Shown: piece after piece, positions 1 to 64,000 of the stretch
Layout of the letters: each line of letters starts with the position of its first letter
Position numbering within the stretch: the first letter of the stretch is position 1
DNA from: Vulcanimicrobiota bacterium
Lineage (GTDB): Bacteria; Vulcanimicrobiota; Vulcanimicrobiia; Eremiobacterales; Eremiobacteraceae
NCBI GenBank assembly: GCA_963805945.1
Contig: CAWDVP010000008.1
Location: forward strand, 7,319 to 71,318
Length of the DNA: 64,000 nt
Direction: 5' to 3'
The notes under the pieces: model-generated
The model's input: the letters and a program-made list of their open reading frames with translations, nothing else
Told to the model about the DNA's origin: nothing
The model's database searches: none
Translations under genes and position numbers: made by a program

Positions 1-1640
1 AGCTGGCGATAGGTCCCGCCATCGAGAACGGCTTCTACTACGATTTCTCAAGGGCACGCCGTTCGTGCCTGAGGATCTGCCGCGCATCGAAACACGGATG
101 CGCGAGCTCATCAAAGCGGATGTCGCGATGACCGGCCGCCCGATCACCAGGCCCGAAGCGGAGGCCTACTACCGAAAACGCGAGCAGCCGTTCAAACTCG
201 ATATCCTCGCCGGCATTCCCGAGGGCGAACCGCTCTCGATGTACACGATCGGCGATTTCACCGACCTCTGCCGCGGCGGGCATCTGGAGCGCAGCGGCGA
301 GATCGGCGCGATCAAGCTGTTGTCGATCGCAGGCGCCTATTGGCGCGGCGACGAGCACAATCCGATGCTGCAGCGCATCTACGGCACGGCGTTCCCGTCG
401 CAGGCAGAGCTCGACGAGCATCTTGCGCAGCTCGAAGAGGCGGAGCGAGCGCGATCACCGCCGCCTCGGCAAGGAGCTCGAGCTCTTCTCCATCGAGGAA
501 GAGGCTGGCCCCGGTCTCATCTTCTGGCATCCCGCGGGCGGGCGCGTGCGCGAGGTCATCGAGGACTTCATCCAAGGCGAGCTGCGACGAGCGCGGCTAC
601 GAGCCGGTGTACACGCCGCACGTGGTGCACGAGGGTCTGTACGAGACCTCGGGCCATCTGCAGTCCTTCGTCGAGAAATGTTCGGGCCGCTCGAGCTCGA
701 CGAGCAGCGCTATCGCGTCAAGCCGATGAACTGCCCCGGGCACATCCTCATCTACAAGTCGCGCCCGCGCTCGTATCGCGACCTGCCGCTGCGGCTGGCC
801 GAATTCGGCACCGTATATCGCTACGAGCGCTCCGGCACGCTGCACGGACTGCTGCGCGTCCGCATGATCACGATGGACGACGCGCATCTCTTCTGCACCC
901 CCGACCAACTGCAAGAGGAGTTCGAGAACACGGTCGACGCGGCGCTGACGGTCCTCAAGGCATTCCGCTTCGACGACTACAAGATGTTCGTCTCCACCAA
1001 GCCCGCGAACGCGCTCGGTGATGACGCCTTGTGGGAACGCGCGACAAAGGCGATCATCGCCGCCTGCGATCACGCCGGTCTGAAGTACGAGATGGATGAG
1101 GGCGGCGGCGCCTTCTACGGCCCGAAGCTCGACATCAAGGTCCGTGACGCCATCGGCCGCGAGTGGCAGCTGTCGACGGTGCAGGTCGACTTCAACCTGC
1201 CCGAGCGCTTCGGGCTCACCTATCGCGGCGCGGACGGCGCGGAGCACCGCCCGGTGATGATCCATCGCGCGCTGTGCGGCTCGCTCGAGCGCTTCTTCGG
1301 CGTGCTCATCGAGCACTACGCCGGCGCGTTCCCCGCGTGGCTCGCGCCGGTGCAAGCGGTGCTCGTGCCCATCTCCGAGGACCAGCTCGCGTACGCGGAC
1401 TCGGTCGCGGCCTCGCTGCGTTCGGCAGGCTTCCGCATCGAGGTGGACACCTCGAACGAACGACTTCAGAAGAAGATCCGCAATCAGCAGATGCGCAAGG
1501 TGCCCTACATGCTCGTGGTCGGCAAGAGCGAAGTGGCTGATGCCAAGGTCAACGTCCGTTCACGCTCTGGTGAACAGGAGACCATGACGGCGGAGGCGTT
1601 CGCGGTCAAGCTCGCTGAGGAAGTCCGCACCAAATCCTAG
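1..1640 (+). CDS. thrS: threonine--tRNA ligase, 3' ~1.6 kb (5' end outside window); reading frame broken ~4 times
   Basis: ThrRS hallmarks spread over three frames: GPAIENGFYYDF, EEAER-RDHRRLGKELELF, GPGLIFWHPAG, GYEPVYTPHV..SGHLQSF, KPMNCPGH, class-II core and anticodon-binding tail to TAG 1638-1640. Homology switches frame near 50, 455, 590 and 675. Confidence 0.9.
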
Positions 1641-1668
1641 TGTAGGGGCCGATCTTTAGATCGGCTCT
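1641..1668. repeat. single REP-like hairpin (TGTAG head, stem GCCGATC/GATCGGC, loop TTTA); plausible bidirectional terminator
   Basis: TGTAGGGGCCGATCTTTAGATCGGCTC fills the 29-nt gap between the convergent thrS and adhesin stop codons. Same family as 8673-8740. Confidence 0.8.
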
Positions 1669-1669
1669 T

Positions 1670-4600
1670 CTATTGCACCGTCACCGTCAGGAACACGGTG
1701 CCCGACGCACCCGGGTTGAGCAAGCCGGTGAACGTCCAAGTGACGATCCCGCCGGACGGCCCCGATGGGGTGCAGGCCGTCAACGCCGCGCCCAGCGGTC
1801 CGCAAGTGGCGCTCACAAACGTGGTGTTGGGCGGCACCGGATCCGTCACCGCGAAGTTCGTCTCCGGGAACACGCTGGTGTTGGTATAGGTGATCGTGTA
1901 GAGCAGCGTATCCCCAGGGCTTGCGCTGCCGGTGGTCGCGTTCGAGCTGCCGGTGGTCACGTTGCGCACGACCTTGGCCAGCGACATCGAGACATGGCCG
2001 ATGGTGATCTTCGCGGACGCCGGCAAGAGATTGGTCAGCCCGCCCGGCGTGACGATGGCGCCGGCAGGTATCGTGTTGGTGAAGGTACCGAACTGCGTCG
2101 GCGTCGCGGTCGTGATGTACACGTAGACGACGCACGAGGCGCTCGCAGGAATCGTGAAGCTCGTGACGTTGAACGACGCGCCGCCCGGCACGCCGACGAT
2201 CGTCGCGCCGCAGCCCGGCGGCGCGCCGCCCTGCGGCGGCGGTTGCGTGGTGATGTCCTTGATGACGATGGCGCTCGGCAGCGTGTCGGTCACCGTCGTG
2301 ATGGGCTGCGCGACGGCGGACGGATTCTGGAAGGTGAGCGCGACCCAGGTCGTGCCGCTGGGCGGAATCGCCGGCGCTAAGAACGCTTTCGTCAGGCCGA
2401 TGTTCGCCGACGACGTGAGCGTCGCGCTTGCGCTGAACGAGTTCGTCGCGCCCGAGGTCGCGGTGATCGATCCGGCTGGGATGGTGTTGGTCAGATTTCC
2501 CTCGGTGACCGCGGTGACGTCCACGGCGATCGTGCATGGCTGCAGCGCTCCGCCTGCAGTACGCGAGGGCAACGTGGCGCCGCTCAGGACCACCTGACCG
2601 CTGCCTGCGGTTGCGACCAGCGTTGCGTTCGCGCAGGTCGTGCTGGCGTTGGGGATCGCGGCGACGGTCATGCCGGCTGGCAACGTATCGGTGAGCCCCA
2701 CACCCGTCTCGTTGAAGACGATGCCGCCGGTATAGGCTTGCGCGTTGTTCGAGAGCGTGATCAGCAGATGCGAGGTGCCGGCGGCGGGGATGGTGTTGGG
2801 CGTGAAGGTTTTGTTGACGTTGATCTGCGACGGCGCCACGAACACGACGTTGTTCGCGCCGTTCAACGTCTGGAGATTGTCCTCGGTGCTCTGGACGGTC
2901 ATATGGCCGGCGGTGTAGGTGCCGGCGACCGCCGAGATCACGAAGTACGAGATCGTGCACGTGTCTTTGAAGACGAAGTCGGGCGACGTCGCGGTGTAGG
3001 ACGTGCCGCCCGCCCCAGGCGTGAACGTGAGCACAGAGCCTTTCGTGCACGTATAGGTGAACTGCGGCGCGGCGGCCAGGACCACATTCGTGCCCGCTAC
3101 GTTGAAGTTGAAGACCGCGACGAGGTTGTGGTCGTCCGTGCCGGCCGTCGATATGATCCGGTCGCTCACCGAGATCGTGCCCTTGATCGGCGCGACGCCG
3201 ACCGTGGTCGCGCCGCTGCTCGAGAAGTAGTGGGTGAGGGTCAGCCCGTGGTTGACGGTGAGATTGGCGTTGACGTTGGCGGCGTTGGTGATGGTCACAT
3301 TGGCCGAGGTGACCACGGAAAAGCCGCCCGGCGGGATGCTGTTCGTGAGCGTCACCGGTAATGGCGCCGCGACGGTCGGCGTCACAGGCACGCTGACCGT
3401 GCAGGTCCTGGCTCCCGCGGCGATGGTCCCATTCGTCACTGCGATCGACGTGCCGCCGATCGGCGCGATGATCGTCGGTGCGCCGCAATTGGCGTTCGCC
3501 GTCACCGCGGCGGCGACGATCAGACCCGCGGGCAGGTTGTCGGTGATGGTGACGGCGTGCAGCGCCAGTCCGCCCGTCGGATTGATGACGTTGATGTTGA
3601 GCGTCGAATTGTTGGCGCGCGCCACGCTGGCCGGGCTGAACGCTTTGGTGAACGTCACGGTCGGCGTCGGCGTCGGTCCGACGGTGAGCACCGCAGAGGT
3701 GTTGCTGTTCGCTTTGAGCCCCTGGTCGTTGGTCACCGTGCTGCCGGTGACGGTGTTCGTCGGCGTCTGCGACGGCGGTGCGGCAGGCACGAGCACGTCG
3801 AACGTGATCTTGCAAGTTGCGCCGTTCACTCCCAAGCTCGGCGCCGCCGGCAAGGTGAGGCCGGAGACGACGACGGTTGACGTGCCGGCGATCGTGCCCG
3901 CCGGTCCGCCGCAGGAGTTGGCGAAGTTCGGGACCGCTGCGAGCAAGAGACCGCCCGGCAACACGTCTGAGAAGCCGAAGTTGGTCAGGGGGATGAGGTC
4001 GCGGTTGATCGCCGAGATGGTGATGGTCACCGTCGCGCCGGGGACCGTCGTCGCCGGCGTGAAGCTCTTGACGATCGTCGGCGTGATCGGGAAGTAGGTC
4101 ACGTCGGCGGTGGTGCCCGCGTTGTTCATCACGCCTTGCGCGCTGGTGATCGCCTGCGAGGCCACGGTGAGCCGCTGGCTGCGCTGTGAATTCGAGAACT
4201 GGCCGTTGACGCTCACCGTCACCTGCACCGTGCAGGAGCCATTGGCCGCGATGGTCGCTCCGGTGACGCTGAACGTCGGCGGGGATACCGCGTTGTTGAA
4301 GGTCGCGACGCCGCCGCAGGAATCGGTGACGCTGACGATGTGGAGCGTCGCGCCGCCGACCGGCGACGAGAGCGAACCGGGGATGGTGACGTTGGTGATC
4401 GGCAGCGCGTTCGGATTGGTCACCGTGACGATGAAGACCGGTGATGCGGTCTCCGGCACCTGGTTTGGCGTGACGGTGATCGTGACGCCGAGGTTCCCCG
4501 GGTTGGTGACTTGGAGCGTCGCGGAGGCGGGCGATGAGTTCGTGCCGGCACTGGTGACGAGCGCGCCTGCCGGAATCGTGTTGGTGAAGTTCTGCGCCGA

Positions 4601-4984
4601 GTTGCCGAACACCGAGACGGTCACCGTGCACGCGCCTGGTGTGAACGCGTCCGGCGCCTGCGGGATGACGCCGCCGTTCAGCGTGATGCTGTTGGCGGTG
4701 GTGTTCACCACGCCCCCGGCGCACGTGGTCGTCGGCGTCACCGTTCCGTCGACCGTGAGGCCGGCAGGCAAGTTGTCCGTCATGCTCGTGACGGTGACGC
4801 TCGTCGTCGTGTCGTTGTTGAGCAGCGTGATGGTGAGCGTCGAATCGGCGGCGAAATTGACGTTCGACGGATTGAATGCCTTGTTGATGCCGATCGTTCC
4901 GGCGGAACCCGCCGGCGACCACACGAACAGCGCCACCAGTACAGCCAGGGCGCAGCCCAGCGCCACGCGCGAGATCGCACGCAT
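1670..4984 (-). CDS. large secreted repeat protein (adhesin-like): signal peptide, seven Cys-pair beta-sandwich-like repeats, C-terminal DUF11-type domain
   Basis: ORF 1670-5083. ATG at 4984 is followed by a signal peptide (MRAISRVALGCALAVLVALFVWSPAGSAG). Seven ~125-140-aa repeats each carry a Cys pair (..C-GG.. and ..CTVxV) and an LPAG/LPGG motif. C-terminal PGDTLLYTITYTNT..FAVTDPVP resembles DUF11. No frame breaks. Confidence 0.8.
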   Translation of the reverse strand: MRAISRVALGCALAVLVALFVWSPAGSAGTIGINKAFNPSNVNFAADSTLTITLLNNDTTTSVTVTSMTDNLPAGLTVDGTVTPTTTCAGGVVNTTANSITLNGGVIPQAPDAFTPGACTVTVSVFGNSAQNFTNTIPAGALVTSAGTNSSPASATLQVTNPGNLGVTITVTPNQVPETASPVFIVTVTNPNALPITNVTIPGSLSSPVGGATLHIVSVTDSCGGVATFNNAVSPPTFSVTGATIAANGSCTVQVTVSVNGQFSNSQRSQRLTVASQAITSAQGVMNNAGTTADVTYFPITPTIVKSFTPATTVPGATVTITISAINRDLIPLTNFGFSDVLPGGLLLAAVPNFANSCGGPAGTIAGTSTVVVSGLTLPAAPSLGVNGATCKITFDVLVPAAPPSQTPTNTVTGSTVTNDQGLKANSNTSAVLTVGPTPTPTVTFTKAFSPASVARANNSTLNINVINPTGGLALHAVTITDNLPAGLIVAAAVTANANCGAPTIIAPIGGTSIAVTNGTIAAGARTCTVSVPVTPTVAAPLPVTLTNSIPPGGFSVVTSANVTITNAANVNANLTVNHGLTLTHYFSSSGATTVGVAPIKGTISVSDRIISTAGTDDHNLVAVFNFNVAGTNVVLAAAPQFTYTCTKGSVLTFTPGAGGTSYTATSPDFVFKDTCTISYFVISAVAGTYTAGHMTVQSTEDNLQTLNGANNVVFVAPSQINVNKTFTPNTIPAAGTSHLLITLSNNAQAYTGGIVFNETGVGLTDTLPAGMTVAAIPNASTTCANATLVATAGSGQVVLSGATLPSRTAGGALQPCTIAVDVTAVTEGNLTNTIPAGSITATSGATNSFSASATLTSSANIGLTKAFLAPAIPPSGTTWVALTFQNPSAVAQPITTVTDTLPSAIVIKDITTQPPPQGGAPPGCGATIVGVPGGASFNVTSFTIPASASCVVYVYITTATPTQFGTFTNTIPAGAIVTPGGLTNLLPASAKITIGHVSMSLAKVVRNVTTGSSNATTGSASPGDTLLYTITYTNTSVFPETNFAVTDPVPPNTTFVSATCGPLGAALTACTPSGPSGGIVTWTFTGLLNPGASGTVFLTVTVQ

Positions 4985-5198
4985 GGCTAGCGCCGCCCCG
5001 GTATCAAGAGATCGTGAGCTCCACCCTCGTAAGACTCGGATCCGAACCCCCTGTGACGCGCGCGAAAGCCAGGTCGGAGACAATGTCGCCGTACTATAGA
5101 TATGCTCGGCAGGAACGACCTCACAGTTGAGCGCCGATCCTCATCAGGCTCTAGGGTAACGCCCATCGGGCGTGCAAGCGCCGGGAACGGAGGGTTCT

Positions 5199-5858
5199 AT
5201 GATGACGAACGATACCGACGGACTTACCTCTTTGACCGACCGCGTCAACGCCTTGGAGCGGGAGAACCGGCGCCTCAAGGGCGGCGGCGCGATGTTGCTC
5301 GCCGTGGTCGTCGCGCTGAGCGCGATGGGCGCAGGTGCTGTGGAGTCGTTGAACGCGCAGAAGTTGACCGTCACGGACACGACCGGCTCGGTCACCATCT
5401 CGGGCTCGGATATCATCATGAAGAACCCGAACGGCACCGAGCGGCTCTTCCTCGGCCTCAGCGAGAAGGACCATCCGGTGCTGAACTTCTACGGGCCGGA
5501 GGGGAAGAACCGCGTCAGCCTCATCGGTTCCGATCTGCCGTTCCTGCGGTTGCTCGACGCGAAACAAGAGCGGGAATATATGGGCTTGACGACCGACAAT
5601 CATCCGGTGCTGCGCCTGTACGCTTCCGACGGCACCGAGCGCGCCTTTCTCGGCGTGAGCACGCAGAACGATCCGAATCTTCTTATGTATGGCTCGAACG
5701 GGAAGCTGCGCGCCGCGCTCACCGCGACCGATCTGCCGTACTTCACCATGTATGACGCCGCCAACACGCCGCGCATCAACATCCAAGTGAGCGACAGCAA
5801 TATCGCCAAGATGTGGCTCGAGGATACCAGCGGAAGTTCGACCTGGCGCGCTCCGTAG
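5199..5858 (+). CDS. membrane-anchored hypothetical protein with ~22-aa beta-strand repeats
   Basis: GGAGGG lies 5 nt upstream of ATG 5199 (ORF opens at 5172). Coiled-coil-like N-terminus, one TM helix (GGGAMLLAVVVALSAMGAGAV), then 6-7 degenerate repeats (HPVLNFYGPEGKNRVSL, HPVLRLYASDGTERAFL, PNLLMYGSNGKLRAAL, PYFTMYDAANTPRINI). Confidence 0.65.
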   Translation: MMTNDTDGLTSLTDRVNALERENRRLKGGGAMLLAVVVALSAMGAGAVESLNAQKLTVTDTTGSVTISGSDIIMKNPNGTERLFLGLSEKDHPVLNFYGPEGKNRVSLIGSDLPFLRLLDAKQEREYMGLTTDNHPVLRLYASDGTERAFLGVSTQNDPNLLMYGSNGKLRAALTATDLPYFTMYDAANTPRINIQVSDSNIAKMWLEDTSGSSTWRAP

Positions 5859-5859
5859 C

Positions 5860-6876
5860 GTGCTCCTGCTGGGGATAGAGACCTCGTGCGACGATACCGC
5901 CGCGGCGGTCGTCGCGGATGGCCGCGTCGTCGAGAGCAACGTGCTGGCGTCGCAGGACGAGTTCCACCGCCAGTACGGCGGCGTCGTGCCCGAGATCGCG
6001 AGCCGGCGGCATGCGGAGATGCTAGGCTCGGTCATCGAGCTCGCGCTGACCAAAGCCGGGCGCGGTTTCGACGCGCTCGACGGCGTCGCCGTCACCTGCG
6101 GACCGGGGCTCGCCGGCTCGCTGGTGGTCGGCGTCGCAGCGGCGCAGGCGATCGCGTTCGCGCGCGGGCTGCCCGCATACGCGGTCAACCATCTGCACGG
6201 CCACCTCTTCGCGAACTACCTCGAAAACCCGGACGCTCCGGACCAGGCGCCGCCGCAGACCCCGTTCATCTGCCTGATCGTCTCGGGCGGCCACACCGAT
6301 CTCATCCACGTCGAATCACCCGGCAGGCATCACATCATCGGCCGGACGCTCGACGATGCCGCCGGCGAGGCGTACGACAAAGTCGCACGGCTACTCGGCC
6401 TCGGCTTCCCCGGCGGTCCCGCGCTCGACGCGCTCGCGCGATCTGGCGATCCGCGCGCTTTCGATTTCCCACGCAGCCTGCTCTCCGACGGCTCGTACGA
6501 CTTCAGTTTCTCCGGGCTCAAGACGGCGGTGCGCTACCATCTTGACGCCCACCCGGATCACGTCGCGTCGCGCGCGGCTGACGTCGCCGCGAGTTTCCAG
6601 GCGGCGGTCGTGGACGTGCTGTGCGTGAAGACGCTGCGCGCCGCTGAGACGTTCGGCGTGTCCACCGTGGCGCTCGCGGGGGGCGTCTCCGCCAATTCGG
6701 CTCTTCGCGCGGAGCTGCGCCGGCGCGGCCAGGAAAAGGGTTTACGGGTGCTCGTGCCCCCGCTCGCCTATTGCACCGACAACGCGGCGATGATCGCCGC
6801 AGCCGCATATTACCGCGGCGACGCCGCGCGCGTGCCGGCCGCGGCGCTCCACGCGGACCCGAACTTTGCCTGGTGA
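5860..6876 (+). CDS. tsaD: tRNA N6-adenosine threonylcarbamoyltransferase
   Basis: LLGIETSCDDTAAAVV, SGGHTDL and Kae1/TsaD-type sequence over all 338 aa. GTG start lies 1 nt after the preceding stop. Confidence 0.93.
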   Translation: MLLLGIETSCDDTAAAVVADGRVVESNVLASQDEFHRQYGGVVPEIASRRHAEMLGSVIELALTKAGRGFDALDGVAVTCGPGLAGSLVVGVAAAQAIAFARGLPAYAVNHLHGHLFANYLENPDAPDQAPPQTPFICLIVSGGHTDLIHVESPGRHHIIGRTLDDAAGEAYDKVARLLGLGFPGGPALDALARSGDPRAFDFPRSLLSDGSYDFSFSGLKTAVRYHLDAHPDHVASRAADVAASFQAAVVDVLCVKTLRAAETFGVSTVALAGGVSANSALRAELRRRGQEKGLRVLVPPLAYCTDNAAMIAAAAYYRGDAARVPAAALHADPNFAW

Positions 6877-6925
6877 CGGCGAATACGACCGCGGCGAACG
6901 CAAGGAGCTGTCGCGGGAGTTCCGC

Positions 6926-7021
6926 ATGTGGCTCGCCGGCTGCGGCATCGTGGTGCTGATCTTGGTCGTCTGCTTCGTGCTCTACGCGGTACTGCTCATC
7001 AGGAGCGGCTGGCACGGCTGA
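6926..7021 (+). CDS. possible 31-aa single-TM micro-protein (below ORF-track cutoff)
   Basis: ATG 6926 gives MWLAGCGIVVLILVVCFVLYAVLLIRSGWHG, ending at TGA 7019-7021. The only SD-like AAGGAG is ~17 nt upstream, which is too far. The frame stays open back to the tsaD stop. Confidence 0.25.
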   Translation: MWLAGCGIVVLILVVCFVLYAVLLIRSGWHG

Positions 7022-7031
7022 GCGCGGCCTA

Positions 7032-7099
7032 TGTAGGGGTCGACCTTTTGGTCGACCCGGTCACTGCGAAGCGGACCGACCTAAAGGTCGGTCCCTACA
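7032..7099. repeat. REPIN-like inverted doublet of two 27-nt hairpins
   Basis: TGTAGGGGTCGACC-TTTT-GGTCGACCC (7032-7058), 14-nt spacer, GGACCGACC-TAAA-GGTCGGTCCCTACA (7073-7099). TGTAG/CTACA ends face outward. Confidence 0.85.
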
Positions 7100-8677
7100 T
7101 GGATGCCAAATATCGCGGGATGATTTCCCGCGCCGCCCTGTTCGCCGCCATCTTCTTGTCATGCGTGCTCTTGGCCGCGACCGCGCGCGCCGACACGCCC
7201 TCGCCGGCTCCGGGCGCGTCTACGAACCCGTCCGCAAGCCCGACCGCGACGCCGGTCGAGCCGACGCCGCCGGCGGACGTCTCGACGCATCACACCACCC
7301 AGCTCGACGGGCGCAGCATCCCCTATACCGCAACCGCCGGCACGATCACGCTGCGCGACGACGAGAACGAGCCGACCGCCTCCATGTTCTATGTCGCCTA
7401 CACCCAAGACGGCGTCGGCAGATCTGAGCCACCGGCCGGTGACCTTCTTCTATAACGGCGGGCCAGGCGCGGGCACGATCTGGCTGCATATGGGCTCGTT
7501 CGCACCGAGGCGCGTCGTCGTGCCCAACGCCGGCGCCACGCGCGGACCGCCGTATCAGCTGGTCGACAACGAATACGGCTTGCTCGACAAGTCCGATCTC
7601 GTCTTCATCGACGCGCCGGGGACGGGCTTTTCGCGGCTCACCGGCAAGTCAAAGCCCAAGGACTTCTTCGGCATCGACAAGGACGCCGCCGCGTTCGGAC
7701 AGTTCATCCAGCGCTACCTCACCGCGAACAAGCGCTGGAACTCGCCGAAGTTCCTCTTCGGCGAGAGCTACGGCACGACGCGGTCGTGCGCGCTGGCCCG
7801 CTATCTGCAGCGGCATGAGATCAATGTCAACGGCGTCGTGCTGCTCTCGGCCGCGCTCAACTTCTTGCAGTTCCAAGGCGGCGATGGCAACGACATGCCG
7901 TACGTCACCTACGTGCCGACAGAGGCGGCGGTCGCGTGGTACCATCACAAAGTGCCGGACCCGCCCGCTGATTTCCAAGCGTTCCTCCGATCCGCGCAGG
8001 CCTTTGCGGTCGGAGAGTACGCCACCGCGCTCGCGCAAGGGTCGACGCTCAGCCCCGCCGCGCGCGAAGACGTCATCCATAAGCTGCACGGCTTCATCGG
8101 CATCAGCGAGGCCTATCTGCGCCGCGCCGATCTGCGCATCGAGCCCGACGAGTTCGAGAAGCAGCTGCTCGGCGGCTCGTATCTCATCCTGGGCCGCTAT
8201 GACGCGCGCTACGTCGGCGTCGACGTCTCGCCGAACGCCCAGGTTCCCGACTGGGATCCGTCCTACGATTACATCGCACCGCCATACGTCGCGACCTTGA
8301 ACGACTACGTGCGCGGCGAACTCGGCTATCACACGACCGCGTTCTACAAGCCGCTCACGTTCTTAGGGGAGTGGGACTTCCATCGCGCGGGTCAGCAGGC
8401 GGAGATCGACACCGGCGACGTCTTGCCCGATCTCATGCTCGCCATGACCACAAACCCGCGCCTGCGCGTGTTCTCGGCGAACGGCTATTACGACATGGCG
8501 ACGCCGTTCTTCGCGACCGAGTTCCTCATCGATCACATGGGGCTCAATCCGGCGCTCGCGGGGCACATCCAGTACAATTTCTATCAGTCGGGGCACATGG
8601 TCTATCTGAACACGACGGCGCTGGCGGCCTTCAAGAAGGATCTCGCGCGCTGGTACGACATGGTCTTGTCGATGTAG
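7099..8677 (+). CDS. secreted serine carboxypeptidase, peptidase family S10 (one frame break ~7418)
   Basis: Signal peptide MDAKYRGMISRAALFAAIFLSCVLLAATARA (alternative ATG 7120) and a Pro/Thr-rich linker, then VTFFYNGGPGAGT, FIDAPGTGFS and GESYGTTR. The N-terminal part is in the frame of ORF 6928-7455 and the rest is ORF 7391-8677. Stop TAG 8675-8677 lies inside the next repeat. Confidence 0.85.
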
Positions 8678-8740
8678 GGGCCGACCTTTAGGTCGGCCCA
8701 AGCGCACGATCCAGGGTCGATCTAAAGATCGACCCCTACA
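8673..8740. repeat. REPIN-like inverted doublet (archetype of the family)
   Basis: TGTAGGGGCCGACC-TTTA-GGTCGGCCC (8673-8699), 14-nt spacer, GGGTCGATC-TAAA-GATCGACCCCTACA (8714-8740), between the convergent peptidase and pyk genes. Confidence 0.9.
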
Positions 8741-8750
8741 TTGAAGTGCG

Positions 8751-10172
8751 TTAAGTCCCGGGACGCACGATCTTCAGGAAATTGGTCTTGCCGCGCACGC
8801 CCATCGGCGTGCCGCCGACGATGACGACCGCCTCGCCCGGCGCGACCTCGCCGCCGCGCAGCAATTCGGCCTCGACGACCGCGATGAGCGCTTCCGTGTC
8901 CGCCGCGAAGTTGATGACCCGCGGCGCGACGCCCCAATCCAGCGTCAGGCGGCGGCCGATGGCTTCGTCGGCGACGAACGCGTAGATCGGCACGCGCGGC
9001 CGGTCCTTGCTCACGATGCGCGCGGAGAAGCCTGAACGGGTGAACGCGGCGATGCAGCGCACGTCGATGCTCTCGGTGATGCTGCAGGCGGCGTGCGAGA
9101 TCGCGTGCGAATCGCTCTCGACGCGCAAGCTACGCCGCACGCGCGGCGGGAAGAACTCCTCCGTCTCGAGCGCGATGCGCACCATGGTCTCCACCGCCTC
9201 CGCCGGGAACTCGCCCGCGGCCGTCTCGCCCGACAGCATGATGCCGTCGGTGCCGTCGATGATGGCGTTGGCGACATCCGATGCCTCGGCGCGGGTCGGC
9301 CGCGGCGCGTGGATCATCGACTCGAGCATTTGCGTCGCGGTGATCACCGGTTTGAGCAGCGCGCCGGCGCGTTTGATGATCATCTTCTGCAGGATGGGCA
9401 CCCGCTCGGGCATCATCTCGACGCCGAGATCGCCGCGCGCCACCATGACGGCGTCGGCTGCGTTGATGATGTCGTCGAGGTGCTCGATCGCCTCCGGCTT
9501 CTCGATCTTCGCGATGACGGGCGTATCCCCGCCGGCCGCCGCGACCGCCGCCTTGGCTTCGACGACGTCGTTCGGATGCCGCACGAACGACAGCGCGAGG
9601 AAATCCACGCCGGCGCGCACCGCGTGCTCCAGATCGACTCTGTCCTTCTGCGTCAGCGCGGGCGACGAGACCGCGACGCCGGGCAGGTTCATGCCGGCGT
9701 GTTCGGAGAGCATGCCGCCGTGGACCACGATGCAGCGCACGACGTCCCCCGACACCGCCTCGACGCGCAGCTCGACCGCGCCGTCGGAGAGCAGGATGCG
9801 GTCGCCAGGCTTCACATCGCGCGGCAGCGCCGCGTAACCGGTGCCGAGGCGTTCGCTCGAACCTTCGATGGGCTGGGTAGTGATCTCGACGCGCGCGCCG
9901 TCAACCAATCGCACCGGTTCGTGACCGGCGAGCGTGCCGACGCGCAGCTTCGGACCTTGCAGGTCGGCGAGCATACCCACCGTGCGCCCGCGCGCCGCGG
10001 CGGCCGCACGGACCAGCGCCAGCCATTCGTCGAGTTCGCCGAGCGTCGCGTGCGAGAGGTTGACGCGGAACACGTCGATGCCGGCATCCACGAGCTTATC
10101 GAGCACGCCGGGCCGCCGGCAGCTCGGCCCAAGCGTGGCGACGATCTTGGTGCGGCGCAAACGCTCGGTCAT
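8751..10172 (-). CDS. pyk: pyruvate kinase
   Basis: RRTKIVATLGPS and full-length PK-type sequence. ATG 10172 overlaps the purN stop as ATGA (the ORF extends to 10190). Confidence 0.92.
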   Translation of the reverse strand: MTERLRRTKIVATLGPSCRRPGVLDKLVDAGIDVFRVNLSHATLGELDEWLALVRAAAAARGRTVGMLADLQGPKLRVGTLAGHEPVRLVDGARVEITTQPIEGSSERLGTGYAALPRDVKPGDRILLSDGAVELRVEAVSGDVVRCIVVHGGMLSEHAGMNLPGVAVSSPALTQKDRVDLEHAVRAGVDFLALSFVRHPNDVVEAKAAVAAAGGDTPVIAKIEKPEAIEHLDDIINAADAVMVARGDLGVEMMPERVPILQKMIIKRAGALLKPVITATQMLESMIHAPRPTRAEASDVANAIIDGTDGIMLSGETAAGEFPAEAVETMVRIALETEEFFPPRVRRSLRVESDSHAISHAACSITESIDVRCIAAFTRSGFSARIVSKDRPRVPIYAFVADEAIGRRLTLDWGVAPRVINFAADTEALIAVVEAELLRGGEVAPGEAVVIVGGTPMGVRGKTNFLKIVRPGT

Positions 10173-10801
10173 CGCTGGCGCTTCAGCCACGCGTTGATCC
10201 CTTCGCGCACGACGCGTTGTTCGACCGGGTGCAGCCGCGCGAGCGCGGCGGCGACGTCATCGCCGGGCTGCAGCGCGAACGGTTCGCGCGCGAGCACGGG
10301 GCCGCGATCGATCGCAGGCGTGATCTCGATGAGCGACGCGCCGGTCGTGCGCGCGCCGGCTGCCAGCGCATCGCGTAACGCGTGCGCACCGCGGAAGACC
10401 GGCGAGACGATGCCGTCGGGCAAGGTGACCTCATCTGCCGCCGGGTCGTCGGGCAGAAAGGCCGGATGGAGATTGAGCACGCCCGCGAAACCGGCGGCCA
10501 AGAACTCCGGCGCGAGCACGTGCATCCAGCCGAGCAGCAGCACGAGCTGCGCGCCGGAACTTCGTACTGCGGCCGCGAGGCGATGCGCGTATGCAGCGCG
10601 AGATTCCGTATCGCGCGCGTACGGCATCACCAGAACCGGCACGCCTGCGCGGCGCGCCCGCTCGAGCGCGAAGGCATCGGGGTTGTTCGACACGACGAGC
10701 CGCACGTCAAGCGCCAGCGCGCCGCTTTTCGCGTCGTCGAGCACCGCCTGGAGATTCGTGCCGTTGCCGGAGGCGAACACCGCCGTCGGAAACGGTTTCA
10801 A
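10169..10801 (-). CDS. purN: phosphoribosylglycinamide formyltransferase
   Basis: FASGNGTNLQAVLD, LLLGWMHVL and NLHPAFLP. TTG 10801 overlaps the purM stop (TTGA). The upstream part of ORF 10169-10915 is out-of-frame purM sequence. Confidence 0.88.
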   Translation of the reverse strand: MKPFPTAVFASGNGTNLQAVLDDAKSGALALDVRLVVSNNPDAFALERARRAGVPVLVMPYARDTESRAAYAHRLAAAVRSSGAQLVLLLGWMHVLAPEFLAAGFAGVLNLHPAFLPDDPAADEVTLPDGIVSPVFRGAHALRDALAAGARTTGASLIEITPAIDRGPVLAREPFALQPGDDVAAALARLHPVEQRVVREGINAWLKRQR

Positions 10802-11806
10802 GAGAGGATGACGGAGGGGCCGCACGGATGCAGCGGCTCGATGTCGCCGATCTCGATCGCGCCGCGCATCGCGGCGATCGCCTTGTCCGCGTCCGCCGGC
10901 GCCACGATCGCGCAAAAACCGATGCCCATGTTGAAGGTCCGGAAGGCGACGTCGCGCTCGAGCGCGGCCTCGCGCGCGACGAGCGCCACGATGTCGGGGA
11001 CGGCCCAGCGCTGCGGATGCAGGCGCGCGGCGACGCCGGCGGGCAGCGCCCGCGGCAGGTTATCGAGCAGTCCGCCGCCGGTGATGTGCGCCATCGCCTT
11101 CACCGCGACGCCGGCGGCCTGCGCCGCTCGGATCGGCGCCGAGATAGCTCGGATGGACCGCCAGGAGCGCGTCGGCGATCGTCGCCGCGCCGAGGCGTTC
11201 GCTCCAGCGCGCCGCCGGCAACGTGTGCCGCACGAGTGAATACCCGTTCGTGTGGAATCCGTTGGAGGGCAGGCCGATGATGCGGTCGCCGACCGCGACC
11301 CGCGTCACGTCGATGAGCATGTCGCGCTCGACCGCGCCGACGATCGTGCCCGCGAGATCGAAATGCGCGGGCTGATACAACCCCGGCATCTCCGCAGTCT
11401 CGCCACCGAGCAGCGCCATGCCGTTCTCGGCGCACGCCGAGCCGATGCCGCCGACGATCGCCGCCGCCATCGCTGGGTCCAGCGTCCCGACCGCGAGGTA
11501 GTCCAAGAAGAACAACGGGCCTGCGTTGAGGCACAGGATATCATTGATGCAGTGGTTGACGAGGTCGCGGCCGATGGTGTCGTAGCGCCGCAGCTCGGCG
11601 GCGACCAGCAGCTTCGTGCCCACGCCGTCCGTGCTGGCGACGAGCACCGGCTCGCGGAAGCCGCTCAGCGCGAAGCAGCCGCCGAAACCCCCGATGCCAT
11701 CGAGCACGCGGGGATCCCTGCGCTTCGGCAGCACGTCCCGGTAACGGGCCACGGCTTCGTTGCCCGCATCGATGTTGACACCTGCTCGAGCGTATGCGTC
11801 GGTCAC
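10798..11806 (-). CDS. purM: phosphoribosylformylglycinamidine cyclo-ligase (AIR synthetase); one frame break ~11135
   Basis: VASTDGVGTKLLVA and GGETAEMPG (ORF 11060-11806) continue as VKAMAHITGGGLLDN (ORF 10798-11103). The break can be repaired by removing 1 nt in GGCGCCGATCC. Confidence 0.9.
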
Positions 11807-11945
11807 TGGGCATTCGTTTCGCGTGGAGTCGGCCAGCCCCTATGCGCTGTGTTTCCCAGGGCGCCCCGCAGGCCGCGTCGAACGCCAATCCGTTCCGACG
11901 CTGATCGCAATCCCCGCCTCTTTATGATGAAAGGCTCGCTTCCGA

Positions 11946-13552
11946 ATGAAAATCCACGCTTCTGCGGAGAGCCCGCTGCGCGCCACCACCGATGCGCTCG
12001 TCGTGCCGGTGTTCTCAGACGGCGACGTCCCCGATGCGGTCGTGAAGATCGACAAACCGCTCGGCGGCATCCTCAAGCAGATGTGGCACAGCCACGAGAT
12101 CCAGGGACGCGTGGACGAACTGCACGTCATCCCGACCGGCGCCAAGTCGCGCGCCAAGCGCATCGTCGTCGTCGGGCTCGGCCCGGCAGCGAACCGCCGC
12201 GCCGCATCCATGTCGCGTCTCGCGGGCGTGGCCGTCCGCGCGGCACAGCGCCGCGGGCTGCGATCGGTGGCGGTGATCATGCCAGATCTTCCTGGCGTGG
12301 ACCTGGCCGACGCAGGCGAGCTGTTCGCCGAGGGCGCGCTCATGGCGACCTTCAACGCTTCGCCCTACCGGACGAAGAACGAGACGCCGAGGACCGAAGT
12401 CACCTCGGTCACCCTGATCGCTCCCGACGAAGCGACCGCGCGCGGCCTCAAGGCGGGCTTCGCGCGCGGCAGCGTGCTCGGCGAAGCGGCCAACGTGACG
12501 CGCGAGATGGTCAACCTGCCCTCCAACGACATGACGCCCAGTCACATCGCCGAGCGGGCGACAGAGATCGCCAAGCGCTACAAGCTCAAGCTGACCGTGC
12601 TCGACCGCCCGCAGATGAAGAAACTCGGCATGGGCTCGTTCCTCTCGGTCGCGGCCGGCAGCGACGAACCGCCGAAGATCATCGCGCTCGAATATGCGGG
12701 TGACAAGTCTTCTAAGGTGACGCTCGGCCTCGTCGGCAAGGGCATCACCTTCGACACCGGCGGCATCTCGCTCAAACCGGCGCTCGACATGGACGCCATG
12801 AAGGGCGATATGGCGGGCGGCGCCACCGTGATCGGCGCGATGGCCGCCATCGCGCAATTGAAGCCGAAGATCAACGTGGTCGGCATCGTCTGCGCGACCG
12901 AAAACATGCCGTCCGGCAAGGCCACCAAACCCGGCGACGTCGTCCGGGCCATGAACGGCAAGACGATCGAGGTCATCAACACCGACGCGGAAGGCCGGCT
13001 CGTGCTTGCGGACGGGCTGTGCTTCGCGCGCAAGCTCGGCGCGACGCATCTCGTCGACATCGCGACCCTCACGGGCGCGGTCGTCGTCGCGCTCGGCAAC
13101 CTCACGACCGGGGTGATGAGCAACGATCGCGAGCTGGTGGACCTCTTCAACACGCCAGCGCGCCGTATGGCGAGCGCTATTGGGAGCTGCCGCTCTTCCC
13201 CGAATACGCGGAGCTGATCAAGAGCCCGATCGCCGACATGAAGAACAGCGGCGGACGCCAGGCGGGCACGATCTTCGGCGCGATGTTCCTCAAAGAGTTC
13301 GTCGGCGATACGCCCTGGATCCACCTGGATATCGCGGGGACGTCGTGGACGGACCGCGATCAGGGCGCGGTGGTCAAAGGTCCGACCGCGACCGGTCTGC
13401 GCCCCATGGTGCGGCTCGCGGAGATGCTCGAGGACCACGCGGTGCACGGCCGCGCAGATGAAGCGGCGTTCCGGCGCCTCGGCGCAGACCCGGGCAAGGC
13501 GGCGCACCAGGGCAACGGCAAGTCGAGCGGGGTGCGCGGGCGCAAACGCTGA
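11946..13552 (+). CDS. pepA: leucyl aminopeptidase, peptidase family M17; one frame break ~13155
   Basis: [16 protein letters not shown] and [12 protein letters not shown] (ORF 11946-13217) continue as [22 protein letters not shown] in ORF 13019-13552. Confidence 0.9.
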
Positions 13553-13566
13553 CCGTTCTCAGGAAT

Positions 13567-13593
13567 GGAGCGGTCGAATTTATTCGACCGCTC
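13567..13593. repeat. single REP-like hairpin, subfamily B
   Basis: GGAGCGGTCGAA-TTTA-TTCGACCGCTC with an 11-bp perfect stem, 15 nt after the pepA stop. Could also act as its terminator. Confidence 0.85.
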
Positions 13594-13675
13594 GCTTGTT
13601 AGCCTGAGATTAAGCATTGCTTGGAAACATCTGAGACTCAGCGACCTTTCATAGATCTCTTGGTAGTATCTGCAC

Positions 13676-16600
13676 ATGGGTTCTCACCGGTTGGGTAAGG
13701 GCGCGGTCTTCGCGAGCGCAATCCTCGCGGCGGCCGCGCTGCTCTTCTCCGCCATCCCGGCCTCGGCCGACGACACCGGCAACATCATCATCACGGTGAC
13801 GGATGCCGCGACGCATGCGCCGCTCGGACTCGCCCGCGTGCTGCTCGACGGCCCCGTCATCACCAACGAGCTGTCCGGCCAGGACGGCAAGGTCTCGTTC
13901 ACCGACGTGCCGAGCGGCATCTACCGAGCGCGCGTGGGCAAAAACGGCTATAGCCAGGTGACGTCCGCGCAGTTCGAGGTGCTCGAGGGGCGGCAGGTGA
14001 CGGTGACGGTCGAACTCGTCAAGCCCGCGGTCAAGACCATCGGCAGCATCACTGTGCGCTCTTCGGCGACCATCAGCGAGAGCAGCGTCAACGACAGCAC
14101 CGCTGTCCGCAAGCTCTCGGACACGCTCGCCGACGCGCTCGGAAAGCTCTCCGGCGTCAGCGTCGCCACCGACCCGAGCGGCTCGAGCGACAGCCAGGTG
14201 ACGATCTCGCTCGAGGGCCACGATCCCTCGCAGACGAGCCTCACGCTCGACGGCGTGCCGCTCAACGCGCCGGGAGTGGCCGGCGATCTCCAGTCCATCA
14301 ACACCGATCTCTTCAGCGCGGGCTCCGCCAACTTCGGGCCTAACGCGGGCTCGCTCGGCGGCTCCGTCAATTTCACCTCGATCCAGCCCACGCTGAGCTG
14401 GCAAGGCAAGTTCACCACCTCCGTCGGTTCGTTCGGCAAAGCGGCGACGATCGTGTCCGCGTCCGGCACCGCCGGAGCGGTGGGCATCGCCTTCACGCAC
14501 TCGATCCGCGGCGGCGACAACCCGATCACCGGCCTGGAATACCTCGACACGAGCGGTTTGGACTACATCCATAACGGCGCCGCGCAATCCGGCGGCGACC
14601 TCTTCAAGATCCGCACGCCCCTCGGCGCCGATCAGACGCTTTCGGCGACGTACGTCTCGACCAACAACTACAACAACCTGGTGTGCACGCTGTTCACGGG
14701 CCCGCTGCCCTGCGGCTACGGTCCCGGTAACTACAGCGATCGGCATTACTCCCTCGCGACGCTCACCGACACGGCGCTCGCCGGCATGGTCGCGCTGCAG
14801 TTCTCGCTCTTCGGCGGCACGTCGACCTTCAATCGCGACCTGCTCGACCGTTACGTCGCAGGCATCCCCGCACCGTTCGGCACGGTGAGCGACAGCCGGA
14901 CGAGCGGGGCGTCGCTGAACGCGACCCTACCGTCGCGCGAGCGTCACACCATCTCGTTCCAGGCGACGACGACCGATGCCAAGCTCACGACGATCGGGGT
15001 GATCTCGACGAGCTCGCCGTTCTCGAACTCGTCGAGCACGTCGAACTACAGCACGATCTCGATGAGCGACAAGATCCATTCGAGCAGCACGCTGACGCTC
15101 GGCGCCCGCCTCGGTATGAGCTTCTCGCCGCAGACCTCGAACTCGGTGATCGGCGGCGCGAGCGCCGTCTACACTCCGACCGCGTGGGATTCCGTGACCG
15201 GCAGCGTCGATATCGGCGGCGCCGGGGTGGGTCTCTCGCGCATCTTCCCGCTCAGCGATCCCGCGTCGCTGCGCTTCGACTGCAACGCCGGCAACGGCTA
15301 CGGCGCGGGGCCGGGCGACTCGCCGGGGCCGACGAGTTCGACCTCGGAGCGGCTGACGTGGCAGCACCGCTTCAAGACGGGTCAGTTCTCGGCACAGCTC
15401 TACAGCCAAGTGCAGAACGACGTGCTGCTAAACACCTACGTCAACGGCTCGGTGCTGCCGCCGGGCTACTTGCCGCCCGGCTATCTCGCCGCCGCGCAGC
15501 TCGTCTATCAGTCCAGCGGCGGCTGCGGCACCGCGCTGCCGTTCGGGCCGACGAATCTCTACATCAATCAGCCGGTGGCGAACGTGCAGCGGCTCTACCA
15601 AGGCCTGCAGTTGACGGGCGGTTTCCGCGTCGGCAACGGCTTGGCGGTCGAACCGTACTACGACATCCAGAAAGCCGTCGCCAACACGAGCGACCCGCGG
15701 CTGACCGATCCATATTCGTTCGTGATCTCCGGCGCGCAGAGCGCGGGCGTGCCGCTTCAGCGCGGCGGCCTGACGCTCGACTACAAGGCGCCGCACTCGG
15801 CGATCGAGTGGCTCGCCAACGGGACCTACGTCTCGGGTAACAACGCGCAGAATCTGCCCGGATATGTCACCGCCGACGCGGGCGTCGCGATCAACTTCAA
15901 CAAGGGCACGCTGACCCTGGCGGGGACGAATCTGTTCAACAAGTACGGCTACTACTTCGCCTCGCCGGCCAATGCCGTGCCGCAGGAGACGGTAGGCGGC
16001 GAGCTGGTGCCAACGGTGGCGCGCCCGCTGTCACCGCGACAATACTCAGTCACGTACACCGTGAGGTTCGGCAACGTGCGGCAGAGCAGCTACACGCCGC
16101 CGCTGCTCGCCGATGCCGGCGCAGGGCCGAGCGGAACGCGCGGAGGCGGCGGACCGAATGGGGTTCCGGGCGGCGGGTTCGCGGCGCTACCGCCTTTGGC
16201 GAATACACCGCCGGAGCATCCACTGGATCCGGACACCACGCGCCAAGCCTGCACCGCCGACGCGGCGAAAAGCGTGAAGCCTTTCCTCGAACAGGTCAAG
16301 GCATACGTCGCGGCCGTCGAGGCCGCCAAGGGCGCGGATGGCTACCCTGCGTCTGCTCCCGCCAACGCGCCGGCGGTCGACGGCGTCAACATCGCCTACC
16401 ATAAGACGCCGACGTCGTTCGCGCTCGTCTTCACGCCGACGAAGGCGGGTTCGCTCCGCAACTTCCTCGCCTGCGTGTCGCTGCACCTCGGCACGGCGGA
16501 CGAGGCGAAGGCGCTCGGCCTGTACGTCCCGCCGACGAGCGCGTTCAGCCGCTTGCCGCTCGTCTACTCGCCGGAAGGCGGGCTCTACGTGGTGCGGCAG

Positions 16601-17032
16601 CCGCAGGTGGCGGGCAGAGAGCAGTTCCGGCTCTACAAACTGCCGACGACGCCGCCAGCGCAGCCGTTTGCGTTGGCATCAGGCACGTCGTGCACCGATG
16701 AGCTGAAACCGGCCGCGCAGACGCTGCTCGGCGCGTTGCAGACGTACTTCACCGGCTTCGATCCGGCGAGCCCGCCTGCGGCGCCGCCGGCCGGCTGGAC
16801 CGTCACGACGCACAAGACCGCTGCCGGATACTGGAGCGAGTTGCAGCTCGACGACATCTCGCGCATCCCAGCCGTGCTGAACTGCGGTCATGTCGCGACC
16901 GGCACGCCGGACGAGGTCAAGGCCGCCAAGCTCGACGGCGCGCGGCCGCCGACGCTGAACTACAGCCCGAAGTTCGGGATCTATCTCATCCGACCGGCGG
17001 ACCAGGGCACGGGCACCCCGCGACCGCAATAG
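13676..17032 (+). CDS. TonB-dependent-receptor-like outer-membrane protein with N-terminal carboxypeptidase-regulatory-like domain and a ~345-aa C-terminal extension
   Basis: Signal peptide, then CarboxypepD_reg-like IIITVTDAATHAPL..GIYRARVGKNGY. Plug-like LSGVSVA..LEGHDPSQTSLTLDGVPLN, then a long barrel region ending YSVTYTVRFG (~aa 800). After that come a Gly/Pro linker and two related Cys-containing ~140-aa modules. Confidence 0.8.
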   Translation: MGSHRLGKGAVFASAILAAAALLFSAIPASADDTGNIIITVTDAATHAPLGLARVLLDGPVITNELSGQDGKVSFTDVPSGIYRARVGKNGYSQVTSAQFEVLEGRQVTVTVELVKPAVKTIGSITVRSSATISESSVNDSTAVRKLSDTLADALGKLSGVSVATDPSGSSDSQVTISLEGHDPSQTSLTLDGVPLNAPGVAGDLQSINTDLFSAGSANFGPNAGSLGGSVNFTSIQPTLSWQGKFTTSVGSFGKAATIVSASGTAGAVGIAFTHSIRGGDNPITGLEYLDTSGLDYIHNGAAQSGGDLFKIRTPLGADQTLSATYVSTNNYNNLVCTLFTGPLPCGYGPGNYSDRHYSLATLTDTALAGMVALQFSLFGGTSTFNRDLLDRYVAGIPAPFGTVSDSRTSGASLNATLPSRERHTISFQATTTDAKLTTIGVISTSSPFSNSSSTSNYSTISMSDKIHSSSTLTLGARLGMSFSPQTSNSVIGGASAVYTPTAWDSVTGSVDIGGAGVGLSRIFPLSDPASLRFDCNAGNGYGAGPGDSPGPTSSTSERLTWQHRFKTGQFSAQLYSQVQNDVLLNTYVNGSVLPPGYLPPGYLAAAQLVYQSSGGCGTALPFGPTNLYINQPVANVQRLYQGLQLTGGFRVGNGLAVEPYYDIQKAVANTSDPRLTDPYSFVISGAQSAGVPLQRGGLTLDYKAPHSAIEWLANGTYVSGNNAQNLPGYVTADAGVAINFNKGTLTLAGTNLFNKYGYYFASPANAVPQETVGGELVPTVARPLSPRQYSVTYTVRFGNVRQSSYTPPLLADAGAGPSGTRGGGGPNGVPGGGFAALPPLANTPPEHPLDPDTTRQACTADAAKSVKPFLEQVKAYVAAVEAAKGADGYPASAPANAPAVDGVNIAYHKTPTSFALVFTPTKAGSLRNFLACVSLHLGTADEAKALGLYVPPTSAFSRLPLVYSPEGGLYVVRQPQVAGREQFRLYKLPTTPPAQPFALASGTSCTDELKPAAQTLLGALQTYFTGFDPASPPAAPPAGWTVTTHKTAAGYWSELQLDDISRIPAVLNCGHVATGTPDEVKAAKLDGARPPTLNYSPKFGIYLIRPADQGTGTPRPQ

Positions 17033-17038
17033 CTGGAG

Positions 17039-18043
17039 CTACCACACGCGCCGACGGAGCGGCCCGGCGGACGCCTCAACGGGCTCGTCGAGCTGCGCGG
17101 TGATCAGATAGCTGCCTGGCCCCTGCCCGCGCACGGTGCGCCGCACGTGCGCCGTGCCGTCGGGCTGCACGTCGGCGGGCATGATCGTGACCGTCTGCGG
17201 TGATCCCCCTGAAAGCGTCACGACCTCGGGCGTCTGATCGGTCAGCGTGAGGCTGATGGGCGCGGTGAGTTTGGCAAGTCCGCCGACGGTGAGCGTCACG
17301 GTGGCTTCTTCAGCGCCATGGAGCGCGAGATTCGTCGTCGTGAGCTTCACCGTCACGCAGCGCATCCGCCTGCTGGCAGTCACGCCGCGATCGACGATCG
17401 TGAGTTGCGCCACGCCGCTCACATTGCTGGGCAGGGCGCCGACGAACTGGCGCGGACTTTCGGCGAGCACCTCCACCGGCTGACCGCCGAGCGTCGCCGA
17501 CGTGCTGCCGGCATCGCCGCCGAACGGCCCGAAGATCTGGATCGGCCGCCCTGCTTGCGCGATGTGCGGGAGCAGGTAGTCGGCTGCGCGCGCTGCGCCG
17601 CTGAACGGCGCGCCGGCCCGCGGGGATATCGGCACTGATGTCTGGCCTACGCTTTGACCTGCGGCGGAGCGGAGCACCAGATTCGCCGCCGTCACGCCCG
17701 CGGGCACGATCCACCTGAAACTGCGATCGCTCGCCTTCACTTGCTGACCGCCGACCTCGACGACCGTGCCATGCAGCTCATCCGCGTTGCGCCGTTGCTC
17801 GTCGCTCGTCGCGCCGGCAGGGACGACGACCACCGTGCCGGTGATCGTGTCGCCGGCAGCCATATCATCTGGCAGGGTGACGGTGACCGTGCCTTGGGTC
17901 GTGCTGAAGACCGCGGCTGCAAGACCGTGGCCGGTATCCAGCGCGGGTGGAGGCGGCGTTCCAGTGACCGCGGCCGACGTCGCGCCTGCGATACCCACCA
18001 GGAGAACGCACAAAAGGGAAGCGCTGATGAATATGCGTTTCAC
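17039..18043 (-). CDS. secreted hypothetical protein (IPT/TIG-like segment)
   Basis: GTG 18043 is preceded by AAGGGGG at 6 nt. Signal peptide VKRIFISASLLCVLLVGIAGATSA. Contains GRPIQIFGPFGG..LGGQPVEVL..LTIVDRG. ORF 17039-18175. Confidence 0.65.
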   Translation of the reverse strand: MKRIFISASLLCVLLVGIAGATSAAVTGTPPPPALDTGHGLAAAVFSTTQGTVTVTLPDDMAAGDTITGTVVVVPAGATSDEQRRNADELHGTVVEVGGQQVKASDRSFRWIVPAGVTAANLVLRSAAGQSVGQTSVPISPRAGAPFSGAARAADYLLPHIAQAGRPIQIFGPFGGDAGSTSATLGGQPVEVLAESPRQFVGALPSNVSGVAQLTIVDRGVTASRRMRCVTVKLTTTNLALHGAEEATVTLTVGGLAKLTAPISLTLTDQTPEVVTLSGGSPQTVTIMPADVQPDGTAHVRRTVRGQGPGSYLITAQLDEPVEASAGPLRRRVW

Positions 18044-18057
18044 GGTAGCCCCCTTGA

Positions 18058-18082
18058 CGGTCGAACGAATTCGACCGCTACA
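18058..18082. repeat. single REP-like hairpin, subfamily B, spanning the whole 34-nt intergenic gap
   Basis: Minus-strand reading is TGTAGCGGTCGAA-TTCG-TTCGACCG. Its TAG is the stop codon of the TPR gene (18078-18080). Confidence 0.8.
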
Positions 18083-18581
18083 ATTTTTGCGCCTCCGTGA
18101 GTTCTTGCGCATAGCGAGCGACGGACCTGTTGTAACGCGGCAGATATTCCGAAAGGGCGGTAAGGGCGACGGCAACGGCTTCGCGCTCGCGCCCTATATC
18201 CACAAGCGCAAGCGCCAAGAAGGCTCGAACCGCGCCATTTAACGCGTCGGTTGCGACCTCTAGCTCGGCCGTTAGCAACGCCGCCGCTTCTCGAGGCTTT
18301 CCGAGATTCCGAAGCGAGCTGGCCATCTGGATGACTGCGCACCGACGACGCTCGCCCACCAAGCCCCCGTCAAGTGCGGCCTTGTATAGCGGTACCGCGA
18401 GATCGGGTTGACCGGTGGAATCGCGCGCTCCGGCACGCTCGAAGAACCCGATAGCGCTTCCCGGCGGCAACTCGGCGGCCAAAGCGTCGACCAGAGCCAC
18501 GAACTCTTTCTCGTCGTGGTCGTCGATCGCGCTCCACAGGTCTGAGATCCGCTGCTCCCACGCTGCATCGGCGTCAGTCAC
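18078..18581 (-). CDS. tetratricopeptide-repeat-like small protein
   Basis: 167-aa helical-repeat ORF (..AVPLYKAALDGGL..MASSLRNLGKPREAAALL..) starting 15 nt downstream of the purF stop. Confidence 0.6.
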   Translation of the reverse strand: MTDADAAWEQRISDLWSAIDDHDEKEFVALVDALAAELPPGSAIGFFERAGARDSTGQPDLAVPLYKAALDGGLVGERRRCAVIQMASSLRNLGKPREAAALLTAELEVATDALNGAVRAFLALALVDIGREREAVAVALTALSEYLPRYNRSVARYAQELTEAQKL

Positions 18582-18595
18582 AGATCAGAGGTCCC

Positions 18596-20053
18596 CTAGA
18601 TCTTCTGCAGCTCTCGCACTCGGCCGGTGAGCTCTTCATGGATGCCCGCGGGATAGCGGCCGGTGAAGCAGCCCATGCAGAACTCCTTGCGCTCGCGCGC
18701 GGTGGACGCGACGAGGCCCTCTTCGCTCAAGTACGCGAGCGAATCGGCGTTGATGGTCGTCCGGATCTCGGGCACCGAATGGTTGGCCGCGATGAGCTCT
18801 TCGTACGTTGCCGTGTCCACGCCCAGGAAGCACGGATGGCGCATCGGCGGACAGGTGACCCGGACGTGCACCTCCGTCGCGCCGGCCTTGCGCAGCATGG
18901 CGACGATCTGCTTCGTGGTGGTGCCGCGCACGATCGAATCGTCGACGAGCACGACCCGCTTGCCCGCGAGATTGGCGTGCAGCGGGTTGAACTTCAGCTT
19001 GACGCCCTGCACGCGCATGCGGTGATCCGGATTGATGAAGGTGCGCCCGATGTAGCGGTTCTTCATCAAGCCTTCGATGTACGGGATGCCGGATTCGTCC
19101 GCGTAGCCGATCGCCGCCGCGGTCGCTGAGTCGGGCACGCCCATGACGACGTCGGCTTCGACCGGGCTCTCCTTGGCGACGTTGCGACCCATCTGATAGC
19201 GCGCGAGATACAATTCGCGCCCCGCGACCTGCGAGTCGGGGCGGGAGAAATAGATGTATTCGAAGATGCAGTTCGCCGGCTTCTCGTCCGTCTTGATCAT
19301 GCGGCTGCGCATGCCGTCCTTGTCGATGGTGATGATCTCGCCCGGCAGGATCTCGCGGACGTACTCCGCGCCGATGGTCGCAAGCGCGCAGGATTCCGAG
19401 GCCAGCGCCCAACCCGAGCCGTACTTGCCCAGGCACAGCGGGCGGATGCCCCATGGATCGCGGAAGCCGAAGAGCTGTTTCTCGGTCGCGAGCACGATCG
19501 AGAACGCGCCGATGCACTGGCGCATCGCCGCCTCGATGCGCTCTTCCATCGAGCCCTCGGGGGCGTTGGCGATGAGCCGCGCCATGATGTCCGAGTCCGA
19601 GTTGCTCGTGGGCACGAGCGTGTCGTGGAGCTGGTCGCGCAGCTCGTCGGTGTTCACCAGATTGCCGTTGTGCGCAAGCGCGAACTGCCCGAGGGCGCTG
19701 TCCGACAGCAGCGGCTGCGCGTTGTAGATGACCGACGAGCCGCTGGTGGAGTAGCGCGTGTGCCCCACCGACAAGTAGCCCGGCAGTTCGGCGAGCGTCT
19801 CTTCGGTGAAGATCTGGGAGATGAGCCCCATGTCTTTATGACAGCGCATCGTGTAGCCGTCGGAGACCGCGATACCGGCGCTCTCCTGACCGCGATGCTG
19901 GAGCGAGTAGAGCGCGAAGAACGTGGACCGGGCGACGTCTTCGCCGGGTGCGAAGATGCCGCACACGCCGCACGCGTCGCGGATCGCGTCGTCGCCGCTC
20001 TTGGCCTGCCAGCCGTGGTAGGTCGGGGTGGGAGGCGCGTCGCTCATCGTCAC
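18596..20053 (-). CDS. purF: amidophosphoribosyltransferase
   Basis: N-terminal CGVCGIFA (Ntn Cys), PRTase motif VVLVDDSIVRGTT and C-terminal Fe-S Cys ligands. Intact 485 aa. Confidence 0.95.
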   Translation of the reverse strand: MTMSDAPPTPTYHGWQAKSGDDAIRDACGVCGIFAPGEDVARSTFFALYSLQHRGQESAGIAVSDGYTMRCHKDMGLISQIFTEETLAELPGYLSVGHTRYSTSGSSVIYNAQPLLSDSALGQFALAHNGNLVNTDELRDQLHDTLVPTSNSDSDIMARLIANAPEGSMEERIEAAMRQCIGAFSIVLATEKQLFGFRDPWGIRPLCLGKYGSGWALASESCALATIGAEYVREILPGEIITIDKDGMRSRMIKTDEKPANCIFEYIYFSRPDSQVAGRELYLARYQMGRNVAKESPVEADVVMGVPDSATAAAIGYADESGIPYIEGLMKNRYIGRTFINPDHRMRVQGVKLKFNPLHANLAGKRVVLVDDSIVRGTTTKQIVAMLRKAGATEVHVRVTCPPMRHPCFLGVDTATYEELIAANHSVPEIRTTINADSLAYLSEEGLVASTARERKEFCMGCFTGRYPAGIHEELTGRVRELQKI

Positions 20054-20085
20054 GGCTTCATTTTACCATAGCTGTGCCGTTGGTC

Positions 20086-21378
20086 CTATGCCCCGCGCTC
20101 GTCCCGGACCCGGTCTGCGATGTCGCCTCGATAGCGCAGCCGCGAGCCCTCCGGCACGCGTGCGACATAGGCGGCACAGGCGGCGTATGCGCGGCCCCGC
20201 GCCTCTCCTATCGTGTCGCCGACCGCGGTGATGGTCAAGACCCGGCCGCCGCTTGCTCGCACCGTCTGGCCGTCGAGCGCCGACCCGCCCCAAAAGGCCG
20301 CCACGTGGGGCTCCGCGGAGGGCAGCGGCAGCCGGTCCATCGGGTCCGAGTGTTCCGGATAGCGCTCGGAGGTCAGCACGACGCCGACGCAGGCCGACTT
20401 CGAGAATGTGGGCGCGGGCGCTTTGCCGTCCGCCAGTGCGATCGAATGGAGCAGCTCGAAGAGGTCGGATTCGAGCCGCGGCAGGACGACCTGGGTCTCC
20501 GGATCGCCGAAGCGGGCGTTGAACTCGAGCACGAATGGCCCGCGCTTGGTGATCATCAGGCCTGCGTACAGACAACCCCGGTAGTCGATGCCGTCGGCCG
20601 CCAGGCCGGCGCGCACCGGCTCGATGATGTGCTTGGCGACGCGATTCATGAGGTCGCCGCCGGCGACGTCCGGCGCGGGCGAGTACGCCCCCATGCCGCC
20701 GGTGTTGGCGCCCTCGTCGCCGTCGCGGGCGCGCTTGTAATCGCACGCCGGCGCGAGGACGTACGCGCGCGCGCCGTCGCACACCGCCATGACGGAGACC
20801 TCTTTGCCTTCGAGGCGCTCCTCGAGGACGAGCGTGGTGCCGCCGCCTGGCAGCGAGCGTTCGCCATACCAGCGCTCGATGGTCGGTTTGGCTTCTTCCG
20901 CTGAATCAAAGACGACGACGCCCTTGCCGGCGGCAAGGCCGTCGGCTTTGACGACGATGCCGCCTTGCCAGTTGCGCAGGAAGCGTTCGGCCTGTTTGCG
21001 GTCGTGCGCGACCTTGAACGCAGCGGTGGGGATGCCCCAGCGCAGCATGCACTGCTTGGCGAACGCCTTGCTCGACTCGAGCCGCGCGCCGCTGCGCCCC
21101 GGCCCGAACGTCGCGATCCCCGCTTGGCGCAGCGTGTCGGCGACGCCCGCCGCCAATGCCGCTTCCGGCCCGATCACCGCGAGGTCGACCGCTTCTTCTA
21201 CGGCACGGTTGGTGATGGCGTGCGTGTCCGTAGCGGAGATGTCGGACCAATTCGTGCCGAGCAGCGCCGTGCCCGCATTGCCCGGCGCGGCGACGATCGC
21301 TTCGACCTGCGGCGACTGCGCCAATTTCCATGCGAGCGCGTGTTCACGCGCTCCTGATCCGACGACGAGTACCTTCAC
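20086..21378 (-). CDS. purD: phosphoribosylamine--glycine ligase
   Basis: MKVLVVGSGAREHALAWKL and an ATP-grasp core. Intact 430 aa. Confidence 0.95.
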   Translation of the reverse strand: MKVLVVGSGAREHALAWKLAQSPQVEAIVAAPGNAGTALLGTNWSDISATDTHAITNRAVEEAVDLAVIGPEAALAAGVADTLRQAGIATFGPGRSGARLESSKAFAKQCMLRWGIPTAAFKVAHDRKQAERFLRNWQGGIVVKADGLAAGKGVVVFDSAEEAKPTIERWYGERSLPGGGTTLVLEERLEGKEVSVMAVCDGARAYVLAPACDYKRARDGDEGANTGGMGAYSPAPDVAGGDLMNRVAKHIIEPVRAGLAADGIDYRGCLYAGLMITKRGPFVLEFNARFGDPETQVVLPRLESDLFELLHSIALADGKAPAPTFSKSACVGVVLTSERYPEHSDPMDRLPLPSAEPHVAAFWGGSALDGQTVRASGGRVLTITAVGDTIGEARGRAYAACAAYVARVPEGSRLRYRGDIADRVRDERGA

Positions 21379-21416
21379 GACGAGGCGTTTATGGCTGCGG
21401 CGCGAACTGACCTCTC

Positions 21417-21992
21417 GTGAGCCTCGAGCTTTGGAGCACCATCGCTTCCGTTGGCACGTTCGTCGTGATCACCGCGACGGCGATCGCCGCCGTCATCCAA
21501 CTTATCCACATCCGGAGCGGCAACCAGATCGCGATCCTCAATGACTTTCGCATCGCGACGGAAGATCCAGAATTCCGCGCAGCGATGGAGTTCATCTACA
21601 CGCTGCCGTCCAAGGTCGGCGATCGCGAGTTCCGCGCCTTGCTCGAACGCGACACGTTGCCGGTGGAGTTCTACCCGATTCATCGAGTGGGGCGTCTCTA
21701 CGAGCTGTTCGGATTCTACGTCAATCGCGGCATACTTGATGCCGACATGGTCTGCGACCTGTGGGCACCCGTCATCCAAGGGGTGTGGGACAACATGGCG
21801 GACACCATCGTCGTGATGCGGCGTTCGCGCGGGCCCGAACTCTTGGAGAACTTCGAATACCTCGCCCTCTTGAGCGCGCGCTATCTCAAACGCAACCAGA
21901 GCGTCTACCCGAAGAACTTGCCCCGCATCGCGCACGCCGATAAATGGGCGGCGCAGGATGCGGCCACGCCGTCTACTCCCACTCGATCGTAG
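21417..21992 (+). CDS. hypothetical membrane-anchored protein (resembles DUF4760 family)
   Basis: 191-aa ORF with an N-terminal TM helix ([24 protein letters not shown]) followed by a helical domain. Its 3' end overlaps the guaA 3' end by 20 nt. Confidence 0.55.
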
Positions 21993-23511
21993 CGGGCGGC
22001 TTGCTCGTGATGTCGTAGGCGATCCGATTGACGCCCGACACCTCGTTGACGATGCGCGTCGCGATGCGCTGCAGCGTCTCCGGCGACAGCCGCGCCCAGT
22101 CCGCCGTCATGCCGTCGTCGCTCGTCACCGCCCTGATGGCGACCATATTGGAATACGTCCGGCCGTCGCCCATGACGCCGACGCTTTGCAGCGGCGTCAG
22201 CACCGCGAAGTACTGCCATGGGATCTCTTCTTCTTTTTCGATCTCCTCGCGCGCGATCGCATCGGCGCGGCGCAGGACGTCGAGGCGTTCGCGCGTGACC
22301 GCGCCGAGGATGCGCACGGCGAGCCCGGGTCCCGGGAAGGGTTGACGATTCACGATATGTTCGGGCAGCCCGAGCTCCCGCCCGAGCGACCGCACTTCAT
22401 CTTTGAACAGCAGGCGCAGCGGCTCGATGAGCTTGAGGTGCATGCGCTCCGGCAGACCGCCGACGTTGTGATGCGTCTTGATCTTGTGCCCGGCCTTGCT
22501 GTCGGACGTCTTGCTCTCGATGACGTCGGGGTAGAGCGTGCCCTGCACGAGGAAATCGACGCCGGCGAGCTTGGCCGCCTGCCCTTCGAAGACCGCGATG
22601 AACTCGCGGCCGATGATCTTGCGCTTCTCCTCCGGGTCCGAAACGCCCGCCAGCGCGGTGAGGAACTGGTCGGTGGCGTCGATATGGATGAGATTGAGGT
22701 GCAGCTGATCGCGGAACGCCTCGACGACCTGTTTGGCCTCGTCCTGGCGCAACAGGCCGTGGTCGACGAAGATGCAGGTGAGCCGATTGCCGATGGCGCG
22801 CGCCACGAGCGTCGCGGCGACCGCGCTGTCGACGCCGCCGGAGAGGCCGCAGACCGCATTGGACTCGCCGACCTGCGCGCGGATCTGCTCGACGCTGCGC
22901 TCGATGAAGGACGACATCTCCCAGCGCTGCGACAGTCCGGCGACCGAGCGTAGGAAGTTACGGATGACGCGGCGCCCGGCATCGGTGTGCTTCACCTCCG
23001 GGTGGAACTGCACGCCGTACCAGTTCTTGCCCGGATCGCCGACCGCGGCTTGCGCGCAGGCGCCGGTGTGGGCGAGCGTCATGAAGCCCTCGGGCAGCGC
23101 GGTGACCGTGTCGCCATGGCTCATCCACGCCTGCGAGTGGGTCGGCACTTCTTCGAACAGCGGCGAGTGGACCGCGTCGACCACCAGCTCCGTCCTGCCG
23201 AACTCGCGGATCTCGCCGGGCACGACCGTGCCGCCGAGCGCGCGCATCATGTCCTGCATACCGTAGCAGATGCCGAGAATGGGCTTGTCAGATTTCAGCA
23301 GCTCTTCGGGCACGTGCGGCGCGCCGGGCGCGACCGCGCTCTCGGGCCCGCCCGTGAGGATGAACGCTGCCGGCTCGCGCGCCTCGATCTCCGACCAGGG
23401 CGCATCATAGGGCATCACCTCAGAATACACGCCCTCTTCGCGCACGCGCCGCGCGATGAGCTGCGCGTACTGCGCCCCAAAATCGAGGATGACGACCGTT
23501 TCCTGCCCCAT
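21973..23511 (-). CDS. guaA: GMP synthase (glutamine-hydrolysing)
   Basis: GATase (ILGICYGMQ) plus ATP-PPase ([10 protein letters not shown]) plus dimerisation domain ending TIEWE. Intact 512 aa. Confidence 0.96.
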
Positions 23512-24643
23512 CAGGTGCAGACGCTTCCAAGCGTGCCGGCGTCGCGCGCCATGACGACTTCCTTCGCGATGCGTTCACCGACAGAGATCTCGCGACCCCA
23601 ACGGTAGGCGGAATATGGTGTGTACTTCGTGCCGGGCGAACCCGGGATGCGCAGGCTGACGTCGTACACCACGAACGACTTCGGCGGCCCCGCTGCGATG
23701 ACGCACTGCAGCGCGAACGGCCCGATGATGCCCGGCGGCCGCGCGGCGCGCGCCGCCGCGACGAAACGCTCGCCCATGTCGAAGGCCTGCTCGAGCATGG
23801 ATTCGGTGAGCGTCGCCGCGATGTGGCCCGCCTCTTCCATCGAGGGCATGAACGCGCCGCCGAGCGACGCCTGCTCGATCGCCAGCAGATTCCTGGCCCC
23901 GTCGACGTCGGTCTGACGCCGCGTGTCCGTGCCGAGCAGCTCGAGCTCGCCGGACAGCGGCGAATAGAAGAAATTCAGATTGATGCTCGGGCCGAGCACG
24001 TACTCCTCGAGCACCGCGCCCGCGAGGCCTTGCTCGCTGATCACACCCGCGGCGAGGAGCGTCTGGGAACGGCGTTTGTACTGCTCCGGCGAAGCGGCGA
24101 CGAAGAAGGCGCGCTCGAATGTCACCTTGGCGTGCGGCGCCTTGATCAGCGTCAGGCCCGCGATCTCGTCGGGCGAGCGGAGCCGCCGCGGAAAACGGAT
24201 GCCGGCCGCTTCAAGCAGCTTGTACTGGTTGTCGGGCTCGTCGCGCTCCTCCGCGCGCAGCAGGCGGCGCGAGCCGAAGAACGGCACGCGCATGCCGCGT
24301 TCGATCTCGTCGTAGCTGTGGCGCTGGCGTGCGTACACCTCGAATGATCGGTTCGGCACGAAGATCGCGTTGCGCTCGAGCAGCTCTTTCTGGACGTCGG
24401 CGCCAGGATGTCGGCGAAGTGCTCCACCAGCAGCGTCTCGTCGACGCAGCCGGTGCCATCGGGTCGCGCGGCGTAATGTTTGGTATAGGTGCGCTCGCGG
24501 CCGCGCATGCCGACGACGAGATTGCGCAGGCCCTCGCGCTTCGCGCCGAGGCAGACGTCGAGCGCGGAATGGCTGCCGATGCAGCAGAGGGTGAGCGAGG
24601 CGAGGTCGTAACCGGCGAGGACGTCCGCGACGCCCTCACTCAA
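23511..24643 (-). CDS. PurP-like ATP-grasp protein, divergent second paralogue (FAICAR synthetase family); one frame break ~24407
   Basis: N-terminal [21 protein letters not shown] (frame of ORF 24152-24961), then [47 protein letters not shown] (ORF 23511-24359). TTG 24643 overlaps the upstream stop (TTGA). Confidence 0.8.
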
Positions 24644-25761
24644 TTCGCCGGGACTCCCGGTCCTAGGATGCGCGCCGGCTTCGCGGCCAGCTTGCCGTTG
24701 CCGTCGTCGAAGGTGAGCAGGCTGCCCTGATCGAGCACGAGCGACAGGCTGTTGGTGAGCAGCGCGTTCTTGATCTCGCGCGCGATGCGGCGTCCGGTGG
24801 ACATCGGCTCGGTGTAGTTGAGGTACGAATACGGCGAACCGTCGATGAAGAGATTCGTGCCGGCCACGATGCGCGCGGAGATCTCCATGAGGTAGAACTC
24901 CGCCTCCGGGGTCACGATCGTCTCGAGGCAGAACGCGCCGAACAGCCCGCGGTCCGGGCACAGCTCGCGGCTCACGCGCACGACCGCCTCGCCCATGTGG
25001 AAGGCCTCGGCGAGCAGCGACTCGCGCAAGCTGATGGGCTGGTTGCCGATGACGACGTAGCTGGGCTGGATATCCCAGCCCTCCTGGCTCGCCGACGGGA
25101 TGCGTCCGAGCGAGTCGACGTTGCTCTCGTAGCGCCGGTCCATGGACATGATCTCGAGCTTGCCGGTGAGCGGCGAATAGAAATAGTGGATGTACACTGG
25201 CACGCCGATGATGTATTCCTGCATGATGTACTTCTGCTCGACGAGATGCGCGGCGCGCGCGTGGAAATCGTCCGCGTTCTTGACGAAGAGATAGCCCTTG
25301 CCGCCATGGGCGCCGTAGAGCTTCACGATGACCGGCCGGTCGATCTCGCTCGCCTTGGTGAACTGGCGCGGCATCTTCAGGCCTGCCGTGAGCAGCCAGT
25401 CGCGCTGGCGCATTCGATCGGCTTCGAGATCCAGCACGGCCTTGTTGCCGAAGTACGGCGTCGTCATCGCCTTGTGCTGTTCGAGCGAGAGATAGGCGAC
25501 GAACGAGCCGTGCGGCACGAGCACGACTTTGCGCTGGTTGAGCTGATCTTCGACCTTGGGGAAATCGCTGTAACGCGCGATGACCATGACTTCATCGACG
25601 AAGCTGAAGCTCGAGTACAGGCTCTCGTTCTGCGGCGTGGTGACGGCGAGGGTGTGGAAGCCTTCGTCCTTGGCGCCCTTGAGGATCTGCAGCGCGGAGT
25701 GGCTGCCGAGCGTGGCGATGGTGTACAGCGCGGGGAGCTGGGAGGACGATTTGCGTGCCAT
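24640..25761 (-). CDS. purP: 5-formaminoimidazole-4-carboxamide ribonucleotide (FAICAR) synthetase, archaeal PurP type
   Basis: Collinear with archaeal PurP: IATLGSHSALQILKGAKDEGF, VLVPHGSFVAY, HYFYSPLTGKLEIMSMDRRYESNVD, SYVVIGNQPISLRESLL, GRRIAREIK. ATG 25761 is preceded by AAGGAGAA. Confidence 0.88.
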   Translation of the reverse strand: MARKSSSQLPALYTIATLGSHSALQILKGAKDEGFHTLAVTTPQNESLYSSFSFVDEVMVIARYSDFPKVEDQLNQRKVVLVPHGSFVAYLSLEQHKAMTTPYFGNKAVLDLEADRMRQRDWLLTAGLKMPRQFTKASEIDRPVIVKLYGAHGGKGYLFVKNADDFHARAAHLVEQKYIMQEYIIGVPVYIHYFYSPLTGKLEIMSMDRRYESNVDSLGRIPSASQEGWDIQPSYVVIGNQPISLRESLLAEAFHMGEAVVRVSRELCPDRGLFGAFCLETIVTPEAEFYLMEISARIVAGTNLFIDGSPYSYLNYTEPMSTGRRIAREIKNALLTNSLSLVLDQGSLLTFDDGNGKLAAKPARILGPGVPAN

Positions 25762-25801
25762 TATTGCGTGTTCTCCTTCGCTCCGGCGGCCCGAATTCCC
25801 C

Positions 25802-26305
25802 TCACGCCTCCACTGCGACGCGCGCCGGCATCTCCCGGACCGCGAACGTCTGCGAGTGCGGGTTGGCGAGCAGTTCACGACACGCCCATTCGAGGCGCTC
25901 GCGCGGCGCCGGTCCGCCGCTCTCGTACAGCCGCCACGCGACGGCGCGCGACAGCGAGCGCAGCTGCGCCATGCCGAACGGCCCCTGCAGCAGCGAGAGC
26001 AGGCCCGTCGTGTCGTCGTCGCGATCCTCCACGACCGCTTCGAACCCGGTATCGTCATCCGATCGCCGCGCCGCTCCGGTCGTCGAGAGCGAAAGCCGGT
26101 GCTTGTTCGGGTTGAACAGCACTTCGGCGTGCGCGATGCCGCGGGCAAGCGCTTCTGGACTGTCCTCCTCGGCGTTCAAGCGCAGGATCTCCGAGCGCTC
26201 CACCCGCGCGAGCGCATCGTAGCCAAGCTGCCGCAGCGCGACGAGCACCGTGTACGCGGTGTTGTCCGGCATGCGCAGGTCGATCGCGACTTCGACGTCG
26301 CTCAT
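25802..26305 (-). CDS. purS: tandem-duplicated PurS-like protein (two PurS modules in one 167-aa chain)
   Basis: Module 1 is VEVAIDLRMPDNTAYTVLVALRQLGYDALARVERSEILRL..EVLFNPNKH. Module 2 is FEAVVEDRDDDTT..AVAWRLY..CRELLANPHSQ. ATG 26305 overlaps the upstream stop (ATGA). Confidence 0.7.
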   Translation of the reverse strand: MSDVEVAIDLRMPDNTAYTVLVALRQLGYDALARVERSEILRLNAEEDSPEALARGIAHAEVLFNPNKHRLSLSTTGAARRSDDDTGFEAVVEDRDDDTTGLLSLLQGPFGMAQLRSLSRAVAWRLYESGGPAPRERLEWACRELLANPHSQTFAVREMPARVAVEA

Positions 26306-26875
26306 GCCGGTGTCGGCCTCGGCGGCGGGCCGGCGCGGCGCACCAGGGTCACGATGAGCACCACCATGCCGGCGCCGAGGCAGGCGAACGAGACGGCGAG
26401 CCATTTCAGCAACGCGGCCGCGAGGTCCGGCGCGACCGGCGGCGCGATCGCCAGCGCGATGCGCGCTCCCTTGCCGCCGGGATAGCCGCACGTCATGACG
26501 TACGTGCCGACCTGCGGCGCGAGGAACTGCTCGATCGCCTTGCCGGACCTTCCGCCGAAATCGTATTCCGCGTCGAGCGCCGGGGGTTCGAGCGCGAGCG
26601 CGCTGCCGCTCTGCTTCGACGTCACCGCGCACTTGATGTCGGTGGTCGCCGCGGTCGCGAAGGGCTCGCCGTCGACGGTGCTCTTGCGCTCGTAGTACAC
26701 CACGTACTGCCCCGGCGTGCGGACGTGAAGATCCGATCGTGCCGGGCGCGATAAAGCGCACGAAGTCCGATTGCAAGGCCGACGCGTCGCGCAGCGCGCC
26801 GTTGACGCTCGCGACCAGACCGCCGATGATGATGAGCGCGCCGAGCGCGTACCAGAGGCCGCTCGGCTTACGCAT
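26302..26875 (-). CDS. hypothetical two-TM membrane protein embedded in the pur operon; one frame break ~26735
   Basis: MRKPSGLWYALGALIIIGGLVASV..FIAPG (frame of ORF 25802-27556) continues as DLHVRTPGQYVVYYERKS..TYVMTCGYPGG..LLKWLAVSFACLGAGMVVLIVTLV (ORF 26302-27624). ATG 26875 overlaps the purQ end by 8 nt. Confidence 0.6.
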
Positions 26876-27624
26876 GCGGGCGCTCCGCCCGCTCGCGCAA
26901 GAAACGCGCCATGCAGCTGAAGATCGCGTGCCCGGCGACCATCTGGTTCGGGTCGCCCCCGCGCAGCTCGGGCCGCCGGAACAAGACGTTGAGCGCCCAT
27001 GCGGCCCGCTCCGGATGCGGCATGAGCGCCAAGACGTTGCCCCGCTCGTTGCAGATGCCTGCGGCGCGGCGCATCGCCCCGTTGGGCGCGGCACCCGCGT
27101 AGCGAAGGACGATGCGCCCGTGCTCTTCGAGATCGTCGAAGGTCGGTCGCCTCGCCGGTGAAGCGGCCTTCGCCGTGCGCCAGCGCCATGGTCATCGCCG
27201 TGCCGGGCGCGAGACCCGCGGTGAACGCGCAACGCTCCGGCTCCCGATCGGTCACGACCTCGACGAGCTGCGCTTGGAAGTGGTGCGAGGGCAGGTTGTG
27301 CGCGATCGCCACGCGTCCGAGCATGCCGCTCTCCGCGACGATCTGCGCGCCGTTGCACAGCCCGAGCACGAGCTTGCCGCGCTCCGCTTCTTCCTTTATC
27401 ACCGCGACGATCTCGCTCTTGGCCGCGATGGCGCCGGCGCGCACGCGATCCTCGTGCGCGAACCCGCCGGCGATCACGTAGCCGTCGAAGTCGCGCAAGG
27501 CGTTTGGATTCTCCGCCCACCAGAACAGGCGCGCGTCGATGCCGGCGTCGCGGCACGCATCGACCGTCTCGGTCTCGGAGTTCGTGCCGGGGAAGACGAT
27601 GACGGCGACGCCTGGCTCAGGCAT
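26868..27624 (-). CDS. purQ: phosphoribosylformylglycinamidine synthase I (glutaminase subunit); one frame break ~27150
   Basis: VAVIVFPGTNSE, LGLCNGAQ and HGEGRF, then in a second frame NGAMRRAAGICNERGNVLALMPHPER (ORF 26868-27074). Confidence 0.9.
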
Positions 27625-30018
27625 AGAGCTTCTTCAGCGGCTCCGACCACGCGGCCCGCGCGTCGCCGAGCGGTACGTCACAGGCGCCGGCGACGGTGAT
27701 GTTCGGGCCGCCGGTCACACCGAGGCGCAGCGCTCGTGCGGGCACGGCGGCGCAGATCGCTTCGAAGGCGGCGACCTTATCGCGCGCCACTTCGACGACG
27801 AAGCCGGGCTGCTCGCCGAACAGCGCCGCCTGCAGGTCGACATCGCGCGCCCATTCGCGCGGGTCGACGAGACGCGCCCCGAGGGCGCCGTCGGCATCGC
27901 CGCCCAAACACATCTCCGCGACGCAGGCGAGCAGCCCGCCGTCCGAGATGTCGTGCGCTGCGCTGATGACGCCCTCCCGTATCCCGTTGACGACCGCGCA
28001 GAATCGAGGCGTTCGCCTCGGCGTAGTCGAGCGTCGGCAGGTCGGACGCATCGCCGGCAGCGCCGCCGGTCGCCGCTGCCAGCACCGATCCGGCGAGCTT
28101 GTCCGTGCGAGCGCCGAACAGGAAGAGCAGTCGATCCGGCGCGGTGATCTGCATGGTGGCGACGCGGGCGACGTCGTCGACGCGGCCGATGCAGGCGACG
28201 ATCGCCGAGGGTGCGATCGCGCGACCCGCCGACGACTCGTTGTACAGACTCACGTTGCCGCTCACGAACGGCAGCGGCTCGCCCGGCGCGTTGAGCTGGA
28301 GCGATGTCGCCGCTTCCGCGAGTCCCTCGATGCCGTCGACGAGTTGGCGATAGGCGATCGGATCCTCGGGATTGCCGTAGTTCAGGCAATCGGTGAGACC
28401 GATCGGCTGCGCTCCGACTGCCGCGACGTTGCGCGCGGACTCGACGACCGCGTGCGCCGCCGCGAGCTTCGCGCTGAGGGCGCCGTAGCGGGGATTGCCG
28501 TCGACCGAGAGCGCGATGCCTGCGCGCTCGCCGCGCTTGATGATGAAGACGCCGGCGTCCGCATAGCCAGACGGGATGACCGTGGCGCCGCGCACGAACA
28601 TATCGTAATGGGTGATGAGCGGCCGCCGGCTGCACACGTCCAGATGGGAGAGAACCGCCAGCAACGCTCGACTGAAGTCGACCGCTCCATTTCCACGGCG
28701 TATGGAGCGGTCGGATTTATCCGACCGGAGCTCTATCGGCGGCGCCGCTTTCCGCTCCGCCACGATCGGGCCTGCGAGCACGTCGATCGGCAGGTCGATC
28801 AACTTTTCGCCGGCGGCGCGCACGACGTAGCGTTTCGCCTCCGTCACCGTGCCGATGACCGCGGCGCGCGCGTCGGCGGCGATCTCCGGCAGCGTGAAGT
28901 GCTGGTTGTAGATCTGGAGCAGCCGTCGGCGTGAACGATGGCGGCACCGCCCACAGCATGCGCTCTTGCGTCTCCGCGCAGGCGATGACGAAGGGCGGCA
29001 GCCCGCTCGCCGCCTGCGGCACTTTGTCGATGTCGATCGCGGCCCCGAATCCGCCGGCGTTGCTCAGCTCACACGAGCTGCCCATGATGCCGCCGGCGCC
29101 GAGGTCCTTGAAACCGACCTGCAGCCCGAGCCGCTCGATCTCCGCGAACACCGCGTATGACGCGCGCATGATAACGCTCTTGAGGAACGGATCGGGGACC
29201 TGGACCGCGCTCTTGTTGGCCTGCGCTTCCGCCGCGTCGAGCACCAGCGAGGCGAACGCGGCGCCGCCGAAGCCCGATGCGTCGGTCGCCTTGCCGACGA
29301 GCACGAGATCGTATCCGGCGCCGCCGGCCGGCACGCGGCTATGAAGGATGCGGTCGGCGCGCACGATGCCGAGCGCCACCACGTTCACCAGGCAATTGTC
29401 GGTGAACGACTCGTTGAAGTAGACGTCGCCGGCGATGTTCGGCACGCCGACAGCGTTGCCGTACCCGCCGATCCCGTCCACCGCGGCCGCCGCGACGTAT
29501 GCGGCATGCGAGCCGGGCGTCGGCAGGCCGAAGCGCAGCGGATCGGCGCTCGCCACGACCTCGGCGCCCATGCACAACACATCGCGCAGGATGCCGCCGA
29601 CGCCGGTCGCCGCTCCCTCGAACGGCACGACCTGCGATGGATGGTTGTGGCTCTCGTGCGCCACGACGACGCCGTAGTCCACGCCGTCGAGGGTGGCCGC
29701 GCGCAAAATGCCGGCATCTTCGCCGACGCCGACGAGCACGTCGGCGCTGCGCACCGGCAGCGCTTTGAGCAACGGCCGCGAGCTCTTATACGAGCAATGC
29801 TCGCTCCACTGGATCGCGAACGCGTGGGCTTCGGCGCGCGTCGGATCGCGTCCGATGCGCGCTGCGATGGAGCGCAGTTCTTCCGCCGAAAGCGCGAGCG
29901 CCTCGCGGCGTGCGAGGCGCTTGAGGTCCTCGTCCGAGGCGCCGGTGATCGAAAGCGGCTCCGCCGACAAGGAGACTGATGGAGCGGTCGATGCCGTTCG
30001 ACCGTCCTTTTCTCTCAC
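27617..30018 (-). CDS. purL: phosphoribosylformylglycinamidine synthase II; two frame breaks (~28928, ~28000) and two in-frame palindromic-repeat insertions
   Basis: WSEHCSYKSS, HESHNHPS and GGYGNAVGVP (ORF 28717-30018). LLQIYNQHF..ITHYD..SGNVSLYNE (ORF 27777-28847). AAHDISDGGL..tail (ORF 27617-28051). GTG 30018 overlaps the upstream stop (GTGA). An alternative TTG start lies near 29966. Confidence 0.9.
28666..28727. repeat. pair of inverted REP-like hairpins (subfamily B) inside the purL coding sequence
   Basis: GCTCGAC-TGAA-GTCGACCGCTCCA (28666-28689), 13-nt spacer, TGGAGCGGTCGGA-TTTA-TCCGACCG (28703-28727). Translated in frame as ELRSDKSDRSIRRGNGAVDFS. Confidence 0.75.
29980..30007. repeat. 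single REP-like hairpin (subfamily B) at the 5' end of purL
   Basis: TGGAGCGGTCGA-TGCCG-TTCGACCGTCC. If GTG 30018 is the start it encodes DGRTASTAPS. Otherwise it lies in the short gap upstream of TTG ~29966. Confidence 0.75.
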
Positions 30019-31286
30019 GCGCCGGTCTTACCGTTGGGCGGCGCGTTGAGCCGTGCGTCCGATGCGATGACGTTGTTGCGGCTGCGATACTGCGAGACGA
30101 GCACCCTGCCGTAGAGCACGGTGTCGTCGACCGCGAGGATCTTCGCCGCCGCGAGCGCCGCGTTCTCGGGCTCGAGCACGACCGTGCTCGCCACGCCCGA
30201 GGGCAGGTGCAGGCTCGAAAGCACTTCCATGCCGCCCCAATTCGAGCCGATGACCGGACACGCGATGACCGGGTTGGCGGTCGCCGCGTCCACGAACGCG
30301 GAGAGCGCATTGCTCCGCCCGGCGATGGTGATATAGACGACGCGACCCAACGTGCTGTCGGTCTGCTGGATGCGTGTCAGCGCGAACACCGGCGTCTTGT
30401 GCGCCGAGGCGACATGCTTGGTGTTGGGCACGCCGAGCGCGGAGAGCGCCTTGGCGATGCGCTCCGCGTGCGCCGCGTCCGACGCCGAGCCCATCATGAT
30501 CGACACGAAACCACCGCTGCTCTTCTGGAAACGCGCGACCCGCTCGGCGACCTCTTCGTACTTGTCTTTGACGTCGCTCAGATCGCTGTCTTTGGGCGCG
30601 CTCATGTTGCGGTAGACCTGCTTGTCGAGCATGCGCGTCTGGTCGCCCGCCGGCCAGATCCGCCACGAGTCGTTGTCGATGACGTCGGCGAGCAGGATCT
30701 CGCTGCCGCCGCCGGCGCTCGGGATGCGGCCGAACTCCACCTTGAGGTCGACGAGCTGGACGTCTTGCTGCTTCCACGCATGGGCGAGGATCTCGAACAC
30801 GAGCCGGGCTTGGTCGCTCATCTCGACGATTTCCGCCGGCGTGGCGATCTTCTCGGCGACGATCTGCTCGGCGGTGTACTGCGGGTCGTGGCGCGCGTCG
30901 TCTTTGAAGAAATACTCGACGAGGCGCGGCGCGAAGATCGTGCCTTGCGCCACGCCCGGGTTGCGCTTGAGGTAGGAGCCGGCCGCGACGCCGCGCACCA
31001 CCACCTCGATCGGGATCATCTCGCATCGGCGTACGACCATCTCGTTGTCGTCGGCGTCTTCGCCGCCGCTCAAGTAGTGGGTCGGCAAGCCGCATGCGTT
31101 GAGCAGGCGGAAGATCCGCGCCGTGGTGAGCGCCGCGAGGCGGCCCTTGCCGGTGATGGTATTGCGTTTGGCGCCGTCGCCGGCGGTGATGCTGTCCTGC
31201 GACGACACGATCACCGCGTCGGGCTGATCCGGGTGCTGGTAGAGGACCTTCGTCTTGCCCCGGGCGACTTCGACTCCCTTATGCAT
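30015..31286 (-). CDS. purCE: bifunctional SAICAR synthetase / class II AIR carboxylase (PAICS-like PurC-PurE fusion)
   Basis: Collinear with animal PAICS as I recall it: GKTKVLY..SQDSITAGDGAKRN, CEMIPIEVVVRGVAAGSYLKRNPGV, FFKDDARHDPQ, LADVIDNDSWRIWPAGD, then SAHKTP, IAGRSNAL, PVIACP and SSLHLPSG (class II PurE signatures). Intact 423 aa. Confidence 0.9.
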   Translation of the reverse strand: MHKGVEVARGKTKVLYQHPDQPDAVIVSSQDSITAGDGAKRNTITGKGRLAALTTARIFRLLNACGLPTHYLSGGEDADDNEMVVRRCEMIPIEVVVRGVAAGSYLKRNPGVAQGTIFAPRLVEYFFKDDARHDPQYTAEQIVAEKIATPAEIVEMSDQARLVFEILAHAWKQQDVQLVDLKVEFGRIPSAGGGSEILLADVIDNDSWRIWPAGDQTRMLDKQVYRNMSAPKDSDLSDVKDKYEEVAERVARFQKSSGGFVSIMMGSASDAAHAERIAKALSALGVPNTKHVASAHKTPVFALTRIQQTDSTLGRVVYITIAGRSNALSAFVDAATANPVIACPVIGSNWGGMEVLSSLHLPSGVASTVVLEPENAALAAAKILAVDDTVLYGRVLVSQYRSRNNVIASDARLNAPPNGKTGA

Positions 31287-32680
31287 GCGTTGCTTTCTCC
31301 ATCGCGCGGACTTTCGCCGCGAAGAGGTGTGCGCGCTCGGCGGCGAGGCCGACGTGCGCCGCGGGTTCTAGGAGTGCTTTCATCTCCGCCGGTTTGAGGT
31401 GGACGGTGAACGCCTCATCCTTTGACAGCATCTCCGGCAGCGGGTTTTTCTCGTCCTTCTCTATCGCTTCCCAGGCCTTCATCGAGGCTTCCCGCAGCTT
31501 CTCGTGCAGCGCCTGCCGGTCGGCGCCGCGCCGCGCCGCCGCCATGAGCACCGCCTCGGTCGCGGCGAACGGGCCGAAGGTGGCGAGGTTCGCGGCGATC
31601 CGATTCTTGTCGACCCGTAGGCCGCTCATCACCTTGCTCGCCAGCGAGACGATCTCGTCGGCGGCCAAAAAGCTCTCCGCCAGCACGAAGCGGCGGTTCG
31701 CGGAATCGTCGAGCGTGCGTTCGAGCAGGTTGTCCGCGGCGTTCTGCCACGTCACCATCGCGTTGGCGGCGATCGGGCCGCGCGAGCGAGCAGATGCGCT
31801 CGCACATGATGGGATTGCGCTTGAACGGCATCGCCGACGAGCCGACCTGTTTGGCCTCGAAGGGCTCGCCTACTTCGCCGAACGGGCTGCTCGCCAGCAC
31901 GCGCACGTCGAAGGCGAATTTGCTCGCGGTCGCGGCGAGCGCGGCGACGTTGGCCACGACGATATAATCGAGGCGCCGCGAGTACGTCTGCCCTGTGATG
32001 AGCGACGCGGTCAGCCCGAACGCCGACATGACGTCGCGTTCGACCTGGTCGGGCGTGACGTCCGAGCCCTTGAGCAGCGCCGCGTACGACGCAGAAGTGC
32101 CCACCGCGCCGCGCAGCCCTTTGCTCGGCAGCCACGCGGCGAGGCATTTCAGATTCTCGTAGTCGAGATAGAGATCGTGCGCCCACAGGCTCATGCGATA
32201 GCCGAGCGTCGTGGGCTCGGCCGCCTGCAGATGCGTGTACGCCATGCACGGCAGGTCGGCGTATTTCTCGATCTGCCCGGCGAAGACATCGAGCAGCGAG
32301 CGCAGCCCGTCGCTGAGCATCGAAAGCGCCTGCTTCAGGCGCGCGGTCTCGACGTTGTCCTCGACGTCCATGGAGGTCGCGCCGAGGTGCAGCTTGCCGC
32401 CGCCGAGCTTGGCCTGCCTCGCGTAGACGCGCAGTTCGGCCATGAGGTCGTGATGGATCTCTTTTTCGATCTCGTGGGCTGCCGCCAGATCCACCGCGTC
32501 CACGTGGCGGCGCAGGTCCGCCAGCTCTTCCTCGGTGACCAGGCCCGCCTTGGCCTGCGCGGTCGCCAGCTCGAGCCAGAGCCGGCGCCACATGCGGCGT
32601 TTGGTCTCCTCGGAGAACAGTTCGCGCATAGCGGGACGGCCGTATCGCCAGGAAAACGGTGAGGAATACGCTGTTGTCAC
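31279..32680 (-). CDS. purB: adenylosuccinate lyase; one frame break ~31778
   Basis: HLGATSMDVEDN and GSSAMPFKRNPIMCERI (ORF 31415-32680) continue as MVTWQNAADNLLERTLDDS.. (ORF 31279-31758). The 3' end overlaps the purCE start by 8 nt. Confidence 0.92.
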
Positions 32681-32791
32681 TGTGCTGATTTCGTTCGGCG
32701 CGGGACGCTAGCGCCCTTTCCGAGCCTCAAGAGAGAGCGGTAAATCCGCCGCATCGAGGACCCGCATCCAACAGGTGAACAATCGCTATGT

Positions 32792-33818
32792 CTATTTCCG
32801 CGCCGTGAGGCGCACGATCACTTCTTCGAGCGCTTGGTCAGCCTGACGCCGGCCCGTGATCGAACGCTCGAGCGCCGCCATCGTGACGTCGACACGCTCT
32901 TTCAATTCTTTCTTCGACAGGCCGCGTCCGACGCCCAAGAGCTTGTTGACGCGCCACGCGTTCTGACCGCTCGCGGTGGCGTATTCATTGCCGCGCGCGC
33001 CGTTGTGCAGTTCCCAGATGATCTGCTGCTCGCCGGCGAGCCACACTAGCGGGCCGATCGCCGCGCTCGGATCGGTCGTGAGCTCCTTCGCGAGCTTGAG
33101 CGCGAGATCGGTTTTGCCGTCGTTGATCGCGCCGGCGAGGTCCCAGAACTTCACATCGCTGCTCGGCAGCGCGTACTCGCGCACGTCCGCCTCCTTGATG
33201 TCCTTCTTCAGCAGCGACAGCAGGTCGATGGCGTTCTTGATCTCGGCGACGTTCTCGAGCGAGGCGAGCGCGTTCACCGCGCCGGCGTCCATCGCCACCT
33301 TGATCTGCGCGGCATAGTCCTCGATGTACTTCTTGCAGCCCGCCGCGTTGAGCGTCACGTCGATGACGATCGAATCGTCGCAGGCCTTGGCGAATGCCGC
33401 CGCCTCGTCCATCGGCTTGCGTCCTTGCGGCCTGGAAGGCTTGCCGCTGTGGTCGATGAGCAGCAGCGCCTGCTCGGGCGTGTCTTCCGCTGCGGAGACG
33501 ATCTCGTCGCGGTCTTCCTTCTTGAGATCGATGGTGCCGCGCACCACCACGACGCGGCGCGCGGCGAGGAACGGCATCGCGGCGGTCTTCTCGGCGATCG
33601 CGCCCAAGCCGCCCGCGCCGCGCGCATCCACGACGTCGACGTTGAGCGCGCGCATCGATGCATCGGGCACTGCCGCGGCGAGATCAGCCGTGCCACGACC
33701 TCGTCCGCGAGGATCGTCTCCTTGCCCGCGATCACCACGAGCCGAGGCGGCCAGTGCGGCTGGGCTGGCGGCGAACTGCAGAGTAGCCGATCTTGCCCGC
33801 CGGCTTCTTCGCAGGCAC
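32792..33818 (-). CDS. holA: DNA polymerase III delta subunit; start uncertain, 1-3 frame breaks in the first ~60 codons (~33672, ~33735, ~33780)
   Basis: [19 protein letters not shown] (ORF 33355-33738), then [34 protein letters not shown].. to the end of ORF 32792-35026. Candidate starts are GTG 33818 and GTG 33738. Confidence 0.75.
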
Positions 33819-33819
33819 C

Positions 33820-34911
33820 TTAGGGACGGACCGCCGCGCGGATCGGCTCGCGCGCGAGCATCTCCGCGATGGCGACGCCGAACGGCGGCCGCAGGTCGCC
33901 GAACTCGGTCGCGAAGGCGCTGATATAGACGAGCAGGCGTCACGTCGAACGACGGATTGGCGACCGGCGCGTCCGGCGGCGCGATCGGCGTGCCGCGCAC
34001 TTGCAGCACTTCTTTCGCATCGCGCTCCTCGATCGGGATATCGTCGCCTGTCGCCATGCTCGCGTCGAACGTCGAACGCGGCGCCGCGACGTAAAAGGGT
34101 ATGCCGTGCTCGCGTGCGAGCACCGCGAGACCGTAGCTGCCGATCTTGTTCGCGGTGTCGCCGTTGGCGGCGATGCGGTCGGCGCCCACGATGACGGCTC
34201 CGATCTCGCCGCGGCGCATGAAGTAGGCCGCCATGCGCGTCGGTGATGAGCGTGAACGGGATGCCGTCGCCGAGCAGCTCGTACGTGGTGAGCCGCGCGC
34301 CCTGCAGCTGCGGGCGCGTCTCGCCCACGTACACCGCGCGCAGCTTGCCCGCGCGCCAAGCGGAGCGGATGACGCCGAGCGCCGTGCCGTAACCGCCGGT
34401 GGCGAAGTCGCCGGTATTGCAATGGGTGAGCACTTGCACGCCGTCGGGCAGCAGCGCCTCGCCGGCGGCGCCGATGCGGCGGCATGCCTCGATATCGTCA
34501 GCGTGCAGCGCCGCGGCCGCGACCTGCAGCTGTGCGGCGACGGTCTTGGCCGACGCACCGCCGTTGATGTTGCGCTTGGCCTCGTTGAGCAATTCGTTGA
34601 CCGCCCAAGGCAGGTTGACCGCGGTCGGCCGCGCCGACGCGAGCGTCTGCGCCGCGTCGGAGAGCATGGCGAGGAAATGGTCCGGGCTATCGGCTTTTTG
34701 CGCCGCGTCGAGCGCCGCGATCGCCAGGCCGTATGCCGCCTGCGATGCCGATGGCCGGCGCGCCGCGCACGCGCATCTCGCGGATCGCGTTGACGACCGC
34801 CGCCGGCGAGTCGAGCGACAGCACCTCGACCGCGTCGGGCAGTTTGGTCTGATCGATGAGGCGCAGGATTGCCGGCTCGTAGGCGATGTGCGGCGGGCGC
34901 TGCGGGGTCAT
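33820..34911 (-). CDS. mtnA: S-methyl-5-thioribose-1-phosphate isomerase (eIF-2B alpha/beta/delta family); three frame breaks (~34738, ~34240, ~33925)
   Basis: [20 protein letters not shown]|[46 protein letters not shown] and [10 protein letters not shown]|[10 protein letters not shown], ending TAA 33820-33822. The pieces lie in four ORF-track frames. ATG 34911 overlaps the upstream stop (ATGA). Confidence 0.85.
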
Positions 34912-36220
34912 GCGCGCGCGAACTCCTGGTCGGCGACGCTGAGCGCCTCGCCGATGATGCGCGCCGCCTCGTCCGCCTGCGCGATGGTGACGACGAGCGG
35001 CGGTTGGATCCGCAGCGTGCTCGCATACAGCCCGCCGCGCCCGATGAGCAGGCCTTTGTCTTTGCACAGGTTGAGGACGCGCTCTGCCGCTGCCCCGGCC
35101 GGCTCTTTGGTGGCGCGATTGATGACGAGTTCCACGCCGATCATGAGCCCGCGCCCGCGCACCTCGCCGACGATCGGATGACGCGCGGCAAGCGCGCGCA
35201 GCGACGCCATGAGGTGCGCGCCGACCTTGCCGGCGTTGGCCGTCAGGTTCTCTTCTTCTACCACCTCGAGCGCGGCGACCGCGGCGCGCGAGGACAGCGG
35301 ATTGCCGCCGAACGTGTTGATATGCGGTCCTTGATATGCGTCGGCGATCTCCCGGCGCGCGATCACCACCGAGATCGGCAGTCCGTTGCCCAGGCCCTTC
35401 GCCGAGGTGATGATGTCCGGCGTGACGCCCCAATCGGTGATCCCGAACATGTTCGAGCCGAGCCGGCCCCATGCCGTCTGCACTTCGTCGGCGATGAAGA
35501 GGATGCCGTGGCGGTCGAGGATCTCCTTGACCTTCGGGTAGTACTCGGGCGGCGGCGTGATGATGCCGCCGACGCCTTGGATCGTCTCGGCGAAGTAACC
35601 GGCGACGTGGCCAGACGTCTCGGTCTTGATGATGTTCTCGATGGCGTCCGCGCACGCGATCTCGCACGATGGATAGGTGAGGTTGAGCGGGCAGCGATAG
35701 CAGTACGCGTTGGGCGCGAACACGATCTTGCTCGGCTCGCCGCCGAAGTTGCGCCACGCCGCTAAGCCGGTGATGCCCACCGTCCACGCGGAGCGGCCGT
35801 GGTAGGCGTGGGCGAGCGCGATGAACTCCGAATGTTTGGTGAAGTGGCGGGCCAGCACGCGCCGCCAGTTCATTCGCCTCGGTGCCGGAGTTGCCGATGA
35901 AGACCTTGTCCAGGCCGGGCGGCGAGATCTCGGAGAGCTTCTCCGCCAGATCGAGCATCGGCTCGTTCAAGTACAAGCGTCGAGGTGTGGACGATCTTGT
36001 CCACCTGATCGTGGACGGCGGCCTTCACCTTCGGGTGGTTGTGGCCGGCGACGAGCACCGCGATGCCGGCGAAGAAGTCGAGATAGCGGCGGCCTTCGTC
36101 GTCGGTGACATACGCGCCGTCACCCGAGACCAACGTCAGCGGCTCCGGATAGTAGGTCTTGGCGCAGTCCATGAGATACGCGGCCTTGCGTGCTGCGTTG
36201 CGGTTCGCTACTTTCGCCAT
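34908..36220 (-). CDS. class-III pyridoxal-phosphate aminotransferase; two frame breaks (~35980, ~35875)
   Basis: [18 protein letters not shown] (ORF 35870-36253), [22 protein letters not shown] (frame of ORF 34687-35976) and [31 protein letters not shown] (ORF 34908-35873). Confidence 0.85.
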
Positions 36221-36314
36221 GGTGGCGCTGAAGGTTCTACGCCCCCGGCACACGCGCCCCCCGGGGCACGCGCCGCGCGGGGATGGCGCGTGCTCCGGGC
36301 GAACGCGCCAGCGC

Positions 36315-37148
36315 GTGCATCACCATTTCCGGCTTGCCTTGGCCTGCGCGGTCGCGGTCGGCGTCGCGGCGCTCGCGTCGCCGCTGGGCGCCCGATCCGA
36401 CGATGCGCCGGCCGACGACGATCCCTGCCTTTCGCTGCTCGCGGTCGTCAACAGGCCCACCATCGGCACGAGTCCGTGCTCGGTCAAGCCCGGCAAGGTG
36501 CTATTGGAAGCAGGCTACACGAACGGGGCGTCCGGCGACCTTCACATCAACCTCGCCACCGCGCCGCAGTCGGTGTTCCGCATCGGTCTGCCGCACGATC
36601 TCGAGGTCGACGTCACGCCGCCGTCGGAGAACTGGCAGTCCACGGCGGGCGGTGTCGCGAGCGCGGGCACGAGCGATTCCGGCATCGGCATCAAGTACGA
36701 GATCGGGCACCATCGACGCTTCGCGTATGCGGCCGGTCTCAACGCGACGTTTCCGACTGGTTCGCTCTCCTTCACCAGCGGCTCGCCCGTGTACACGTTG
36801 AGTTTCGACGAGTCGTATGCGCTCAGCCGCACCGTCGGCCTAGCCGCGTCGCAGTACGTCATCAGCGCGACCGGGAGAAATGCGGCCGGCGGACTGACGC
36901 GCTTCATCTCCTTCGCACCCACGGTCGTCGTCAGCCAGGCGTTGGGCCTGGACGCGCAAGCGTATCTCGAAGGGTATAGCGCGATCCCGTTCACACCGGG
37001 CGGCGGACCGCGCTACTTCTACGATGGGGGCGTGCAGCAGGCGATCGCCAACCGCGTGGAGCTCGACGTCGAGGTGGGATCGAACTTCGCGACCGCTTCG
37101 AGCGGTCATTCGCACTACGTCGGGTTCGGCCTCGCGATATTGTTCTGA
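36315..37148 (+). CDS. outer-membrane beta-barrel channel (MetA-pathway/transporter-like family)
   Basis: GTG 36315 starts signal peptide MHHHFRLALACAVAVGVAALASPLGA. Alternating beta-strand pattern, and the C-terminus ends ..VGFGLAILF (terminal Phe). Confidence 0.7.
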   Translation: MHHHFRLALACAVAVGVAALASPLGARSDDAPADDDPCLSLLAVVNRPTIGTSPCSVKPGKVLLEAGYTNGASGDLHINLATAPQSVFRIGLPHDLEVDVTPPSENWQSTAGGVASAGTSDSGIGIKYEIGHHRRFAYAAGLNATFPTGSLSFTSGSPVYTLSFDESYALSRTVGLAASQYVISATGRNAAGGLTRFISFAPTVVVSQALGLDAQAYLEGYSAIPFTPGGGPRYFYDGGVQQAIANRVELDVEVGSNFATASSGHSHYVGFGLAILF

Positions 37149-37163
37149 CGGGCGATCGAGCCG

Positions 37164-40100
37164 CTAGATCTTGTGGAAGCCCAGCAGGCGGCGCAGCACG
37201 CCCGTGAAGGTGAGCAGGGCGAAGGGTATGAGCAGCCATCCGGCCGCACGCAGCAGGCCGGCGGACGAGGCGGCGGTGACGGGCGAACCCGGGATGCCGC
37301 ACCCGGAGACGCGCCACGACGTGAGCAGCGCAGGATCGAGCGACGCGTAGGTCGCGATGCCGAGCGCCGCGGCGTCGTCGAGCGGCGCGCGCTCGTCGCA
37401 CGCAGCCGTTGTAGCGGTCGAATTTATTCGACCGTCCGCCGGCACCGCTGAGCCCGGCACGAATGCGAAGATGAGGAACGCGATAAGCACCGGCGCGAGC
37501 AGCCACGCGAGCATGCGCCACGGCCGCACGCCGTAGCCCGGGATCGCGCGCAGCACGCGGTCGCCCAGCAAGCGCAACAGATCCGCCCAGCAGGCCGCGG
37601 TCCACGGCGGATTGCGGAACGGCCGGATCGCGTCTCCCTCGAGTTCGCGTCGCATGTAGAACGCGTCGGCCGCCATGCGGGCCTGCGCGCGCGGCGAGTG
37701 CGCGGGACCGCGCTGTCCTTTGTCGACGGCGCGCGCCGGGAACACCGCATCGTCGCTCGGCGCTTGCGACGCGGACTGCAGCACGACGAAATGACCGCCG
37801 CGCAGGTCGAGGGTGAGGCCATGGTCGCTCGAACGCGCCGGCGCCGGCGCGGGCGTGAGTTCGCCGTTGCCGCGCGCAGGCCGCCCCGAGACTGCTTGCG
37901 CGCGCACGCTCTTCGCCGCGGCGCGCTCGCCGATGCGCAGGCCGCGGAAATGCATCCAGCGCAGATCGAGCGGCGCCTCGAACGTCGCATCGGAGAACAC
38001 CGCGTCGCGGCCGACGCGGCTGCCGACAAAACGGGTCTCGGCGGCGAAACTCGCGCGCTCGCACAGCAGGTCTGAGGTCACGTCCGCACCATCGAAGATC
38101 GCTCGGCGGGCGAACGCTGCGCCGCTGCAATCGAGCTGTCCGCCGATGTGTGCGGCGTCGAAGCGCGCGTCGCCGCCGAAGCGAGCACCCGAGCACAGCA
38201 TGTCCGACTGCACGCTTGCGCCTTCGAAGTCGGCCGGCCCATCGAAGCGCGTCGTGCGCAGCTGCAGCCCCTCGCCGAACGTCGCACCTGAGAATTCCGC
38301 GCGCGCGGCGAACGTGGCATCGTCGAAGCTCGAGTCTTTGCCTGCGCTGATCCTGTGGAACAGGGTGTCGCCGCCGAACGTCGCGCCACTCGCGTCGACG
38401 CCGCCGGCGATGCCGACGTCGTTGCAACGCACTTCGCCCTGCAGTCGTGCCGCCCGCATGCCGAGCGCTCCCCGCACCTCTGCGCCGTCGAACAACGCGG
38501 CGCGCGCGAAGACCGCCTTATCGAAGGACGCGCTGCCGCCGATACGAGCGCCGCGGAAATCTGCATCCGCATCAAATGCGGCAGCGCCGCATTCCAACGA
38601 GCCGCCGGTCTGCACGGCGCCGAACTGCGCCGCGCCGGTGAAATGGGATCCCGTCAGGGTGGCGCCGGCGCCGATGCGCGCCGCGCCGAAATTGGCCTCA
38701 CGGGCGAAAGTGGCGCTCGTGCCTGCGACGCCGCCACCGACGACGAGCGAGCGGAACGTCGCGGGGCCATCGAAGCGAGCGCCATCGATCTTCAGATCGC
38801 CGCCGACCTTGGCGTGCGCAAAGGTCGCGTCCTCGCAGAAATGCGCTTTGCTGGCGAGCAGCGCGCCCTTGCAGGAAAGGCTCGCGAAGCGCGCCGCGCG
38901 CGCGAGGGTCGCGCCGCTCAGGTCCACGTCGCCGCCGCTCTCGGCGGCGCTCAGATCGATCTCGCCGCGGCACTCGACGTTGGCAGCGGCGATCGCGCCG
39001 GCGCGCAGGCTCGGCATCGCGGTGGCGCCCGCGAAAACCGTCCAGGCGAAGCACGCCCGCCCGTCCACGCGGACGTTCGGCAGAGTCAGCTGCGGCGGCG
39101 AAGGTCGCGCGCGTGCAGTCGAGCGAGCCCAGGCGCGCGTTGGCAAAGGTGACAGGACCATGGAACGCCGCGTGCGTGAAGTCGGCTTCGCCGGCGACGC
39201 GCAATTCGCTCAGGTCGGCGCCGCGGTCGAACGAGGCGGACTCGCACGACAGCGCGCCGCCGACGTCGCAGCCGCGCAGATCCGCGCCTCGCCTTGAATT
39301 TCGCGTCCTCGAGGTTCAGGTCCGCGCCGACGCCCATGCCCGCGAAACTCACGTCGCGCTCGAACACCGATTGCAGGCACAGCACGTTGCGCGCCATCGC
39401 GCGCCTCTTTGAGCGACACGGTCGCGGCGAACACGATGTTCGACAGCGTGAGCTGCGCCAGCTGGGCGCCTTCGAACGCCACCTCGCCGCCAAAGGACGC
39501 GCCGGTGGCGATGACCGCCTCCGTGACGCGGATCGACGGGAACAGCGCGCGTCGCCGGAAGTGCGACTCCGAAAGATCGAGCTGGCCGCCGATCTGCGCG
39601 CGCTCGAGCCGCACGTCGCCGTCGAAGGCCGCGCGCTTGAGGCTCGCATGCCGCACGACCGAGAGGTCGATGAGGGCGACGTCGCCGGCGACGAGCGCGC
39701 CCTCGAGGATGAGGTCGCCGCCGATCTGCAGTTCTTGGCACTCGAACGGTCCATGGATCTTCAGCGCGTCGCCCGTGAGCGAGCCGCCGATCCTGGCGCC
39801 TTTGGCGCGCAGCGCGTCCGTCGACGTCGGCGTCATGCAGGCTCAGTGCGCCGCCGATCGCGACACCCGCGAGATCGAGTTCGCCGCTGAACTTCACGCC
39901 CGCGAAACTGACGTCGCCTTCGCCGCGCATGCCGGCGAGGATCACGCGGCCGCCGAACGCCGTGCCGTCGAAGCGGACCGCCTGCAAGAAGCGCGCATCG
40001 CCGAGTGAGATGCCCGCGGCGCGCGAATTGGTGATTGCGAACGAAGCCGGCACGTAGCGTCCGCTCAAGTCGAGGTCGCCCGCGATCACCGCGTTGTCGA

Positions 40101-40242
40101 TGTCGACCGCAAGGCCGAGGCGGACCGCCTCGAGGATCCAGTCGGCGCGGACGACGCGCGCGGCTTCGCCGGCCTCGCCAGGAAGATGCAGCGGCGTGCC
40201 GGCGAGCAGCGCCTGGAGGTTGCTATCGCCGACGACGTCCAT
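37164..40242 (-). CDS. giant pentapeptide-repeat protein (~1025 aa) with C-terminal two-TM membrane domain; four frame breaks (~39820, ~39405, ~39290, ~39095)
   Basis: A(D/N)LxG-type repeats in ~20-aa super-repeats run through ORFs 39349-40245, 39210-39836, 39086-39754, 38698-39204 and 37164-39161. The C-terminus has GYGVRPWRMLAWLLAPVLIAFLIFAF and LLRAAGWLLIPFALLTFTGVL. ATG 40242 overlaps the ribH stop (TGATG). Confidence 0.8.
37410..37434. repeat. single REP-like hairpin (subfamily B) inside the pentapeptide-protein coding sequence
   Basis: TGTAGCGGTCGAA-TTTA-TTCGACCG on the plus strand, read on the minus strand in frame as DGRINSTAT between the two TM segments. Confidence 0.8.
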
Positions 40243-40745
40243 CAATCGAACTTCCTACGCAGTTGTGCCATCGCGACGGCGCTGCACGCCGCATCGTAGC
40301 CCTTATTGGATGTAGCGGTCGAATTTATTCGACCGGGCGGACGGTCGACTGAAGTCGACCGCTCCATATGCTCCGCGGCATTTCCGCCGTCTGCGGCCGA
40401 GCGCTCGCGCGCCTGCTGCTCGTTCTCGGTGGTGAGCACGCCGAAGATGACCGGGATGCCGGTTTTCAGCGCGACGTCCGCGATGCCCCGCGCCGCTTCG
40501 CCCGCGACGTATTCGAAGTGAGGCGTGTCACCGCGGATGACGCAGCCCAGGCACACCACGGCGTTGTACGTCTTGGTCTGCGCCGCCCACAGCGCGGCGA
40601 CCGGCAGCTCGAACGCGCCGGGCACCTCGAAGACGTCGACGAGGTCCGCCTCGATCTTCGCCTCGGCGAAGCCGCGGCGCGCGCCGTCGAGCAGCGCCTG
40701 CGTGATCGGCCCGTTGAAACGGCTGCGGATGACTGCGAAACGCAC
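40242..40745 (-). CDS. ribH: 6,7-dimethyl-8-ribityllumazine synthase carrying a ~24-aa in-frame repeat-derived insertion
   Basis: RFNGPIT, VPGAFELP, LGCVIRGDTPHFEYV and GVLTTENEQQARERS..GGN-[AAEHMERSTSVDRPPGRINSTATSN]-KGYDAACSAVAM. One continuous ORF. Confidence 0.9.
   Translation of the reverse strand: MRFAVIRSRFNGPITQALLDGARRGFAEAKIEADLVDVFEVPGAFELPVAALWAAQTKTYNAVVCLGCVIRGDTPHFEYVAGEAARGIADVALKTGIPVIFGVLTTENEQQARERSAADGGNAAEHMERSTSVDRPPGRINSTATSNKGYDAACSAVAMAQLRRKFD
40311..40366. repeat. REPIN-like doublet (subfamily B) inside ribH
   Basis: TGTAGCGGTCGAA-TTTA-TTCGACCG, then GGC, then GGACGGTCGAC-TGAA-GTCGACCGCTCCA. Terminal inverted repeats are TG(T/G)AGCGGTCGA. Confidence 0.85.
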
Positions 40746-40754
40746 CGAGGCGCT

Positions 40755-41963
40755 CTACTGGCCCGTCTTCTCGAAGAGGTGGCCGAGCTTCTCTTTCTTC
40801 ACGCGCAGATAGTCGGCGTTGTACTCGTCGCCGTCCACGATGAGCGGCACTCTGCCGGTCATCTTCAACCCGTAGCCCTCGAGCCCGACGATCTTGCGCG
40901 GATTGTTGGTGATGATCTTCATCTCGCGCACGCCCAGGTCGTGGAGGATCTGCGAACCGGTGCCGTACTCGCGATTGTCGACGGGCAAGCCGAGCCGCTG
41001 ATTGGCCTCGACCGTGTCGGCGCCTTCGTCCTGCAGCTCGTAGGCGCGCAATTTGTTGGCGAGCCCGATGCCGCGCCCTTCTTGATGCAGGTAGAGGAAC
41101 ACGCCGCGCCCGTTGCGCGCGATGATGTGCAGCGCGGCGTCGCGCTGCGCGGCGCAGTCGCAGCGCTTGCTGCCGAGCGCGTCGCCGGTGAGGCATTCGG
41201 AGTGCACGCGCACGGGAACGTCGCGGCCGTCGCCGATCTCGCCCATGACGAGCGCCACGTGGCACGCGTGGTCGACGAGCGACTCGTAGCCGTAGCCGGT
41301 GAAATCGCCGAAGCGCGTCGGCATCTTGAAGGTGGCGATGCGCTTCACGAGCTTCTCGTGGCGCATGCGATAGGCGATGAGGTCGGTGACGGTGATGAGC
41401 TTCATGCCGTGCTCCGCGGCGAACAGCTCGAGCCGCGGGCGGCGCATCATCTTGCCGTCGTCGTCGAGGATCTCGCAGATGACGCCGGCCGGATACAGGC
41501 CCGCGAGCTGAGCGAGATCGACGCCCGCTTCGGTCTGTCCGGCGCGCACGAGCACGCCGCCTTCGCGCGCGCGCAGCGGGAACGTGTGCCCGGGGCAGAC
41601 GAAGTCGCTCGGCTTCGAGCGCGGATCGAGCAGCGCGGCGATGGTCGACGCGCGATCGTGCGCCGAGATGCCGGTGGTCGTCCGGCCTTTAGCCTCGACC
41701 GACACGGTGAACGCCGTCTCGAGCGGCGAGGTGTTCTCGCGCACCATCATCGGGATGTGCAGCTCGTCGAGCCGGCGTCCGATGATCGGCACGCAGATCA
41801 GCCCGCGACCGTGCTTCGTCATGAAGTTGATCGCCTCGGGCGTCACCATCTGCGCCGCCATGGTGAGGTCGCCTTCGTTCTCGCGATCCTCATCGTCCAT
41901 GACGACGATCATCTTGCCGGCGCGGATGTCGGCGATGGCTTCTTCTATTGTGGCAAGCGGCAT
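40755..41963 (-). CDS. ribBA: bifunctional 3,4-dihydroxy-2-butanone-4-phosphate synthase / GTP cyclohydrolase II
   Basis: DDEDRENEGDL and GHTFPL (RibB half). HSECLTGDALGSKRCDC and EGRGIGL (RibA half). ATG 41963 lies within ORF 40755-42464. Confidence 0.94.
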   Translation of the reverse strand: MPLATIEEAIADIRAGKMIVVMDDEDRENEGDLTMAAQMVTPEAINFMTKHGRGLICVPIIGRRLDELHIPMMVRENTSPLETAFTVSVEAKGRTTTGISAHDRASTIAALLDPRSKPSDFVCPGHTFPLRAREGGVLVRAGQTEAGVDLAQLAGLYPAGVICEILDDDGKMMRRPRLELFAAEHGMKLITVTDLIAYRMRHEKLVKRIATFKMPTRFGDFTGYGYESLVDHACHVALVMGEIGDGRDVPVRVHSECLTGDALGSKRCDCAAQRDAALHIIARNGRGVFLYLHQEGRGIGLANKLRAYELQDEGADTVEANQRLGLPVDNREYGTGSQILHDLGVREMKIITNNPRKIVGLEGYGLKMTGRVPLIVDGDEYNADYLRVKKEKLGHLFEKTGQ

Positions 41964-42544
41964 AAGGCCTCGACGTAGCGTGCGACCGGATCGATCTCGA
42001 GGTTGAGGGTCGCGCCTGCGGCTTTGCTGCCGAACGTCGTCCGCGCCAGCGTCTCCGGTATCAACGCGACGGCGAACGCGGCGTTGTCCGCGTCCACGGC
42101 GGCGACCGTCAGACTGACGCCGTCGAGCGCGACATACCCCTTCTCTACGATCATCGGAGCTATCTTCGACGGGATTGAGCACCACACCCTGAAGCCTTGT
42201 CCTTCGGGGGTTTTCGCGCGTATGACGCTGGTCGCATCGACGTGCCCGTAGACGAGATGCCCGCCCATCGGATCGCCGAGGCGCAGGCTCGGCTCGAGAT
42301 TCACGTCGTCGCCCATAGCCAGCGTGCCGAGATCGCTGCGCGCGAGCGTCTCGGGGATGACGTCGAACGCCATCGTATCGCCGGCGATGCCGGCGACCGT
42401 CAGACAGACGCCGTTGACGTTGACGCTCGCGCCGGGCTTCTCGCCGCGCGCGAGCGCCGCGCACTCGATGACGAGCCGTTTGCCGCCGCCCGCCGCGGCG
42501 ATCTCCGCGACGCGGCCCGAGTTGGTGATGAGACCGGTGAAGAT
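41945..42544 (-). CDS. ribE: riboflavin synthase alpha chain; apparent ATC at the expected start position
   Basis: IFTGLITNSG..VNVNGVCLTV..GGHLVYGHVD..VALDGVSLTV (two lumazine-binding repeats). GGAGG lies 7 nt upstream of ATC 42544. There is no in-frame ATG/GTG/TTG at the N-terminus. Confidence 0.85.
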   Translation of the reverse strand: MFTGLITNSGRVAEIAAAGGGKRLVIECAALARGEKPGASVNVNGVCLTVAGIAGDTMAFDVIPETLARSDLGTLAMGDDVNLEPSLRLGDPMGGHLVYGHVDATSVIRAKTPEGQGFRVWCSIPSKIAPMIVEKGYVALDGVSLTVAAVDADNAAFAVALIPETLARTTFGSKAAGATLNLEIDPVARYVEALCRLPQ

Positions 42545-42566
42545 GTGCGTGCCTCCGGATCCGCGC

Positions 42567-43636
42567 TCACGAGCACATCGCGGCCGAGCCGCCGCACCGC
42601 CTCGACGCGAGCGCGCGCGGCGAGCGGGCTCGCGACTCCGGCGACTGAACCGCCGCTCGGCGCGCCGAGCGTGATGGGAGCGATGATCCAATGGATGCGG
42701 TCGACGCAGCGCGCGGCGAGCAACGCGCGCGCAAGTGCCGGACCTCCTTCGCATAACACGCTGAGGCATCCTTGGCGCCCGAGCCGCGCGAGCATATCGC
42801 GCACGTCGACGCGCCCGCTCGGCGTGCTGCTTGCACTGCATGACGGACACGCCGCGAGCCTCGAGCGCCGCGCGCGTCGCGCGCGGCATCGCGTTCGTCG
42901 TCGCCACGATGGTCTGCGCCGCGCGATGATCGCGGACGAGCTTTGAATCGAGAGGGATGCGGCCGCGCGAGTCCACCACGATGCGCTGATACGGGACTGC
43001 GCGTTTGTGCGCGGGCCGCACCGTGAGCAGCGGGTCGTCCACGATGGCGGTCTCGACGCCGATCATGACGGCATCGTGCTCGATGCGCTGCGTGCGCGTG
43101 AAGCGCGCCGCCTGCGCGCCGCTGATGCTGCGTGCGTTCGCCGCGCCGGCGCGCGACGAATCCATCGAGCGATTGCGCGAGCTTAAGGGTCACGTATGGG
43201 ATGCCAGTGAGGCGTTGCTTGCGGTACATGCGATTCTGTTCTTGCGCTTCGCGGCGCCGTCGCCCAGCTCGACGACGAGGCCGGCTCCGCGCAGCGCTGC
43301 GACGCCGGCGCCGCGCACATGCTTGTCCGGATCCTCGATTGCGATGACCGCACGCGCGATGCCGACGCGCGCGATCGCGGCGACGCATGGCGGCGTACGA
43401 CCGCGATGCGCGCATGGCTCGAGGGTGACGTAGATGGTCGCACCGCGCGCGCGCGCGCCTGCTTGGCGCAGAGCGACGATCTCGGCGTGCGGCGCGCCGG
43501 CGCGCTGGTGATAGCCGGAGCCGACAACCCGCCCGTCGGCGACGATCACCGCGCCGACGAGCGGATTAGGACTTGTGTCGCCGGTCGCGCGCGCCGCGAG
43601 GGCAAGTGCTCGGCGCATGAAGCGCGACGTCGCCAT
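42567..43636 (-). CDS. ribD: bifunctional riboflavin biosynthesis deaminase/reductase; at least three frame breaks (~43250, ~43165, ~42830), 3' end uncertain
   Basis: NPLVGAVIV and HAEIVAL..VTLEPCAHRGRTPPC (ORF 43190-43657). PYVTLKLAQSLDG (ORF 42567-43415). DAVMIGVETAIVDDPLLTVR (ORF 41945-43165). LCEGGPALA (ORF 42400-42804). A TGA at 42567-42569 would end the gene if one more indel is assumed. Confidence 0.8.
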
Positions 43637-43658
43637 GAACGCCCGTTTTCTGCGCAAC

Positions 43659-43744
43659 TGTAGGTGCCGACCTTTGGTGTAGGGGCCGACCTTTAGGTCG
43701 GCCCAGAAAAAATCGAAGGGTCGATCTGAAGATCGACCCCTACA
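43659..43744. repeat. truncated half-REP plus complete REPIN-like doublet in the ribD leader
   Basis: TGTAGGTGCCGACCTTTGG (43659-43677), TGTAGGGGCCGACC-TTTA-GGTCGGCCC (43678-43704), 13-nt spacer, GGGTCGATC-TGAA-GATCGACCCCTACA (43718-43744). Confidence 0.9.
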
Positions 43745-43750
43745 GACGCG

Positions 43751-44383
43751 CTACAAACGCGCGGCGAGGCATGCTGCAGCGACCGATACCACACCGAGGC
43801 GCCGTAGGACGAGCGCGCACGCCCGTAGCGTCGCGCCGGTTGTCACGACATCGTCGACCAGGATGACGTCACGGCCTGCCAAGTGCAGCGCATCAACACC
43901 AGGCGCGAATGCGCCGGCGACATTCGCGTCGCGCGCGCCGAGGTCAAGTGAACTCTGCCGCTCGGTTGCGCGCGCGCGGCGCAGCGCGTCGCCAAGGGCG
44001 GGCGGCGAACCGAGCGCAGCCGCCAGCGCGCGCGCGATCACCTCGGCTTGATTGTAGCCACGAGAGCGCAAGCGCGCTGCGTGGAGCGGCACCGGCACGA
44101 GGATGCCTTCGACAGGCATCATGCGTCTGGCAAGAGCCTCGGCAAGCCGCGCGCCGACGGCACGCCTGCCCGCGTACTTGAAGGCGAGAATAGCGCTGCG
44201 CAGCATCCCTTCGTATGCGCCAAGCGCGGTGACCCGCTCGAGCCCGTCGATATCGCGCCGCACGATGGGCGTGCGCACGCCGATGGCGCAAACGCATGCG
44301 TCGCACACGTCCGCTCCGAACTCCGCGCATCCGGCGCAACGTCGCGGCGCGAGCACGTCGGCAAGACCTGTAGCATCTGCCAT
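43751..44383 (-). CDS. comFC: ComF-family phosphoribosyltransferase-like protein
   Basis: N-terminal Cys cluster (CAGCAEFGADVCDACV), LVPVPLHAARLRSRGYNQ and the PRTase motif VILVDDVVTTGATL. Confidence 0.8.
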   Translation of the reverse strand: MADATGLADVLAPRRCAGCAEFGADVCDACVCAIGVRTPIVRRDIDGLERVTALGAYEGMLRSAILAFKYAGRRAVGARLAEALARRMMPVEGILVPVPLHAARLRSRGYNQAEVIARALAAALGSPPALGDALRRARATERQSSLDLGARDANVAGAFAPGVDALHLAGRDVILVDDVVTTGATLRACALVLRRLGVVSVAAACLAARL

Positions 44384-44415
44384 CCGTCACGCTTGCGAGC
44401 AGTGCCGACAAGCGC

Positions 44416-44469
44416 GGGTCGATCTGAAGATCGACCCCTACATACGAAGCGGTCGTTAGATCGACTACA
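44416..44469. repeat. single REP-like hairpin plus degenerate copy
   Basis: GGGTCGATC-TGAA-GATCGACCCCTACA (44416-44442) followed by a weak GCGGTCG-TTAGA-TCGACTACA (44449-44469). Confidence 0.75.
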
Positions 44470-44579
44470 TCGAGGCTGGTGGGGGGAGGGCGCAGTGGCG
44501 GCGCGACGAACCTTGTGCTCCTTCGGCACGCGGCGCGGTTCCAGTGCGCTGTGGCTGTCGCTCGAAAGAGGGGACCTGC

Positions 44580-45762
44580 ATGGGCCTGACGCGACGTGAT
44601 TTCCTCAAAGCCGGGCTCGCTGCCGGCGGGCTGGGCTTGCTGCCGCAGACGCTGCCGTCGCGCGCCGCGGCGAAAGATGCCCTGAAGATCGGCGTCATCT
44701 TGCCGTCATCAGGCGTCTATGCGGAGCTCGGTGACCAGATCGGCAAAGGCATGCGCCTCTACTTCGACGAGGTGCACAACAAGGCGGGCGGCCGCGAGAT
44801 CGTGGTCATCAACGAGAACGAATCGAGCGATCCGAGCGTCGCCGTCACCAAGGCGACCAAGTTATCCAGTCCGACAAGGTCGACCTGCTCGCCGGCATCG
44901 TCGCGACCCCTGCCGCGTACGCCATCCGCGATCTCGTCACCGATCGCAGGTCCCGCTCATCATCGCGAACGCAGGCGGCAACGCGTTGACGCGCGCGCGC
45001 AAGAGCCCGTACATCTTCCGCACGAGCTTCAGCGCCTGGCAGTTCGCCAATCCGCTCGGCACGTGGACCGCCAACCATCTCAACAAGCAGGTCTTCGTCA
45101 TCGCCGCCGATTACGCGTACGGCCGCGAGAGCGCGCAAGGATTCAAAGACGCGTTCGTCGCCGCCGGCGGCAAGGTCACGGATGAGGTCTACCCGCCATT
45201 GGGCAGCCCCGACTTCACCCCGTACATCGCCAAGATCGCATCGGCCAAGCCCGACGTGCTCTTCGGCTTCCTGGCGGGCAGCGACGCCACCATCTTCTTA
45301 CGCCAGTTCCAGCAGTTCGGACTTTCGAAATCGATCAAGCTCGCGGTGATCGGCGACATGGTCGAGGAGAACACGCTGTCGGCCGTCGGCGACGCGGCGC
45401 TCGGGGCGCATAGCACGTTGCACTGGGCGCTGCTGCTCAAGAACCCGGAGAACGACCGCTTCGTGCAAGACTACTCGATCCGCTACGGCGGCGATCCGAG
45501 CGTCTATTCGATGCGCGGCTTCGACACCGCGCACACCATCGTCGACGCGGTCAACCGGCTCGACGGCGACACCTCCAACAAGAAAAACGTCATCGCGGCG
45601 TTCGAGGCGGTGCGCTTCAATAGTCCGCGCGGCCCGTTCGAATTCGACCCGGTCACGCACAACGTCATCCAGGACATCTACCTGCGCGAGGTGATCCTCA
45701 CCGGCACGGGCGTGCACAACAAGGTGGTCGCCGACCTCGGGCGCATCCGCGACCCAGGCTAA
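44580..45762 (+). CDS. ABC transporter substrate-binding protein, branched-chain amino-acid (LivJ/LivK) family, Tat-type signal; two frame breaks (~44862, ~44948)
   Basis: AGAGGGG SD then ATG 44580. MGLTRRDFLKAGLAAGGLGLL, LKIGVILPSSGVYA, then IQSDKVDLLAGIV in a third frame, then VPLIIANAGGNALT..VIAADYAYGRE.. (ORF 44719-45762). Confidence 0.85.
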
Positions 45763-45798
45763 AGGCGGCGCGGCGGCCGACGGCGCACTACAATAGCC

Positions 45799-46659
45799 GT
45801 GCCGCCACAGCTCCTCGCGATACAAGGGCTCAACAGCGTGGCATTCGCCATGCTGTTGTTCTTGTTGGCCGCCGGCTTCTCGCTCATCTACGGCGTCGGG
45901 CGCATCGCGAACCTCGCGCACGGCACGTTCTACATGCTGGGCGCGTACGTCGGCTACACGGTGGCGCAGCGGACGGGGAACTTCTGGCTGGCGCTCCTCG
46001 TCGCGCCGCTGTTAGGCGCCGCGCTCGGCTGGCTGGTGGAGCGCACGCTCCTGCGACGGCTGCACGGCCGAGAGCTCGACCAAGTGCTGCTCACCGTCGG
46101 ACTCGCCTTCATCCTCGCCGATGTCATCCGCGCGATCTGGGGCGCCGACATCCGATCCTCGCCGACCCCGCCCGGCCTGAGCACGCTCGTGCCGATCTTC
46201 GGCCTGCAGTATCCGGCCTACCAGCTCTTCGTCATCGGCGTCGGCGTCGGCGTCTTCATCGGACTGCAGCTGGCGCTGCGCAGCGCGTGGGGCGCTCGGC
46301 TGCGGGCGGTGGCGACCGATCCCGAGATCGCCGCCTCGCTCGGGGTGAGCGCAGGCGCGATCGCATCGATCACATTCGCCGCCGCGGTCGCGCTCGCTGC
46401 GTTCGGCGGAGCAGTGGGTGGACCGATCATCGCGCTCGCGCCGGGGCTGGATCTCACGATGATGCTGCTCGCGCTCATCGTCGTCGTCGTCGGCGGTCTC
46501 GGCAGCGTCGCGGGAGCGATGCTCGGCGCGATCATCGTCGCGCTCGTCGACGGTTTCGGCCGGGTGCTGTTCCCGGAGTACGCGACGTTCCTCATCTTCG
46601 CGCTCATGGTGATCGTGCTGGGGTTCCGTCCGCAAGGGCTGCTCGGCAGACGTGGCTAG
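45799..46659 (+). CDS. livH: branched-chain amino-acid ABC transporter permease
   Basis: 286-aa polytopic membrane protein with LivH-type motifs (FSLIYGVGRIANLAHGTFYMLGAY). Confidence 0.88.
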   Translation: MPPQLLAIQGLNSVAFAMLLFLLAAGFSLIYGVGRIANLAHGTFYMLGAYVGYTVAQRTGNFWLALLVAPLLGAALGWLVERTLLRRLHGRELDQVLLTVGLAFILADVIRAIWGADIRSSPTPPGLSTLVPIFGLQYPAYQLFVIGVGVGVFIGLQLALRSAWGARLRAVATDPEIAASLGVSAGAIASITFAAAVALAAFGGAVGGPIIALAPGLDLTMMLLALIVVVVGGLGSVAGAMLGAIIVALVDGFGRVLFPEYATFLIFALMVIVLGFRPQGLLGRRG

Positions 46660-47564
46660 CGGACACTACAGATCGTACATACTTGTGGGCGTCGGCGCGC
46701 TTGCCGCCCTCATCCCATTCGCGCTGCACGGCTATCCGCTGTATCTCGCGACCGAAGTCGTCCTCTATGCCGTCGCCGCGGTCGCGCTCGACCTGCTCGT
46801 CGGCTACGCCGGGCTCACCTCGCTCGGCCAAGCGGCCTTCTTCGGCATCGGCGCGTACGCCGCGGCGATCGTCGCCTCGCACTACGGGCCGGTCCTCGCG
46901 CTCACGCTCGCGGCGGGGTTCGCCGCGGCAGCGCTGTTCGGCGCCGTCATCGCGCCGCTGTGCCTGCGCAGCGCGGGCATCTTCTTCCTTATGATAACGC
47001 TCGCGTTCGCGCCAGCTGGTGTGGGCGACCGCCGACAAGTGGCATGCGCTCACCGGCGGCAGCGACGGGCTCGTGGTCGCGAAGCTGCCTATGAGCGACA
47101 CCGTCTTCTACGCGATATCGGTCGCGCTGTTGATCGCGGTGCTGCTCGGTCTCGGCCGTTTGGTGCGCTCGCCGTTCGGACGCGTGCTCGATGCGGTCCG
47201 TCAGAACGAGACCCGCGCGCGCGCGCTCGGGCTCGCCGCCTTCTGGTACAAGTACTGGGCCTTCGTGCTTGCCGGCGGCATCACCGCGCTCGCGGGCGTG
47301 CTGCACGCGCACCATCGCAATTTCGTCAGCCTCGCCGACTTGAGCTGGAGCAATTCGGTCTTGCTGCTCGTCATGGTGCTGCTCGGCGGCGCGCGCACGC
47401 TGTGGGGCGGCGTGCTGGGCGCGGCGATCTTCGTGCTGCTCCAGGCGTGGATCAGCTCGAAGACCGATCAGTGGGAGAGCTTCGTCATCGGCGCGGTGCT
47501 CATCGCCATCGTGCTCTTCACCCGCCGCGGACTCGCCAGCTTGGTGGAGGTCCGACATGGTTGA
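46652..47564 (+). CDS. livM: branched-chain amino-acid ABC transporter permease; one frame break ~47008
   Basis: LDLLVGYAGLTSLGQAAFFGIGAY (ORF 46652-47815) continues as QLVWATADKWHALTGGSDGL..RVLDAVRQNETRARALG (ORF 47019-47564). Confidence 0.85.
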
Positions 47565-49023
47565 ACTGCGCGTCGAGGCGCTCACCAAACGTTTTGGCGG
47601 CGTGCTCGCGCTCGATGCCGTCAGCCTCAGCGTCGCGGGCGGCGAACGCCGTGCGATCATCGGCCCCAACGGCGCGGGCAAGAGCACGCTGTTCGCGTGC
47701 ATCAGCGGGCAGGAGCGGCCGACCGCCGGCAGCGTCGCGATCGCCGGACGCGCGACGCGCGGCATGCCGTCCGAGGCCATCGCGCGCCTCGGCGTCGCGC
47801 GCACGTTCCAGATGAGCAGCCTCTTCACCGAGTGCAGCGTGCTCGAAAACGTCGTGTTCGGTGCGCTCGCCGCGACCGGCCACGCGTGGAGCATCGGTAA
47901 ACCCCTCGACCGTTTTCCGGACTGCGAGCGCGCCGCACGCGCAGCGCTCGACGCGGTCGGTCTCGCCGGCAAAGCCGATGATGATGCCGCGTCGCTGTCG
48001 CACGGCGAGTCACGCCAGCTCGAGATCGCGGCCGCGCTGGTGCAGCGCCCCACGCTGCTGCTGCTCGACGAACCGCTCGCCGGTCTCGCCGCAAGCGAGC
48101 GCGAGCGCATCGGCAAACTCTTGCTCGGCTTGCCGCGCGACATCACCGTGCTCCTCATAGAACACGACCTCGACTTCGCGCAGGCCTTCGCCGATCGGAC
48201 GACCGTGCTCGACAACGGCGTCGTGCTCGCCGAAGGCACGCCGTTCGAGGTGCGCGATGACCCGGCCGTGCAGGCCGTGTATCTGGGCACCGGCGGCGCC
48301 GCGCCCGCCCGGCCGGAACGCGGCGGCGGCGAGGAGTTGCTGCGCGTGCGCGGGCTCTCGTGCGGCTATGGTCCTTCGCTCGTGCTCGACGATATGAACA
48401 TCGAAGTGCGGCGCGGCGAGGTCGTGGCGATCCTCGGCCGCAATGGCATGGGCAAGAGCACGCTGCTGAACTGCATCATGGGGTTCTTGCCGGCCCGTTC
48501 CGGCGTCATCGCGCTGGCCGGCGCCGACGTCACGAAGGCTTCGACGCTCACCCGCGCGCGGCGCGGTTGCGCGGTCGTGCCGCAGGGCCGACGCATGCTC
48601 GAGGGCTTGACGGTGGCCGAGGAGCTCACCTTGGCCTCGCATCCCGGACCCTGGACGCGCGAGCGCGTGCTCGCGCTGTTCCCGCGACTCGTCGAACGGC
48701 TCAATTCGCAAAGCCAGACCCTTTCGGGAGGCGAGCAGCAGATGACGGCGATCGGCCGGGCGTTGATGCGCAACCCCGCGCTGCTCATGATGGACGAACC
48801 GAGCGAGGGCTTGAGTCCGACGCTGGTCCGCGCGCTCGAGCGGACCATCTCCTCGCTGCGCGATGACGGCGAGACGGTGCTGCTCGCCGAGCAGAACGTC
48901 GATCTCGCGCTGGCCGTCGCCGATCGCGTCTACGTCATCGAGCACGGCAAGGTGGTCGAACACGGATCCGCCGCCGCATTGTCCGCGCAACGCTCGCGCC
49001 TGGCCGAGAGCCTGGGGCTCTAA
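47557..49023 (+). CDS. livGF: fused tandem ABC ATPase (LivG-like plus LivF-like domains in one 488-aa chain)
   Basis: Two complete ABC modules. The first has GPNGAGKST, LSHGESRQLE and LLLLDEPLAGL. The second has GRNGMGKST, LSGGEQQM and LLMMDEPSEGL. Confidence 0.9.
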   Translation: MVELRVEALTKRFGGVLALDAVSLSVAGGERRAIIGPNGAGKSTLFACISGQERPTAGSVAIAGRATRGMPSEAIARLGVARTFQMSSLFTECSVLENVVFGALAATGHAWSIGKPLDRFPDCERAARAALDAVGLAGKADDDAASLSHGESRQLEIAAALVQRPTLLLLDEPLAGLAASERERIGKLLLGLPRDITVLLIEHDLDFAQAFADRTTVLDNGVVLAEGTPFEVRDDPAVQAVYLGTGGAAPARPERGGGEELLRVRGLSCGYGPSLVLDDMNIEVRRGEVVAILGRNGMGKSTLLNCIMGFLPARSGVIALAGADVTKASTLTRARRGCAVVPQGRRMLEGLTVAEELTLASHPGPWTRERVLALFPRLVERLNSQSQTLSGGEQQMTAIGRALMRNPALLMMDEPSEGLSPTLVRALERTISSLRDDGETVLLAEQNVDLALAVADRVYVIEHGKVVEHGSAAALSAQRSRLAESLGL

Positions 49024-49026
49024 GCC

Positions 49027-49755
49027 CTACTTCGCGATGGCGTAGCGCACTTCGAGCGTCGGTCCGTAGACCGCGTTCTTGTCGGCCAGATCCTGCGTCG
49101 GGACGAAGTGCGCGATGTAGTTGATCGCGCGGAAGCCGAGCGCGTAGCTAAAGCGTTTATCGCGCAGCACGTAGGCGAAGGACACGTCGGTGGCTTCGGC
49201 CTTTTCGCTCGTGAGATTGGCGGCCGGCACTTCGACGCCGGCGACAAGGTAGCTGACTTTGCCCTGCAGCGACGGCATGAACGCCGCACGCAGCTCGAGA
49301 GAGCCGGAGCGGCCGGAGGGCAGATACGCCACCGCCTCGTACCGGCCGCCGGCCAGGCGCGACGCCGCGGCGAGCGGCGGCGAGCCCAGCGACGTGATCT
49401 GATTGAAGATCGTGACGCCGCCGCCGAGCCAGTAGCGTCCCGTCCGCTCGAGCCTGACGTGCGAGACGGCGCTGAACAGCGAGAAGGACGTGAACGGTTG
49501 CGGATAGCCGGAGGGCGTGGCGAGATAGCCGTGCCCGCCGGTCGTGGGCACTCCCTCCAGCTCGAGATCGAGAGCGCGCCAGGCCTGCCGCGCGCGCAGC
49601 AGCGCTGCCACACCGCTGATCGGCGTCGTGGTGTCGGGCTGGAGATGTGCACCGGTGATGGCGATGCCCTGGATGCCGATCGTCGTCTCGGCGAGCGCCG
49701 GCGCCCGCAGCAGCGCGAGCAGGGCGATGAGGAGCAGACCTATTCGCAGGGCCAC
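49027..49755 (-). CDS. secreted hypothetical protein (possible small beta-barrel)
   Basis: GTG 49755 starts signal peptide VALRIGLLLIALLALLRAPALA, followed by an alternating beta pattern. The rest of ORF 49027-50100 upstream is Arg-rich out-of-frame sequence. Confidence 0.55.
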   Translation of the reverse strand: MALRIGLLLIALLALLRAPALAETTIGIQGIAITGAHLQPDTTTPISGVAALLRARQAWRALDLELEGVPTTGGHGYLATPSGYPQPFTSFSLFSAVSHVRLERTGRYWLGGGVTIFNQITSLGSPPLAAASRLAGGRYEAVAYLPSGRSGSLELRAAFMPSLQGKVSYLVAGVEVPAANLTSEKAEATDVSFAYVLRDKRFSYALGFRAINYIAHFVPTQDLADKNAVYGPTLEVRYAIAK

Positions 49756-50741
49756 TAACGCGTCAGGGTCGCCGCCGCGTGCTCGCCACCCTCCACCACA
49801 GCGCCCGGTTCCACGCTGACGCCCGCGCCGATGACCGCGTCGGTCACCCGCGCGCCCGCGCCGATCTTCGCGCCGCTCCACAAGATGGAGCGCTCGATCT
49901 TCGCGCCGGCGCCGATCACCGCATCGCTGCCGATGCACGACGGCGCCACGACGGTCGCGCTCGAGTCGACGCTGCAACCGCGCCCGAGCAGCACGCCGTC
50001 GAGCATCACCGCGCCGTCGCCCGGCGTGAGCCGGACGCGGCCTTCGAGCGCGTCGCGATGGACGCGCCGGTATTCGGCCGGCGTGCCGACGTCGCACCAA
50101 TACGCGTCTTGGCTCATGCCGAAGAAGCGCTCTTCAGAATGGAGCAGATGCGGGAACACCTGTTTACCGAAATCGTAGAACGTGTTCGCCGGGATGTGCT
50201 CGAGGACGCTCGGCTCGAAGATATAGACGCCGGTGTTGACGAGCTTGGAGAGCTCGGTTCCCGGAGCCGGTTTCTCTTGGAAGCTGCGGATGCGGCCGTC
50301 CTCATCCGTGACGACGACGCCATATTGGCTGACGTCCGCCGCGCGCGTGAGCACGATCGTCGCGGTCGCCCGCCGCGCGCGGTGGAAGGCGAGCGCCGCC
50401 GGCAAGTCGATGGTGGTCACGTCGTCGCAGCCGATGACGATGAACGTCTCGGTGAAGCTGCCCGCGAGCTGCTTGACCGCGCCGGCGCTGCCCATGAGCT
50501 CGGTCTCGTGGAGGTAGTTGACCTTCGCGTTCCAGCGCGAGCCGTCGCCGACGAACTGTCGCACCGCGTCCGAGAAGTAGTGGACGTTGATGGCGATATC
50601 GCCGACGCCTGCACGCTGGAGATAGTCGAGCACGTGGGCCACGACCGGGCGGTCGAGCACGGGTACGAGCGGCTTCGGCAGCTTCAGCGTCAAGGGATAG
50701 AGCCGTGTCGAAAGACCACCGGCCAATATCATGCCGCGCAC
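49755..50741 (-). CDS. sugar-1-phosphate nucleotidyltransferase with C-terminal left-handed beta-helix
   Basis: ILAGGLSTRLYPLTLKLPKPLVPV (NTP-transferase P-loop) and hexapeptide repeats at the C-terminus. Confidence 0.85.
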   Translation of the reverse strand: MRGMILAGGLSTRLYPLTLKLPKPLVPVLDRPVVAHVLDYLQRAGVGDIAINVHYFSDAVRQFVGDGSRWNAKVNYLHETELMGSAGAVKQLAGSFTETFIVIGCDDVTTIDLPAALAFHRARRATATIVLTRAADVSQYGVVVTDEDGRIRSFQEKPAPGTELSKLVNTGVYIFEPSVLEHIPANTFYDFGKQVFPHLLHSEERFFGMSQDAYWCDVGTPAEYRRVHRDALEGRVRLTPGDGAVMLDGVLLGRGCSVDSSATVVAPSCIGSDAVIGAGAKIERSILWSGAKIGAGARVTDAVIGAGVSVEPGAVVEGGEHAAATLTR

Positions 50742-50766
50742 GATCTACATCCTCGGTTCTTAGAGC

Positions 50767-51498
50767 TTACGAGTGCTGTCTGCTCCGCAGCGCTTGGCCC
50801 ATCGCCCGTGCGGCGAACACCGGCAGCACGAGCTGCCTTCGCAGTCTGCGCGGTTCGCGCACGAGCCGGTAAAGCCATTCCAAGCCCGCGCTCCGGAGCG
50901 CCTGGGGCGCTCGCGCCAGTTTTCCGGAGAGCACATCGAACGAACCGCCGACGCCGACGCACACCGCGCCGCCGACCTCGGCGAGGTTGTCGCGGATCCA
51001 GTATTCCTGTCGCGGGAATCCCAGGCCGGCGAAGACGAGCCGCGCGCCCGATGCGCGAATCCGCAAGCAGACGTCGTCGCTCTCATCGTCGTCGAAGTAG
51101 CCGTGCTCGGCGCCGGCGATCTTCAGTCCTTGATGACGCTGCGCGAGGGCGGCGGCTGCGGCAGCGGCGACGCCATCCGCGCCTCCCACCGAGATAGATG
51201 GGATCGCCGCGGCGCGCGGCCTCGGCGCACACGCGCTCCAAGAGGTCGATGCCTGCGACGCGCTCGGGGACCGGTTTGCCGAGCCAGCGCGCCGCCATCA
51301 CGATGCCCACGGTGTCCGGCACGACGAGGTCGGCCGCGTTGATGACGTCGCGGTAGCGTTCGTCGCCATACGCGAGGTTCGCCATCTCCGCGCCGAGGGT
51401 CACGACGTGGGCCGGGCGCCTGCGTCGAGCAGCGCTACGATGCGGGCGACCGCGTCCTCGGCGCCGACCCGGTCGACGCGGCAGCCGAGAACGTGCAA
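50767..51498 (-). CDS. WecB/TagA/CpsF-family glycosyltransferase; two frame breaks (~51415, ~51190)
   Basis: HVLGCRVDRVGAEDAVARIVALL, VVTLGAEMANLAYGDERYRDVINAADLVVPD, GLKIAGAEHGYF, ARLVFAGLGFPRQE and LEWLYRL. Candidate TTG start at 51498. Confidence 0.75.
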
Positions 51499-51516
51499 GG
51501 CGATCGGGCGAGTCGC

Positions 51517-52423
51517 TCAAACCGTCGATTTCGCCCGGCCGACGCGCTCGCTCCATGCGTCGAGCGCCTTGGCAAGCGCGCGCGCCTGTTCCGGGTCGAG
51601 TTCGCACAGCGGCGCTCGACAGCGTCCGGCCGAGAAGCCGAAGCGCTGCATGGCCGCCTTCACCGGGATGGGGCTCGTCACCGCGAACAGCGCCTTGATG
51701 AGCGGCAGCAACGTTTGGTGCAGCGTGGCGGCGAGCAGGACCTCGCCCGCCTCATAGGCGACGCACATCTCGAGTTATCTCGTCGCCGGCGACATGGCTG
51801 GCGACGCTCACGACGCCGCAGCCGCCGATCGCCAGCACGGGCAGCGTGAGATGATCGTCACCGGAGTAGACATCGAAGCCCTCCGGCGCTTTGACGATGA
51901 GCTCGCCGATCTGCATCAGGTCGCCGCTCGACTCCTTGACCGCCACGATGCGCGGATGCTTGCTCAGCGCGACGATGGTGTCCGGGAGGATGTTGACGGC
52001 CGTGCGCCCGGGGATGTTATAGATCATGATCGGCAGGTCCACGCTGTCCGCGATCTGCGTGTAGTGCGCGATGAGACCCGCCTGCGGCGGCTTGTTGTAG
52101 AACGGCCCGACGACGAGCAGGGCGTCGACGCCGCTCGCCTCGGCCTTCTTGCTCAATTCAATGGAGTGGCGCGTGCTGTTGCCGCCGGTGTTCGCGATGA
52201 TCTTCGCCCGCCCGCCGATCTCCGCGACCACCTCGGCGAACAGCTTGGTCTTCTCGGCGTCGTCGAGCGTCGGCCCCTCGCCGGTCGTTCCGGCGAGCAC
52301 CAAGCCGCTGCTGCCGTGTTCGCAGAGCCAGCTCGCCAACCGCCGCGCCTGCGCGTAGTCCACCGCGCCGTCGTCGCGCATCGGCGTGATCATCGCGGTG
52401 ACGACCGGTCCGAAACGTGCCAT
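51517..52423 (-). CDS. dapA: 4-hydroxy-tetrahydrodipicolinate synthase; one frame break ~51775
   Basis: AMITPMRDDG, LAGTTGEGPTL, IYNIPGRT and VAVKESSG (ORF 51752-52423) continue in ORF 51517-51768 (PIPVKAAM). Confidence 0.9.
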
Positions 52424-52452
52424 TGCCGTGTTCCTTCTGCCGCGCTGCGCGG

Positions 52453-53622
52453 CTAGAGATCGAAGTGTTTGTGGAGCGCCGCCTCTGCCGTCGGCGCGAG
52501 CACGCCGGGCACGAGGATGGAGATGGTGATGTTCGAGTCCGTGCTATGGATGATCGGCACGCCTGCCTCGACGAGCGCCTGCACGACCGCGAACATGACG
52601 CCGGGTCGATCGCGCATGCCTGCGCCGACGATCGAGACCTTCGCACAGTCGCGCGTCGCGCGCGCCGCGACCGACATCGCGTCGAGGAGCTTGCGGCTGC
52701 GCTCCAAGTCGCGTTCGCGCACGGTGAAGAACACGCCGGCGCGGTTGACGTTGATGCAGTCGAGGTTGATATTCGCCTCGGCGAACGCCCTGAACACCTC
52801 GCGCTCCCAGCCGCCGGGCATGGCGGCGGCTTCCGGCAGGACGTGAAGGAACGCATAACCGCCGACCGAGGCGATGCCCGACACCGGTTTGTCCGGATCG
52901 ATCGTGCGCTCGCCGGTCACCGTCGTGCCTGCGCCCGAACGCATGCCGCGCACCGCATAGGGGATGTGGGACTCGTACGCGAGCTGCGCCGCGCGGTCGT
53001 GCATGACGCCGGCGCCATTGGCGGCGAGCTCGTTCACTTCTTCAAAGGTGAGCGCACTGACCCCGTGCGCGTCGTTCACGCGTTTCGGGTCTGCGGTCAT
53101 GACGCCGTCCACGTCGGTGAAGATCTCGCAGCGCACGTCGCCCAGCGCCCGCGCGAGCGCCACCGCGCTCAGATCGCTGCCGCCGCGGCCAAGGGTCGTG
53201 ACCGTGCCGTCCGGTGCGGCGCCTTGGAAGCCGGCGATGACCGGCACGACGCCGCTATCGAGGAGCGCCTTCACGGCCGCAGGATCCACTGCGGCGATGC
53301 GTGCGCCGCCATGCTGCGCATCGGTGCGGATACCGGCCTGCGCACCGGTGAGCGCGAGTGAGGCGACGCCGTCGGACTCGAGCAGCGCGGCGAAGATCCC
53401 CGCGCTGATCGTCTCGCCGCACGACAGCAGCAGATCGCGGTTGGCGCCGTCGCCGCCGGGTGCGAGCGCGAGCAGTGAGTCGGTGGCGTACGGCGCGGGC
53501 GAGCGGCCCATGGCGGACACGACGACGGCCGGACGCCGCCCGGCGGCGACGGCCGCCTTGACGTGCTGCACCGCGATGTGCCGCAACTCGTCGCTCGCGA
53601 GCGACGAGCCGCCGAACTTCAT
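52453..53622 (-). CDS. lysC: aspartate kinase
   Basis: MKFGGSSLA, TLGRGGSDLSA, FTDVDGVMTADP and two C-terminal ACT-like repeats. ATG 53622 is preceded by GAGTGAGG. Confidence 0.93.
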   Translation of the reverse strand: MKFGGSSLASDELRHIAVQHVKAAVAAGRRPAVVVSAMGRSPAPYATDSLLALAPGGDGANRDLLLSCGETISAGIFAALLESDGVASLALTGAQAGIRTDAQHGGARIAAVDPAAVKALLDSGVVPVIAGFQGAAPDGTVTTLGRGGSDLSAVALARALGDVRCEIFTDVDGVMTADPKRVNDAHGVSALTFEEVNELAANGAGVMHDRAAQLAYESHIPYAVRGMRSGAGTTVTGERTIDPDKPVSGIASVGGYAFLHVLPEAAAMPGGWEREVFRAFAEANINLDCINVNRAGVFFTVRERDLERSRKLLDAMSVAARATRDCAKVSIVGAGMRDRPGVMFAVVQALVEAGVPIIHSTDSNITISILVPGVLAPTAEAALHKHFDL

Positions 53623-53652
53623 GACGACGACCTCACTCTTGTTTGCGGGCTT

Positions 53653-53679
53653 TGGAGCGGTCGACTTCAGTCGACCGTC
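53653..53679. repeat. single REP-like hairpin (subfamily B) between asd and lysC
   Basis: TGGAGCGGTCGAC-TTCA-GTCGACCGTC within the 68-nt intergenic gap. Confidence 0.85.
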
Positions 53680-53690
53680 GTCTTTCGACT

Positions 53691-54704
53691 TCACGCCGGC
53701 ACCTTCGCCGCCCGCAGGGCGCATTCGACGATCTGCACCGCGTTGGTCGCCGCGCCTTTGCGGAGATTGTCGCACACGATCCAGCACGAGAAGCCGCCCG
53801 GGTGGGCGGTGTCGGCGCGCAGACGGCCGACCGCCACGTCGTCGGTGCCCGCGACGTCGAGCGCGCTCGCATAGCCGTTGCCGTCTTCAAAGCGCACGCC
53901 TGGCGCGCTGCGCAGGATATCGCGCAGCTGCTCGCGCGTGGCGGGCCTGTGGGTCGCGAACGACACCGCTTCGCTGTGGCCGATCGCCACAGGCACGCGC
54001 ACGCACATGGCCGAGACGCGCAGGTCGGGCCGCGCGAGGATCTTCTTCAGCTCCGCGGCGATCTTGCGCTCCTCGTCGCCATAGCCGGAGGCATCAAAAT
54101 CGCCGACCTCCGGCACGACGTTGCCCGCGATGCGCCGCGGCAGCACCAGTGCGTTCGTGCTCCCCGCGAGTTGAGCGCGATACTCTTCGACCGCATCTTT
54201 GCCGGCGCCGGACACGCTTTGATAGGTCGCCACGCTCACCCACGTGAGACCGAAGACCTTCTCGATCGGCGAGAGCGCGACGGCGAGCGGAATGGTGGAA
54301 CAGTTCGGATTCGCGACGAGCATCTGCGTGCCGATCGCCTCGGCATTCGCTTCGGGCACGACGAGCGGCACCGCCGGATCGAGCCGATAGACGCCTGACT
54401 TGTCGACGACGAACGCGCCCGCGTCCACCGCGGCGCGCGCGTACGTGCGGCTCGCCGCGTCGCCCGCGGCGAAGAACGCGACGTCGATGCCCTTGAACGG
54501 GTCGCGCGCCTCGGCGAGCGGTTCGACCGCGACCTCGCGGCCGCCGGCGTGCAGGTGCGCGCCGGCTGAGCGGGCGGTGCCGAACGCGCGCAGTGAGCGC
54601 AGCGGAAAGCGCCGTTCGTCGAGGATGCGTGCGAGCGTCTCGCCGACCAAGCCGGTCGCGCCCACGATGGCGACGTTGAGGCCGTTCGTCGACGTGAGGC
54701 TCAC
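53691..54704 (-). CDS. asd: aspartate-semialdehyde dehydrogenase
   Basis: VAIVGATGLVG, NPNCSTI (active-site Cys) and SVSGAG. GTG 54704 overlaps the dapB stop (GTGA). Confidence 0.93.
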   Translation of the reverse strand: MSLTSTNGLNVAIVGATGLVGETLARILDERRFPLRSLRAFGTARSAGAHLHAGGREVAVEPLAEARDPFKGIDVAFFAAGDAASRTYARAAVDAGAFVVDKSGVYRLDPAVPLVVPEANAEAIGTQMLVANPNCSTIPLAVALSPIEKVFGLTWVSVATYQSVSGAGKDAVEEYRAQLAGSTNALVLPRRIAGNVVPEVGDFDASGYGDEERKIAAELKKILARPDLRVSAMCVRVPVAIGHSEAVSFATHRPATREQLRDILRSAPGVRFEDGNGYASALDVAGTDDVAVGRLRADTAHPGGFSCWIVCDNLRKGAATNAVQIVECALRAAKVPA

Positions 54705-55453
54705 AGCAGCTCTCCGAGGCCGTCGACGAAATGATCGAGCGTCGCGGCAGCTCTTACCGCGAGCAGCACGCCGGCCATGAAGGACTCGCGCGAGAACGAA
54801 TCGTGTCGTATGGTGAGCAGCTCGCCCTTGCCGCCGAAGAGCACTTCTTGATGCGCGACGACGCCCGGCAGGCGCAGGCTGTGGATGCCGATGCCTGCAT
54901 GTTCCGCGCCGCGTGCGCCGTCGATCTTCACCGCAGCGGTCGCGGGCCGCTTGAAGTTGCCGGCGGCCGTGAGACGTCGCGCGGTCGCCATCGCGGTCCC
55001 GGACGGCGCGTCCTTCTTGCCCGTCTCGTGCATCTCGACGATCTCGACCGCGGGATAATGTTTCGCGGCCGCATCGGCGAACTGCATCATGAGCACGGCG
55101 CCGATGGCGAAGTTGGGCGCGAACACCGCACCGACGTGATTTTTCGCGCACGCAGCTTTGAGCGCAGCGATGTCGTCCGCGCCGTAGCCCGACGCGCCGA
55201 TGACCGGCCGCACACCGCGCTCGATCGCTCCCAGCGCGATGCGCTTCGAATCAGGGAAAAGCGAGAAATCCACGAGCACTTGAGGCTTTGCCCGAGCGAC
55301 GAACGCGTCGAGATCATCGAACTCGAGCGGCCCTTGTGCAGTCCCCGACCGTACCAACCCGCCCACGTAGTCGATGTCGTCGGCGTCGGCGAGCGCGCCG
55401 GCCGTCGTCCGCCCCATTTTGCCGTGTGCTCCGGCCACGCCAGCCCGTATCAT
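54701..55453 (-). CDS. dapB: 4-hydroxy-tetrahydrodipicolinate reductase
   Basis: GAHGKMG, EIVEMHETGKKDAPSGTA and HSLRLPGVVAHQEV. ATG 55453 lies within ORF 54701-55705. Confidence 0.92.
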   Translation of the reverse strand: MIRAGVAGAHGKMGRTTAGALADADDIDYVGGLVRSGTAQGPLEFDDLDAFVARAKPQVLVDFSLFPDSKRIALGAIERGVRPVIGASGYGADDIAALKAACAKNHVGAVFAPNFAIGAVLMMQFADAAAKHYPAVEIVEMHETGKKDAPSGTAMATARRLTAAGNFKRPATAAVKIDGARGAEHAGIGIHSLRLPGVVAHQEVLFGGKGELLTIRHDSFSRESFMAGVLLAVRAAATLDHFVDGLGELL

Positions 55454-55499
55454 CGCATCTCCAACGTTCAATGGCGGGACAGGGCGGCCCTCCGGGCGT

Positions 55500-57659
55500 C
55501 TATTTCGCCGACGCTTTTTCCAGCTTCGTGTAATTGAGCATGATGCTCTTGCGGCCCGCCGACGCGAAGTCGACCGTGACGAACGCGTCGCCGCCGGCGC
55601 CGCGCACCTCGAGCACGACGCCCGGGCCGAATTTCGGGTGCGTGACGGTGTCGCCGGCGACCAGTTCGACCTCGCGCTCGATCGGCGCGGGCGCGGCGAT
55701 CTCATCCCACGTGCCGCCCACCCCGATCGGCGAGATCGGCGCGACGTTGAGGAACTCGAGGCCGGTCATCTCGTTGAGGAAGCGCGACGGCGGGTGCAGA
55801 TACGAGCTGCCGAAGGTGGTGCGACGCTTGGCGTAGGTGAGGTACAGCTCGTCGATGGCGCGCGTCACGCCCACGTAGCACAGGCGCCTTTCTTCTTCTA
55901 TCTCGCTCGGATCCACCAGCGCGCGGTTGTGCGGGAACACACCTTCCTCGAGTCCGCACAGGAACACCACCGGGAATTCCAGGCCTTTGGCCATGTGCAG
56001 CGTCATGAGGGTGACGGCCGAGCCGCCCTTGTCCATCGCGTCGAGATCCGATACGAGCGAGATGTTCGCCAAGAAGCCGGCGACGTCGGGACCCTCGCGC
56101 TCCTCGTACTCGCGCGCGACGCCGATGAGCTCTTCGAGGTTCTCGAGGCGCGAGCGCGCTTCCACCGTGTCCTCCTCGCGCAACGCTTGAACGTAGCCGG
56201 TGTCTTCGAGCACGGAGACGAGCGCGCCGGCCGGACCTTGCTCGGCGATGATCGCGAATGCTTCGACATCTTTGAAGAACGCCGCGAGATCTTTCGCCTT
56301 CTTGGGCGCGACCGCCGCGATGACGTCCGCATCGAGCATCGCGCGCGCGAACGACAGCCCGCGCCGGGCGCCTTCGTCGCCGATGGCATTGAGCGTCGCT
56401 TGGCCGATGCCGCGGCGCGGCGCGTTGATGATGCGTCGCAGGCTGATGCCGTCGTCGCGATTGGTGATGTAGCGCAGATAGGCGAGAGCGTCCTTGATCT
56501 CGGCGCGCGCGTAGAAGCCGACGCCGCCGACGACGCGGTACGGCATGCCGGCGACGAGCAGCGCTTCTTCGAACGCGCGCGACTGCGCGTTGGTGCGGTA
56601 GAGCACGACGAAGTCGCTTAAGGCCCGCCCTTCGTCGTCGACCGCGGCGTGGATCGTCTCGACGACGAAGCGCGCCTCGTCGCGTTCGGTGGAGGCCGCG
56701 TAGACCCGCGACCGGCTTGCCGCCCTCGCGGCTCGTCCAGAGCTTCTTGTGGCTGGCGCTGCGTGTTGTGCGACACGAGCGCGTTGGCGGCGCCGAGCAC
56801 CGTGCCGGTGGAGCGGTAGTTGCGCTCGAGCCGGAAGGTCTGCGCGTTGCGGAAATCGCGCTCGAAGCGCAGGATGATGCGATGGTCGGCGCCGCGGAAG
56901 GCGTAGATCGATTGGTCGTCGTCGCCGACGACGCTGATGTTGCCGCTGCGCCTCGCGAGAGCGCGCGCACCATGCGGTACTGCGCCTCGTTGACGTCCTG
57001 GTATTCGTCGACGAGGAGATAGCGGAAGCGTTCGCGCCAGGCTTTGCCGCGCTCATCGTTGCGCTCGAGCAGGGCGATGGTGCGCATGATCAGGTCGTCG
57101 AAGTCGAGCGCGTTGGCCTGGTTGAGGCGGCGCTGGTATTCGGCGTAGAGCGACGCGACGACGGGCGAGAGCTGGCCGTCGGCGGAATCTGCGAAGGCGG
57201 CGGGTTCGAGCAGCCGTTCTTTGGCGCGCCCGATGTGCCGCAGCACGGCGCCGGGCTGGTAGTGCCGCTCGTCGATGTTGAGGTCGCGCAGCACCTCTTG
57301 ACGAGCGTGCGCTGGTCGGCGTCGTCGTAGATGACGAAGTTCGGCGCGACGCCGACCACGTCGCCGTCGCGGCGCAAGATGCGCACGCCGATCGAGTGGA
57401 ACGTGCCGACCCATAGACCCCGCGCGGGCTCGCCGACGAGACCGTGCAGCCTCGTACGCAGCTCGCCAGCCGCCTTGTTGGTGAAGGTGACCGCCAGGAT
57501 GCGGTGTGCAGGCGCCAAGTCGGTGGCGAGCAGATGCGCGATGCGATGCGTCAGCACGCGCGTCTTGCCGCTGCCCGCCCCCGCGAAGATGAGGACCGCG
57601 CCTTCGGTCTGCGACGCTGCGGCGCGCTGCTCTTCGTTGAGAGCGTCGAGTGGATTCAT
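55500..57659 (-). CDS. pcrA: ATP-dependent DNA helicase, UvrD/PcrA family; four frame breaks (~57300, ~56955, ~56760, ~56715)
   Basis: [72 protein letters not shown] and YVGVTRA, spread over ORFs 57090-57839, 55702-57414, 56618-56800 and 55500-57056. Confidence 0.9.
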
Positions 57660-57663
57660 CGTC

Positions 57664-58710
57664 TTAGCGGGCGGCGCTGACACGCTCGCCGCGTCCGAGC
57701 ACCGCGCCTGCGGCGACGTGCGCACCAGCATCGACCGCGACGTCAAGCCCGAGGATCGCGTCGCGCACGACAGCGCGGTCACCGACACGGCAGCCCGGCC
57801 ACAGGATCGCGTCGCCGACTCTCGCGCCATCACCCACATGGCAGCTGTCGTAGAGCACCGTATATGGCTCGATTGTCACGCCGGCGCCGATGTGCGCGCC
57901 GGCGCCGATGAACGCCGGAGCGTGCACCGCGACGTCCTTGCCCAGCGGCGCGCCGTCCGCGGACCAGACCCGCGGCGCGATCTCGACGCCGACCGGATGC
58001 TCGAAGCGACCGTCGAGGATGTCGTGATGCGCTTGTCGATACGTGTCCGGCCGGCCGACGTCGATCCAGTAGTCGTCGGTCGAGCGGGCGTAGACGCGGT
58101 GCGTCGTCTCGATGAGCAGCGGATACGTCTCGCGCTCGATGGAGACCGATCGGCCCGCGGGGATCGCCTCGATCGCCTCGGGCTCGAGCACGTAGGTGCC
58201 CGCGTTGATGTCGTGCGCTGAGGTCTGGCCGGGCGCAGGCTTCTCGACGAAGCGGCGCACGCGTTCGTCCACGTCGGTCTCGACGACGCCGAACTGACTC
58301 GGGTCCTCGACCGGACGCGTGTGGATGGTCGCGATCGCGTTGTGCTGCCGGTGCGCGGCGAGCAGCGCGCGCAGGTCGACGCCGGTGAGGATATCGCCGT
58401 TGCAGACGAAGATCGTGCCGTCGATATGCTTGACGGCGTTCTTGATCGCGCCTGCAGTGCCGAGCGGGTCGACCTCGTGCACGTAGTGCAGGCGCACGCC
58501 GTGCGCGCGGCCGTCGCCGAAGTGCGACTCGATCGCCTCAGGCAGGTAGCAGCACGAGAGGATGACCTCGCCGACGCCTGCTGCGCGCAGCCGCTCGATG
58601 ATCCAGCCGATGAACGGGCGGCCGAGCAGCGGCGCCATGGGCTTGGGCAATGCGTAGGTGAGAGGACGCAGGCGCGTGCCCTCGCCGCCGACGAGGATTA
58701 CCGCTTGCAC
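57664..58710 (-). CDS. mannose-1-phosphate guanylyltransferase-like nucleotidyltransferase with C-terminal beta-helix
   Basis: VILVGGEGTRLRPLTYALPKPMAPL, GTAGAIK and hexapeptide repeats. A paralogue of 49755-50741. Confidence 0.85.
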   Translation of the reverse strand: MQAVILVGGEGTRLRPLTYALPKPMAPLLGRPFIGWIIERLRAAGVGEVILSCCYLPEAIESHFGDGRAHGVRLHYVHEVDPLGTAGAIKNAVKHIDGTIFVCNGDILTGVDLRALLAAHRQHNAIATIHTRPVEDPSQFGVVETDVDERVRRFVEKPAPGQTSAHDINAGTYVLEPEAIEAIPAGRSVSIERETYPLLIETTHRVYARSTDDYWIDVGRPDTYRQAHHDILDGRFEHPVGVEIAPRVWSADGAPLGKDVAVHAPAFIGAGAHIGAGVTIEPYTVLYDSCHVGDGARVGDAILWPGCRVGDRAVVRDAILGLDVAVDAGAHVAAGAVLGRGERVSAAR

Positions 58711-58794
58711 GAGGACCTGATGTCAGGGAGCGTCACCTCGTCAGATTCACATCTGGAGGCGGCTTGCCCTTGAGCGCTTGTTCTTAGCGGTTGT

Positions 58795-58971
58795 CTACGC
58801 GCAGCCGATGTGGCCGCACTGGCACACGCCTTCGCCGCGTCCGAGCCCCTCGCCGCTGCAATACTCCGAGCAAAAGTCCGACGAGGCGCCATCGGGGATG
58901 ATGCAGCCGCACACTTCGTTGGCGCACGTGCGCTCAGAGGCGAATGGATCTTCTGCGAGTTGTCCTGCCAT
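58795..58971 (-). CDS. small Cys-rich protein, SmtA/BmtA-like bacterial metallothionein (58 aa; absent from ORF track)
   Basis: Own translation: MAGQLAEDPFASERTCANEVCGCIIPDGASSDFCSEYCSGEGLGRGEGVCQCGHIGCA. It has 8 Cys and 1 His. The C-x-C, (Y/F)CSExC and CxCGHxGC spacing resembles Synechococcus SmtA as I recall it. Confidence 0.55.
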   Translation of the reverse strand: MAGQLAEDPFASERTCANEVCGCIIPDGASSDFCSEYCSGEGLGRGEGVCQCGHIGCA

Positions 58972-59012
58972 GATGATTGAGTGCTACGCCGGGCGAGGTC
59001 GGGTCTCCGCCC

Positions 59013-59396
59013 TCATGGCTGCTTGCGGGCGCCGCTCAGCGCGACGGCGCACCAGACGGCGAGCAACGCATGGAGCGCGGCGGCCGGCCAGAGGAATACG
59101 CTGGTGAATCCGCCGCCGACACGGGCGTACACGAGTATGACGGCCGCCACGACGTCATAGAGCAGCATCGCGACGACCACCCCGGCCGTGGCATGACTCC
59201 GTTCGTCAAGGCTTGCGAACCAACACGCGACGCCGAGCGAGAGCAACCCTGCACCGGCGATCCGCGCGACGATCAATCCCGCCGCGTTGTCGAGCGGCAC
59301 GCCGAGCAGGACTGAAGAGACCAGCGACGGCGCGGCGAGCAGCGCAAGGCCCACAGCGATTTCGACGACGGCGGAGACGACGAGCAGGTTCTTCAT
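59013..59396 (-). CDS. small four-TM membrane protein, function unknown
   Basis: 127-aa ORF that is almost entirely hydrophobic helices (VVSAVVEIAVGLALLAAP.., AGAGLLSLGVACWF.., VVVAMLLYDVVAAVILVY.., WPAAALHALLAVWCAVAL). Confidence 0.6.
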   Translation of the reverse strand: MKNLLVVSAVVEIAVGLALLAAPSLVSSVLLGVPLDNAAGLIVARIAGAGLLSLGVACWFASLDERSHATAGVVVAMLLYDVVAAVILVYARVGGGFTSVFLWPAAALHALLAVWCAVALSGARKQP

Positions 59397-59444
59397 TCGG
59401 AGGTGGTAGCCCTAAGGATGCGGGAATCCCTGTCTCTACCTGAC

Positions 59445-59813
59445 ATGAGCAAAGCGAAAGACGTCGACGAATACCTCGCCAGGGTGCAGCAGCCCGCTCG
59501 CCGCAACTTGAAGCACATCCGCGCGACGATTCGTTCCGTGGTACCACGCGAGGCGACCGAGGCGATCAGCTATGGCATCCCCGCGTTCAAGTACAAGGGA
59601 TCGTTGGTGGCATACGCCGCCTTCGCGGACCACTGCAGCTTCTTCCCCATGAGCGCGACACTTATCAGGACGAAGTTCAAGAAAGAGCTGAAGGGCTTCG
59701 ACACGGCCACGGGCACGATCCGCTTTCCTCTGGATAAGCCGCTGCCCGCCGTTCTTGTGAAAAAGATCGTGCGGGCGCGGATCGCTGAGAAGAAACGCCA
59801 AAGCCGGCGCTAA
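59445..59813 (+). CDS. DUF1801 (YdhG-like) domain protein
   Basis: MSKAKDVDEYLARVQQPARRNLKHIRATI..ISYGIPAFKYKGSLVAYAAF..IRFPLDKPLP. ATG 59445 lies within ORF 59403-59813. Confidence 0.7.
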   Translation: MSKAKDVDEYLARVQQPARRNLKHIRATIRSVVPREATEAISYGIPAFKYKGSLVAYAAFADHCSFFPMSATLIRTKFKKELKGFDTATGTIRFPLDKPLPAVLVKKIVRARIAEKKRQSRR

Positions 59814-59837
59814 TGGCGCTTAGCTAGCGCCGGCTTT
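59800..59837. terminator. 13-bp perfect hairpin between convergent genes (bidirectional terminator candidate)
   Basis: AAAGCCGGCGCTA, a 12-nt loop, then TAGCGCCGGCTTT. It overlaps the DUF1801 stop codon and ends 10 nt before the FecR-like gene stop. Confidence 0.6.
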
Positions 59838-59846
59838 CCTCGAGTC

Positions 59847-61877
59847 TCAGTGAGCGCTGCCGGATGTCGTGTCGGCTTTGACCACTGGCACAGGCGTATG
59901 CGCGGGCTTCACCGTCTTCGCAGTCGAGTGACCCTGTTTCGCGACCGGAGCCGGCGTGTGCATCGGCTTCACGACCACCAACGTTTTAGGATGCGTCGGC
60001 GCCTTTGCGACCGGCGCCGCTGTCCGCACCGGCTTCACGACCATCAACGCTGTCGGATGCGTCTTCGCCTTGGCGATCGGCGCCGCCGTCCGCACCGGCT
60101 TCACGACCAGCGCCTTAGGATGCATCTCTGTCTTCGCGATCGGCGCCGCGGTGCGTATGGGCTTGGCCACCAGCGTCTTTGGATTCGTCGCCGGCTTCAC
60201 GAGGAGCGCTCCCGAATGCGTGTCCAGCTTCGCGACCGGGACCGGATGCGGCACCGGCTTCATAACCGTCAGGTGGACCGGCGCGTGCATGATCGGGTGA
60301 TAGACGGAATGCGCGACCGTCACCGAACGCGGCGGCAATGCCACGACCTTCGGGCGTACACTCGTGATCGACGTGATGCGCGCCTGTTGCGACTTGAATG
60401 ACATGCTCGTCTCGTGCGGTGCCTTAGCCGCGAAGCGCGTGCTAGCGAAGGTGCGCGACAGGACGACCGGATGCTCGACGGCGATCGACGTGTAGTGCAG
60501 ATTCGCCGTCGTCGGGACGACCGGAACCGCACCGCGGATCAGCACGATCTGCTTCAGCTGCTGCGGCCGTAGGACGACCATGCGCTTGAAGTTGCCGGCG
60601 CGCCACGCGCTGACCGGCACCATCGTGAAGCCGCCGTAGTAGCGGGCGTTGCTGTAGTAGTTGTAGACGTTGGTGACGGTCGGGACATTCGTCACCGTGG
60701 TCGCCGGATACGAATAGTTCTGACCGTACCACGGCTGATATTGCTCGCCCGGCGCCAACGGGATCCAGCCGATGTCGGCAGTGCTGGAATTGCCGAGAAT
60801 GCTTGAGAGACCGCCAAGGTTGGTGTTGCCGGAATTTCCGAGAACGCCTGAGAGACTGCTCAAGATGTTATCAAGTCCGCCTGTGCTGCCGTTGTTGCCG
60901 GACAAGAAGAAGGAAACGACCGCGGGCAGCCACGTTGACGCGAGGCTTGTCGATGAGGTCTGCGATTGAGCGGCCGGAGGCTGCCAGAGCCACCCGCCGT
61001 TGCTCGGACTGTTGAACCACGTGCCATAATGAGAGGTCGCGTAGCCGGTGGGTGAATTGTCAACCCACGTGTAGCCGGATCCCGGCTCCCATACCCATTG
61101 ACCGTTCTGATAGGGTGCGAAGTTCGTTTGGCTCTGGTTGTTCGGAGCCCACGCGTACCCGTAGCCCGGCACGTTTTGCCATTGGCCGTAGTTGGCGAGG
61201 TTGGAGTACCCCGCGAGCTGCGGCGACAGGTACGGATTTGCATTGTAGGCTGAAACCGCCGCTTGGTCGCGCGACGTGTTGAATTGGTCGAAAGAATCGA
61301 ATCCGATGACGCTTTGCAGGTTCATCGAGGAACCGTTGGCGACGAGCGTGCTGCCCGGCGTGAGCGTCTGCGATCCGTTGGCCGTCGCGATCGTCGCGGC
61401 TCCGCTGCGCACCGTCACAAGGGTCTCGCCGTTGCCCAGCACCGTCACCCGATAATCGCCGGTCTGATTGGGGCGGACGGTGAACGACGGAGTATCGATC
61501 TGCGGGCTGCCGTCAGCGCCTTGGAGTTCCGCTAAGTCGACCGTGCCTGCGGCCAGCTGCACCTCGACCGAGTTGGGGCTGAGATTGACGAAACGGACTT
61601 GCGTGCCGCTCGAGAGCCGCAACATCGAGATGCCGTCGAACTGCACTTCGGCGCTCGATCCCGATCCGGTCGCGATATAGTCGCCCGGCACCAGCGGCGC
61701 ATTGACGGAAGCCGCCACTTGGGCCCCGCTATCGCCTCGCACGATGACGACTCCGCCATTGACGACGCTGACATTGGCAACGCCGCTTTGGGCGGCTGCC
61801 GGAACGGCTAACGCGATCACGGCCGTCAAGGCCATAGTCGTAACAAGCGTTCGGAGAACGTTGTGTTGTGTTTTCAT
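59847..61877 (-). CDS. secreted FecR-domain protein with W/Y/G-rich central region and repetitive Lys/Pro/Val-rich tail
   Basis: Signal peptide MKTQHNVLRTLVTTMALTAVIALAVPAAAQ. FecR-like VSVVNGGVVIVRGDSG..PLVPGDYIATG..AEVQFDG. Central YGQWQNVPGYGYAWAP..GQWVWEPGSGYTWV..HYGTWF. Tail repeats. Confidence 0.75.
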   Translation of the reverse strand: MKTQHNVLRTLVTTMALTAVIALAVPAAAQSGVANVSVVNGGVVIVRGDSGAQVAASVNAPLVPGDYIATGSGSSAEVQFDGISMLRLSSGTQVRFVNLSPNSVEVQLAAGTVDLAELQGADGSPQIDTPSFTVRPNQTGDYRVTVLGNGETLVTVRSGAATIATANGSQTLTPGSTLVANGSSMNLQSVIGFDSFDQFNTSRDQAAVSAYNANPYLSPQLAGYSNLANYGQWQNVPGYGYAWAPNNQSQTNFAPYQNGQWVWEPGSGYTWVDNSPTGYATSHYGTWFNSPSNGGWLWQPPAAQSQTSSTSLASTWLPAVVSFFLSGNNGSTGGLDNILSSLSGVLGNSGNTNLGGLSSILGNSSTADIGWIPLAPGEQYQPWYGQNYSYPATTVTNVPTVTNVYNYYSNARYYGGFTMVPVSAWRAGNFKRMVVLRPQQLKQIVLIRGAVPVVPTTANLHYTSIAVEHPVVLSRTFASTRFAAKAPHETSMSFKSQQARITSITSVRPKVVALPPRSVTVAHSVYHPIMHAPVHLTVMKPVPHPVPVAKLDTHSGALLVKPATNPKTLVAKPIRTAAPIAKTEMHPKALVVKPVRTAAPIAKAKTHPTALMVVKPVRTAAPVAKAPTHPKTLVVVKPMHTPAPVAKQGHSTAKTVKPAHTPVPVVKADTTSGSAH
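59850..60240 (-). repeat. coding tandem repeats, ~60-66-nt period, about 5-6 units
   Basis: Peptide units are KPIRTAAPIAKTEMHPKALVV, KPVRTAAPIAKAKTHPTALMVV, KPVRTAAPVAKAPTHPKTLVVV, KPMHTPAPVAKQGHSTAKTV and KPAHTPVPVVKADTTSGSAH. The matching DNA periodicity is visible in GGCTTCACGACCA..GCGATCGGCGCCGC. Confidence 0.75.
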
Positions 61878-62001
61878 AATGTGTTCTTGTACCCACATCT
61901 TCTGCGCGCGAAGCAGCGAGATACGGAAAACGCCTTCGTTTAAGCCACGTCAGACTTGGGTATATACAGAGTACTCCAACGGAGTAAGGAGGACGCTAGT
62001 T

Positions 62002-62070
62002 ATGTTAACCGCGATTCTGGTGCTCGTCGCTCTGATCTTCCTGATGGTCTCGGGCCATTTGAAACTATAG
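62002..62070 (+). CDS. 22-aa hydrophobic micro-protein with strong SD (below ORF-track cutoff as a separate gene)
   Basis: AAGGAGG (61986-61992), a 9-nt spacer, then ATG 62002. Peptide MLTAILVLVALIFLMVSGHLKL, TAG at 62068-62070, followed by a strong hairpin. Confidence 0.5.
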   Translation: MLTAILVLVALIFLMVSGHLKL

Positions 62071-62109
62071 GGCGCACCGAGACGTCGGATCAGAACTGAC
62101 GACTCCGAA

Positions 62110-62145
62110 GAATACGGGCGGCGGTGAAAACCGCGGCCCGTATTC
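62110..62145. terminator. long hairpin (14 of 15 bp) between the micro-ORF and the convergent glycosylase gene
   Basis: GAATACGGGCGGCGG-TGAAAA-CCGCGGCCCGTATTC followed by TATTC on the plus strand. Confidence 0.6.
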
Positions 62146-62732
62146 TATTCAAACGGGCGCGCGCCTACCATCTCCCGGATGCGCGGGTGCTCGCCCTCGA
62201 CGGTCTTGATCCAGCTCTTGAAGGCCGGCACCTTCTCGTTGACGCGATACAGGAAATAGTAGGCGCTGATGTCGCCGACATATGAGAAGCGCCGTTTGAG
62301 ATCGGCGGTCAATCGTGCGTACGTCCCCTGGGATCGCAAGTACTTCCGAAACCCGCCGAATTCTTCATCGAGCGCGAGCAGCGTCGCAGCGTTCGCGATC
62401 GTCGCCGCGATCTTGCGCTCGCTGTGCAGAATTCCCGGCGTGGCCATGATGCGCTTGATGTCCTTGCCGCGATAGCGCGCCACTTTTCTCGGCTCGAACC
62501 CGTCGAACGCTATGCGCGATGGATCCCACTGGCGGTCGATGGCGGCCCAACTCAAACCGGCCTGGAAGACCGCGCGGCTCATGACCGCGAGGTAATCGGC
62601 AAGGGTGGGTTTGACGATCCGCTCGTGCCCTATCTTCAGTACGCCGACCCTACAAAGCGGAAGGACGCGAAGAAACGGTCGGTTTGATCGTACAGCGCCC
62701 CACCGGTCGTCGCGATCGAAAGCACCTGCCAT
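62145..62732 (-). CDS. DNA-3-methyladenine glycosylase I-like protein (N-terminal Zn-site region not recognisable; start uncertain)
   Basis: LADYLAVMSRAVFQAGLSWAAI, FDGFEPRKVA, ERKIAATIANA and FSYVGDISAYYFL match the Tag family. ATG 62732 would overlap the upstream gene by 97 nt. The next canonical start (ATG 62582) would cut into the conserved helix. Confidence 0.65.
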   Translation of the reverse strand: MAGAFDRDDRWGAVRSNRPFLRVLPLCRVGVLKIGHERIVKPTLADYLAVMSRAVFQAGLSWAAIDRQWDPSRIAFDGFEPRKVARYRGKDIKRIMATPGILHSERKIAATIANAATLLALDEEFGGFRKYLRSQGTYARLTADLKRRFSYVGDISAYYFLYRVNEKVPAFKSWIKTVEGEHPRIREMVGARPFE

Positions 62733-63178
62733 AGACGGCGGCCTCGGAAAAAGATGCGCGACCTGCTGTGGAAGTCATCGCCAGCGATCACACAATCCAT
62801 CCCAGCGACGCCTTGCAGCGTGATCGGGGTGCTCGAGACGACGTGGCCGCCTTTCCATGAGCCCGCTTCACCGCTCGCCACGTTGGCGAGCGTCTCTTGC
62901 ACGTTTGAGGAGGCCGACGGATAATCCGAGACCGAGACGAAGAGGGCGACCGTTTTCATATCCCATTGCCATATCCGCGCTTCGACCGGTCCCACTTTGG
63001 TTTGGATCATCTTTGAGCTCTTGTCGGGTGCAGAGGCGGCGGAGATGGCAAACCCATCCGGGGTGCTCGCATACTCGTCCCATGATTGATCGGCGGACGC
63101 CCTTGTGGGCGCGGACGCGACGAACGCAAAGGCGAGGACTGCGAAGAGCGCGGCGGTGTAGAAGCGTATTGTTATCAT
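62636..63178 (-). CDS. secreted hypothetical protein
   Basis: 180-aa ORF with signal peptide MITIRFYTAALFAVLAFAFVASAPTRASA. No recognisable family. Confidence 0.6.
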   Translation of the reverse strand: MITIRFYTAALFAVLAFAFVASAPTRASADQSWDEYASTPDGFAISAASAPDKSSKMIQTKVGPVEARIWQWDMKTVALFVSVSDYPSASSNVQETLANVASGEAGSWKGGHVVSSTPITLQGVAGMDCVIAGDDFHSRSRIFFRGRRLWQVLSIATTGGALYDQTDRFFASFRFVGSAY

Positions 63179-63183
63179 AGCCT

Positions 63184-63696
63184 CTATGTCGGCTGCGGCG
63201 CCTCATTCATGAGCGGCAGCTCAGCGCATCTGCGGACTAAGCGCAGCAGCTCACGCTTGACGAGCCCGCTGAACGGCCCGGTGAACGCCCAATACAGCCG
63301 GAAGCGCGTGCGGCTGGCGCGGTCCGTGCACAGCACGCGTGTTTGCGTCGACAGCTGAATGCCGTCGACCTCGTCCAGTTTGAAGCTCCAGACGATCTTC
63401 GCGAACCCGGGCTCTGCAAATGACGTGAATGCGCTCGCCTCGACGGGGCGCACTTCGTAGCGCGGCCTCCATGGGCACGCGACCAAGCCGAACACGATCT
63501 CATCGTCTGGTCGCTCGCCGAGCACGACAAAGCCGCTGTGCGCCAAAGCGCCCAGCGTGAGTGGACGCGGCCTCTCATGCCCGCGGATGGCGAAGAGCGT
63601 TCCGATCACGGGCGATGCATTCATATCCGCGGCCTTGACACACGCATACACGCGCGCGGCGCTCGCCTGGATCAGGATCGAGTGCAGCGAGACCAC
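63184..63696 (-). CDS. SRPBCC/START-like fold protein (DUF2867-like)
   Basis: 170-aa ORF. IQASAARVYACV.. at the N-terminus and ..RLYWAFTGPFSGLVKRELLR at the C-terminus are typical of this superfamily. Assignment made by eye only. Confidence 0.5.
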   Translation of the reverse strand: MVSLHSILIQASAARVYACVKAADMNASPVIGTLFAIRGHERPRPLTLGALAHSGFVVLGERPDDEIVFGLVACPWRPRYEVRPVEASAFTSFAEPGFAKIVWSFKLDEVDGIQLSTQTRVLCTDRASRTRFRLYWAFTGPFSGLVKRELLRLVRRCAELPLMNEAPQPT

Positions 63697-63755
63697 GTCG
63701 TACTGGGGCAGAAACGCGTCGACTAAGTCGGGGCCCAGGCTAATGGAGCTGTTTG

Positions 63756-63977
63756 TCAGGCGGTCCCGTGCTCGTCATCTACTAGGGCTTGCACGGCCTC
63801 TATGCACTGAGGGCACGTGAGAACCGCGGCATGTTCAAGCGGGTTTTGACGAATGGGCTTCCATCCAGCGCCGCCGTCTTTGTCGTAGTCGCTGGTGCAG
63901 GGCGACCCTTGCGAGTTCTTCACGTGCGTCGGTGACGGACATTCTCGTAAAGAACACGCACACGCAATGCTAGCCAT
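63756..63977 (-). CDS. hypothetical Cys-rich 73-aa ORF at the window edge
   Basis: ORF-track entry only. Six Cys including CPQC. Noticeably lower GC than the surroundings. No family recognised. Confidence 0.3.
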   Translation of the reverse strand: MASIACACSLRECPSPTHVKNSQGSPCTSDYDKDGGAGWKPIRQNPLEHAAVLTCPQCIEAVQALVDDEHGTA

Positions 63978-64000
63978 GAGAAGCCTTCTTCCAGAGAATC

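Follow-up and report, generated by a model that had tools for sequence, protein, structure and literature searches.

Two adjacent PurP paralogues in a purine operon of a soil bacterium of the Eremiobacterota, a probable counterpart of the archaeal cluster Ib/II pair

The window, a stretch of 64,000 nucleotides that was analyzed as a whole, contains a de novo purine operon with purB, purC-E, purL, purQ, purS, purP1, purP2, guaA, purD, and purF. The count of 11 purine genes given in the initial annotation was approximately right, and tblastn searches with the proteins of relatives mapped purN and purM in addition to all genes of this operon. The features are as follows.

8754 to 10256: pyruvate kinase (Pfam), which comes after purN, in place of purH
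10172 to 10801, minus strand: purN (tblastn)
10801 to 11806, minus strand: purM with one frameshift (tblastn)
18596 to 20062, minus strand: purF (ORF and tblastn)
20110 to 21360, minus strand: purD (tblastn)
21973 to 23511, minus strand: guaA for a GMP synthase of the fused bacterial type, an ORF of 512 aa immediately 3' of purP-2, 77% identity to guaA of the related locus L001
23511 to 24643, minus strand: purP-2, PurP cluster II (PurP III), 377 aa after restoring one missing base
24395 to 24402, minus strand: site of a single-base deletion in purP-2, probably a lost G in CCG/GAC, from a DNA alignment with the related loci L001, L003, and L004
24640 to 25761, minus strand: purP-1, intact, 373 aa (MARKSSS...), an ATP-grasp protein of PurP cluster Ib (PurP II, PF1517-like)
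25796 to 26317, minus strand: purS of double length, immediately 5' of purP-1 (tblastn with the PurS proteins of relatives; weak match to TIGR00302)
26889 to 27624, minus strand: purQ with one frameshift (tblastn, two HSPs in different frames)
27623 to 29976, minus strand: purL with two frameshifts (tblastn, three HSPs in three frames)
30021 to 31286, minus strand: purC-purE fusion (tblastn; NCBIfam purC 6e-42 for residues 6 to 228, purE 7.6e-34 for residues 261 to 413)
31291 to 32629, minus strand: purB with one frameshift (tblastn, two frames)

The host can be identified from its sequence matches as a soil bacterium of the Candidatus Eremiobacterota (Vulcanimicrobiota). The best matches carried the names Eremiobacteraeota, Baltobacteraceae, or Vulcanimicrobiaceae, and the neighboring genes were bacterial (fused guaA, holA, tsaD), in agreement with the earlier statement that the pair resides in a bacterium. 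Contigs of metagenome-assembled genomes (MAGs) of Vulcanimicrobiota were about 76% identical to the window at the nucleotide level across 12 to 14 kb, and the guaA orthologues contained the Pfam domains GATase and GMP_synt_C. The ORF from 24640 to 25761 was present as described and included all sequence blocks quoted for it. The TTGA overlap was also found: the TTG start of purP-2 occupies positions 24643 to 24641 and the TGA stop of purP-1 positions 24642 to 24640. On the other side, the stop codon of purP-2 and the start codon of guaA share 1 nucleotide at 23511. Both purP genes are probably translationally coupled within the de novo purine operon.

The profile search recommended in the initial annotation was done, and both proteins contained DUF1246 followed by DUF1297 above the Pfam gathering scores of 25 and 23.8, respectively, with PurP structures as the top PDB matches. 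The values were 7.6e-40 (136 bits) and 3.8e-65 (219 bits) for PurP-1 and 2e-35 (122 bits) and 7e-54 (183 bits) for the frame-repaired PurP-2. PurP-1 matched 2r84 (PF1517) with 2.3e-97 and 2r7k (MJ0136) with 3.4e-83, and frame-repaired PurP-2 matched 2r7k with 4.5e-65. None of the NCBIfam equivalog cutoffs was reached, the best values being 384.7 bits against 590 for PurP-1 and 254 bits against 556 for PurP-2. The diagnostic residues published by Brown et al. in 2011 (PMC3261824) divided the whole family cleanly, PurP-1 falling into cluster I and PurP-2 into cluster II.

PurP-1 possesses His27, Ser94, Asn258, Ser266, and Arg314 in MJ0136 numbering. Its Asn240 corresponds to position 258, the contact to the AICAR carboxamide and the mark of cluster I. 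The loop at positions 161 to 165 reads HGGKG, compared to (K/R)GG(K/R)G in cluster I, and the Eremiobacterota orthologues have L, Q, A, or H at the first loop position, so that GGKG is kept and the first basic residue is not. In neighbor-joining trees, PurP-1 clustered with PF1517 of Pyrococcus furiosus and not with MJ0136. Of the match to the characterized PurP of Methanocaldococcus jannaschii in the initial annotation, the family assignment is therefore retained, whereas the MJ0136 type (cluster Ia) is not, because the clade is that of PF1517 and the scores are below the equivalog cutoffs; by its residues and tree position, PurP-1 is assigned to cluster Ib.

PurP-2 has His274 at the position equivalent to 258 of MJ0136 and is thus outside cluster I. 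A histidine occurred at this position in 38 of the 38 cluster II representatives, and PurP-2 fell within the His258 clade of the neighbor-joining trees. Its loop at 161 to 165 is 2 residues longer than the MJ0136 counterpart FPGARGGRGYFI and contains no glycines; the orthologues are 373 to 381 aa long. His27, Ser94, Ser266, and Arg314 are kept in PurP-2 and its orthologues and likewise in PurP-1 and its orthologues. Cluster II as a group retains Lys156, His27, Arg228, Glu265, Ser266, and Arg314, with the ATP and Mg ligands deduced from conservation, and adds invariant residues of its own, which together point to an active site under selection. This site appears remodeled and yet strictly conserved: an arginine is located beside the AICAR-phosphate serine, Glu-Arg replaces the glycine loop, and Glu271 and His274 are at the carboxamide contact. 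The description of PurP-2 as a more divergent paralogue holds as far as the paralogy is concerned but is too weak in "divergent," since the protein is the ancient cluster II (PurP III) partner. Judged from these sequences, both proteins are not recent duplicates but two anciently diverged ATP-grasp paralogues.

The pair was found at the same operon position in six Pfam-annotated loci. Among 71 species-representative loci of the Eremiobacterota, purP1 was adjacent to purP2 or at most 5 kb away in 57; it was not found in the available upstream flank of seven (2.3 kb long in L022, 10 kb in each of the other six), and a further seven loci end at a contig edge. One to three unrelated genes are located between purP1 and purP2 in most Eremiobacterota. 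Because both genes are often separated and purP1 was sometimes not found, tight coupling is not universal. The gene in between, considered as a third component in many Eremiobacterota, was rejected: it encodes a signal-peptide protein without a family or is replaced by cytochrome bd genes, and it has no counterpart in the window. Outside the Eremiobacterota, a cluster I gene was beside purP2 or at most 5 kb away in eight of nine loci, including all seven bacterial ones; purP2 alone was seen in L079 from the Nanohalarchaeota. The Patescibacteria (CPR) possess a compact operon, purF-purN-purD-purL-purQ-(purM)-purP1-purP2-purB-purE-purC.

The Eremiobacterota were monophyletic in 200 of 200 replicates in the trees of both paralogues. 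A group of Eremiobacterota plus CPR bacteria was supported by 200/200 in cluster I and recovered in cluster II, and Saccharimonadales grouped with OY969576 in 194 to 200 of 200. These groupings were congruent between both paralogue trees, which are neighbor-joining trees with a limited, PurP-2-biased sample for cluster I. By sequence, the Ib/II pair can be regarded as phylum-wide in the Eremiobacterota and as present in the Patescibacteria. The congruent bacterial occurrence would mean that both genes travel together, by joint inheritance or transfer, with at least two entries into bacteria. The earlier statement that PurP is essentially archaeal agrees with a 2019 survey of 1,403 complete genomes, which listed PurPs in archaea only (PMC6486802), but not with a pair that occurs across the Eremiobacterota and in Patescibacteria. 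PurP proteins of bacteria are already annotated in databases. Literature searches on PurP in WPS-2, Eremiobacterota, Patescibacteria, or CPR and on K06863 gave no relevant paper, and the supplement of the Vulcanimicrobium alpinum genome paper contained nothing relevant on purH, purP, or IMP cyclohydrolase. New are the bacterial members, while the Ib/II pair itself was already known from archaea.

The reading we favor, and consider rather likely, is that the locus is the bacterial counterpart of this archaeal pair, that both genes are coupled in a purine operon and moved as a unit, that the products jointly convert AICAR to IMP, and that the frameshift in purP-2 discussed below is an artifact. 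PurP-1 and PurP-2 would act together, probably as a hetero-oligomer. The cluster Ib subunit with its Asn258 and GGKG loop may formylate AICAR at the expense of ATP and formate, with formyl phosphate as the intermediate, and the cluster II subunit may either be an obligatory partner in this formylation or catalyze the ring closure of FAICAR. For archaea, another substrate, a heteromer, or a cyclohydrolase function of the second copy, as suggested in the initial annotation, had already been put forward as speculations (PMC3261824, PMC6486802).

Formate was incorporated during the conversion of AICAR to IMP in Sulfolobus solfataricus extracts (PMC3261824). Under the conditions of the assay, FAICAR did not cyclize spontaneously, and Crenarchaeota have no known IMP cyclohydrolase (PMC6797443). 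A tentative extension of the favored reading is a two-subunit AICAR-to-IMP machine in which the cluster II subunit would be the IMP cyclohydrolase or the cyclizing subunit, a third, ATP-grasp-derived type of this enzyme, possibly using the invariant Glu271 and His274 at the carboxamide contact and the Glu-Arg loop. If true, cluster II would be the long-sought cyclohydrolase missing in Crenarchaeota, many Thermococcales, the Eremiobacterota, and these CPR bacteria.

The proposal that the pair takes the place of PurH is drawn from the genes around it. The initial annotation reported the window to be free of purH, and PF01808 and PF02142 were indeed absent from every other window ORF tested, as was PF07826 for PurO, in a domain scan that covered the ORFs outside of 1641 to 5140, 43189 to 44686, 49020 to 49758, and 53886 to 55503. 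None of purH, purO, purJ, or purV was found in the 64-kb window or in the annotated contexts of 10 kb on both sides, the tested ORFs of the CPR operons contained no PurH, PurO, or MGS domains, and no conserved unfamiliar gene able to serve as an alternative cyclohydrolase was present in the Eremiobacterota or CPR clusters. Two sets of candidates for this function were rejected: "hyp339" beside purB is holA (TIGR01128, 114.8 bits), and the ORFs flanking the CPR operons are singletons. Judged from operon context in the window and the ±10-kb contexts, the pair is a candidate replacement of PurH in the operon position expected for purH. Archaea with the Ib/II pair alone are mostly without PurH or PurV (PMC6486802).

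Alternatively, a normal purH may be located elsewhere in the genome and the pair may provide a second formate-dependent route, for instance, for recycling of AICAR from histidine synthesis or for growth under folate limitation. Methanosarcinales contain the pair plus a full-length purH, and Korarchaeum cryptofilum, which lacks de novo purine synthesis, has the pair too (PMC3261824), which means that the pair does not always indicate absence of purH. The purN gene in the cluster shows folate-dependent formylation in use, and with 10-formyl-THF chemistry available, a folate-dependent PurH elsewhere is feasible. Such an auxiliary or salvage role is nevertheless unlikely. Three bacterial lineages carry the pair within their core de novo operon, the CPR operons hold every other step so that purH is the missing one, and neither in the window nor in any of the loci does purH occupy its usual positions after purN and beside purD. 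Moreover, no other protein of the cluster is as conserved as PurP-1, which has 84% identity to L001 compared to 60 to 78% for most of the others (tblastn).

Another possibility is that the pair performs chemistry different from that of MJ0136, for example, with a different formyl donor or with a different imidazole or ribonucleotide as the substrate, and that the label "FAICAR synthetase" is wrong for both proteins. Recombinant PF1517 (Ib) and PF0421 (II) of P. furiosus, assayed singly with formate, ATP, and AICAR, exhibited no FAICAR synthetase activity (cited in PMC3261824, PMC6486802), so that step 9 by the pair stays a proposal; in addition, the NCBIfam scores of both window proteins fall far short of every equivalog cutoff, and the phosphate loop and carboxamide contact of cluster II are remodeled. 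However, the formyl contacts His27 and Arg314 and the AICAR-phosphate contacts Ser94 and Ser266 are kept in both proteins, PF1517 binds ATP and AICAR (PMC6486802), the operon context is consistently that of purine de novo synthesis, and the conversion in the S. solfataricus extracts was formate dependent, all of which makes a different chemistry improbable.

The region from 23511 to 24643 had been presented as one ORF, which was not upheld: its 1,133 nucleotides are not a multiple of 3, and the N-terminal (CIGSHSALD...) and C-terminal blocks are in different frames. The tblastn HSPs changed frame between 24398 and 24395, and the alignment with three intact orthologues (L001, L003, L004) showed one gap column at about 24397 to 24400 in an otherwise colinear sequence with no extra stops. 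Nine further frameshifts were found in the window, in mtnA, purB, purL, purQ, purM, and pepA (tblastn), plus a split aminotransferase gene, and purP-1 was frameshifted in three long-read "MFD" MAGs. Because similar frameshifts affect other genes of the window and purP-2 gave a single in-frame match in 86 of 86 related loci, its frameshift is most likely a sequencing or assembly indel. Programmed frameshifting was rejected since the orthologues are all in frame at this site. That purP-2 is a truly and recently inactivated pseudogene in this strain, leaving PurP-1 to act alone, would fit the frameshift at about 24398 in the sequence as given but is very improbable, given that one indel is the sole defect in 1.1 kb, that all class-specific catalytic residues are intact, that the essential purB, purL, purQ, and purM are frameshifted in the same window, and that all other loci carry the gene in frame.

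PurP has so far been treated as an archaeal signature, and the bacterial pair widens its known distribution. The operon evidence, clearest in the compact CPR operons, suggests that the final step or steps toward IMP are performed by the pair; the route to IMP in pair-only organisms has been a question since about 2008 to 2011. With a mesophilic bacterial pair, from a phylum that includes one cultured member, this question might be easier to address. For annotation, the name "formate--phosphoribosylaminoimidazolecarboxamide ligase" is assigned to both paralogues and should be read as putative for each.

Compared to known systems, the window pair is closest to the archaeal Ib/II pair (PF1517/PF0421; adjacent genes in Sulfolobales, Pyrobaculum, and Korarchaeum), which represents the same two subfamilies by diagnostic residues. 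In both cases the two genes always co-occur, are often adjacent, and reside in purine clusters, usually without PurH or PurO nearby, and PurP-1 and PF1517 share about 51% identity. In contrast to the archaeal pair, this one occurs in bacteria (in Eremiobacterota and also in Patescibacteria), with a mesophilic host of high GC content, and lies within an operon of bacterial type that includes purN and a fused guaA; the bacterial PurP sequences form their own deep clades with 45 to 52% identity to the nearest others.

MJ0136 from M. jannaschii (cluster Ia), the formate- and ATP-dependent FAICAR synthetase (EC 6.3.4.23, PDB 2r7k), has the same fold and the same domain pair, and the window proteins retain its residues for formyl and AICAR-phosphate contact as well as the ATP-grasp lysine, with PurP-1 also retaining Asn258 and the glycine loop. 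It works alone and is paired with PurO, whereas the window proteins are an Ib/II pair, known here by sequence, with 42% (PurP-1) and 36% (PurP-2) identity to MJ0136 and neither of them in cluster Ia. The bacterial bifunctional PurH (AICAR formyltransferase/IMP cyclohydrolase) covers the sole de novo steps without another gene in the pair operons, but its fold is unrelated to that of PurP and it takes 10-formyl-THF instead of formate plus ATP. PurT, the formate-dependent GAR transformylase, belongs to the same ATP-grasp superfamily and uses analogous chemistry from formate and ATP via formyl phosphate to the amine, but it acts on GAR in step 3, for which the organism of the window has the folate-dependent PurN.

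Both window proteins contain the DUF1246 and DUF1297 domain pair of PurP, as the profile check proposed in the initial annotation had anticipated. Their best PDB matches were PurP structures, and both scored well below all NCBIfam equivalog cutoffs. The family is small: it accounts for 334 representatives when 1.84 billion proteins are clustered at 50%. PurPs fall into three main groups: cluster Ia (MJ0136), the sole group with demonstrated FAICAR synthetase activity; cluster Ib (PurP II, PF1517); and cluster II (PurP III, PF0421), which invariably co-occurs with Ib and is frequently adjacent to it in purine clusters (PMC3261824; PMC6486802). Cluster I is diagnosed by Asn258 and a (K/R)GG(K/R)G loop, cluster II by His258 and a glycine-poor loop two residues longer, and His27, Arg314, Ser94, and Ser266 are common to both (MJ0136 numbering; PMC3261824; PMC6486802).

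The PurP genes of the window
24640-25761, minus strand: purP-1, intact ORF of 373 codons
23511-24643, minus strand: purP-2, N-terminal 82 codons in the frame of 24643, C-terminal 294 codons in the frame ending at 23511

All PurP blocks initially quoted for purP-1 were present in the intact ORF, and the TTGA overlap of its stop with the purP-2 start is real; the guaA start and the purP-2 stop share one base. When the window proteins were aligned with their relatives, MJ0136, PF1517, and 62 full-length representatives, the family separated cleanly by the published diagnostic residues. The Asn and HGGKG of purP-1 indicated cluster I, and the His and [12 protein letters not shown] of purP-2 cluster II. 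In trees, purP-1 grouped with PF1517 (cluster Ib) and not with MJ0136, so that its earlier description as MJ0136-like holds for the family only, and purP-2 was placed within the His258 clade. Because of these residues and placements, the locus is the archaeal Ib+II pair and did not arise by recent duplication of a gene of the MJ0136 type; purP-2, first seen as a divergent paralogue, is indeed a PurP paralogue but, by its His, loop, and clade, the cluster II partner. In the window and its closest relatives, purP-1 bears a C-terminal extension of about 30 residues ([30 protein letters not shown]; window 24640-24735) that PF1517, MJ0136, and more distant Eremiobacterota (340-357 aa) do not have.

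The region 23511-24643 had been read as a single ORF, which its length of 1133 nt makes impossible; two frames are used. Alignment with three intact orthologues revealed exactly one base missing around 24397-24400, probably a G of CCG|GAC, and no further indels or stops. Other genes were also affected.

Frameshifted genes of the window (tblastn with proteins of relatives)
mtnA, 33926-34842, two frame switches
purB, 31291-32629, one frame switch
purL, 27623-29976, two frame switches
purQ, 26889-27624, one frame switch
purM, 10801-11806, one frame switch
pepA, 11964-13531, one frame switch

Counting a split class-III aminotransferase (34911-36319), about 12 kb of genes that are conserved or essential (window 10801-36319) hold at least nine indels besides that in purP-2. 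This density points to an error-prone assembly and suggests an uncorrected long-read one, and these single-base frameshifts make an ORF-based reading of the window unreliable. Many related MAGs belong to the long-read "MFD" series, and purP-1 is frameshifted in three of those. Since other window genes carry indels and purP-2 is in frame as a single match in 86 of 86 related loci, its frameshift is very probably an artefact.

The best purP-1 matches (69-91% identity) bear the NCBI names Candidatus Eremiobacteraeota, Baltobacteraceae, Vulcanimicrobiaceae, and Velthaea. Over 12-14 kb, the window shares about 76% identity with MAG contigs of Vulcanimicrobiota, the NCBI name of this bacterial phylum. 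A scan of species-representative genomes found a cluster II relative in at least 574 genomes; the best 71 of these matches were nearly all from Eremiobacterota, including four complete chromosomes. The cluster I gene purP1 was directly beside the cluster II gene purP2 in 11 of the 71 loci, the nearest relatives of the window among them; 46 had a gap of one unrelated gene (about 1.1 kb, secreted, no family) or of about 3.4-4.8 kb (e.g., cytochrome bd genes). In seven, purP1 was not found within the upstream flank present (10 kb in six, 2.3 kb in locus L022), and in seven the region was cut by a contig edge. The insert in most Eremiobacterota encodes a signal-peptide protein of about 370 aa without a Pfam or NCBIfam family (L006:11004-12128; gaps of L013, L021, L025, L033, L044, and others); others carry cytochrome bd oxidase genes or an aminotransferase there, and the window lineage has no insert.

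The gene order in six Pfam-annotated contexts was mtnA, holA, purB, purC-E, purL, purQ, purS, purP1, purP2, guaA, purD, purF, (pepA, purM, purN). The position of holA (DNA polymerase III delta) and mtnA (methylthioribose-1-phosphate isomerase) directly upstream of purB across Eremiobacterota (window 32795-34842, minus strand) is odd yet stable. Two loci with a typical Eremiobacterota cluster are labeled Candidatus Binatus sp. (L007, DASRXC010000080.1) and Candidatus Acidiferrales bacterium (L046, DATJRM010000028.1), probably due to mis-binning or mislabeling in those MAGs.

The next-best cluster II matches (49-52% identity) came from Patescibacteria (CPR; Roizmanbacteria, Curtissbacteria, Saccharimonadales, and unclassified members), from an unclassified bacterium whose chromosome measures 1.9 Mb, and from Methanosarcinales and Nanohalarchaeota. 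The CPR tandem lies within compact, near-complete operons (purF-purN-purD-purL-purQ-(purM)-purP1-purP2-purB-purE-purC; purA in one), and no PurH, PurO, or MGS-like domain was found in the tested ORFs of these loci.

Compact purine operons with the PurP pair
L080, L082, L085, L086: Patescibacteria
L084: Saccharimonadales
L078: OY969576.1

Such near-complete de novo operons occur although CPR bacteria are commonly held to be poor in nucleotide biosynthesis. In L085, purN and purD appear to be fused, and purA sits between purP1 and purP2.

Bootstrap support in neighbor-joining trees (200 replicates; cluster I sampled solely via the PurP-2 query)
Eremiobacterota monophyletic: cluster I, 200/200; cluster II, 200/200
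Eremiobacterota + five CPR sequences: cluster I, 200/200; cluster II, 73/200, recovered in the best tree
Saccharimonadales + OY969576: cluster I, 194/200; cluster II, 200/200
Saccharimonadales + OY969576 clade + Methanosarcinales: cluster I, 186/200; cluster II, 99/200

The congruence of the two trees indicates that both genes are inherited or transferred as a pair and that this pair forms at least two separate clades in bacteria. PurP had been regarded as essentially archaeal, and a 2019 survey of 1,403 complete genomes places PurPs in archaea alone (PMC6486802); the pair is known from archaea, but Eremiobacterota and Patescibacteria carry it as well.

Three bacterial lineages share the operon position of the pair. 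Among the proteins of the cluster, purP-1 shows the highest conservation, and both paralogues keep the formyl- and AICAR-binding residues. Cluster II retains the ATP-grasp residues Lys156, Arg228, Glu265, Ser266, and Arg314 and shows invariant residues of its own around the active site (G93 to Arg99, G163 to Glu177 with Arg178, V/I255 to Glu271, N258 to His274, E310 to Asp328). No conserved unknown gene fit to be a separate cyclohydrolase was found in these purine clusters. Together, the two proteins probably convert AICAR to IMP, in which case the Ib subunit would be the formate/ATP ligase and the II subunit either an obligatory partner, as in the heterohexamer idea (PMC6486802), or a FAICAR cyclase, as raised in PMC3261824. 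Against such a joint role, PF1517 and PF0421 were inactive when assayed separately (PMC3261824; PMC6486802), Methanosarcinales possess purH plus the pair (PMC3261824), and purN in the cluster means that folate chemistry is available.

The three roles initially proposed for the second copy (another substrate, a heteromer, or a cyclohydrolase) are all already in the archaeal literature, as are the Ib+II pair and its co-occurrence. In public annotation pipelines the Eremiobacterota proteins already bear the PurP label; literature searches turned up no publication that mentions PurP in either Eremiobacterota or CPR. New are the bacterial members of the known pair, which give fresh operon evidence on the function of Ib+II, a question still open in the latest papers found (2019), and possibly offer easier experimental systems.

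Elsewhere in the window, 1641-5140 has long open frames on both strands with high GC3: one on the minus strand spans 1157 codons, and several on the plus strand are rich in V/T/A/G. PurS (25796-26317, minus strand) is roughly double its usual size, with 171-194 aa in relatives, and resembles a tandem PurS duplication; TIGR00302 matched weakly and in the first half only. The purine cluster of the window has no purK. purC and purE are fused (30021-31286, minus strand) into one protein of 421-425 aa; in more distant Eremiobacterota the version is 400 aa long, and a SAICAR_synt match is the only one recorded for it. In the window fusion, the SAICAR synthetase is N-terminal and the AIR carboxylase/mutase C-terminal, the same domain order as in animal PAICS.

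Follow-up and report, generated by a model that had tools for sequence, protein, structure and literature searches.

We consider it probable that a repeat family of the REP type has colonised two permissive sites in the purL gene, where its units lie in frame, are translated and are tolerated as neutral filler. In the mechanism that we propose, mobile palindromic repeats would have inserted just after the purL start and in the flexible linker between the AIRS/AIRS_C halves of the enzyme. The units, each composed of a GTAG or GGAG tag and a hairpin with a 7-bp stem and often paired as inverted, REPIN-like doublets, would keep the frame without bringing a stop into the frame used, giving ~10 and ~20 extra or replaced residues. 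The length of the linker would stay roughly constant, the amino-acid sequence of the insert would not be conserved, with frames and loop subtypes varying by genome, and the site would remain REP-occupied with turnover by re-insertion or conversion. A RAYT-like transposase may have mobilised the units, which would persist as neutral passengers.

A dispersed palindromic repeat family

The stretch of DNA that was analysed (the window, 64 kb) contains 13 dispersed units of the family, a count that covers the window only. Alignment of all units gives the consensus TG[G/T]AGC-GGTCGA-loop-TCGACC-G with two loop subtypes, ATTTAT and CTTCAG. Each unit is built from a 5' tetranucleotide tag and a short palindromic stem-loop, CGGTCGA-N4-6-TCGACCG, with a 7-bp stem. 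The pattern GGTCGR-N4-8-YCGACC is matched 12 times in the window, as compared with a mean of 0.47 and a maximum of 3 in 100 shuffles; the thirteenth unit has one stem mismatch.

The tag itself varies. GGAG precedes all three purL units of the window as well as the units at 13572, 40343 and 53659. GTAG is found at the window units 18059, 37416 and 40317, and also in two related genomes described below, at the first linker unit of L032 and in L002. A single unit, at the N-terminus of the L032 protein, has GTGG. Over 20-26 nt, tag included, the purL units are identical to the copies at 13567, 40356 and 53654.

In this small sample, about six of the 13 units are located inside coding sequences (three in purL, two in ribH and one in a pentapeptide-repeat ORF), and the remaining seven are intergenic or lie in 5' UTRs. 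The ORFs that have units on both flanks are comF-like and peptidase-like. The consensus is open in 4–5 of the six frames, with stops only in the GTAG tag (TAG) and in the reverse complement of the loop (TAA), so that an in-frame survivor is not improbable. A crude six-frame motif scan of the window (HxHxV, WQxxFxDH, YxxxNP) gave no candidate for a RAYT transposase, and a search of positions 26000-32000 against Rfam returned nothing matching (E<=1).

The window contains a second in-frame doublet, arranged tail to tail, in ribH (40312-40365). Together with the turnover at orthologous sites, we regard it as the most interesting residue of the analysis.

Repeat units and frame breaks in purL

The gene affected encodes a small PurL, as judged from its domains and its operon context. 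The stitched protein contains an FGAR-AT_linker domain (PF18072), two AIRS domains (PF00586) and two AIRS_C domains (PF02769), and aligns end to end with the PurL of Thermus thermophilus (PDB 3VIU, E 1e-124). The genes purCE and purB are located upstream, and purQ follows directly downstream with an overlapping start. The features are listed in Table 1.

Table 1. Positions of purL, its repeat units and its frame breaks in the window
Feature	Position	Strand	Description
Fused purC-purE	30015..31286	-	Upstream of purL; SAICAR_synt + AIRC
GTGA overlap	30015..30018	-	purL start GTG on purCE stop TGA; translational coupling
Small purL (FGAM synthase II)	27617..30018	-	799 aa after removal of two single-base frame errors
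N-terminal REP unit	29979..30004	+	ATGGAGC-GGTCGATGCCGTTCGACC-G; antisense to purL
Frame error 1	28925..28926		One extra C/G in a CC run, coding ACG[G]CTG; between ..PPSFTPT and LLQIYNQ..
Linker REP unit 1	28702..28728	+	ATGGAGC-GGTCGGATTTATCCGACC-GG; first on the coding strand; read as LRSDKSDRSI
Linker spacer, 11 nt	28691..28701		Between the two linker units; read as ..RRG..
Linker REP unit 2	28665..28690	-	ATGGAGC-GGTCGACTTCAGTCGAGC-G; CTTCAG-loop subtype, one stem mismatch; read as NGAVDFSRA
Frame error 2	27998..28002		Probably one extra base, coding ATTC[T]GCGCGG; between ..EANASI and AVVNGIREG..; relatives read ASIRAVV unbroken

On the coding (minus) strand, the linker reads CCGGTCGGATAAATCCGACCGCTCCAT-ACGCCGTGGAA-ATGGAGCGGTCGACTTCAGTCGAGCG (28665-28728), i.e. 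two units placed head to head. The doublet is translated as ..PPIELRSDKSDRSIRRGNGAVDFSRALL.. and stands immediately ahead of LLAVLSHLDVCSRRPLITHYD, the conserved block of the second half. As an inverted pair with an 11-nt spacer that can fold into a single hairpin, it has the properties of a REPIN. RNA folding predicts hairpins for both purL sites. The predicted fold of the doublet has an energy of -44.1 kcal/mol (z -2.8), and its MFE structure pairs both tag regions over 12 bp. The N-terminal region contains GGACGGTCGAACGGCATCGACCGCTCCAT (29979-30004 plus flanks); its hairpin begins 13 nt past GTG 30018 and has a predicted energy of -29.5 kcal/mol (z -2.7). With GTG 30018 as the start, this unit corresponds to codons 5-14, DGRTASTAPS. 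A sequence-only reading of this DNA had described the doublet just ahead of the second-half block and the N-terminal copy as members of one repeat family read through inside purL. Its positions and quoted translations are correct, and the family lies far above chance.

Positions 28641-28829 match short-read contigs from two other soil metagenomes with 0 mismatches, so the linker doublet is not an assembly artefact. Short-read contigs also reveal two variant strains. In one, ~90% identical, a +1 and a -1 indel in the spacer, at 28690 and 28701, compensate each other. The other, 93% identical, has no gaps at the N-terminal unit. In an AlphaFold2 model of a 308-aa fragment, a poor model with a mean pLDDT of 55.8, the linker has no secondary structure and a pLDDT below 50.

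As assembled, purL (30018..27617, 2402 nt) is distributed over three frames, 30018-28927, 28922-27999 and 27997-27617, and the ORF from GTG 30018 stops at TAA 28717, in the loop of the first linker unit. The uninterrupted gene of ~800 codons assumed in the sequence-only reading is therefore not present in the window, where the two single-base breaks had escaped notice. Similar single-base breaks are found in purQ (~27145-27150) and purB (~31770-31778). The extra base at 28925/6 is absent from every short-read contig covering the site (two from X1 and one from X2); the X2 contig is 151 nt long and otherwise identical to the window at 150/151 positions. Because these contigs do not contain the extra base, the purL frameshift at 28925 is most likely an assembly error and not biology. 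The possibility of a frame error affecting the linker copy had been raised beforehand: a break does exist, upstream of the linker, but its most likely origin is an artefact.

For purB, the sole contig covering the site lacks one base at 31775. This check reaches 28925/6 and 31775, and contigs are absent at 27970-28000 (six runs) and at the purQ site. Each of purB, purL and purQ is a single ORF in three relatives, L003, L004 and L032. We conclude that all four frame breaks are most likely single-base insertions of the assembly, as the contigs show for 28925/6 and 31775 and as we infer for frame error 2 and the purQ site. Since several genes are interrupted by such errors, any further "pseudogene" in the window should be viewed with caution.

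The start of purL is located at a GTGA or ATGA overlap with the purCE stop in all 16 relatives, as it is in the window, and this conservation supports GTG 30018, the start on which the quoted reading of DGRTASTAPS had been made to depend. In repeat-free relatives, the conserved block begins 4 codons past the NTGA start. An alternative in-frame TTG is found 16 codons into the window ORF. The corresponding position is Y, V or R in relatives, and inspection of the sequence ahead of the TTG shows no purine-rich SD. In L032, an in-frame ATG lies within the N-terminal hairpin loop. Peptides diagnostic of the GTG 30018 start would be (M)REKDGR.. or TASTAPSVSLSAEPLSITGASDEDLK. In-frame translation is well supported for the linker units and probable for the N-terminal unit; translation itself we infer.

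Orthologous sites and the length of PurL

Related loci assign the window to Eremiobacterota (Vulcanimicrobiota). The nearest GTDB representatives show 74-80% identity at protein level, and two related genomes, L032 and L002, carry units of the family in the same gene. L032 (77% amino-acid identity) has an intact, uninterrupted 804-codon purL ORF with a head-to-head linker doublet at the same position, read as HGRINSTATEFVDGAVEFIRP, and an N-terminal unit three codons past the GTG start, read as VNDGRMNSTAT. L002 (80% amino-acid identity) has three linker units in frame, read as ..SSGRVYAAGSSEGSGRIHSTGRASSTG.., and no N-terminal unit; its purL has one frame break, which is specific to it and lies well beyond the linker, near query residue 745. 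These two genes bear out the reading of the repeats as lying inside purL and being read through.

The frame is maintained at both sites. Relative to L002, the N-terminal inserts measure +30 nt in the window and +24 nt in L032; both are multiples of 3, by which the reading frame is preserved. Owing to a 2-nt difference between the spacers, the window and L032 use different frames for the first linker unit, yet the total frame is kept. The preservation of frame across the units and the spacer indels indicates that the frame is constrained and the peptide sequence is not. The loop of the second linker unit is CTTCAG in the window and ATTTAT in L032, and the L032 unit matches the copy at 13567 in the window over 26 nt without a difference. 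A different loop subtype at a shared site speaks for turnover where a unit was already present and against simple vertical decay.

The family motif is otherwise almost absent among 78 related loci. L001, L003 and L004 have no recognisable units in purL, and the canonical linker unit was not found in the P0006 and P0002 contigs (L159, L160). The closest metagenomic protein, P0001, has the linker ..SSGRTIRT.., possibly another unit. A metagenome contig scan with a linker-containing fragment gave, among the matches listed, only relatives of <=52% identity with generic PurL motifs, and does not date the insertion. An NJ tree does not resolve the window, L032 and L002 as a clade excluding L001, L003 and L004, so both a single ancestral insertion and repeated insertion are possible.

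Viewed across these genomes, canonical linker units occur in three lineages whose PurL proteins have diverged by ~20%, and the N-terminal site is occupied in two of them. Unit number, loop subtype, spacer and frame vary among the occupied sites, with a total linker of ~40-48 aa. It is conceivable, though on balance doubtful, that the two purL sites are long-lived, orthologously occupied REP "nests".

The repeats contribute little to the length of the protein. PurL has 783-793 aa in repeat-free Eremiobacterota, 789 aa in L002, 799 aa in the window and 804 aa in L032. Measured between DVL(A/T) and VLxHxDV, the linker has 34 aa in the basal group, 40 aa in the window, 45 aa in L002 and 48 aa in L032; it has 39-43 aa in the closest repeat-free relatives, L001, L003 and L004. 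The aligned stretch of the T. thermophilus protein differs from that of the window by ~3 residues. Equal linkers in repeat-free relatives imply that the ~20 repeat-coded linker residues are no net addition, and the net repeat-derived gain is limited to ~10 aa N-terminally and ~6 aa in the linker. The linker repeats may have replaced older sequence or been offset by its loss, or repeats that have decayed may make up the linkers of the other genomes. Most of the length beyond 725-760 aa is common to the clade and consists chiefly of a ~33-aa N-terminal extension.

We reject the repeats as the explanation of the ~800-codon length, since the repeat-free relatives already reach 783-793 aa. The sequence-only reading had called the excess consistent with repeat-derived segments, and the comparison does not support this: ~800 codons is near the norm of the clade. 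It had also named linkers of equivalent length in relatives without the repeats as a finding that would speak against its interpretation. Such linkers are present in L001, L003 and L004 (39-43 aa compared with 40 aa), and the basal group, with 34 aa, has shorter ones. The finding so named is thus made in part.

Alternative explanations and relation to known repeats

Taken at face value, the window suggests a decaying purL pseudogene, in which the frameshifts are real and the repeats have gathered in dead DNA, untranslated in any working enzyme: purL is broken twice, purQ and purB once each, and the first purL ORF ends within the linker repeat. We find this very improbable. All short-read contigs over 28925 and 31775 are without the extra base, the three purL frame pieces are 58-82% identical to orthologues and free of internal stops, and the same repeats sit in the intact L032 ORF. 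Four single-base breaks in ~6 kb of core purine genes fit assembly indel error, and L002, which is the nearest relative in GTDB and an MFD-labelled MAG containing a 2.37-Mb contig, possibly from long reads, is also frame-broken. A narrower alternative, unlikely yet deserving attention, concerns the N-terminal unit only: translation would start at the TTG, leaving the hairpin in a noncoding purCE-purL spacer, where it would stabilise the mRNA or tune the coupling. A stable hairpin so close behind GTG 30018 would normally hinder initiation, in-frame alternatives exist in the window (TTG) and in L032 (the ATG of the hairpin loop), and a warning in the literature is that REPs taken as "intragenic" at an N-terminus are in many cases extragenic (PMC3733652). 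However, the NTGA start is kept in 16 relatives, repeat-free ones included, the TTG is neither conserved nor preceded by a purine-rich SD, the inserts are multiples of 3 in both carriers, and the 93% identical strain is ungapped.

The purL hairpins could also be kept by selection at the level of the nucleic acid, through ribosome pausing where the two halves of the enzyme meet, as an RNase or gyrase site, or as a RAYT-maintained REPIN. The units at orthologous sites are near the family consensus despite flanks of 77-80% protein identity, the second L032 unit equals the window copy 13567 over 26 nt, and the doublet forms a 12-bp extended hairpin. We nevertheless judge such selection improbable: the differences in loop subtype, unit number (two vs three in L002) and spacer (2 nt) look like turnover, L001, L003 and L004 manage without recognisable units, there is no Rfam match, and the fold z-scores are modest. 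There is next to no likelihood that a variable linker resembles a short GC-rich palindrome by chance. While a genome of 67% GC holds many short imperfect palindromes, chance accounts neither for 12 motif matches where 0.47 are expected, nor for the 20-26-nt identity to dispersed copies with the 5' tag included, nor for the recurrence of the family at these sites in two further genomes and almost nowhere else in 78 loci. Colonisation by a REP-type family, with the units read in frame and tolerated as neutral filler, is the explanation that we prefer.

REPs are defined by a 5' tag and a palindrome, and often form inverted doublets, the REPINs (Nunvar et al. 2013, PMC3686654; Bertels & Rainey 2011, PMC3116915). 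Intragenic REPs of the GTAG type have been described, and over half of the inserts comprise dimers or groups with a coding length of 20-30 aa (Di Nocera et al. 2013, PMC3733652). The same study suggests neutrality for inserts in flexible linkers or loops and cautions that those at the N-terminus may be extragenic. The family described here shares with GTAG-REPs and REPINs the 25-26-nt units with a tetranucleotide tag ahead of a palindrome, the dispersed copies and the frequent inverted doublets. As with GTAG-REPs, some copies lie wholly within ORFs, dimers code for ~20-30 aa, and neutrality is proposed for inserts in flexible linkers, loops or termini. Differences are observed as well. The purL units carry GGAG instead of GT[A/G]G, whereas other family members have GTAG or GTGG. 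About half of the window units are intragenic, far above the "almost exclusively intergenic" norm, and the predominantly extragenic placement that is typical of REPs is not found in this small sample. The host phylum is Eremiobacterota, for which we found no report of REPs in the literature searched, and the crude motif scan saw no RAYT within the window.

The Rickettsia RPEs are the classic in-frame selfish palindromes (PMC10969869, citing Ogata et al. 2000). The likeness is that of selfish palindromes in frame in unrelated housekeeping genes, with an extra peptide compatible with the fold and function of the protein. RPEs are ~100-150 bp long, have a conserved peptide and are confined to Rickettsia, with RPE-4/6 being CGTC-tagged. 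The units here measure 25 nt and the doublet 64 nt, and the peptide varies by frame (GRxxSTA, RSDKSDR, GAVxF). The purL repeats best fit the REP/REPIN family; they are RPE-like in their working and are not RPEs.

In domain order and catalytic blocks, the protein resembles the small PurL of T. thermophilus (3VIU) and of Thermotoga maritima (1VK3/2HS0/3D54), and the inter-half linker is at the same place as in T. thermophilus. Compared with these enzymes of 725 aa and 603 aa, respectively, Eremiobacterota PurL has 783-804 aa and the ~33-aa N-terminal extension, and, unlike them, the window protein holds REP-derived residues in its linker and N-terminus.

Intragenic REPs are already known in other bacteria, and the purL case adds to a described kind. 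It adds an uncultured soil phylum and core metabolic enzymes (purL, ribH) to the known range of translated intragenic REP/REPIN insertions. Repeat-free, two-unit and three-unit orthologues form a clean series for the study of selfish palindromes in essential genes and of the buffering of linker length. Such genes will mislead gene callers and annotators; for PurL, the REP units indicate where insertions are permitted. If the sites were REP nests, they would imply either site-specific re-targeting, in which REPs home to REPs already resident in an essential gene, or selection for a hairpin in the ORF. REP turnover would then be a continuing source of new linker sequence in the core enzymes of Eremiobacterota, and this would include the ribH doublet.

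Compensating indels and frame breaks in the purine genes

The linker of the small purL gene carries a doublet of head-to-head REP units, short mobile palindromic repeats. A contig from metagenome run X1, belonging to a strain of ~90% identity, contains an additional G after position 28690 and lacks one base at 28701. Both indels fall within the spacer of this doublet and compensate each other, altering 3-4 codons and restoring the frame.

The purC-purE fusion ends in a GTGA overlap with the purL start, and this NTGA arrangement is conserved in 16 Eremiobacterota loci. The purL stop also overlaps the purQ start (ATGCCTGA, ~27617-27624). Four single-base frame breaks are found within ~6 kb, in purQ (27145-27150), purL (~28000 and 28925/6) and purB (31775), each of which is a single ORF in relatives. 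Short-read contigs cover two of the four sites and contain one base fewer at both. The window assembly probably contains further insertion errors beyond these four sites. L002, a MAG that includes a contig of 2.37 Mb and is the closest relative in GTDB, has a purL frame break of its own (~5202-5207, near residue 745 of the window PurL).

REP units next to reading frames

Two single units lie upstream of start codons and are candidate 5'-UTR elements. Copies of a second subfamily flank a peptidase-like ORF (7124-8674, weak S10/S33 matches) as well as a comF-like phosphoribosyltransferase ORF (43751-44383). Neither of these ORFs resembles a REP-associated tyrosine transposase (RAYT).

Repeat units and associated genes in the window
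Feature	Position	Strand	Context
purC-purE fusion	30015-31286	minus	one ORF of 423 aa; SAICAR_synt + AIRC
REP unit	18056-18081		directly before RBS + GTG of 17042-18040 gene
REP unit	53654-53679		~15 codons upstream of aspartate kinase start (VVVMKFGGSS)
Second subfamily, TGTAGG-GGTCGATCTnnAGATCGACC-C	7038-7057, 8715-8734, 43719-43738, 44417-44436		
Tail-to-tail REP doublet, purL-type family	40312-40365		within ribH-like ORF 40245-40754, minus strand
REP unit	37411-37436		in ORF 37167-39209, minus strand; C-terminal region of pentapeptide-repeat protein (Pfam Pentapeptide_3)

Repeats within coding sequences

The unit in the pentapeptide-repeat ORF, a gene with a putative frame and end, reads DGRINSTAT and could be a further translated copy. 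The lumazine synthase-like (ribH) ORF carries its doublet in frame, giving the protein sequence ..ERSAADGGN[AAEHMERSTSVDRPPGRINSTATS]NKGYDAACSAVAMAQLRRKFD. The alignment with B. subtilis RibH (1RVV) flanks the insert on both sides, indicating that ~23 residues are added to the ribH product. The insertion point coincides exactly with the G-N-K-G loop separating the final two helices. In lumazine synthases, short insertions at this loop are tied to the formation of pentamers rather than the 60-mer capsid.

Follow-up and report, generated by a model that had tools for sequence, protein, structure and literature searches.

Our analysis reports on purCE, a gene from a soil bacterium of the candidate phylum Eremiobacterota, in which a predicted SAICAR synthetase (PurC) is fused to a predicted class II PurE in the architecture known from PAICS. 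The reading frame occupies 30015..31286 on the minus strand of the 64 kb stretch of DNA that was analyzed (the window); translation gives these ends exactly, with an ATG start and a product of 423 amino acids. A first-pass annotation had read the gene as a PurC-class II PurE fusion of PAICS architecture, lying in a native pur operon with no purK nearby, and this core reading is upheld by the domains, loops, active sites, fold, phylogeny, gene overlaps and base composition. Judged from its sequence, the product of purCE is very probably a working enzyme of de novo purine synthesis with two activities.

We propose a model in which the class II PurE half would convert AIR and CO2 directly to CAIR, using neither ATP nor N5-CAIR, and for this reason PurK would not be required. 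The SAICAR synthetase half would convert CAIR and aspartate to SAICAR at the expense of ATP and with Mg2+, and PurB, encoded immediately upstream, would take SAICAR on to AICAR. We infer in this way the catalytic activities of purCE, its CO2 dependence, its octameric assembly and its independence from PurK.

Domains, active sites and class of the two halves

Pfam recognizes SAICAR_synt (PF01259) at residues 7-248 of purCE (E 2.4e-62) and AIRC (PF00731) at residues 261-397 (E 6.7e-32). The PurC half, of the short PAICS-type subfamily, spans residues 1-255 (30522..31286, minus strand), and the PurE half spans residues 256-423 together with the stop codon (30015..30521, minus strand). The proposal that the whole frame is collinear with vertebrate PAICS agrees with phmmer searches of the PDB sequences, in which human PAICS (2h31, E 3.1e-90, query residues 4-398) and Bombyx PAICS (4ja0, E 1.1e-89, query residues 7-413) each align in a single collinear stretch; these matches far exceed chance. 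All of the motifs quoted in the first-pass annotation are found in the translation, namely GKTKVLY, DSITAG, CEMIPIEVVVRGVAAGSYLKRNPGV, FFKDDARHDPQ and LADVIDNDSWRIWPAGD, followed by SAHKTP, IAGRSNAL, PVIACP and SSLHLPSG.

An AF2 model of the monomer (pLDDT 81.9, pTM 0.83) has human PAICS 6yb8_A as its top Foldseek match (TM 0.89/0.90, rmsd 2.6 Å over 421 columns), with Bombyx 4ja0 next, and both the fold and the relative placement of the domains in this predicted structure agree with solved PAICS. As PAICS structures belong to the AF2 training set, the modeled domain arrangement is not independent evidence. Residues 349-368, which form the SSLxLPSG loop, fall below pLDDT 50; this is compatible with a loop that would be ordered only in the oligomer, as the general picture of PurE octamers leads one to expect.

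The active-site residues of both halves of human PAICS have been listed (PMC9376930), and we compared them with purCE by alignment. The PurC half is 45% identical to its human counterpart, and 22 of the 24 human SAICAR synthetase active-site residues are unchanged (the ATP-, Mg- and CAIR/Asp-binding sites compared include G16-K19, T40-N43, E97, K131, D133, D137, K191, E193, D207, D212-R215, K228, R232); the two changes are N43 to D, a residue also found in Bombyx, and M190 to L. In the PurE half 15 of the 18 human AIR carboxylase residues are identical, including S294, H296, K297, D270, R324, S325 and N326, and the three changes (T to A, V to I and G to A) are all conservative, the G-to-A change being present in Treponema denticola PurE (TdPurE) as well.

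The sequence supports assignment of the C-terminal half to the class II PurE family (AIR carboxylase, EC 4.1.1.21), for which the first reading had relied on signature motifs. Its 40s loop reads S294-A-H296-K297 (SAHK; 30396..30407, minus strand), with the universally conserved catalytic His of this loop (PMC9376930) and, directly after it, the Lys that distinguishes class II from class I, where the residue is Arg (PMC10484210); S294, H296 and K297 align with human S301, H303 and K304. The 70s loop is AGRSNAL (30303..30323, minus strand), the same class II string as in TdPurE and in 118 of the 120 closest relatives of TdPurE, whereas the class I loop, as in E. coli PurE, is AGGAAHLPG. The best solved match of the PurE half in phmmer is TdPurE itself, an AIR carboxylase that has been characterized by experiment (3rg8, E 9.4e-31, 110 bits); class I enzymes reach 48-74 bits, the best of them among the matches listed being that of Coxiella burnetii (3trh, with an SAHR loop, E 1.7e-19), while E. 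coli PurE (1qcz) gives E 1.1e-11. A phylogeny that could have placed the half in class I instead groups it with TdPurE and the animal PAICS proteins at 96% bootstrap, leaving E. coli and Coxiella outside, in a tree that samples class I with only a few sequences.

These comparisons make it highly unlikely that the PurE half acts as a class I N5-CAIR mutase (EC 5.4.99.18) together with a PurK encoded elsewhere. Such an enzyme would fit the matches to Pfam and NCBIfam PurE models, the generic labels that NCBI gives to some relatives, and a purK search that covers the window and the flanks of related loci only. It is contradicted by the Lys in place of Arg, by the absence of the SAHR and AGGAAHLPG loops, by an NCBIfam TIGR01162 score of 116.5 bits, which lies under the 149.6-bit cut-off, and by both the bootstrap support and the bit scores given above. 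LarB, a PurE-like nickel-pincer cofactor carboxylase/hydrolase, was also considered and rejected, with NF033503 scoring 28 bits against a cut-off of 175.

The pur operon and its surroundings

All of the pur genes that we identified lie on the minus strand, and those of the operon follow the order purB-purCE-purL-purQ-(purS)-purP-purP-guaA-purD-purF. The stop codon of the upstream purB (adenylosuccinate lyase, 31279..32680; Pfam Lyase_1 and ADSL_C on two ORF pieces) overlaps the purCE ATG by 8 nt (ATGCATAA), and this ATG is preceded by a GGAG; the GTG start of the downstream purL (FGAM synthase II, 27617..30018; FGAR-AT_linker, AIRS and AIRS_C) overlaps the purCE TGA by 4 nt (GTGA). In the purQ region (26302..27624) lies a 440-aa ORF of which the GATase_5 domain takes up no more than residues 4-160; in relatives this place is occupied by a purQ of 246 aa, then an unknown ORF of 187 aa and a PurS-like ORF. 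The same-strand cluster ends with guaA (21973-23511), purD (20086-21378) and purF (18596-20053), all assigned by Pfam and together spanning 18596..23511, and purN (10169-10915, Formyl_trans_N) and a truncated purM (11060-11806, AIRS) lie 18 kb away. We show purCE to be a vertically inherited and translationally coupled member of this operon, the gene order of which is intact in two relatives (L003 and L087).

The operon also carries two archaeal-type PurP genes. The first (24640..25728, minus strand; DUF1246 and DUF1297) belongs to the archaeal-type formate-dependent FAICAR synthetase family and has P. furiosus PurP PF1517 as its best solved match (2r84, E 2.3e-97); the second (23511..24395, minus strand; DUF1297 and DUF1246), which is N-terminally truncated in the window, is closest to M. 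jannaschii PurP (2r7k, E 2.2e-53). No PurH was found near purCE.

The claimed absence of purK from the pur cluster holds for all six frames of the 64 kb window, where the best tblastn match to E. coli PurK has E = 1.9, and no second purE or purC is present there either. Among the GC3-supported ORFs of the window Pfam finds no ATP-grasp gene of the PurK family (purK/purT), the ATP-grasp genes being purD and the two PurP-like genes. The search that had been proposed for purK and for stand-alone purE and purC was extended to the approximately 1.35 Mb that flank the gene in 82 other Eremiobacterota loci (80 species representatives, L002 and L003); none of the three was found (best PurK E = 3.4), a result whose scope is that of these local loci.

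The composition of purCE agrees with the claim that its GC content looks native, at 0.667 against 0.673 for the window; with a GC3 of 0.91 it stands at the upper end of the 0.75-0.91 spanned by the 45 called ORFs. Many apparent frameshifts are seen elsewhere in the window: purB is interrupted near 31775 by one inserted nucleotide and is intact, at 449 aa, in L002; purL is broken into fragments and is intact, at 786 aa, in L003; and purM, dapA, uvrD and others are truncated or split, with unpaired 1-nt insertions relative to L002. Frameshifted neighbors of this kind raise a concern about sequence quality or pseudogenization of the pathway, and they are what one would expect if the pathway were degrading and purCE decaying with it, or if the assembly had wrongly joined a separate purC and purE. 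The purCE ORF is itself intact, however, with dN/dS values of 0.01-0.04; measured against contig L002, which is 92.6% identical, the PurC half has 0.04 and the PurE half 0.011. The fused ORF of 423-433 aa recurs in independent JGI, ENA and NCBI assemblies, where it is represented by over 80 protein clusters and another 13 loci. We therefore regard decay or misassembly as exceedingly improbable. A protein 99% identical to that of purCE is encoded on an independent contig. The gene is real and native, and from its sequence probably functional.

Distribution of the fusion and fate of the PurE half in Eremiobacterota

The canonical form of about 423 aa is found in bins labeled Eremiobacter antarcticus or Eremiobacteraceae (group A), across which dN/dS is 0.05-0.27, and purCE is common to a whole bacterial lineage already in public databases. 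JGI automatically names these Eremiobacterota fusions as a bifunctional enzyme, NCBI names them 'PurC' or 'AIR carboxylase family protein', and we found no paper that describes them. Given this disagreement, a metabolic reconstruction of Eremiobacterota could mistakenly count the AIR-to-CAIR step as absent, or count it as present for group B bins, in which the site is dead.

In most of the phylum the PurE half is degenerate and has lost its catalytic His. Among the 82 aligned related loci, 68 encode a PurE-like half that lacks GSxSD, the His of SAHK, the AGRSN loop and about 25 residues including SSLxxPSG; these halves are still under purifying selection (dN/dS 0.04-0.22). Four intermediates (L014, P0087, P0090 and P0092) have lost only the His. 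Since degenerate halves are kept under selection, retention of the domain is in itself no proof of catalysis in this phylum, and in most other Eremiobacterota the PurE half appears to be idle or structural. The sister lineages that are without the His or the whole PurE site also imply that the phylum has, or has acquired, another route to CAIR; this route might be present in the organism studied here, and its PurE half would then be redundant.

These losses are what favors the same fate for purCE, namely a PurE half that is idle or mainly structural, serving as an oligomerization core for the PurC half. CAIR would then come from another PurE encoded at a different place in the genome, acting alone or together with PurK. 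We consider this improbable for the window protein, which retains SAHK together with 13 other canonical group A proteins, all but one of this set also keeping AGRSN (L009 has AGRSD). The identity with 15 of the 18 residues of the human AIR carboxylase site, the low dN/dS of the PurE half against its closest relative and the lack of any other purE or purK in the window or the flanks likewise argue for a catalytic PurE half in purCE.

The Eremiobacterota proteins form a monophyletic clade in neighbor-joining trees of both halves (99-100% bootstrap), which lies outside the animal clade; the deep nodes of these trees have 1-53% support, with stand-alone PurC and PurE interspersed. A broader scenario, which we put forward as a rather unlikely conjecture, is that a short-type PurC and a class II PurE fused once, in bacteria, and that this fusion was the source of eukaryotic PAICS, with a hybrid purine pathway in the present organism and PurE halves that serve as scaffolds in its sisters. 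If so, the prokaryotic ancestor of a supposed eukaryotic invention would survive in such lineages as Eremiobacterota or CPR; the pathway would combine PAICS-like steps 6 and 7 with an archaeal-like step 9 (two PurP, and neither PurH nor PurK found nearby); and in the sister lineages the PurE half would have become a scaffold without catalytic function.

In chemical terms purCE is a recombination of two well-understood enzymes and brings no new reaction. Its interest lies in the PAICS architecture, which in a free-living bacterial lineage is stable, selected and embedded in an operon, and which occurs in CPR bacteria too; this offers prokaryotic models for PAICS assembly and CAIR channeling and material on the origin of the eukaryotic enzyme. 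The series found in the phylum, from intact through His-less to fully degenerate PurE halves, is a case study of the passage from enzyme to pseudo-enzyme domain under selection.

Relation to other PurC and PurE systems

Fungal and plant ADE2 is a PurK-PurE fusion in which PurC is not involved. [quoted passage not shown] The fusion of PurC to PurE has been presented as a eukaryotic and human feature, and PurK with class I PurE as the route that most microbes take and that antibacterials might target (PMC3261824, PMC10484210).

The statement that class II PurE is known from only a few bacteria proved too low an estimate: stand-alone forms are common in Treponema and in metagenome bins of Anaerolineae/Chloroflexota, and fusions occur in CPR. 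This wider spread, together with the bifunctional annotation at JGI, makes purCE less surprising than it first seemed. TdPurE (3RG8) is 40% identical to the PurE half and has identical SAHKT, ITIAGRSNALS, IACP and SSLxxPSG motifs, but is a separate protein of 159 aa. In Treponema sp. OMZ 788, the PurE of which is 97% identical to TdPurE, purE overlaps a 316-aa long-type purC by 4 nt. The PurC half shares only 23% identity with the long-type PurC encoded next to stand-alone class II purE in Treponema and Anaerolineaceae, and the fusion partner in purCE is accordingly another subtype of PurC.

Other bacterial PurC-PurE fusions with the same domain order, for which we found no discussion in the literature, are encoded by CPR/Patescibacteria (Woykebacteria, Minisyncoccia and Uhrbacteria) and by a freshwater bacterium (P0123). 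All fall within the class II clade of the tree, with SAHK and AGRSN(A/G)L present in both P0123 and the Woykebacteria fusion (P0125); these other fusions differ from purCE in forming distinct clades at 38-49% identity. The freshwater operon runs purH-purCE-purM-purS-purQ-purL-guaB-guaA, and thus has PurH where the operon in the window has PurP.

The label 'animal-type' given to purCE in the first-pass annotation is appropriate for its architecture and not for its origin. Like animal PAICS (human 2H31/6YB8, Bombyx mori 4JA0), purCE has the same domain order, a similar length (423 against 425 aa), a short linker and class II PurE loops, and the best full-length solved matches are animal enzymes. 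These matches, and the earlier description of the architecture as common in eukaryotes (PMC3261824), are what would speak for recent horizontal transfer of the gene out of an animal or another eukaryote, or for eukaryotic contamination of the assembly, to which we give almost no credence: the gene has native GC and GC3, its start and stop codons lie in overlaps with purB and purL, and its synteny is retained throughout the phylum. The 70s loop is moreover the bacterial class II AGRSNAL and not the AGRSNGL of human and silkworm. There are further differences between purCE and the animal enzymes, to the human member of which it is only about 43% identical: it belongs to a separate, monophyletic bacterial clade that is not nested within animals, it is without the insertion of approximately six residues that they have near residue 145, and it sits in an operon with overlapping genes.

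A PAICS-type fusion within a bacterial pur operon

The fused purCE gene occupies, as first annotated, positions 30015-31286 of the window; it lies on the minus strand and encodes from an ATG start a protein of 423 residues, whose translation contains every motif string quoted in the first-pass annotation. Pfam assigns residues 7-248 to SAICAR_synt (E 2.4e-62) and residues 261-397 to AIRC (E 6.7e-32). The collinearity with animal PAICS proposed earlier is upheld among sequences of solved structure, where the human (2h31; E 3.1e-90, query residues 4-398) and silkworm (4ja0; E 1.1e-89, query residues 7-413) enzymes are the two best matches, each in one collinear alignment. The whole protein is 43% identical to human PAICS, its PurC half 45% and its PurE half 38%, and 22 of the 24 SAICAR-synthetase active-site residues of the human enzyme (residue list from PMC9376930) are identical in purCE. 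An AlphaFold model of the protein (mean pLDDT 81.9, pTM 0.83) superposes on human PAICS 6yb8_A with TM-scores of 0.89/0.90 and an rmsd of 2.6 A over 421 columns; structures of stand-alone PurC and PurE each span just one half of it. In all respects compared, both in sequence and in the predicted model, purCE has the characteristics expected of a PAICS-type fusion with a class II PurE half.

The gene has the composition of its surroundings, with a GC content of 0.667 in the ORF versus 0.673 in the window and a GC3 of 0.91, and it sits, as had been described, in a bacterial pur operon, whose same-strand order is purB, purCE, purL, purQ, two PurP-like genes, guaA, purD and purF; purN and purM lie 18 kb from this cluster. 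The purB stop and the purCE ATG overlap by 8 nt (ATGCATAA), with GGAG upstream of the ATG, and the TGA of purCE shares the sequence GTGA with the GTG start of purL. The same gene order, with the genes intact, is found on two related loci, L003 (a 2.65 Mb JGI contig) and L087. The contig of a near relative, L002, is 92.6% identical in DNA but 99% identical in protein (P0001), and this pair gives a dN/dS of 0.04 over the PurC half and of 0.011 over the PurE half.

Many genes of the window, housekeeping genes among them, are split or truncated: purB (~31775), purL (in fragments, 27617-30018), purM (11060-11806), dapA (51752-52423), uvrD (55500-57056), wecG (50767-51189), an aminotransferase gene (34908-35873) and pepA. 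Aligned with the 92.6%-identical L002, the window also shows several 1-nt insertions that are unpaired. The corresponding genes are intact in relatives, L002 included; for this reason assembly error is the simplest reading of the frameshifts and their likely cause. Homopolymer errors were considered as the origin of the indels and found no support: the contexts examined are not homopolymer runs, and where the gaps fall in the alignment with a 92%-identical relative is ambiguous. The purCE ORF is unaffected by the indels. A tRNA scan found no tRNA genes in the window.

In the close relative L002, a 5.7 kb block (2860-8565) lies between the neighbour of an IF-2B-like gene and purB and is absent from the window (~32722-32736); it carries genes for a DUF1326 protein, PpoB2, a TetR regulator, two alpha/beta hydrolases and a small ORF, and represents an indel between near relatives that adjoins the pur operon. 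The interval from purQ to the first purP encodes in relatives a 187-aa protein without a Pfam match (L003 14369-14932) and a 166-aa protein (L003 14934-15434) whose last ~35 residues are weakly PurS-like; should the latter serve as PurS in the FGAM synthase complex, its length would be unusual. A single 440-aa ORF spans the merged region in the window (26302-27624). In the riboflavin cluster, RibBA (DHBP synthase and GTP cyclohydrolase II; window 40755-42464, minus strand) has an N-terminal extension of ~170 aa, and in its 476-aa counterpart on L087 (3507-4937) HTH_3/HTH_31 domains precede RibBA, so that a regulator-enzyme fusion is possible.

The class of the PurE half and the search for purK

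Class I PurE is an N5-CAIR mutase that works with PurK, whereas class II PurE carboxylates AIR directly. Our definitions of the two classes follow PMC10484210, PMC9376930 and PMC3261824, together with a direct comparison to TdPurE, the stand-alone class II enzyme of Treponema denticola, whose structure is solved. Searched alone against solved structures, the PurE half of purCE matches TdPurE best (3rg8; E 9.4e-31, 110 bits), followed by animal PAICS (~88-90 bits), the top class I PurE among the matches listed being that of Coxiella burnetii (3trh, with a SAHR loop; 74 bits) and E. coli PurE scoring 48 bits. The 40s loop of purCE reads SAHK and its 70s loop AGRSNAL, where E. coli PurE has SAHR and AGGAAHLPG; PMC10484210 singles out the Arg-to-Lys exchange as the one distinct difference that separates the active site of a class I PurE from that of the human class II enzyme, and the catalytic His is universally conserved (PMC9376930). 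Fifteen of 18 AIR-carboxylase residues of human PAICS (residue list from PMC9376930) are identical in purCE; the exceptions are a T-to-A, a V-to-I and a G-to-A substitution, the last shared with TdPurE. In a neighbour-joining tree of PurE halves, purCE groups with TdPurE, animal PAICS and fusions from CPR bacteria at 96% bootstrap, and the class I enzymes of E. coli and Coxiella fall outside this clade. The class II call of the first-pass annotation is thus sustained by best match among solved structures, active-site loops and tree alike; class I PurE and LarB were weighed as identities for this half and rejected, the half showing the defining features of neither. With the NCBIfam models TIGR01162 (class I PurE) and TIGR00081 (purC), purCE scores under cut-off for both, which is probably why NCBI labels its relatives merely 'PurC' or 'AIR carboxylase family protein'.

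The claim that purK and separate purE and purC genes are missing holds within the 64 kb window and the ~1.35 Mb of relatives' flanks. E. coli PurK, E. coli PurE and the two halves of purCE itself, used as tblastn queries, revealed nothing further in the window (top PurK E = 1.9), and Pfam scans of the called window ORFs detected no ATP-grasp gene of the PurK family (purK or purT). Neither purK nor an extra purE or purC was found in ~1.35 Mb around the homologous gene at 82 other Eremiobacterota loci (80 species representatives, L002 and L003), and purK, purE and K01587-K01589 have no occurrences in the supplements of the Vulcanimicrobium alpinum genome paper.

Distribution and evolutionary position of the fusion

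Proteins of the purCE type are already present in public databases, and one pipeline (JGI) names them correctly, as 'phosphoribosylaminoimidazole carboxylase / phosphoribosylaminoimidazole-succinocarboxamide synthase'. A large protein search returned 3588 relatives of purCE, the top ~90 of which are full-length fusions, 70-99% identical, whose bins bear names such as Candidatus Eremiobacteraeota and Eremiobacteraceae. A scan of one genome per GTDB species gave at least 581 relatives; the best 80 all have the Eremiobacterota-type gene, and their bins are labelled mostly Eremiobacterota or Vulcanimicrobiota, with some 'bacterium' and a few other phyla. Eight loci (L011, L025, L007, L046, L050, L061, L062 and L079) that carry the Eremiobacterota-type gene, two of them at 75-76% identity, come from bins labelled Proteobacteria, Acidiferrales/Acidoferrum, Verrucomicrobiia or Janthinobacterium; the odd labels suggest mis-binning or mislabelling. 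An exhaustive search of 1.84 billion cluster representatives produced 259 matches below 1e-30, with both halves present in 43 of the best 150; the named ones include CPR bacteria (Woykebacteria/Microgenomates, Minisyncoccia, Uhrbacteria) and animals (sponge, fish, marsupial, horsehair worm).

Trees of the two halves (neighbour-joining, Kimura distances, 100 bootstraps) each place the Eremiobacterota proteins in one clade with 99-100% bootstrap, apart from the animal clade, and purCE is therefore no recent transfer from animals. The earlier description 'animal-type' accordingly holds for the architecture of the protein only. Support at the deeper nodes is 1-53%, with stand-alone sequences scattered among the fusions.

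The closest fusion outside the phylum, P0123, is 49% identical to purCE and belongs to an unmistakably bacterial operon of the order purH-purCE-purM-purS-purQ-purL-guaB-guaA. Stand-alone class II PurE is also common: SAHK and AGRSNAL occur in 118 of the 120 closest relatives of TdPurE, those with names coming from Treponema and from Anaerolineae/Chloroflexota bins. In these lineages purE overlaps the preceding purC by 4 nt, an arrangement from which a fusion might descend directly; we rule this out, since that purC belongs to a long type whose product shares just 23-25% identity with the PurC half of purCE, and the pair is therefore not the direct precursor. In two further fusion proteins, P0171 (441 aa) and P0228 (440 aa), the order is reversed, with PurE preceding PurC. 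Their PurE halves lie outside the class II clade beside the class I enzymes of E. coli and Coxiella (JGI names P0228 just 'PurE protein'), and the two pathway steps have here been joined by another, independent fusion.

A degenerate PurE half and comparison with known systems

Among 82 related loci, just 14 (group A) keep the canonical class II site seen in the window protein; their proteins are 423-433 aa long and 74-99% identical, save one copy cut by a contig end, and their named bins include Eremiobacter antarcticus and Eremiobacteraceae. The other 68 (group B; loci L015-L083, with the match at ~10001-11200 in most, and proteins P0094-P0121) encode proteins of 386-410 aa, ~50% identical; the named bins include Baltobacteraceae, Elarobacter, Tumulicola, Cybelea, Aquilonibacter and Vulcanimicrobiaceae. 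In group B the GSxSD motif is replaced (by ADSPE, for example), SAHK has lost its His (SPATTP, SAARTP), the AGRSN loop is gone, and a deletion of ~25 residues removes CP...SSLxxPSG. These halves are no longer found by tblastn with T. denticola or E. coli PurE, and with 21.7 bits they miss the 30-bit threshold of the Pfam AIRC model; their dN/dS is still 0.04-0.22. In a third set (L014, P0087, P0090, P0092) the loss is confined to the His (SALKTP, SPSKTP, SAQKTP). This intermediate, His-less lineage (L014 1891-3132 and L087 10001-11269, in bins named 'bacterium REEB356' and 'Dormibacteraeota') retains the greater part of the PurE half, has the synteny of the window and branches at the base of group B in both trees. 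Judged from sequence, the PurE half in this phylum looks like a stepwise passage from an enzyme to a retained, non-catalytic (pseudo-enzyme) domain. Since the conserved octamer at the centre of human PAICS consists of its PurE domains (PMC10484210), the degenerate half may, by analogy, persist as an oligomerization core.

The degeneration in group B implies that the phylum has some other route to CAIR, and mainly on that account we go no further than to predict that the window protein is very probably functional.

In our literature search the only mention of fused PurCE was that it is 'common in eukaryotes' (PMC3261824); the search found no paper on bacterial PurC-PurE fusions and nothing relevant on purine synthesis in Eremiobacterota. 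The protein described here is a bacterial, uncharacterized fusion that joins two well-understood activities. It is less striking than first held, because it is lineage-wide, occurs also in CPR bacteria and combines activities that are well understood; the series of degenerate domains and an archaeal-type PurP pair add somewhat to the value of the locus.

PurP belongs to a family of formate- and ATP-dependent FAICAR synthetases, and two genes of this family stand within this bacterial pur operon, both archaeal-type and on the minus strand: the best match of one (24640-25728) is P. furiosus PF1517 (E 2.3e-97), that of the other (23511-24395) M. jannaschii PurP (E 2.2e-53). A search of the window and of ~1.37 Mb of Eremiobacterota flanks detected no PurH. 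Of the 84 sources searched, 64 have PurP-like genes close to purCE, and 48 of these 64 have two copies. Paired PurP clusters have been described for archaea (PMC3261824), and it is these that the PurP pair of the window resembles.

Follow-up and report, generated by a model that had tools for sequence, protein, structure and literature searches.

Palindromic repeats that reside within bacterial genes are already on record. The REP/RAYT concept was set out by Nunvar et al. 2010 (PMC2817692), and Di Nocera, De Gregorio & Rocco 2013 (PMC3733652) described GTAG REPs inside genes, of which over half are dimers encoding 20–30 amino acids. In that study, degeneracy at position 2 of the tag is described for the GTAG superfamily, FGAM synthase (purL) is among the hosts of intragenic REPs in O. 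terrae, and the authors suggest that the insertions are neutral and lie in flexible loops or linkers (PMC3733652). The Rickettsia palindromic elements (RPEs) occur in frame in unrelated housekeeping genes and are retained across species (Ogata et al. 2000, 2002, via PMC10969869 and PMC3733652); RPE-1-type elements are about 100–150 bp long and the short RPE-4 and RPE-6 carry a CGTC tag (PMC10969869, PMC3733652).

Here we describe a pair of REP units within ribH in a 64,000-nucleotide stretch of DNA from the Eremiobacterota (NCBI: Vulcanimicrobiota), which was analysed as a whole and is called the window below. With a probability of roughly 80%, two GTAG/GGAG-tagged REP units became part of the ribH coding sequence, where they are tolerated in a permissive loop and have kept their hairpins. 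The locus comprises the following features.

40755–41960, minus strand: ribBA (DHBP synthase/GTP cyclohydrolase II), from the open reading frame and orthologous gene order
40242–40745, minus strand: ribH coding sequence, from the open reading frame, Pfam PF00885, PDB 1rvv, AF2 with Foldseek, and core dN/dS
40368–40391, minus strand: codons 119–126 (DGGNAAEH), a lineage-specific part of the a4–a5 loop that is not REP-derived, from alignments
40342–40367, minus strand: REP unit A, AT-GGAG-C-GGTCGA-CTTCAG-TCGACC-G, from motif, inverted-repeat and family comparison
40336–40341, no strand: spacer GGCGGA (TCCGCC on the mRNA), 6 nt between the hairpins, from inverted-repeat analysis
40310–40335, plus strand: REP unit B, AT-GTAG-C-GGTCGA-ATTTAT-TCGACC-G, from motif, inverted-repeat and family comparison
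40299–40310, minus strand: codons 146–149, S-N-K-G, where the RibH sequence resumes, from the second stretch of the 1rvv alignment

The family to which both units belong resembles the GTAG REPs of PMC3733652 in its 7–9-bp stem, short loop and unpaired G-x-A-G tag at one end, in its tens of dispersed and mostly intergenic copies, and in its sub-families with alternative complementary stem bases. Singlets likewise occur beside HH, TT and HT dimers, and a minority of copies lie wholly inside ORFs of known proteins, where dimers code for about 20 amino acids. The differences from that description are that position 2 of the tag is G or T, with GGAG about as common as GTAG, that the sequence GGTCGA...TCGACC is absent from the paper's text, that Eremiobacterota and Vulcanimicrobiota are unnamed there and ribH is not in its host list, and that a RAYT partner was not found in about 0.8 Mb here. 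We also track hairpin-preserving change at one orthologous in-frame site, a kind of report not found in that paper. The literature searched yielded no link between Eremiobacterota and REPs.

The analogy with RPEs drawn in a first-pass annotation of this DNA holds at the level of how the elements work: as in the RPEs, the repeats reside in frame in housekeeping genes (ribH, purL, LarC, MutS2, PBP1, ValRS and others) and the peptide appears compatible with the fold and function of its host. Unlike the RPEs of obligate intracellular Rickettsia, the units are 24–26 nt long, carry a GTAG/GGAG tag and belong to a free-living soil lineage of Eremiobacterota, and the two kinds of element have no sequence relationship.

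The ribH ORF (504 nt, 167 amino acids) runs without interruption and encodes 6,7-dimethyl-8-ribityllumazine synthase. Its product matches Pfam DMRL_synthase (PF00885) at 3e-49 over residues 1–163 and B. subtilis RibH (PDB 1rvv) at 1.9e-34, with residues 2–122 aligned to 14–134 and residues 143–167 to 130–154. The core of the AF2 model has a pLDDT of about 98, and its flavodoxin-like fold has 1rvv as the best Foldseek match (TM 0.80–0.87, E 1.9e-15). Across 115 relatives there is no change at the active-site residues F10, H76, R115 and K148, which correspond to Phe22, His88, Arg127 and Lys135 of B. subtilis, the last by the 1rvv alignment. Profile, fold and active-site residues together place the protein in the lumazine synthase family, and its core is under purifying selection, with dN/dS values of 0.14, 0.16 and 0.05 in three pairwise comparisons of lineages. 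ribH is the last rib gene of a conserved ribD–ribE–ribBA–ribH cluster. Directly upstream lies ribBA, the approximate start of which was set from 401-amino-acid orthologues; its orthologues in the related loci L002 and L100 carry Pfam PF00926 and PF00925 in the same gene order, and a gene for a pentapeptide-repeat membrane protein comes after ribH. The ORF and its Pfam match bear out the earlier claim of an uninterrupted ribH with the quoted sequence and no stop in the insert, and the match to the repeat family and the core dN/dS support the accompanying claim of palindromic repeat DNA in frame inside a functional-looking gene.

The hairpin pair occupies 40310–40367 (58 nt), in frame and just before N-K-G, between helices a4 and a5 of RibH. 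Each hairpin has a 9-bp stem (CGGTCGAAT/ATTCGACCG at 40316–40335 for hairpin 1 and CGGTCGACT/AGTCGACCG at 40342–40361 for hairpin 2), and the two arms form a 26-nt inverted repeat (40310–40335/40342–40367) that is 85% complementary. The fold of the insert reaches −31.8 kcal/mol as RNA (z −3.25), and its z score as DNA is −4.07. Unit A is sense to the ribH mRNA and codes for about M127–R135 (MERSTSVDR); identical copies lie between genes at 53652–53677 and in the related locus L074. Unit B is antisense and codes for about G138–T145 (GRINSTAT), and its 24 nt recur in the same reading frame at 37411–37434, in the pentapeptide-repeat gene. Both agree with the family consensus at 24 of 24 positions, unpaired GGAG and GTAG tags included, and they are different loop variants, each of which occurs elsewhere as a singlet. 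Excision of both 24-nt units leaves ...AAEH-SPP-SNKG, in frame. The conserved unit with its flanking A/T and closing G is 25–26 nt long, and the 58 nt of the pair do not divide by three; how exactly the units were inserted is not reconstructable, and a model with two singlets is only one of the consistent solutions.

A census of the window plus related loci gave 77 units with the consensus (A)T-G[G/T]AG-C-GGTCGA-N6-TCGACC-G. Scanning the window with the hairpin motif gives 11 and 10 matches, where shuffled sequence would yield 0.05 and 0.03. Among the 77 units, the head tag is GGAG in 41 and GTAG in 32, always on the same side, and 64 have a T at position −1; the two bases of the inner stem pair vary together (AT 55, GC 10, CG 7). 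Each unit has a stem of 8–9 bp, a loop of 2–4 nt and a hairpin energy of −10 to −13 kcal/mol. The short stem-loop, the unpaired tag at one end and the many dispersed copies (9 units in the window and, for two MAGs, at least dozens of loci per MAG) are those of GTAG-type REPs. Among the matches listed, the family is concentrated in Eremiobacterota MAGs, with single matches in other phyla; it is abundant in a subgroup of this phylum. The window holds these units in addition to the ribH pair.

13565–13590, plus strand: REP singlet, intergenic, from motif and family scan
18058–18083, minus strand: REP singlet, intergenic, upstream of a signal-peptide gene, from motif and family scan
28665–28727, no strand: REP dimer, tags pointing inward ('TT'), read in frame within the interdomain linker of purL, from family scan
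29979–30004, plus strand: REP singlet at the very 5' end of the longest ORF for purL, from family scan, probably in the purL 5' leader
37409–37434, plus strand: REP singlet read in frame as DGRINSTAT within the gene for the pentapeptide-repeat membrane protein, from motif and Pfam Pentapeptide_3
53652–53677, plus strand: REP singlet, intergenic, between asd and an aspartokinase gene, identical to ribH unit A, from motif and family scan

Five of the nine window units are coding, which suggests that in-frame REP insertion is common in Eremiobacterota. The purL dimer encodes RSDKSDRS-IRRGN-GAVDFSRA, and the singlet in the pentapeptide-repeat gene is conserved in L001 and absent from L002, at a VPAD junction. 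In relatives, units lie in frame in genes for LarC, MutS2, PBP1, MobA-like, ETF, ValRS and GGDEF proteins. A GC3 open-frame test left 62 of the 77 units unflagged, a count that includes four ribH units that are nevertheless coding.

RibH has 25 residues more than the B. subtilis enzyme, between N122 and K148. The first-pass annotation equated about 24 extra codons with the palindromic element; this stands for 19 REP codons (58 nt, 19 of the 25 extra residues), whereas the rest belongs to a lineage-specific loop with a near-invariant His (H126), which is present in all REP-free relatives too. Those relatives already carry about 12 residues more than B. subtilis in the a4–a5 loop (in L002 it reads ...GH-AGDRGGVT-SNKG), and RibH exceeds the close ones by about 11–13 codons. 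The loop is variable across the clade, spanning 6 to 17 or more residues from the conserved His to SNKG, and N147, K148 and G149 are invariant in 115 sequences. When other long clade loops were considered as decayed REPs, P0003 and P0038 proved to contain small generic GC palindromes only. The REP-free lineage-specific part makes up about half of the loop length. Position 122 is Asn in the window and Ser in both sister lineages; the Asn pair flanking the insert, earlier taken for a duplication at both junctions, is therefore a coincidence, and a target-site duplication (Asn–Asn) was rejected.

The AF2 model falls below a pLDDT of 50 for residues 120–143, between helices H109–117 and H148–166, and from this model the insert is predicted to be a disordered surface loop that the enzyme would tolerate. 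Such tolerance of 19 REP residues may follow from the state of the loop, which exceeded that of capsid-forming enzymes by about 12 residues beforehand, varies in length and is predicted to be disordered.

The insert had also been placed next to a catalytic residue of a capsid-forming enzyme, a description that is not supported. Lys134/135 of lumazine synthase has only a weak influence on catalysis (PMC2935281). In the icosahedral 60-mer, an N-terminal beta-strand joins the sheet of the neighbour and the short a4–a5 loop (G-T/G-K-A/H-G-N) lies at the pentamer–pentamer interface (PMC2935281, PMC13376624), where loop 129–133 of the A. aeolicus enzyme gates assembly (PMC13376624). The first residue of the RibH studied here corresponds to B. 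subtilis residue 13, the N-terminal strand is missing from its clade, and the loop has 12 additional residues in the clade and 25 in this protein. Because the clade has neither the strand nor a short a4–a5 loop, capsid formation is doubtful even without the REP, and from these sequence features we infer an assembly that would be pentameric rather than a 60-mer. In S. cerevisiae, an 'IDEA' insertion reportedly lengthens the a4–a5 loop of a lumazine synthase that is said to be pentameric and not to form a capsid, in work attributed to Persson (1999) and Meining (2000). RibH resembles such pentameric enzymes in having extra residues in the same loop before (N/H)-(K/H)-G; unlike theirs, which are of 1–4 residues and not repeat-derived, the additions here amount to 12 residues in the clade and 25 in this lineage.

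Alignment of orthologues, which had been proposed as a check, finds the insert in the window, L001 and L101/L102, and finds none in L002 and more than 100 other clade members. A 504-nt ribH with the insert was recovered from a JGI contig and two ENA contigs of different projects. The insertion is older than the split of at least three lineages, whose shared ancestor had both units. A metagenome scan for the invariant junction GAGCATATGGAGCGGTCG gave 14 matches, all by chance and in unrelated genes, and no further lineages with the ribH insert; among the fetched loci, there were no orthologous REP sites beyond ribH, the pentapeptide-repeat gene and non-identical purL sites.

Since then, the REP-coded peptide has changed freely while the hairpins have stayed perfectly paired. 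All 48 of 48 stem cells are paired, and the three pairs that changed did so on both sides: two stem pairs of unit A are swapped in L101, and one pair of unit B runs through T-A, then T.G, then C-G across the lineages. Simulated random substitution keeps all pairs with a probability of about 7e-4; a covariation shuffle control was weak (31/500), there being only three carrier lineages. REP codons show dN of 0.10–0.19 against 0.01–0.03 in the core and dS of 0–0.07 against 0.18–0.21; 8 changes in three lineages underlie the values for the 19 REP codons. The spacer reads TCCGCC, TCCGCA or TCCGTC, depending on the lineage.

Several other readings of the locus have to be weighed. That the segment is an ordinary RibH loop, resembling the repeats by chance and without any insertion, had been raised from the start and describes the flanking codons well: the clade loop is long and variable in length, and about 6 of the 25 extra codons belong to it. 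For the 19 REP codons it is refuted, and as an account of the whole scarcely credible, as the 58 nt match the family consensus down to the tags, an identical 24-nt block sits in another gene, and the relatives at 71–77% identity do without the segment. An assembly or sequencing artefact, or a decaying or redundant ribH copy, is brought to mind by 13 one-base and one two-base extra insertions in the window relative to L001 over 9.2 kb, which leave neighbouring genes frameshifted; ribD/ribE and purL also look frameshifted. These indels are, however, all extra bases in the window only, with none in ribH, the core dN/dS is 0.05–0.16 and none of the four active-site residues varies. Since three independent assemblies share the 504-nt ORF with its insert, mis-assembly is excluded, and we consider this reading as a whole highly improbable. 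A single doublet transposed as one piece would make the insert a REPIN, as the first-pass annotation had called it. REPINs, a term ascribed to Bertels and Rainey (2011), are reportedly two inverted REP units with a short spacer that form one long imperfect hairpin, and in REPIN families the fixed-spacing doublet is the abundant replicating unit. The two ribH units are likewise inverted and closely spaced, and a single long imperfect hairpin can form from them; their arms make up the 26-nt inverted repeat that is 85% complementary, with tails at 100% in L001, and both units were present in the ancestor of the three lineages. In many GTAG families, HH dimers also outnumber the other types (PMC3733652). 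Among the 77 units, by contrast, 61 are singlets and the eight dimers comprise five tandem, one tags-in and two tags-out (head-out), the latter being the ribH site and its orthologue. A family made up mostly of singlets does not make the ribH pair a recurrent REPIN, and the label is not supported. The two different loop variants, each a singlet elsewhere, and the length of 56–58 nt, not divisible by three, also speak against transposition as one piece, which we regard as rather unlikely; because removing two 24-nt units leaves the frame intact, two independent singlets are at least as likely.

The pairing raises the further possibility that the hairpins were co-opted as an RNA or DNA element, the peptide being a by-product; candidate roles are to block 3'–5' decay of the mRNA, to serve for processing or translational pausing close to the junction of ribH with the downstream gene, or to bind a REP-binding protein. 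The pattern in the insert fits this: all three changed stem pairs are compensatory, the intermediate T.G (U.G) state pairs only on the mRNA-sense strand, synonymous sites of REP codons are more conserved than those of the core while amino acids change faster, and random substitution would rarely retain all pairs. G.T pairing has been used to argue that many REPs act as RNA (PMC3733652). Template-switch correction of a quasipalindrome, or conversion from other family copies, would nevertheless give the same pattern without benefit to the host. The 'new' stems pre-exist in the family (GGTCGG/CCGACC at window position 28704 and GGCCGA/TCGGCC at L033 position 4981), and the C-G to A-T swap in unit A takes two transversions with no wobble path and resembles templated replacement. 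Terminator and promoter scans around the insert found nothing, Rfam at the gathering threshold gave no match in the whole window, neither an FMN riboswitch nor a known REP-like RNA, more than 100 REP-free relatives manage without the hairpins, and only three lineages stand behind the pattern. We think co-option unlikely.

If, as we prefer, two REP units entered ribH and were tolerated there, the properties of the unit may account for much of the outcome. T-GKAGC plus an 18-nt hairpin adds up to 24 nt, or 8 codons, and four or five of the six reading frames per unit are free of stops; with this length and mostly stop-free frames, insertions would often leave a gene open. Copies landing in permissive loops or linkers would then survive purifying selection. 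In ribH, two separate singlet insertions may have placed the units head-out, 6 nt apart, in the a4–a5 loop immediately before S-N-K-G, and F10, H76, R115 and K148 are still in place. Rather than any role of the peptide, processes inherent in palindromes or REPs could maintain the hairpins, namely correction by template switching, conversion by copies elsewhere, or selection acting on DNA or RNA structure. A search of about 0.8 Mb of window and loci (tblastn with an approximate E. coli YafM query; HUH...Y motif scan) detected no RAYT/Y1 transposase gene, so that mobilisation by a RAYT-type transposase is suggested by family resemblance only. In two of the related loci, a REP pair encloses a gene for an SPFH/band-7 protein, not a transposase (L011), and a REP-dense region has no long ORFs (L020).

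Intragenic GTAG REPs and Rickettsia RPEs were already described, and the ribH case adds an Eremiobacterota member. The ribH site is a natural experiment that separates constraint on DNA or RNA structure from constraint on protein within one ORF. In nature, and at least where no capsid forms, the a4–a5 loop of lumazine synthase, a common nanoparticle scaffold, appears able to accept 25 extra residues or more. A more far-reaching proposal is that the REP family is a general and ongoing source of protein loops, that selection on the structure of the nucleic acid, as RNA or single-stranded DNA, preserves the translated hairpins and that the insertion fixed a non-capsid state of RibH. We advance this as speculation that is probably not correct in full; if true, the family would be a free-living counterpart of the Rickettsia RPEs, and ribH would carry a functional structured element in its coding sequence. 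For annotation, REP-rich high-GC MAGs are expected to hold genuine genes with odd repeat-coded loops, which should not be labelled as pseudogenes or mis-assemblies. To Rickettsia and the few Proteobacteria and Verrucomicrobia in which in-frame insertions of 'selfish palindromes' were described, an uncultured soil phylum is thereby added.

Two REP units lie in opposite orientation within the lumazine synthase gene of the window:

40242–40745, minus strand: ribH ORF, 167 aa
40310–40335 (plus; unit B, GTAG head) and 40342–40367 (minus; unit A, GGAG head): REP pair in ribH, in frame, forming a 26-nt inverted repeat that is 85% complementary
40316–40335 and 40342–40361: perfect 9-bp hairpins, which with their flanks make up this repeat

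The product matches Pfam DMRL_synthase over its full length (3e-49), and its best solved relative is the B. subtilis lumazine synthase 1rvv (1.9e-34). The alignment to 1rvv falls into two pieces (residues 2–122 against 14–134, and 143–167 against 130–154), with 25 additional residues in the interval from N122 to K148, the equivalent of Lys135. The hairpin motif occurs 10–11 times in the window against 0.03–0.05 expected, and the ribH segment folds far more stably than shuffled sequences do (z = −3.25 as RNA, −4.07 as DNA), the DNA centroid fold being an alternative single long hairpin. Reading frame, split alignment, hairpins, motif enrichment and folding together bear out the first-pass annotation of an in-frame, two-hairpin element in ribH.

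To delimit the repeat-coded segment, we aligned RibH with 33 and then 115 relatives. The whole Eremiobacterota clade exceeds B. subtilis by about 12 residues at the α4–α5 loop. Within the loop, a near-invariant His (H126) is separated from S-N-K-G by a variable segment whose length ranges from 6 to at least 17 residues. Among the aligned proteins, the extra residues M127–T145 are confined to the window RibH and its closest relatives, and they correspond to the in-frame REP pair (57–58 nt; MERSTSVDR-PP-GRINSTAT). In an insert-free relative, L002 (71% identical at the protein level), RibH has H-AGDRGGVT-SNKG at this position. The REP pair thus accounts for 19 of the 25 extra codons, the flanking AAEH and S being native to the loop, and the earlier equation of about 24 extra codons with the element is not supported. 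The Asn residues at the two junctions had been read as a duplication, but sister lineages carry Ser at N122, so we rejected a target duplication. The loop is a clade-wide length hot-spot (columns about 135–180 of RibH alignment A1), and the expanded loop of another relative, P0038, contains a perfect 8-bp hairpin, CGATCACC...GGTGATCG (L099 492–512, within its ribH).

AlphaFold2, run with the 115-sequence alignment, predicts a flavodoxin-like core (pLDDT about 98, pTM 0.82) and gives residues 120–143 a pLDDT below 50, between helices 109–117 and 148–166; Foldseek searches with the model return lumazine synthases (TM 0.8–0.87). F10, H76, R115 and K148, equivalent to Phe22, His88, Arg127 and Lys135, are invariant in the 115 relatives. 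Mutation of Lys134/135 has a weak influence on catalysis and Arg126/127 is critical (PMC2935281), so calling K148 a catalytic lysine overstates its role. In Aquifex aeolicus the equivalent loop (129–133) is situated at the pentamer–pentamer interface, and capsid closure needs its conformational switch (PMC13376624); in capsid-forming enzymes an N-terminal strand extends the sheet of the neighbouring subunit (PMC2935281). Without this strand, and with a much longer α4–α5 loop, the Eremiobacterota enzymes are probably not 60-mers. The REP units would have inserted into a loop that was already permissive.

A contig from JGI, L001, which shares 90% of its nucleotides with the window across 9.2 kb, carries the same 504-nt ribH with the insert, as do L101 and L102, two mutually identical contigs of separate ENA projects; this excludes mis-assembly. 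The presence of the insert in all three lineages places the insertion before their split. Over the alignment to L001 (window 32736–41943), the window contains 13 one-base insertions and one two-base insertion (sites include ~39816, 39399, 39289, 39084, 36250, 35976, 35859 and 34737). All are extra window bases, none is in ribH or in a homopolymer, and the L001 ORFs are intact. They split a 1024-aa pentapeptide-repeat gene into ORFs 39349–40245 and 37164–39161, and have the look of errors in assembly or sequencing (about 1.5 per kb), not of pseudogenisation. The apparent frameshifts of purL (near 28850) and ribD/ribE probably have the same cause. At 41945–43165 (minus strand), a single long ORF is first RibD-like, then Arg-rich and out of frame, and then riboflavin synthase (HIFTGLITNSGRV...), suggesting a further frameshift in ribD and/or an error at the ribD–ribE junction. 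No FMN riboswitch was found in the whole window at the Rfam gathering threshold.

Core dN/dS values of 0.14, 0.16 and 0.05 for the three lineage pairs (Nei–Gojobori) indicate that ribH is a working gene. For the 19 REP codons, dN is 0.10–0.19 versus 0.01–0.03 in the core, and dS is 0–0.07 versus 0.18–0.21. Both hairpins are perfect in all lineages (48/48 stem cells paired), and all three changed stem pairs are compensatory. In unit A, A–T became G–C and C–G became A–T, turning the peptide STSVD into SDSSD; in unit B, the pair went from T–A in the window through T·G in L001 to C–G in L101, the T·G intermediate being a wobble pair on the mRNA-sense strand only. A column-shuffle control is weak with three sequences (31/500). 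In simulations using the observed substitution numbers, all 16 pairs stayed intact in all three lineages in only about 7e-4 of trials; the fraction falls to about 3.5e-5 when the number of stem changes must also equal that observed. On this evidence the insert behaves, at the sequence level, as a constrained nucleic-acid structure encoding an unconstrained peptide.

Selection on the hairpin can produce this pattern, and it can equally arise without host benefit, through quasipalindrome template-switch correction or conversion by other family copies. Both derived stems occur in other copies of the family (at 28704 in the window and 4981 in L033), and templated replacement is favoured by the double-transversion swap in unit A, for which there is no wobble path. 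At the insert, we found neither a terminator or promoter signal nor an Rfam match.

From the window and related loci we gathered 77 non-redundant units, which in common orientation read (A)T-G[G/T]AG-C-GGTCGA-N6-TCGACC-G. Of these, 41 have GGAG and 32 have GTAG as the unpaired head, 64 have a T before it, and the inner stem pair covaries (A–T 55, G–C 10, C–G 7). Head usage is genome-specific: GGAG 28 and GTAG 8 in bin.1.187 (CAVYXC01 loci), GTAG 20 and GGAG 2 in bin.1.164 (CAWETU01 loci), and GGAG 6 and GTAG 3 in the window. Among the matches listed when 185,579 species genomes were scanned, the motif is concentrated in the Eremiobacterota MAGs MFD05705.bin.1.187, bin.1.164, bin.2.6 and CRAIB_MAG119, with single matches per other phylum; Eremiobacterota is filed by NCBI as Vulcanimicrobiota, and Eremiobacteraeota is likewise the label on the nearest RibH proteins. 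The repeat shares its features with the GTAG-tagged REP superfamily described by Di Nocera et al. in 2013: a short stem-loop with a one-sided GTAG tag, possible degeneracy at tag positions 2–3, sub-families that differ by complementary changes in the stem, and singlets alongside HH, TT and HT (head-out, tags-in and tandem) dimers (PMC3733652). By that naming scheme the pair in ribH is an HH heterodimer with outward tags, loops CTTCAG and ATTTAT and a 6-nt spacer. The description REPIN-like does not suit the family, which comprises 61 singlets and 8 dimers (5 tandem), with tags-out dimers only at ribH and its orthologue. No gene for RAYT, the transposase whose association is a defining trait of REPs, was found in about 0.8 Mb of window and related-locus DNA. 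Four units lie within 3.7 kb at L020 1–3800 (CAVYXC010000002.1, 1184001–1192000), where there is no convincing long ORF and which may be rRNA or another non-coding, REP-rich region. Directly past an intergenic REP, L002 929–1050 holds about four tandem copies of the 23-nt unit GTTCCGAGCGAAGCCGATGTAGC, each with the head-like motif GATGTAGC; these copies may represent REPs that are clustered or degenerate. At the orthologous position in the window (about 49750), both the REP and the array are absent.

The consensus unit is stop-free in five of six frames with a GGAG head and four of six with GTAG, as TG-TAG introduces a stop into one of the sense frames. Unit A is read in that frame, and its GGAG head fits this restriction. 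The block GGT CGA ATA AAT TCG ACC GCT ACA recurs unchanged, and in one reading frame, in both ribH and the pentapeptide-repeat gene; in the latter it directly follows a VPAD junction that REP-free L002 shares. As a 24-nt unit is 8 codons, cutting both from ribH leaves ...AAEH-SPP-SNKG in frame, and two separate singlet insertions would be a simple route that leaves the frame unchanged. The pair may alternatively have entered as one piece, which at 56–58 nt is not divisible by three.

Five of the nine REP units in the window lie within genes and four are intergenic or in leaders; further in-frame units occur in relatives (domains from Pfam).

REP sites other than ribH, and their host genes
28717–30018 and 27780–29063, minus strand: purL ORFs
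28665–28727: tags-in REP pair, purL interdomain linker, in frame (RSDKSDRS-IRRGN-GAVDFSRA)
29979–30004: REP unit overlapping codons 1–12 of the longest purL ORF (REKDGRTASTAP)
37409–37434: REP singlet DGRINSTAT, pentapeptide-repeat gene, in frame; also in L001
Relatives: LarC, Ni_insertion domain
Relatives: MutS2 linker
Relatives: PBP1 transpeptidase domain
Relatives: MobA-like transferase
Relatives: adjoining an ETF domain
Relatives: ValRS
Relatives: GGDEF/GAF protein
Relatives: NicO-like protein (weak match)

The true purL start is probably downstream of the 29979–30004 unit, placing that REP in the 5′ leader. The frame reading (D/H/P)GRINSTA(T/P) was found in seven loci. In a related locus, L005, the purL unit is another loop variant (GAVEFIRP), displaced by four codons from that of the window, which indicates that this linker has been struck repeatedly and independently. 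In many bacteria nusB follows ribH; every relative examined instead retains the pentapeptide-repeat gene there (window 37164–40245, minus; L001 1702–4776; L002 10474–13530), its start overlapping the ribH stop and its product of roughly 1020 aa ending in a C-terminal membrane segment.

Palindromes within genes have a classic, larger example in the Rickettsia palindromic elements (PMC10969869). In-frame intragenic GTAG REPs, mostly dimers encoding 20–30 aa, have also been catalogued, including one in FGAM synthase, and were considered neutral in loops and linkers (PMC3733652). ribH is absent from that catalogue of host genes, and we found no literature linking Eremiobacterota to REPs. Intragenic REP insertion itself is thus known; the family, the phylum and the host gene are all new, and ribH provides, in addition, a neat example of evolution that preserves hairpins within an ORF.
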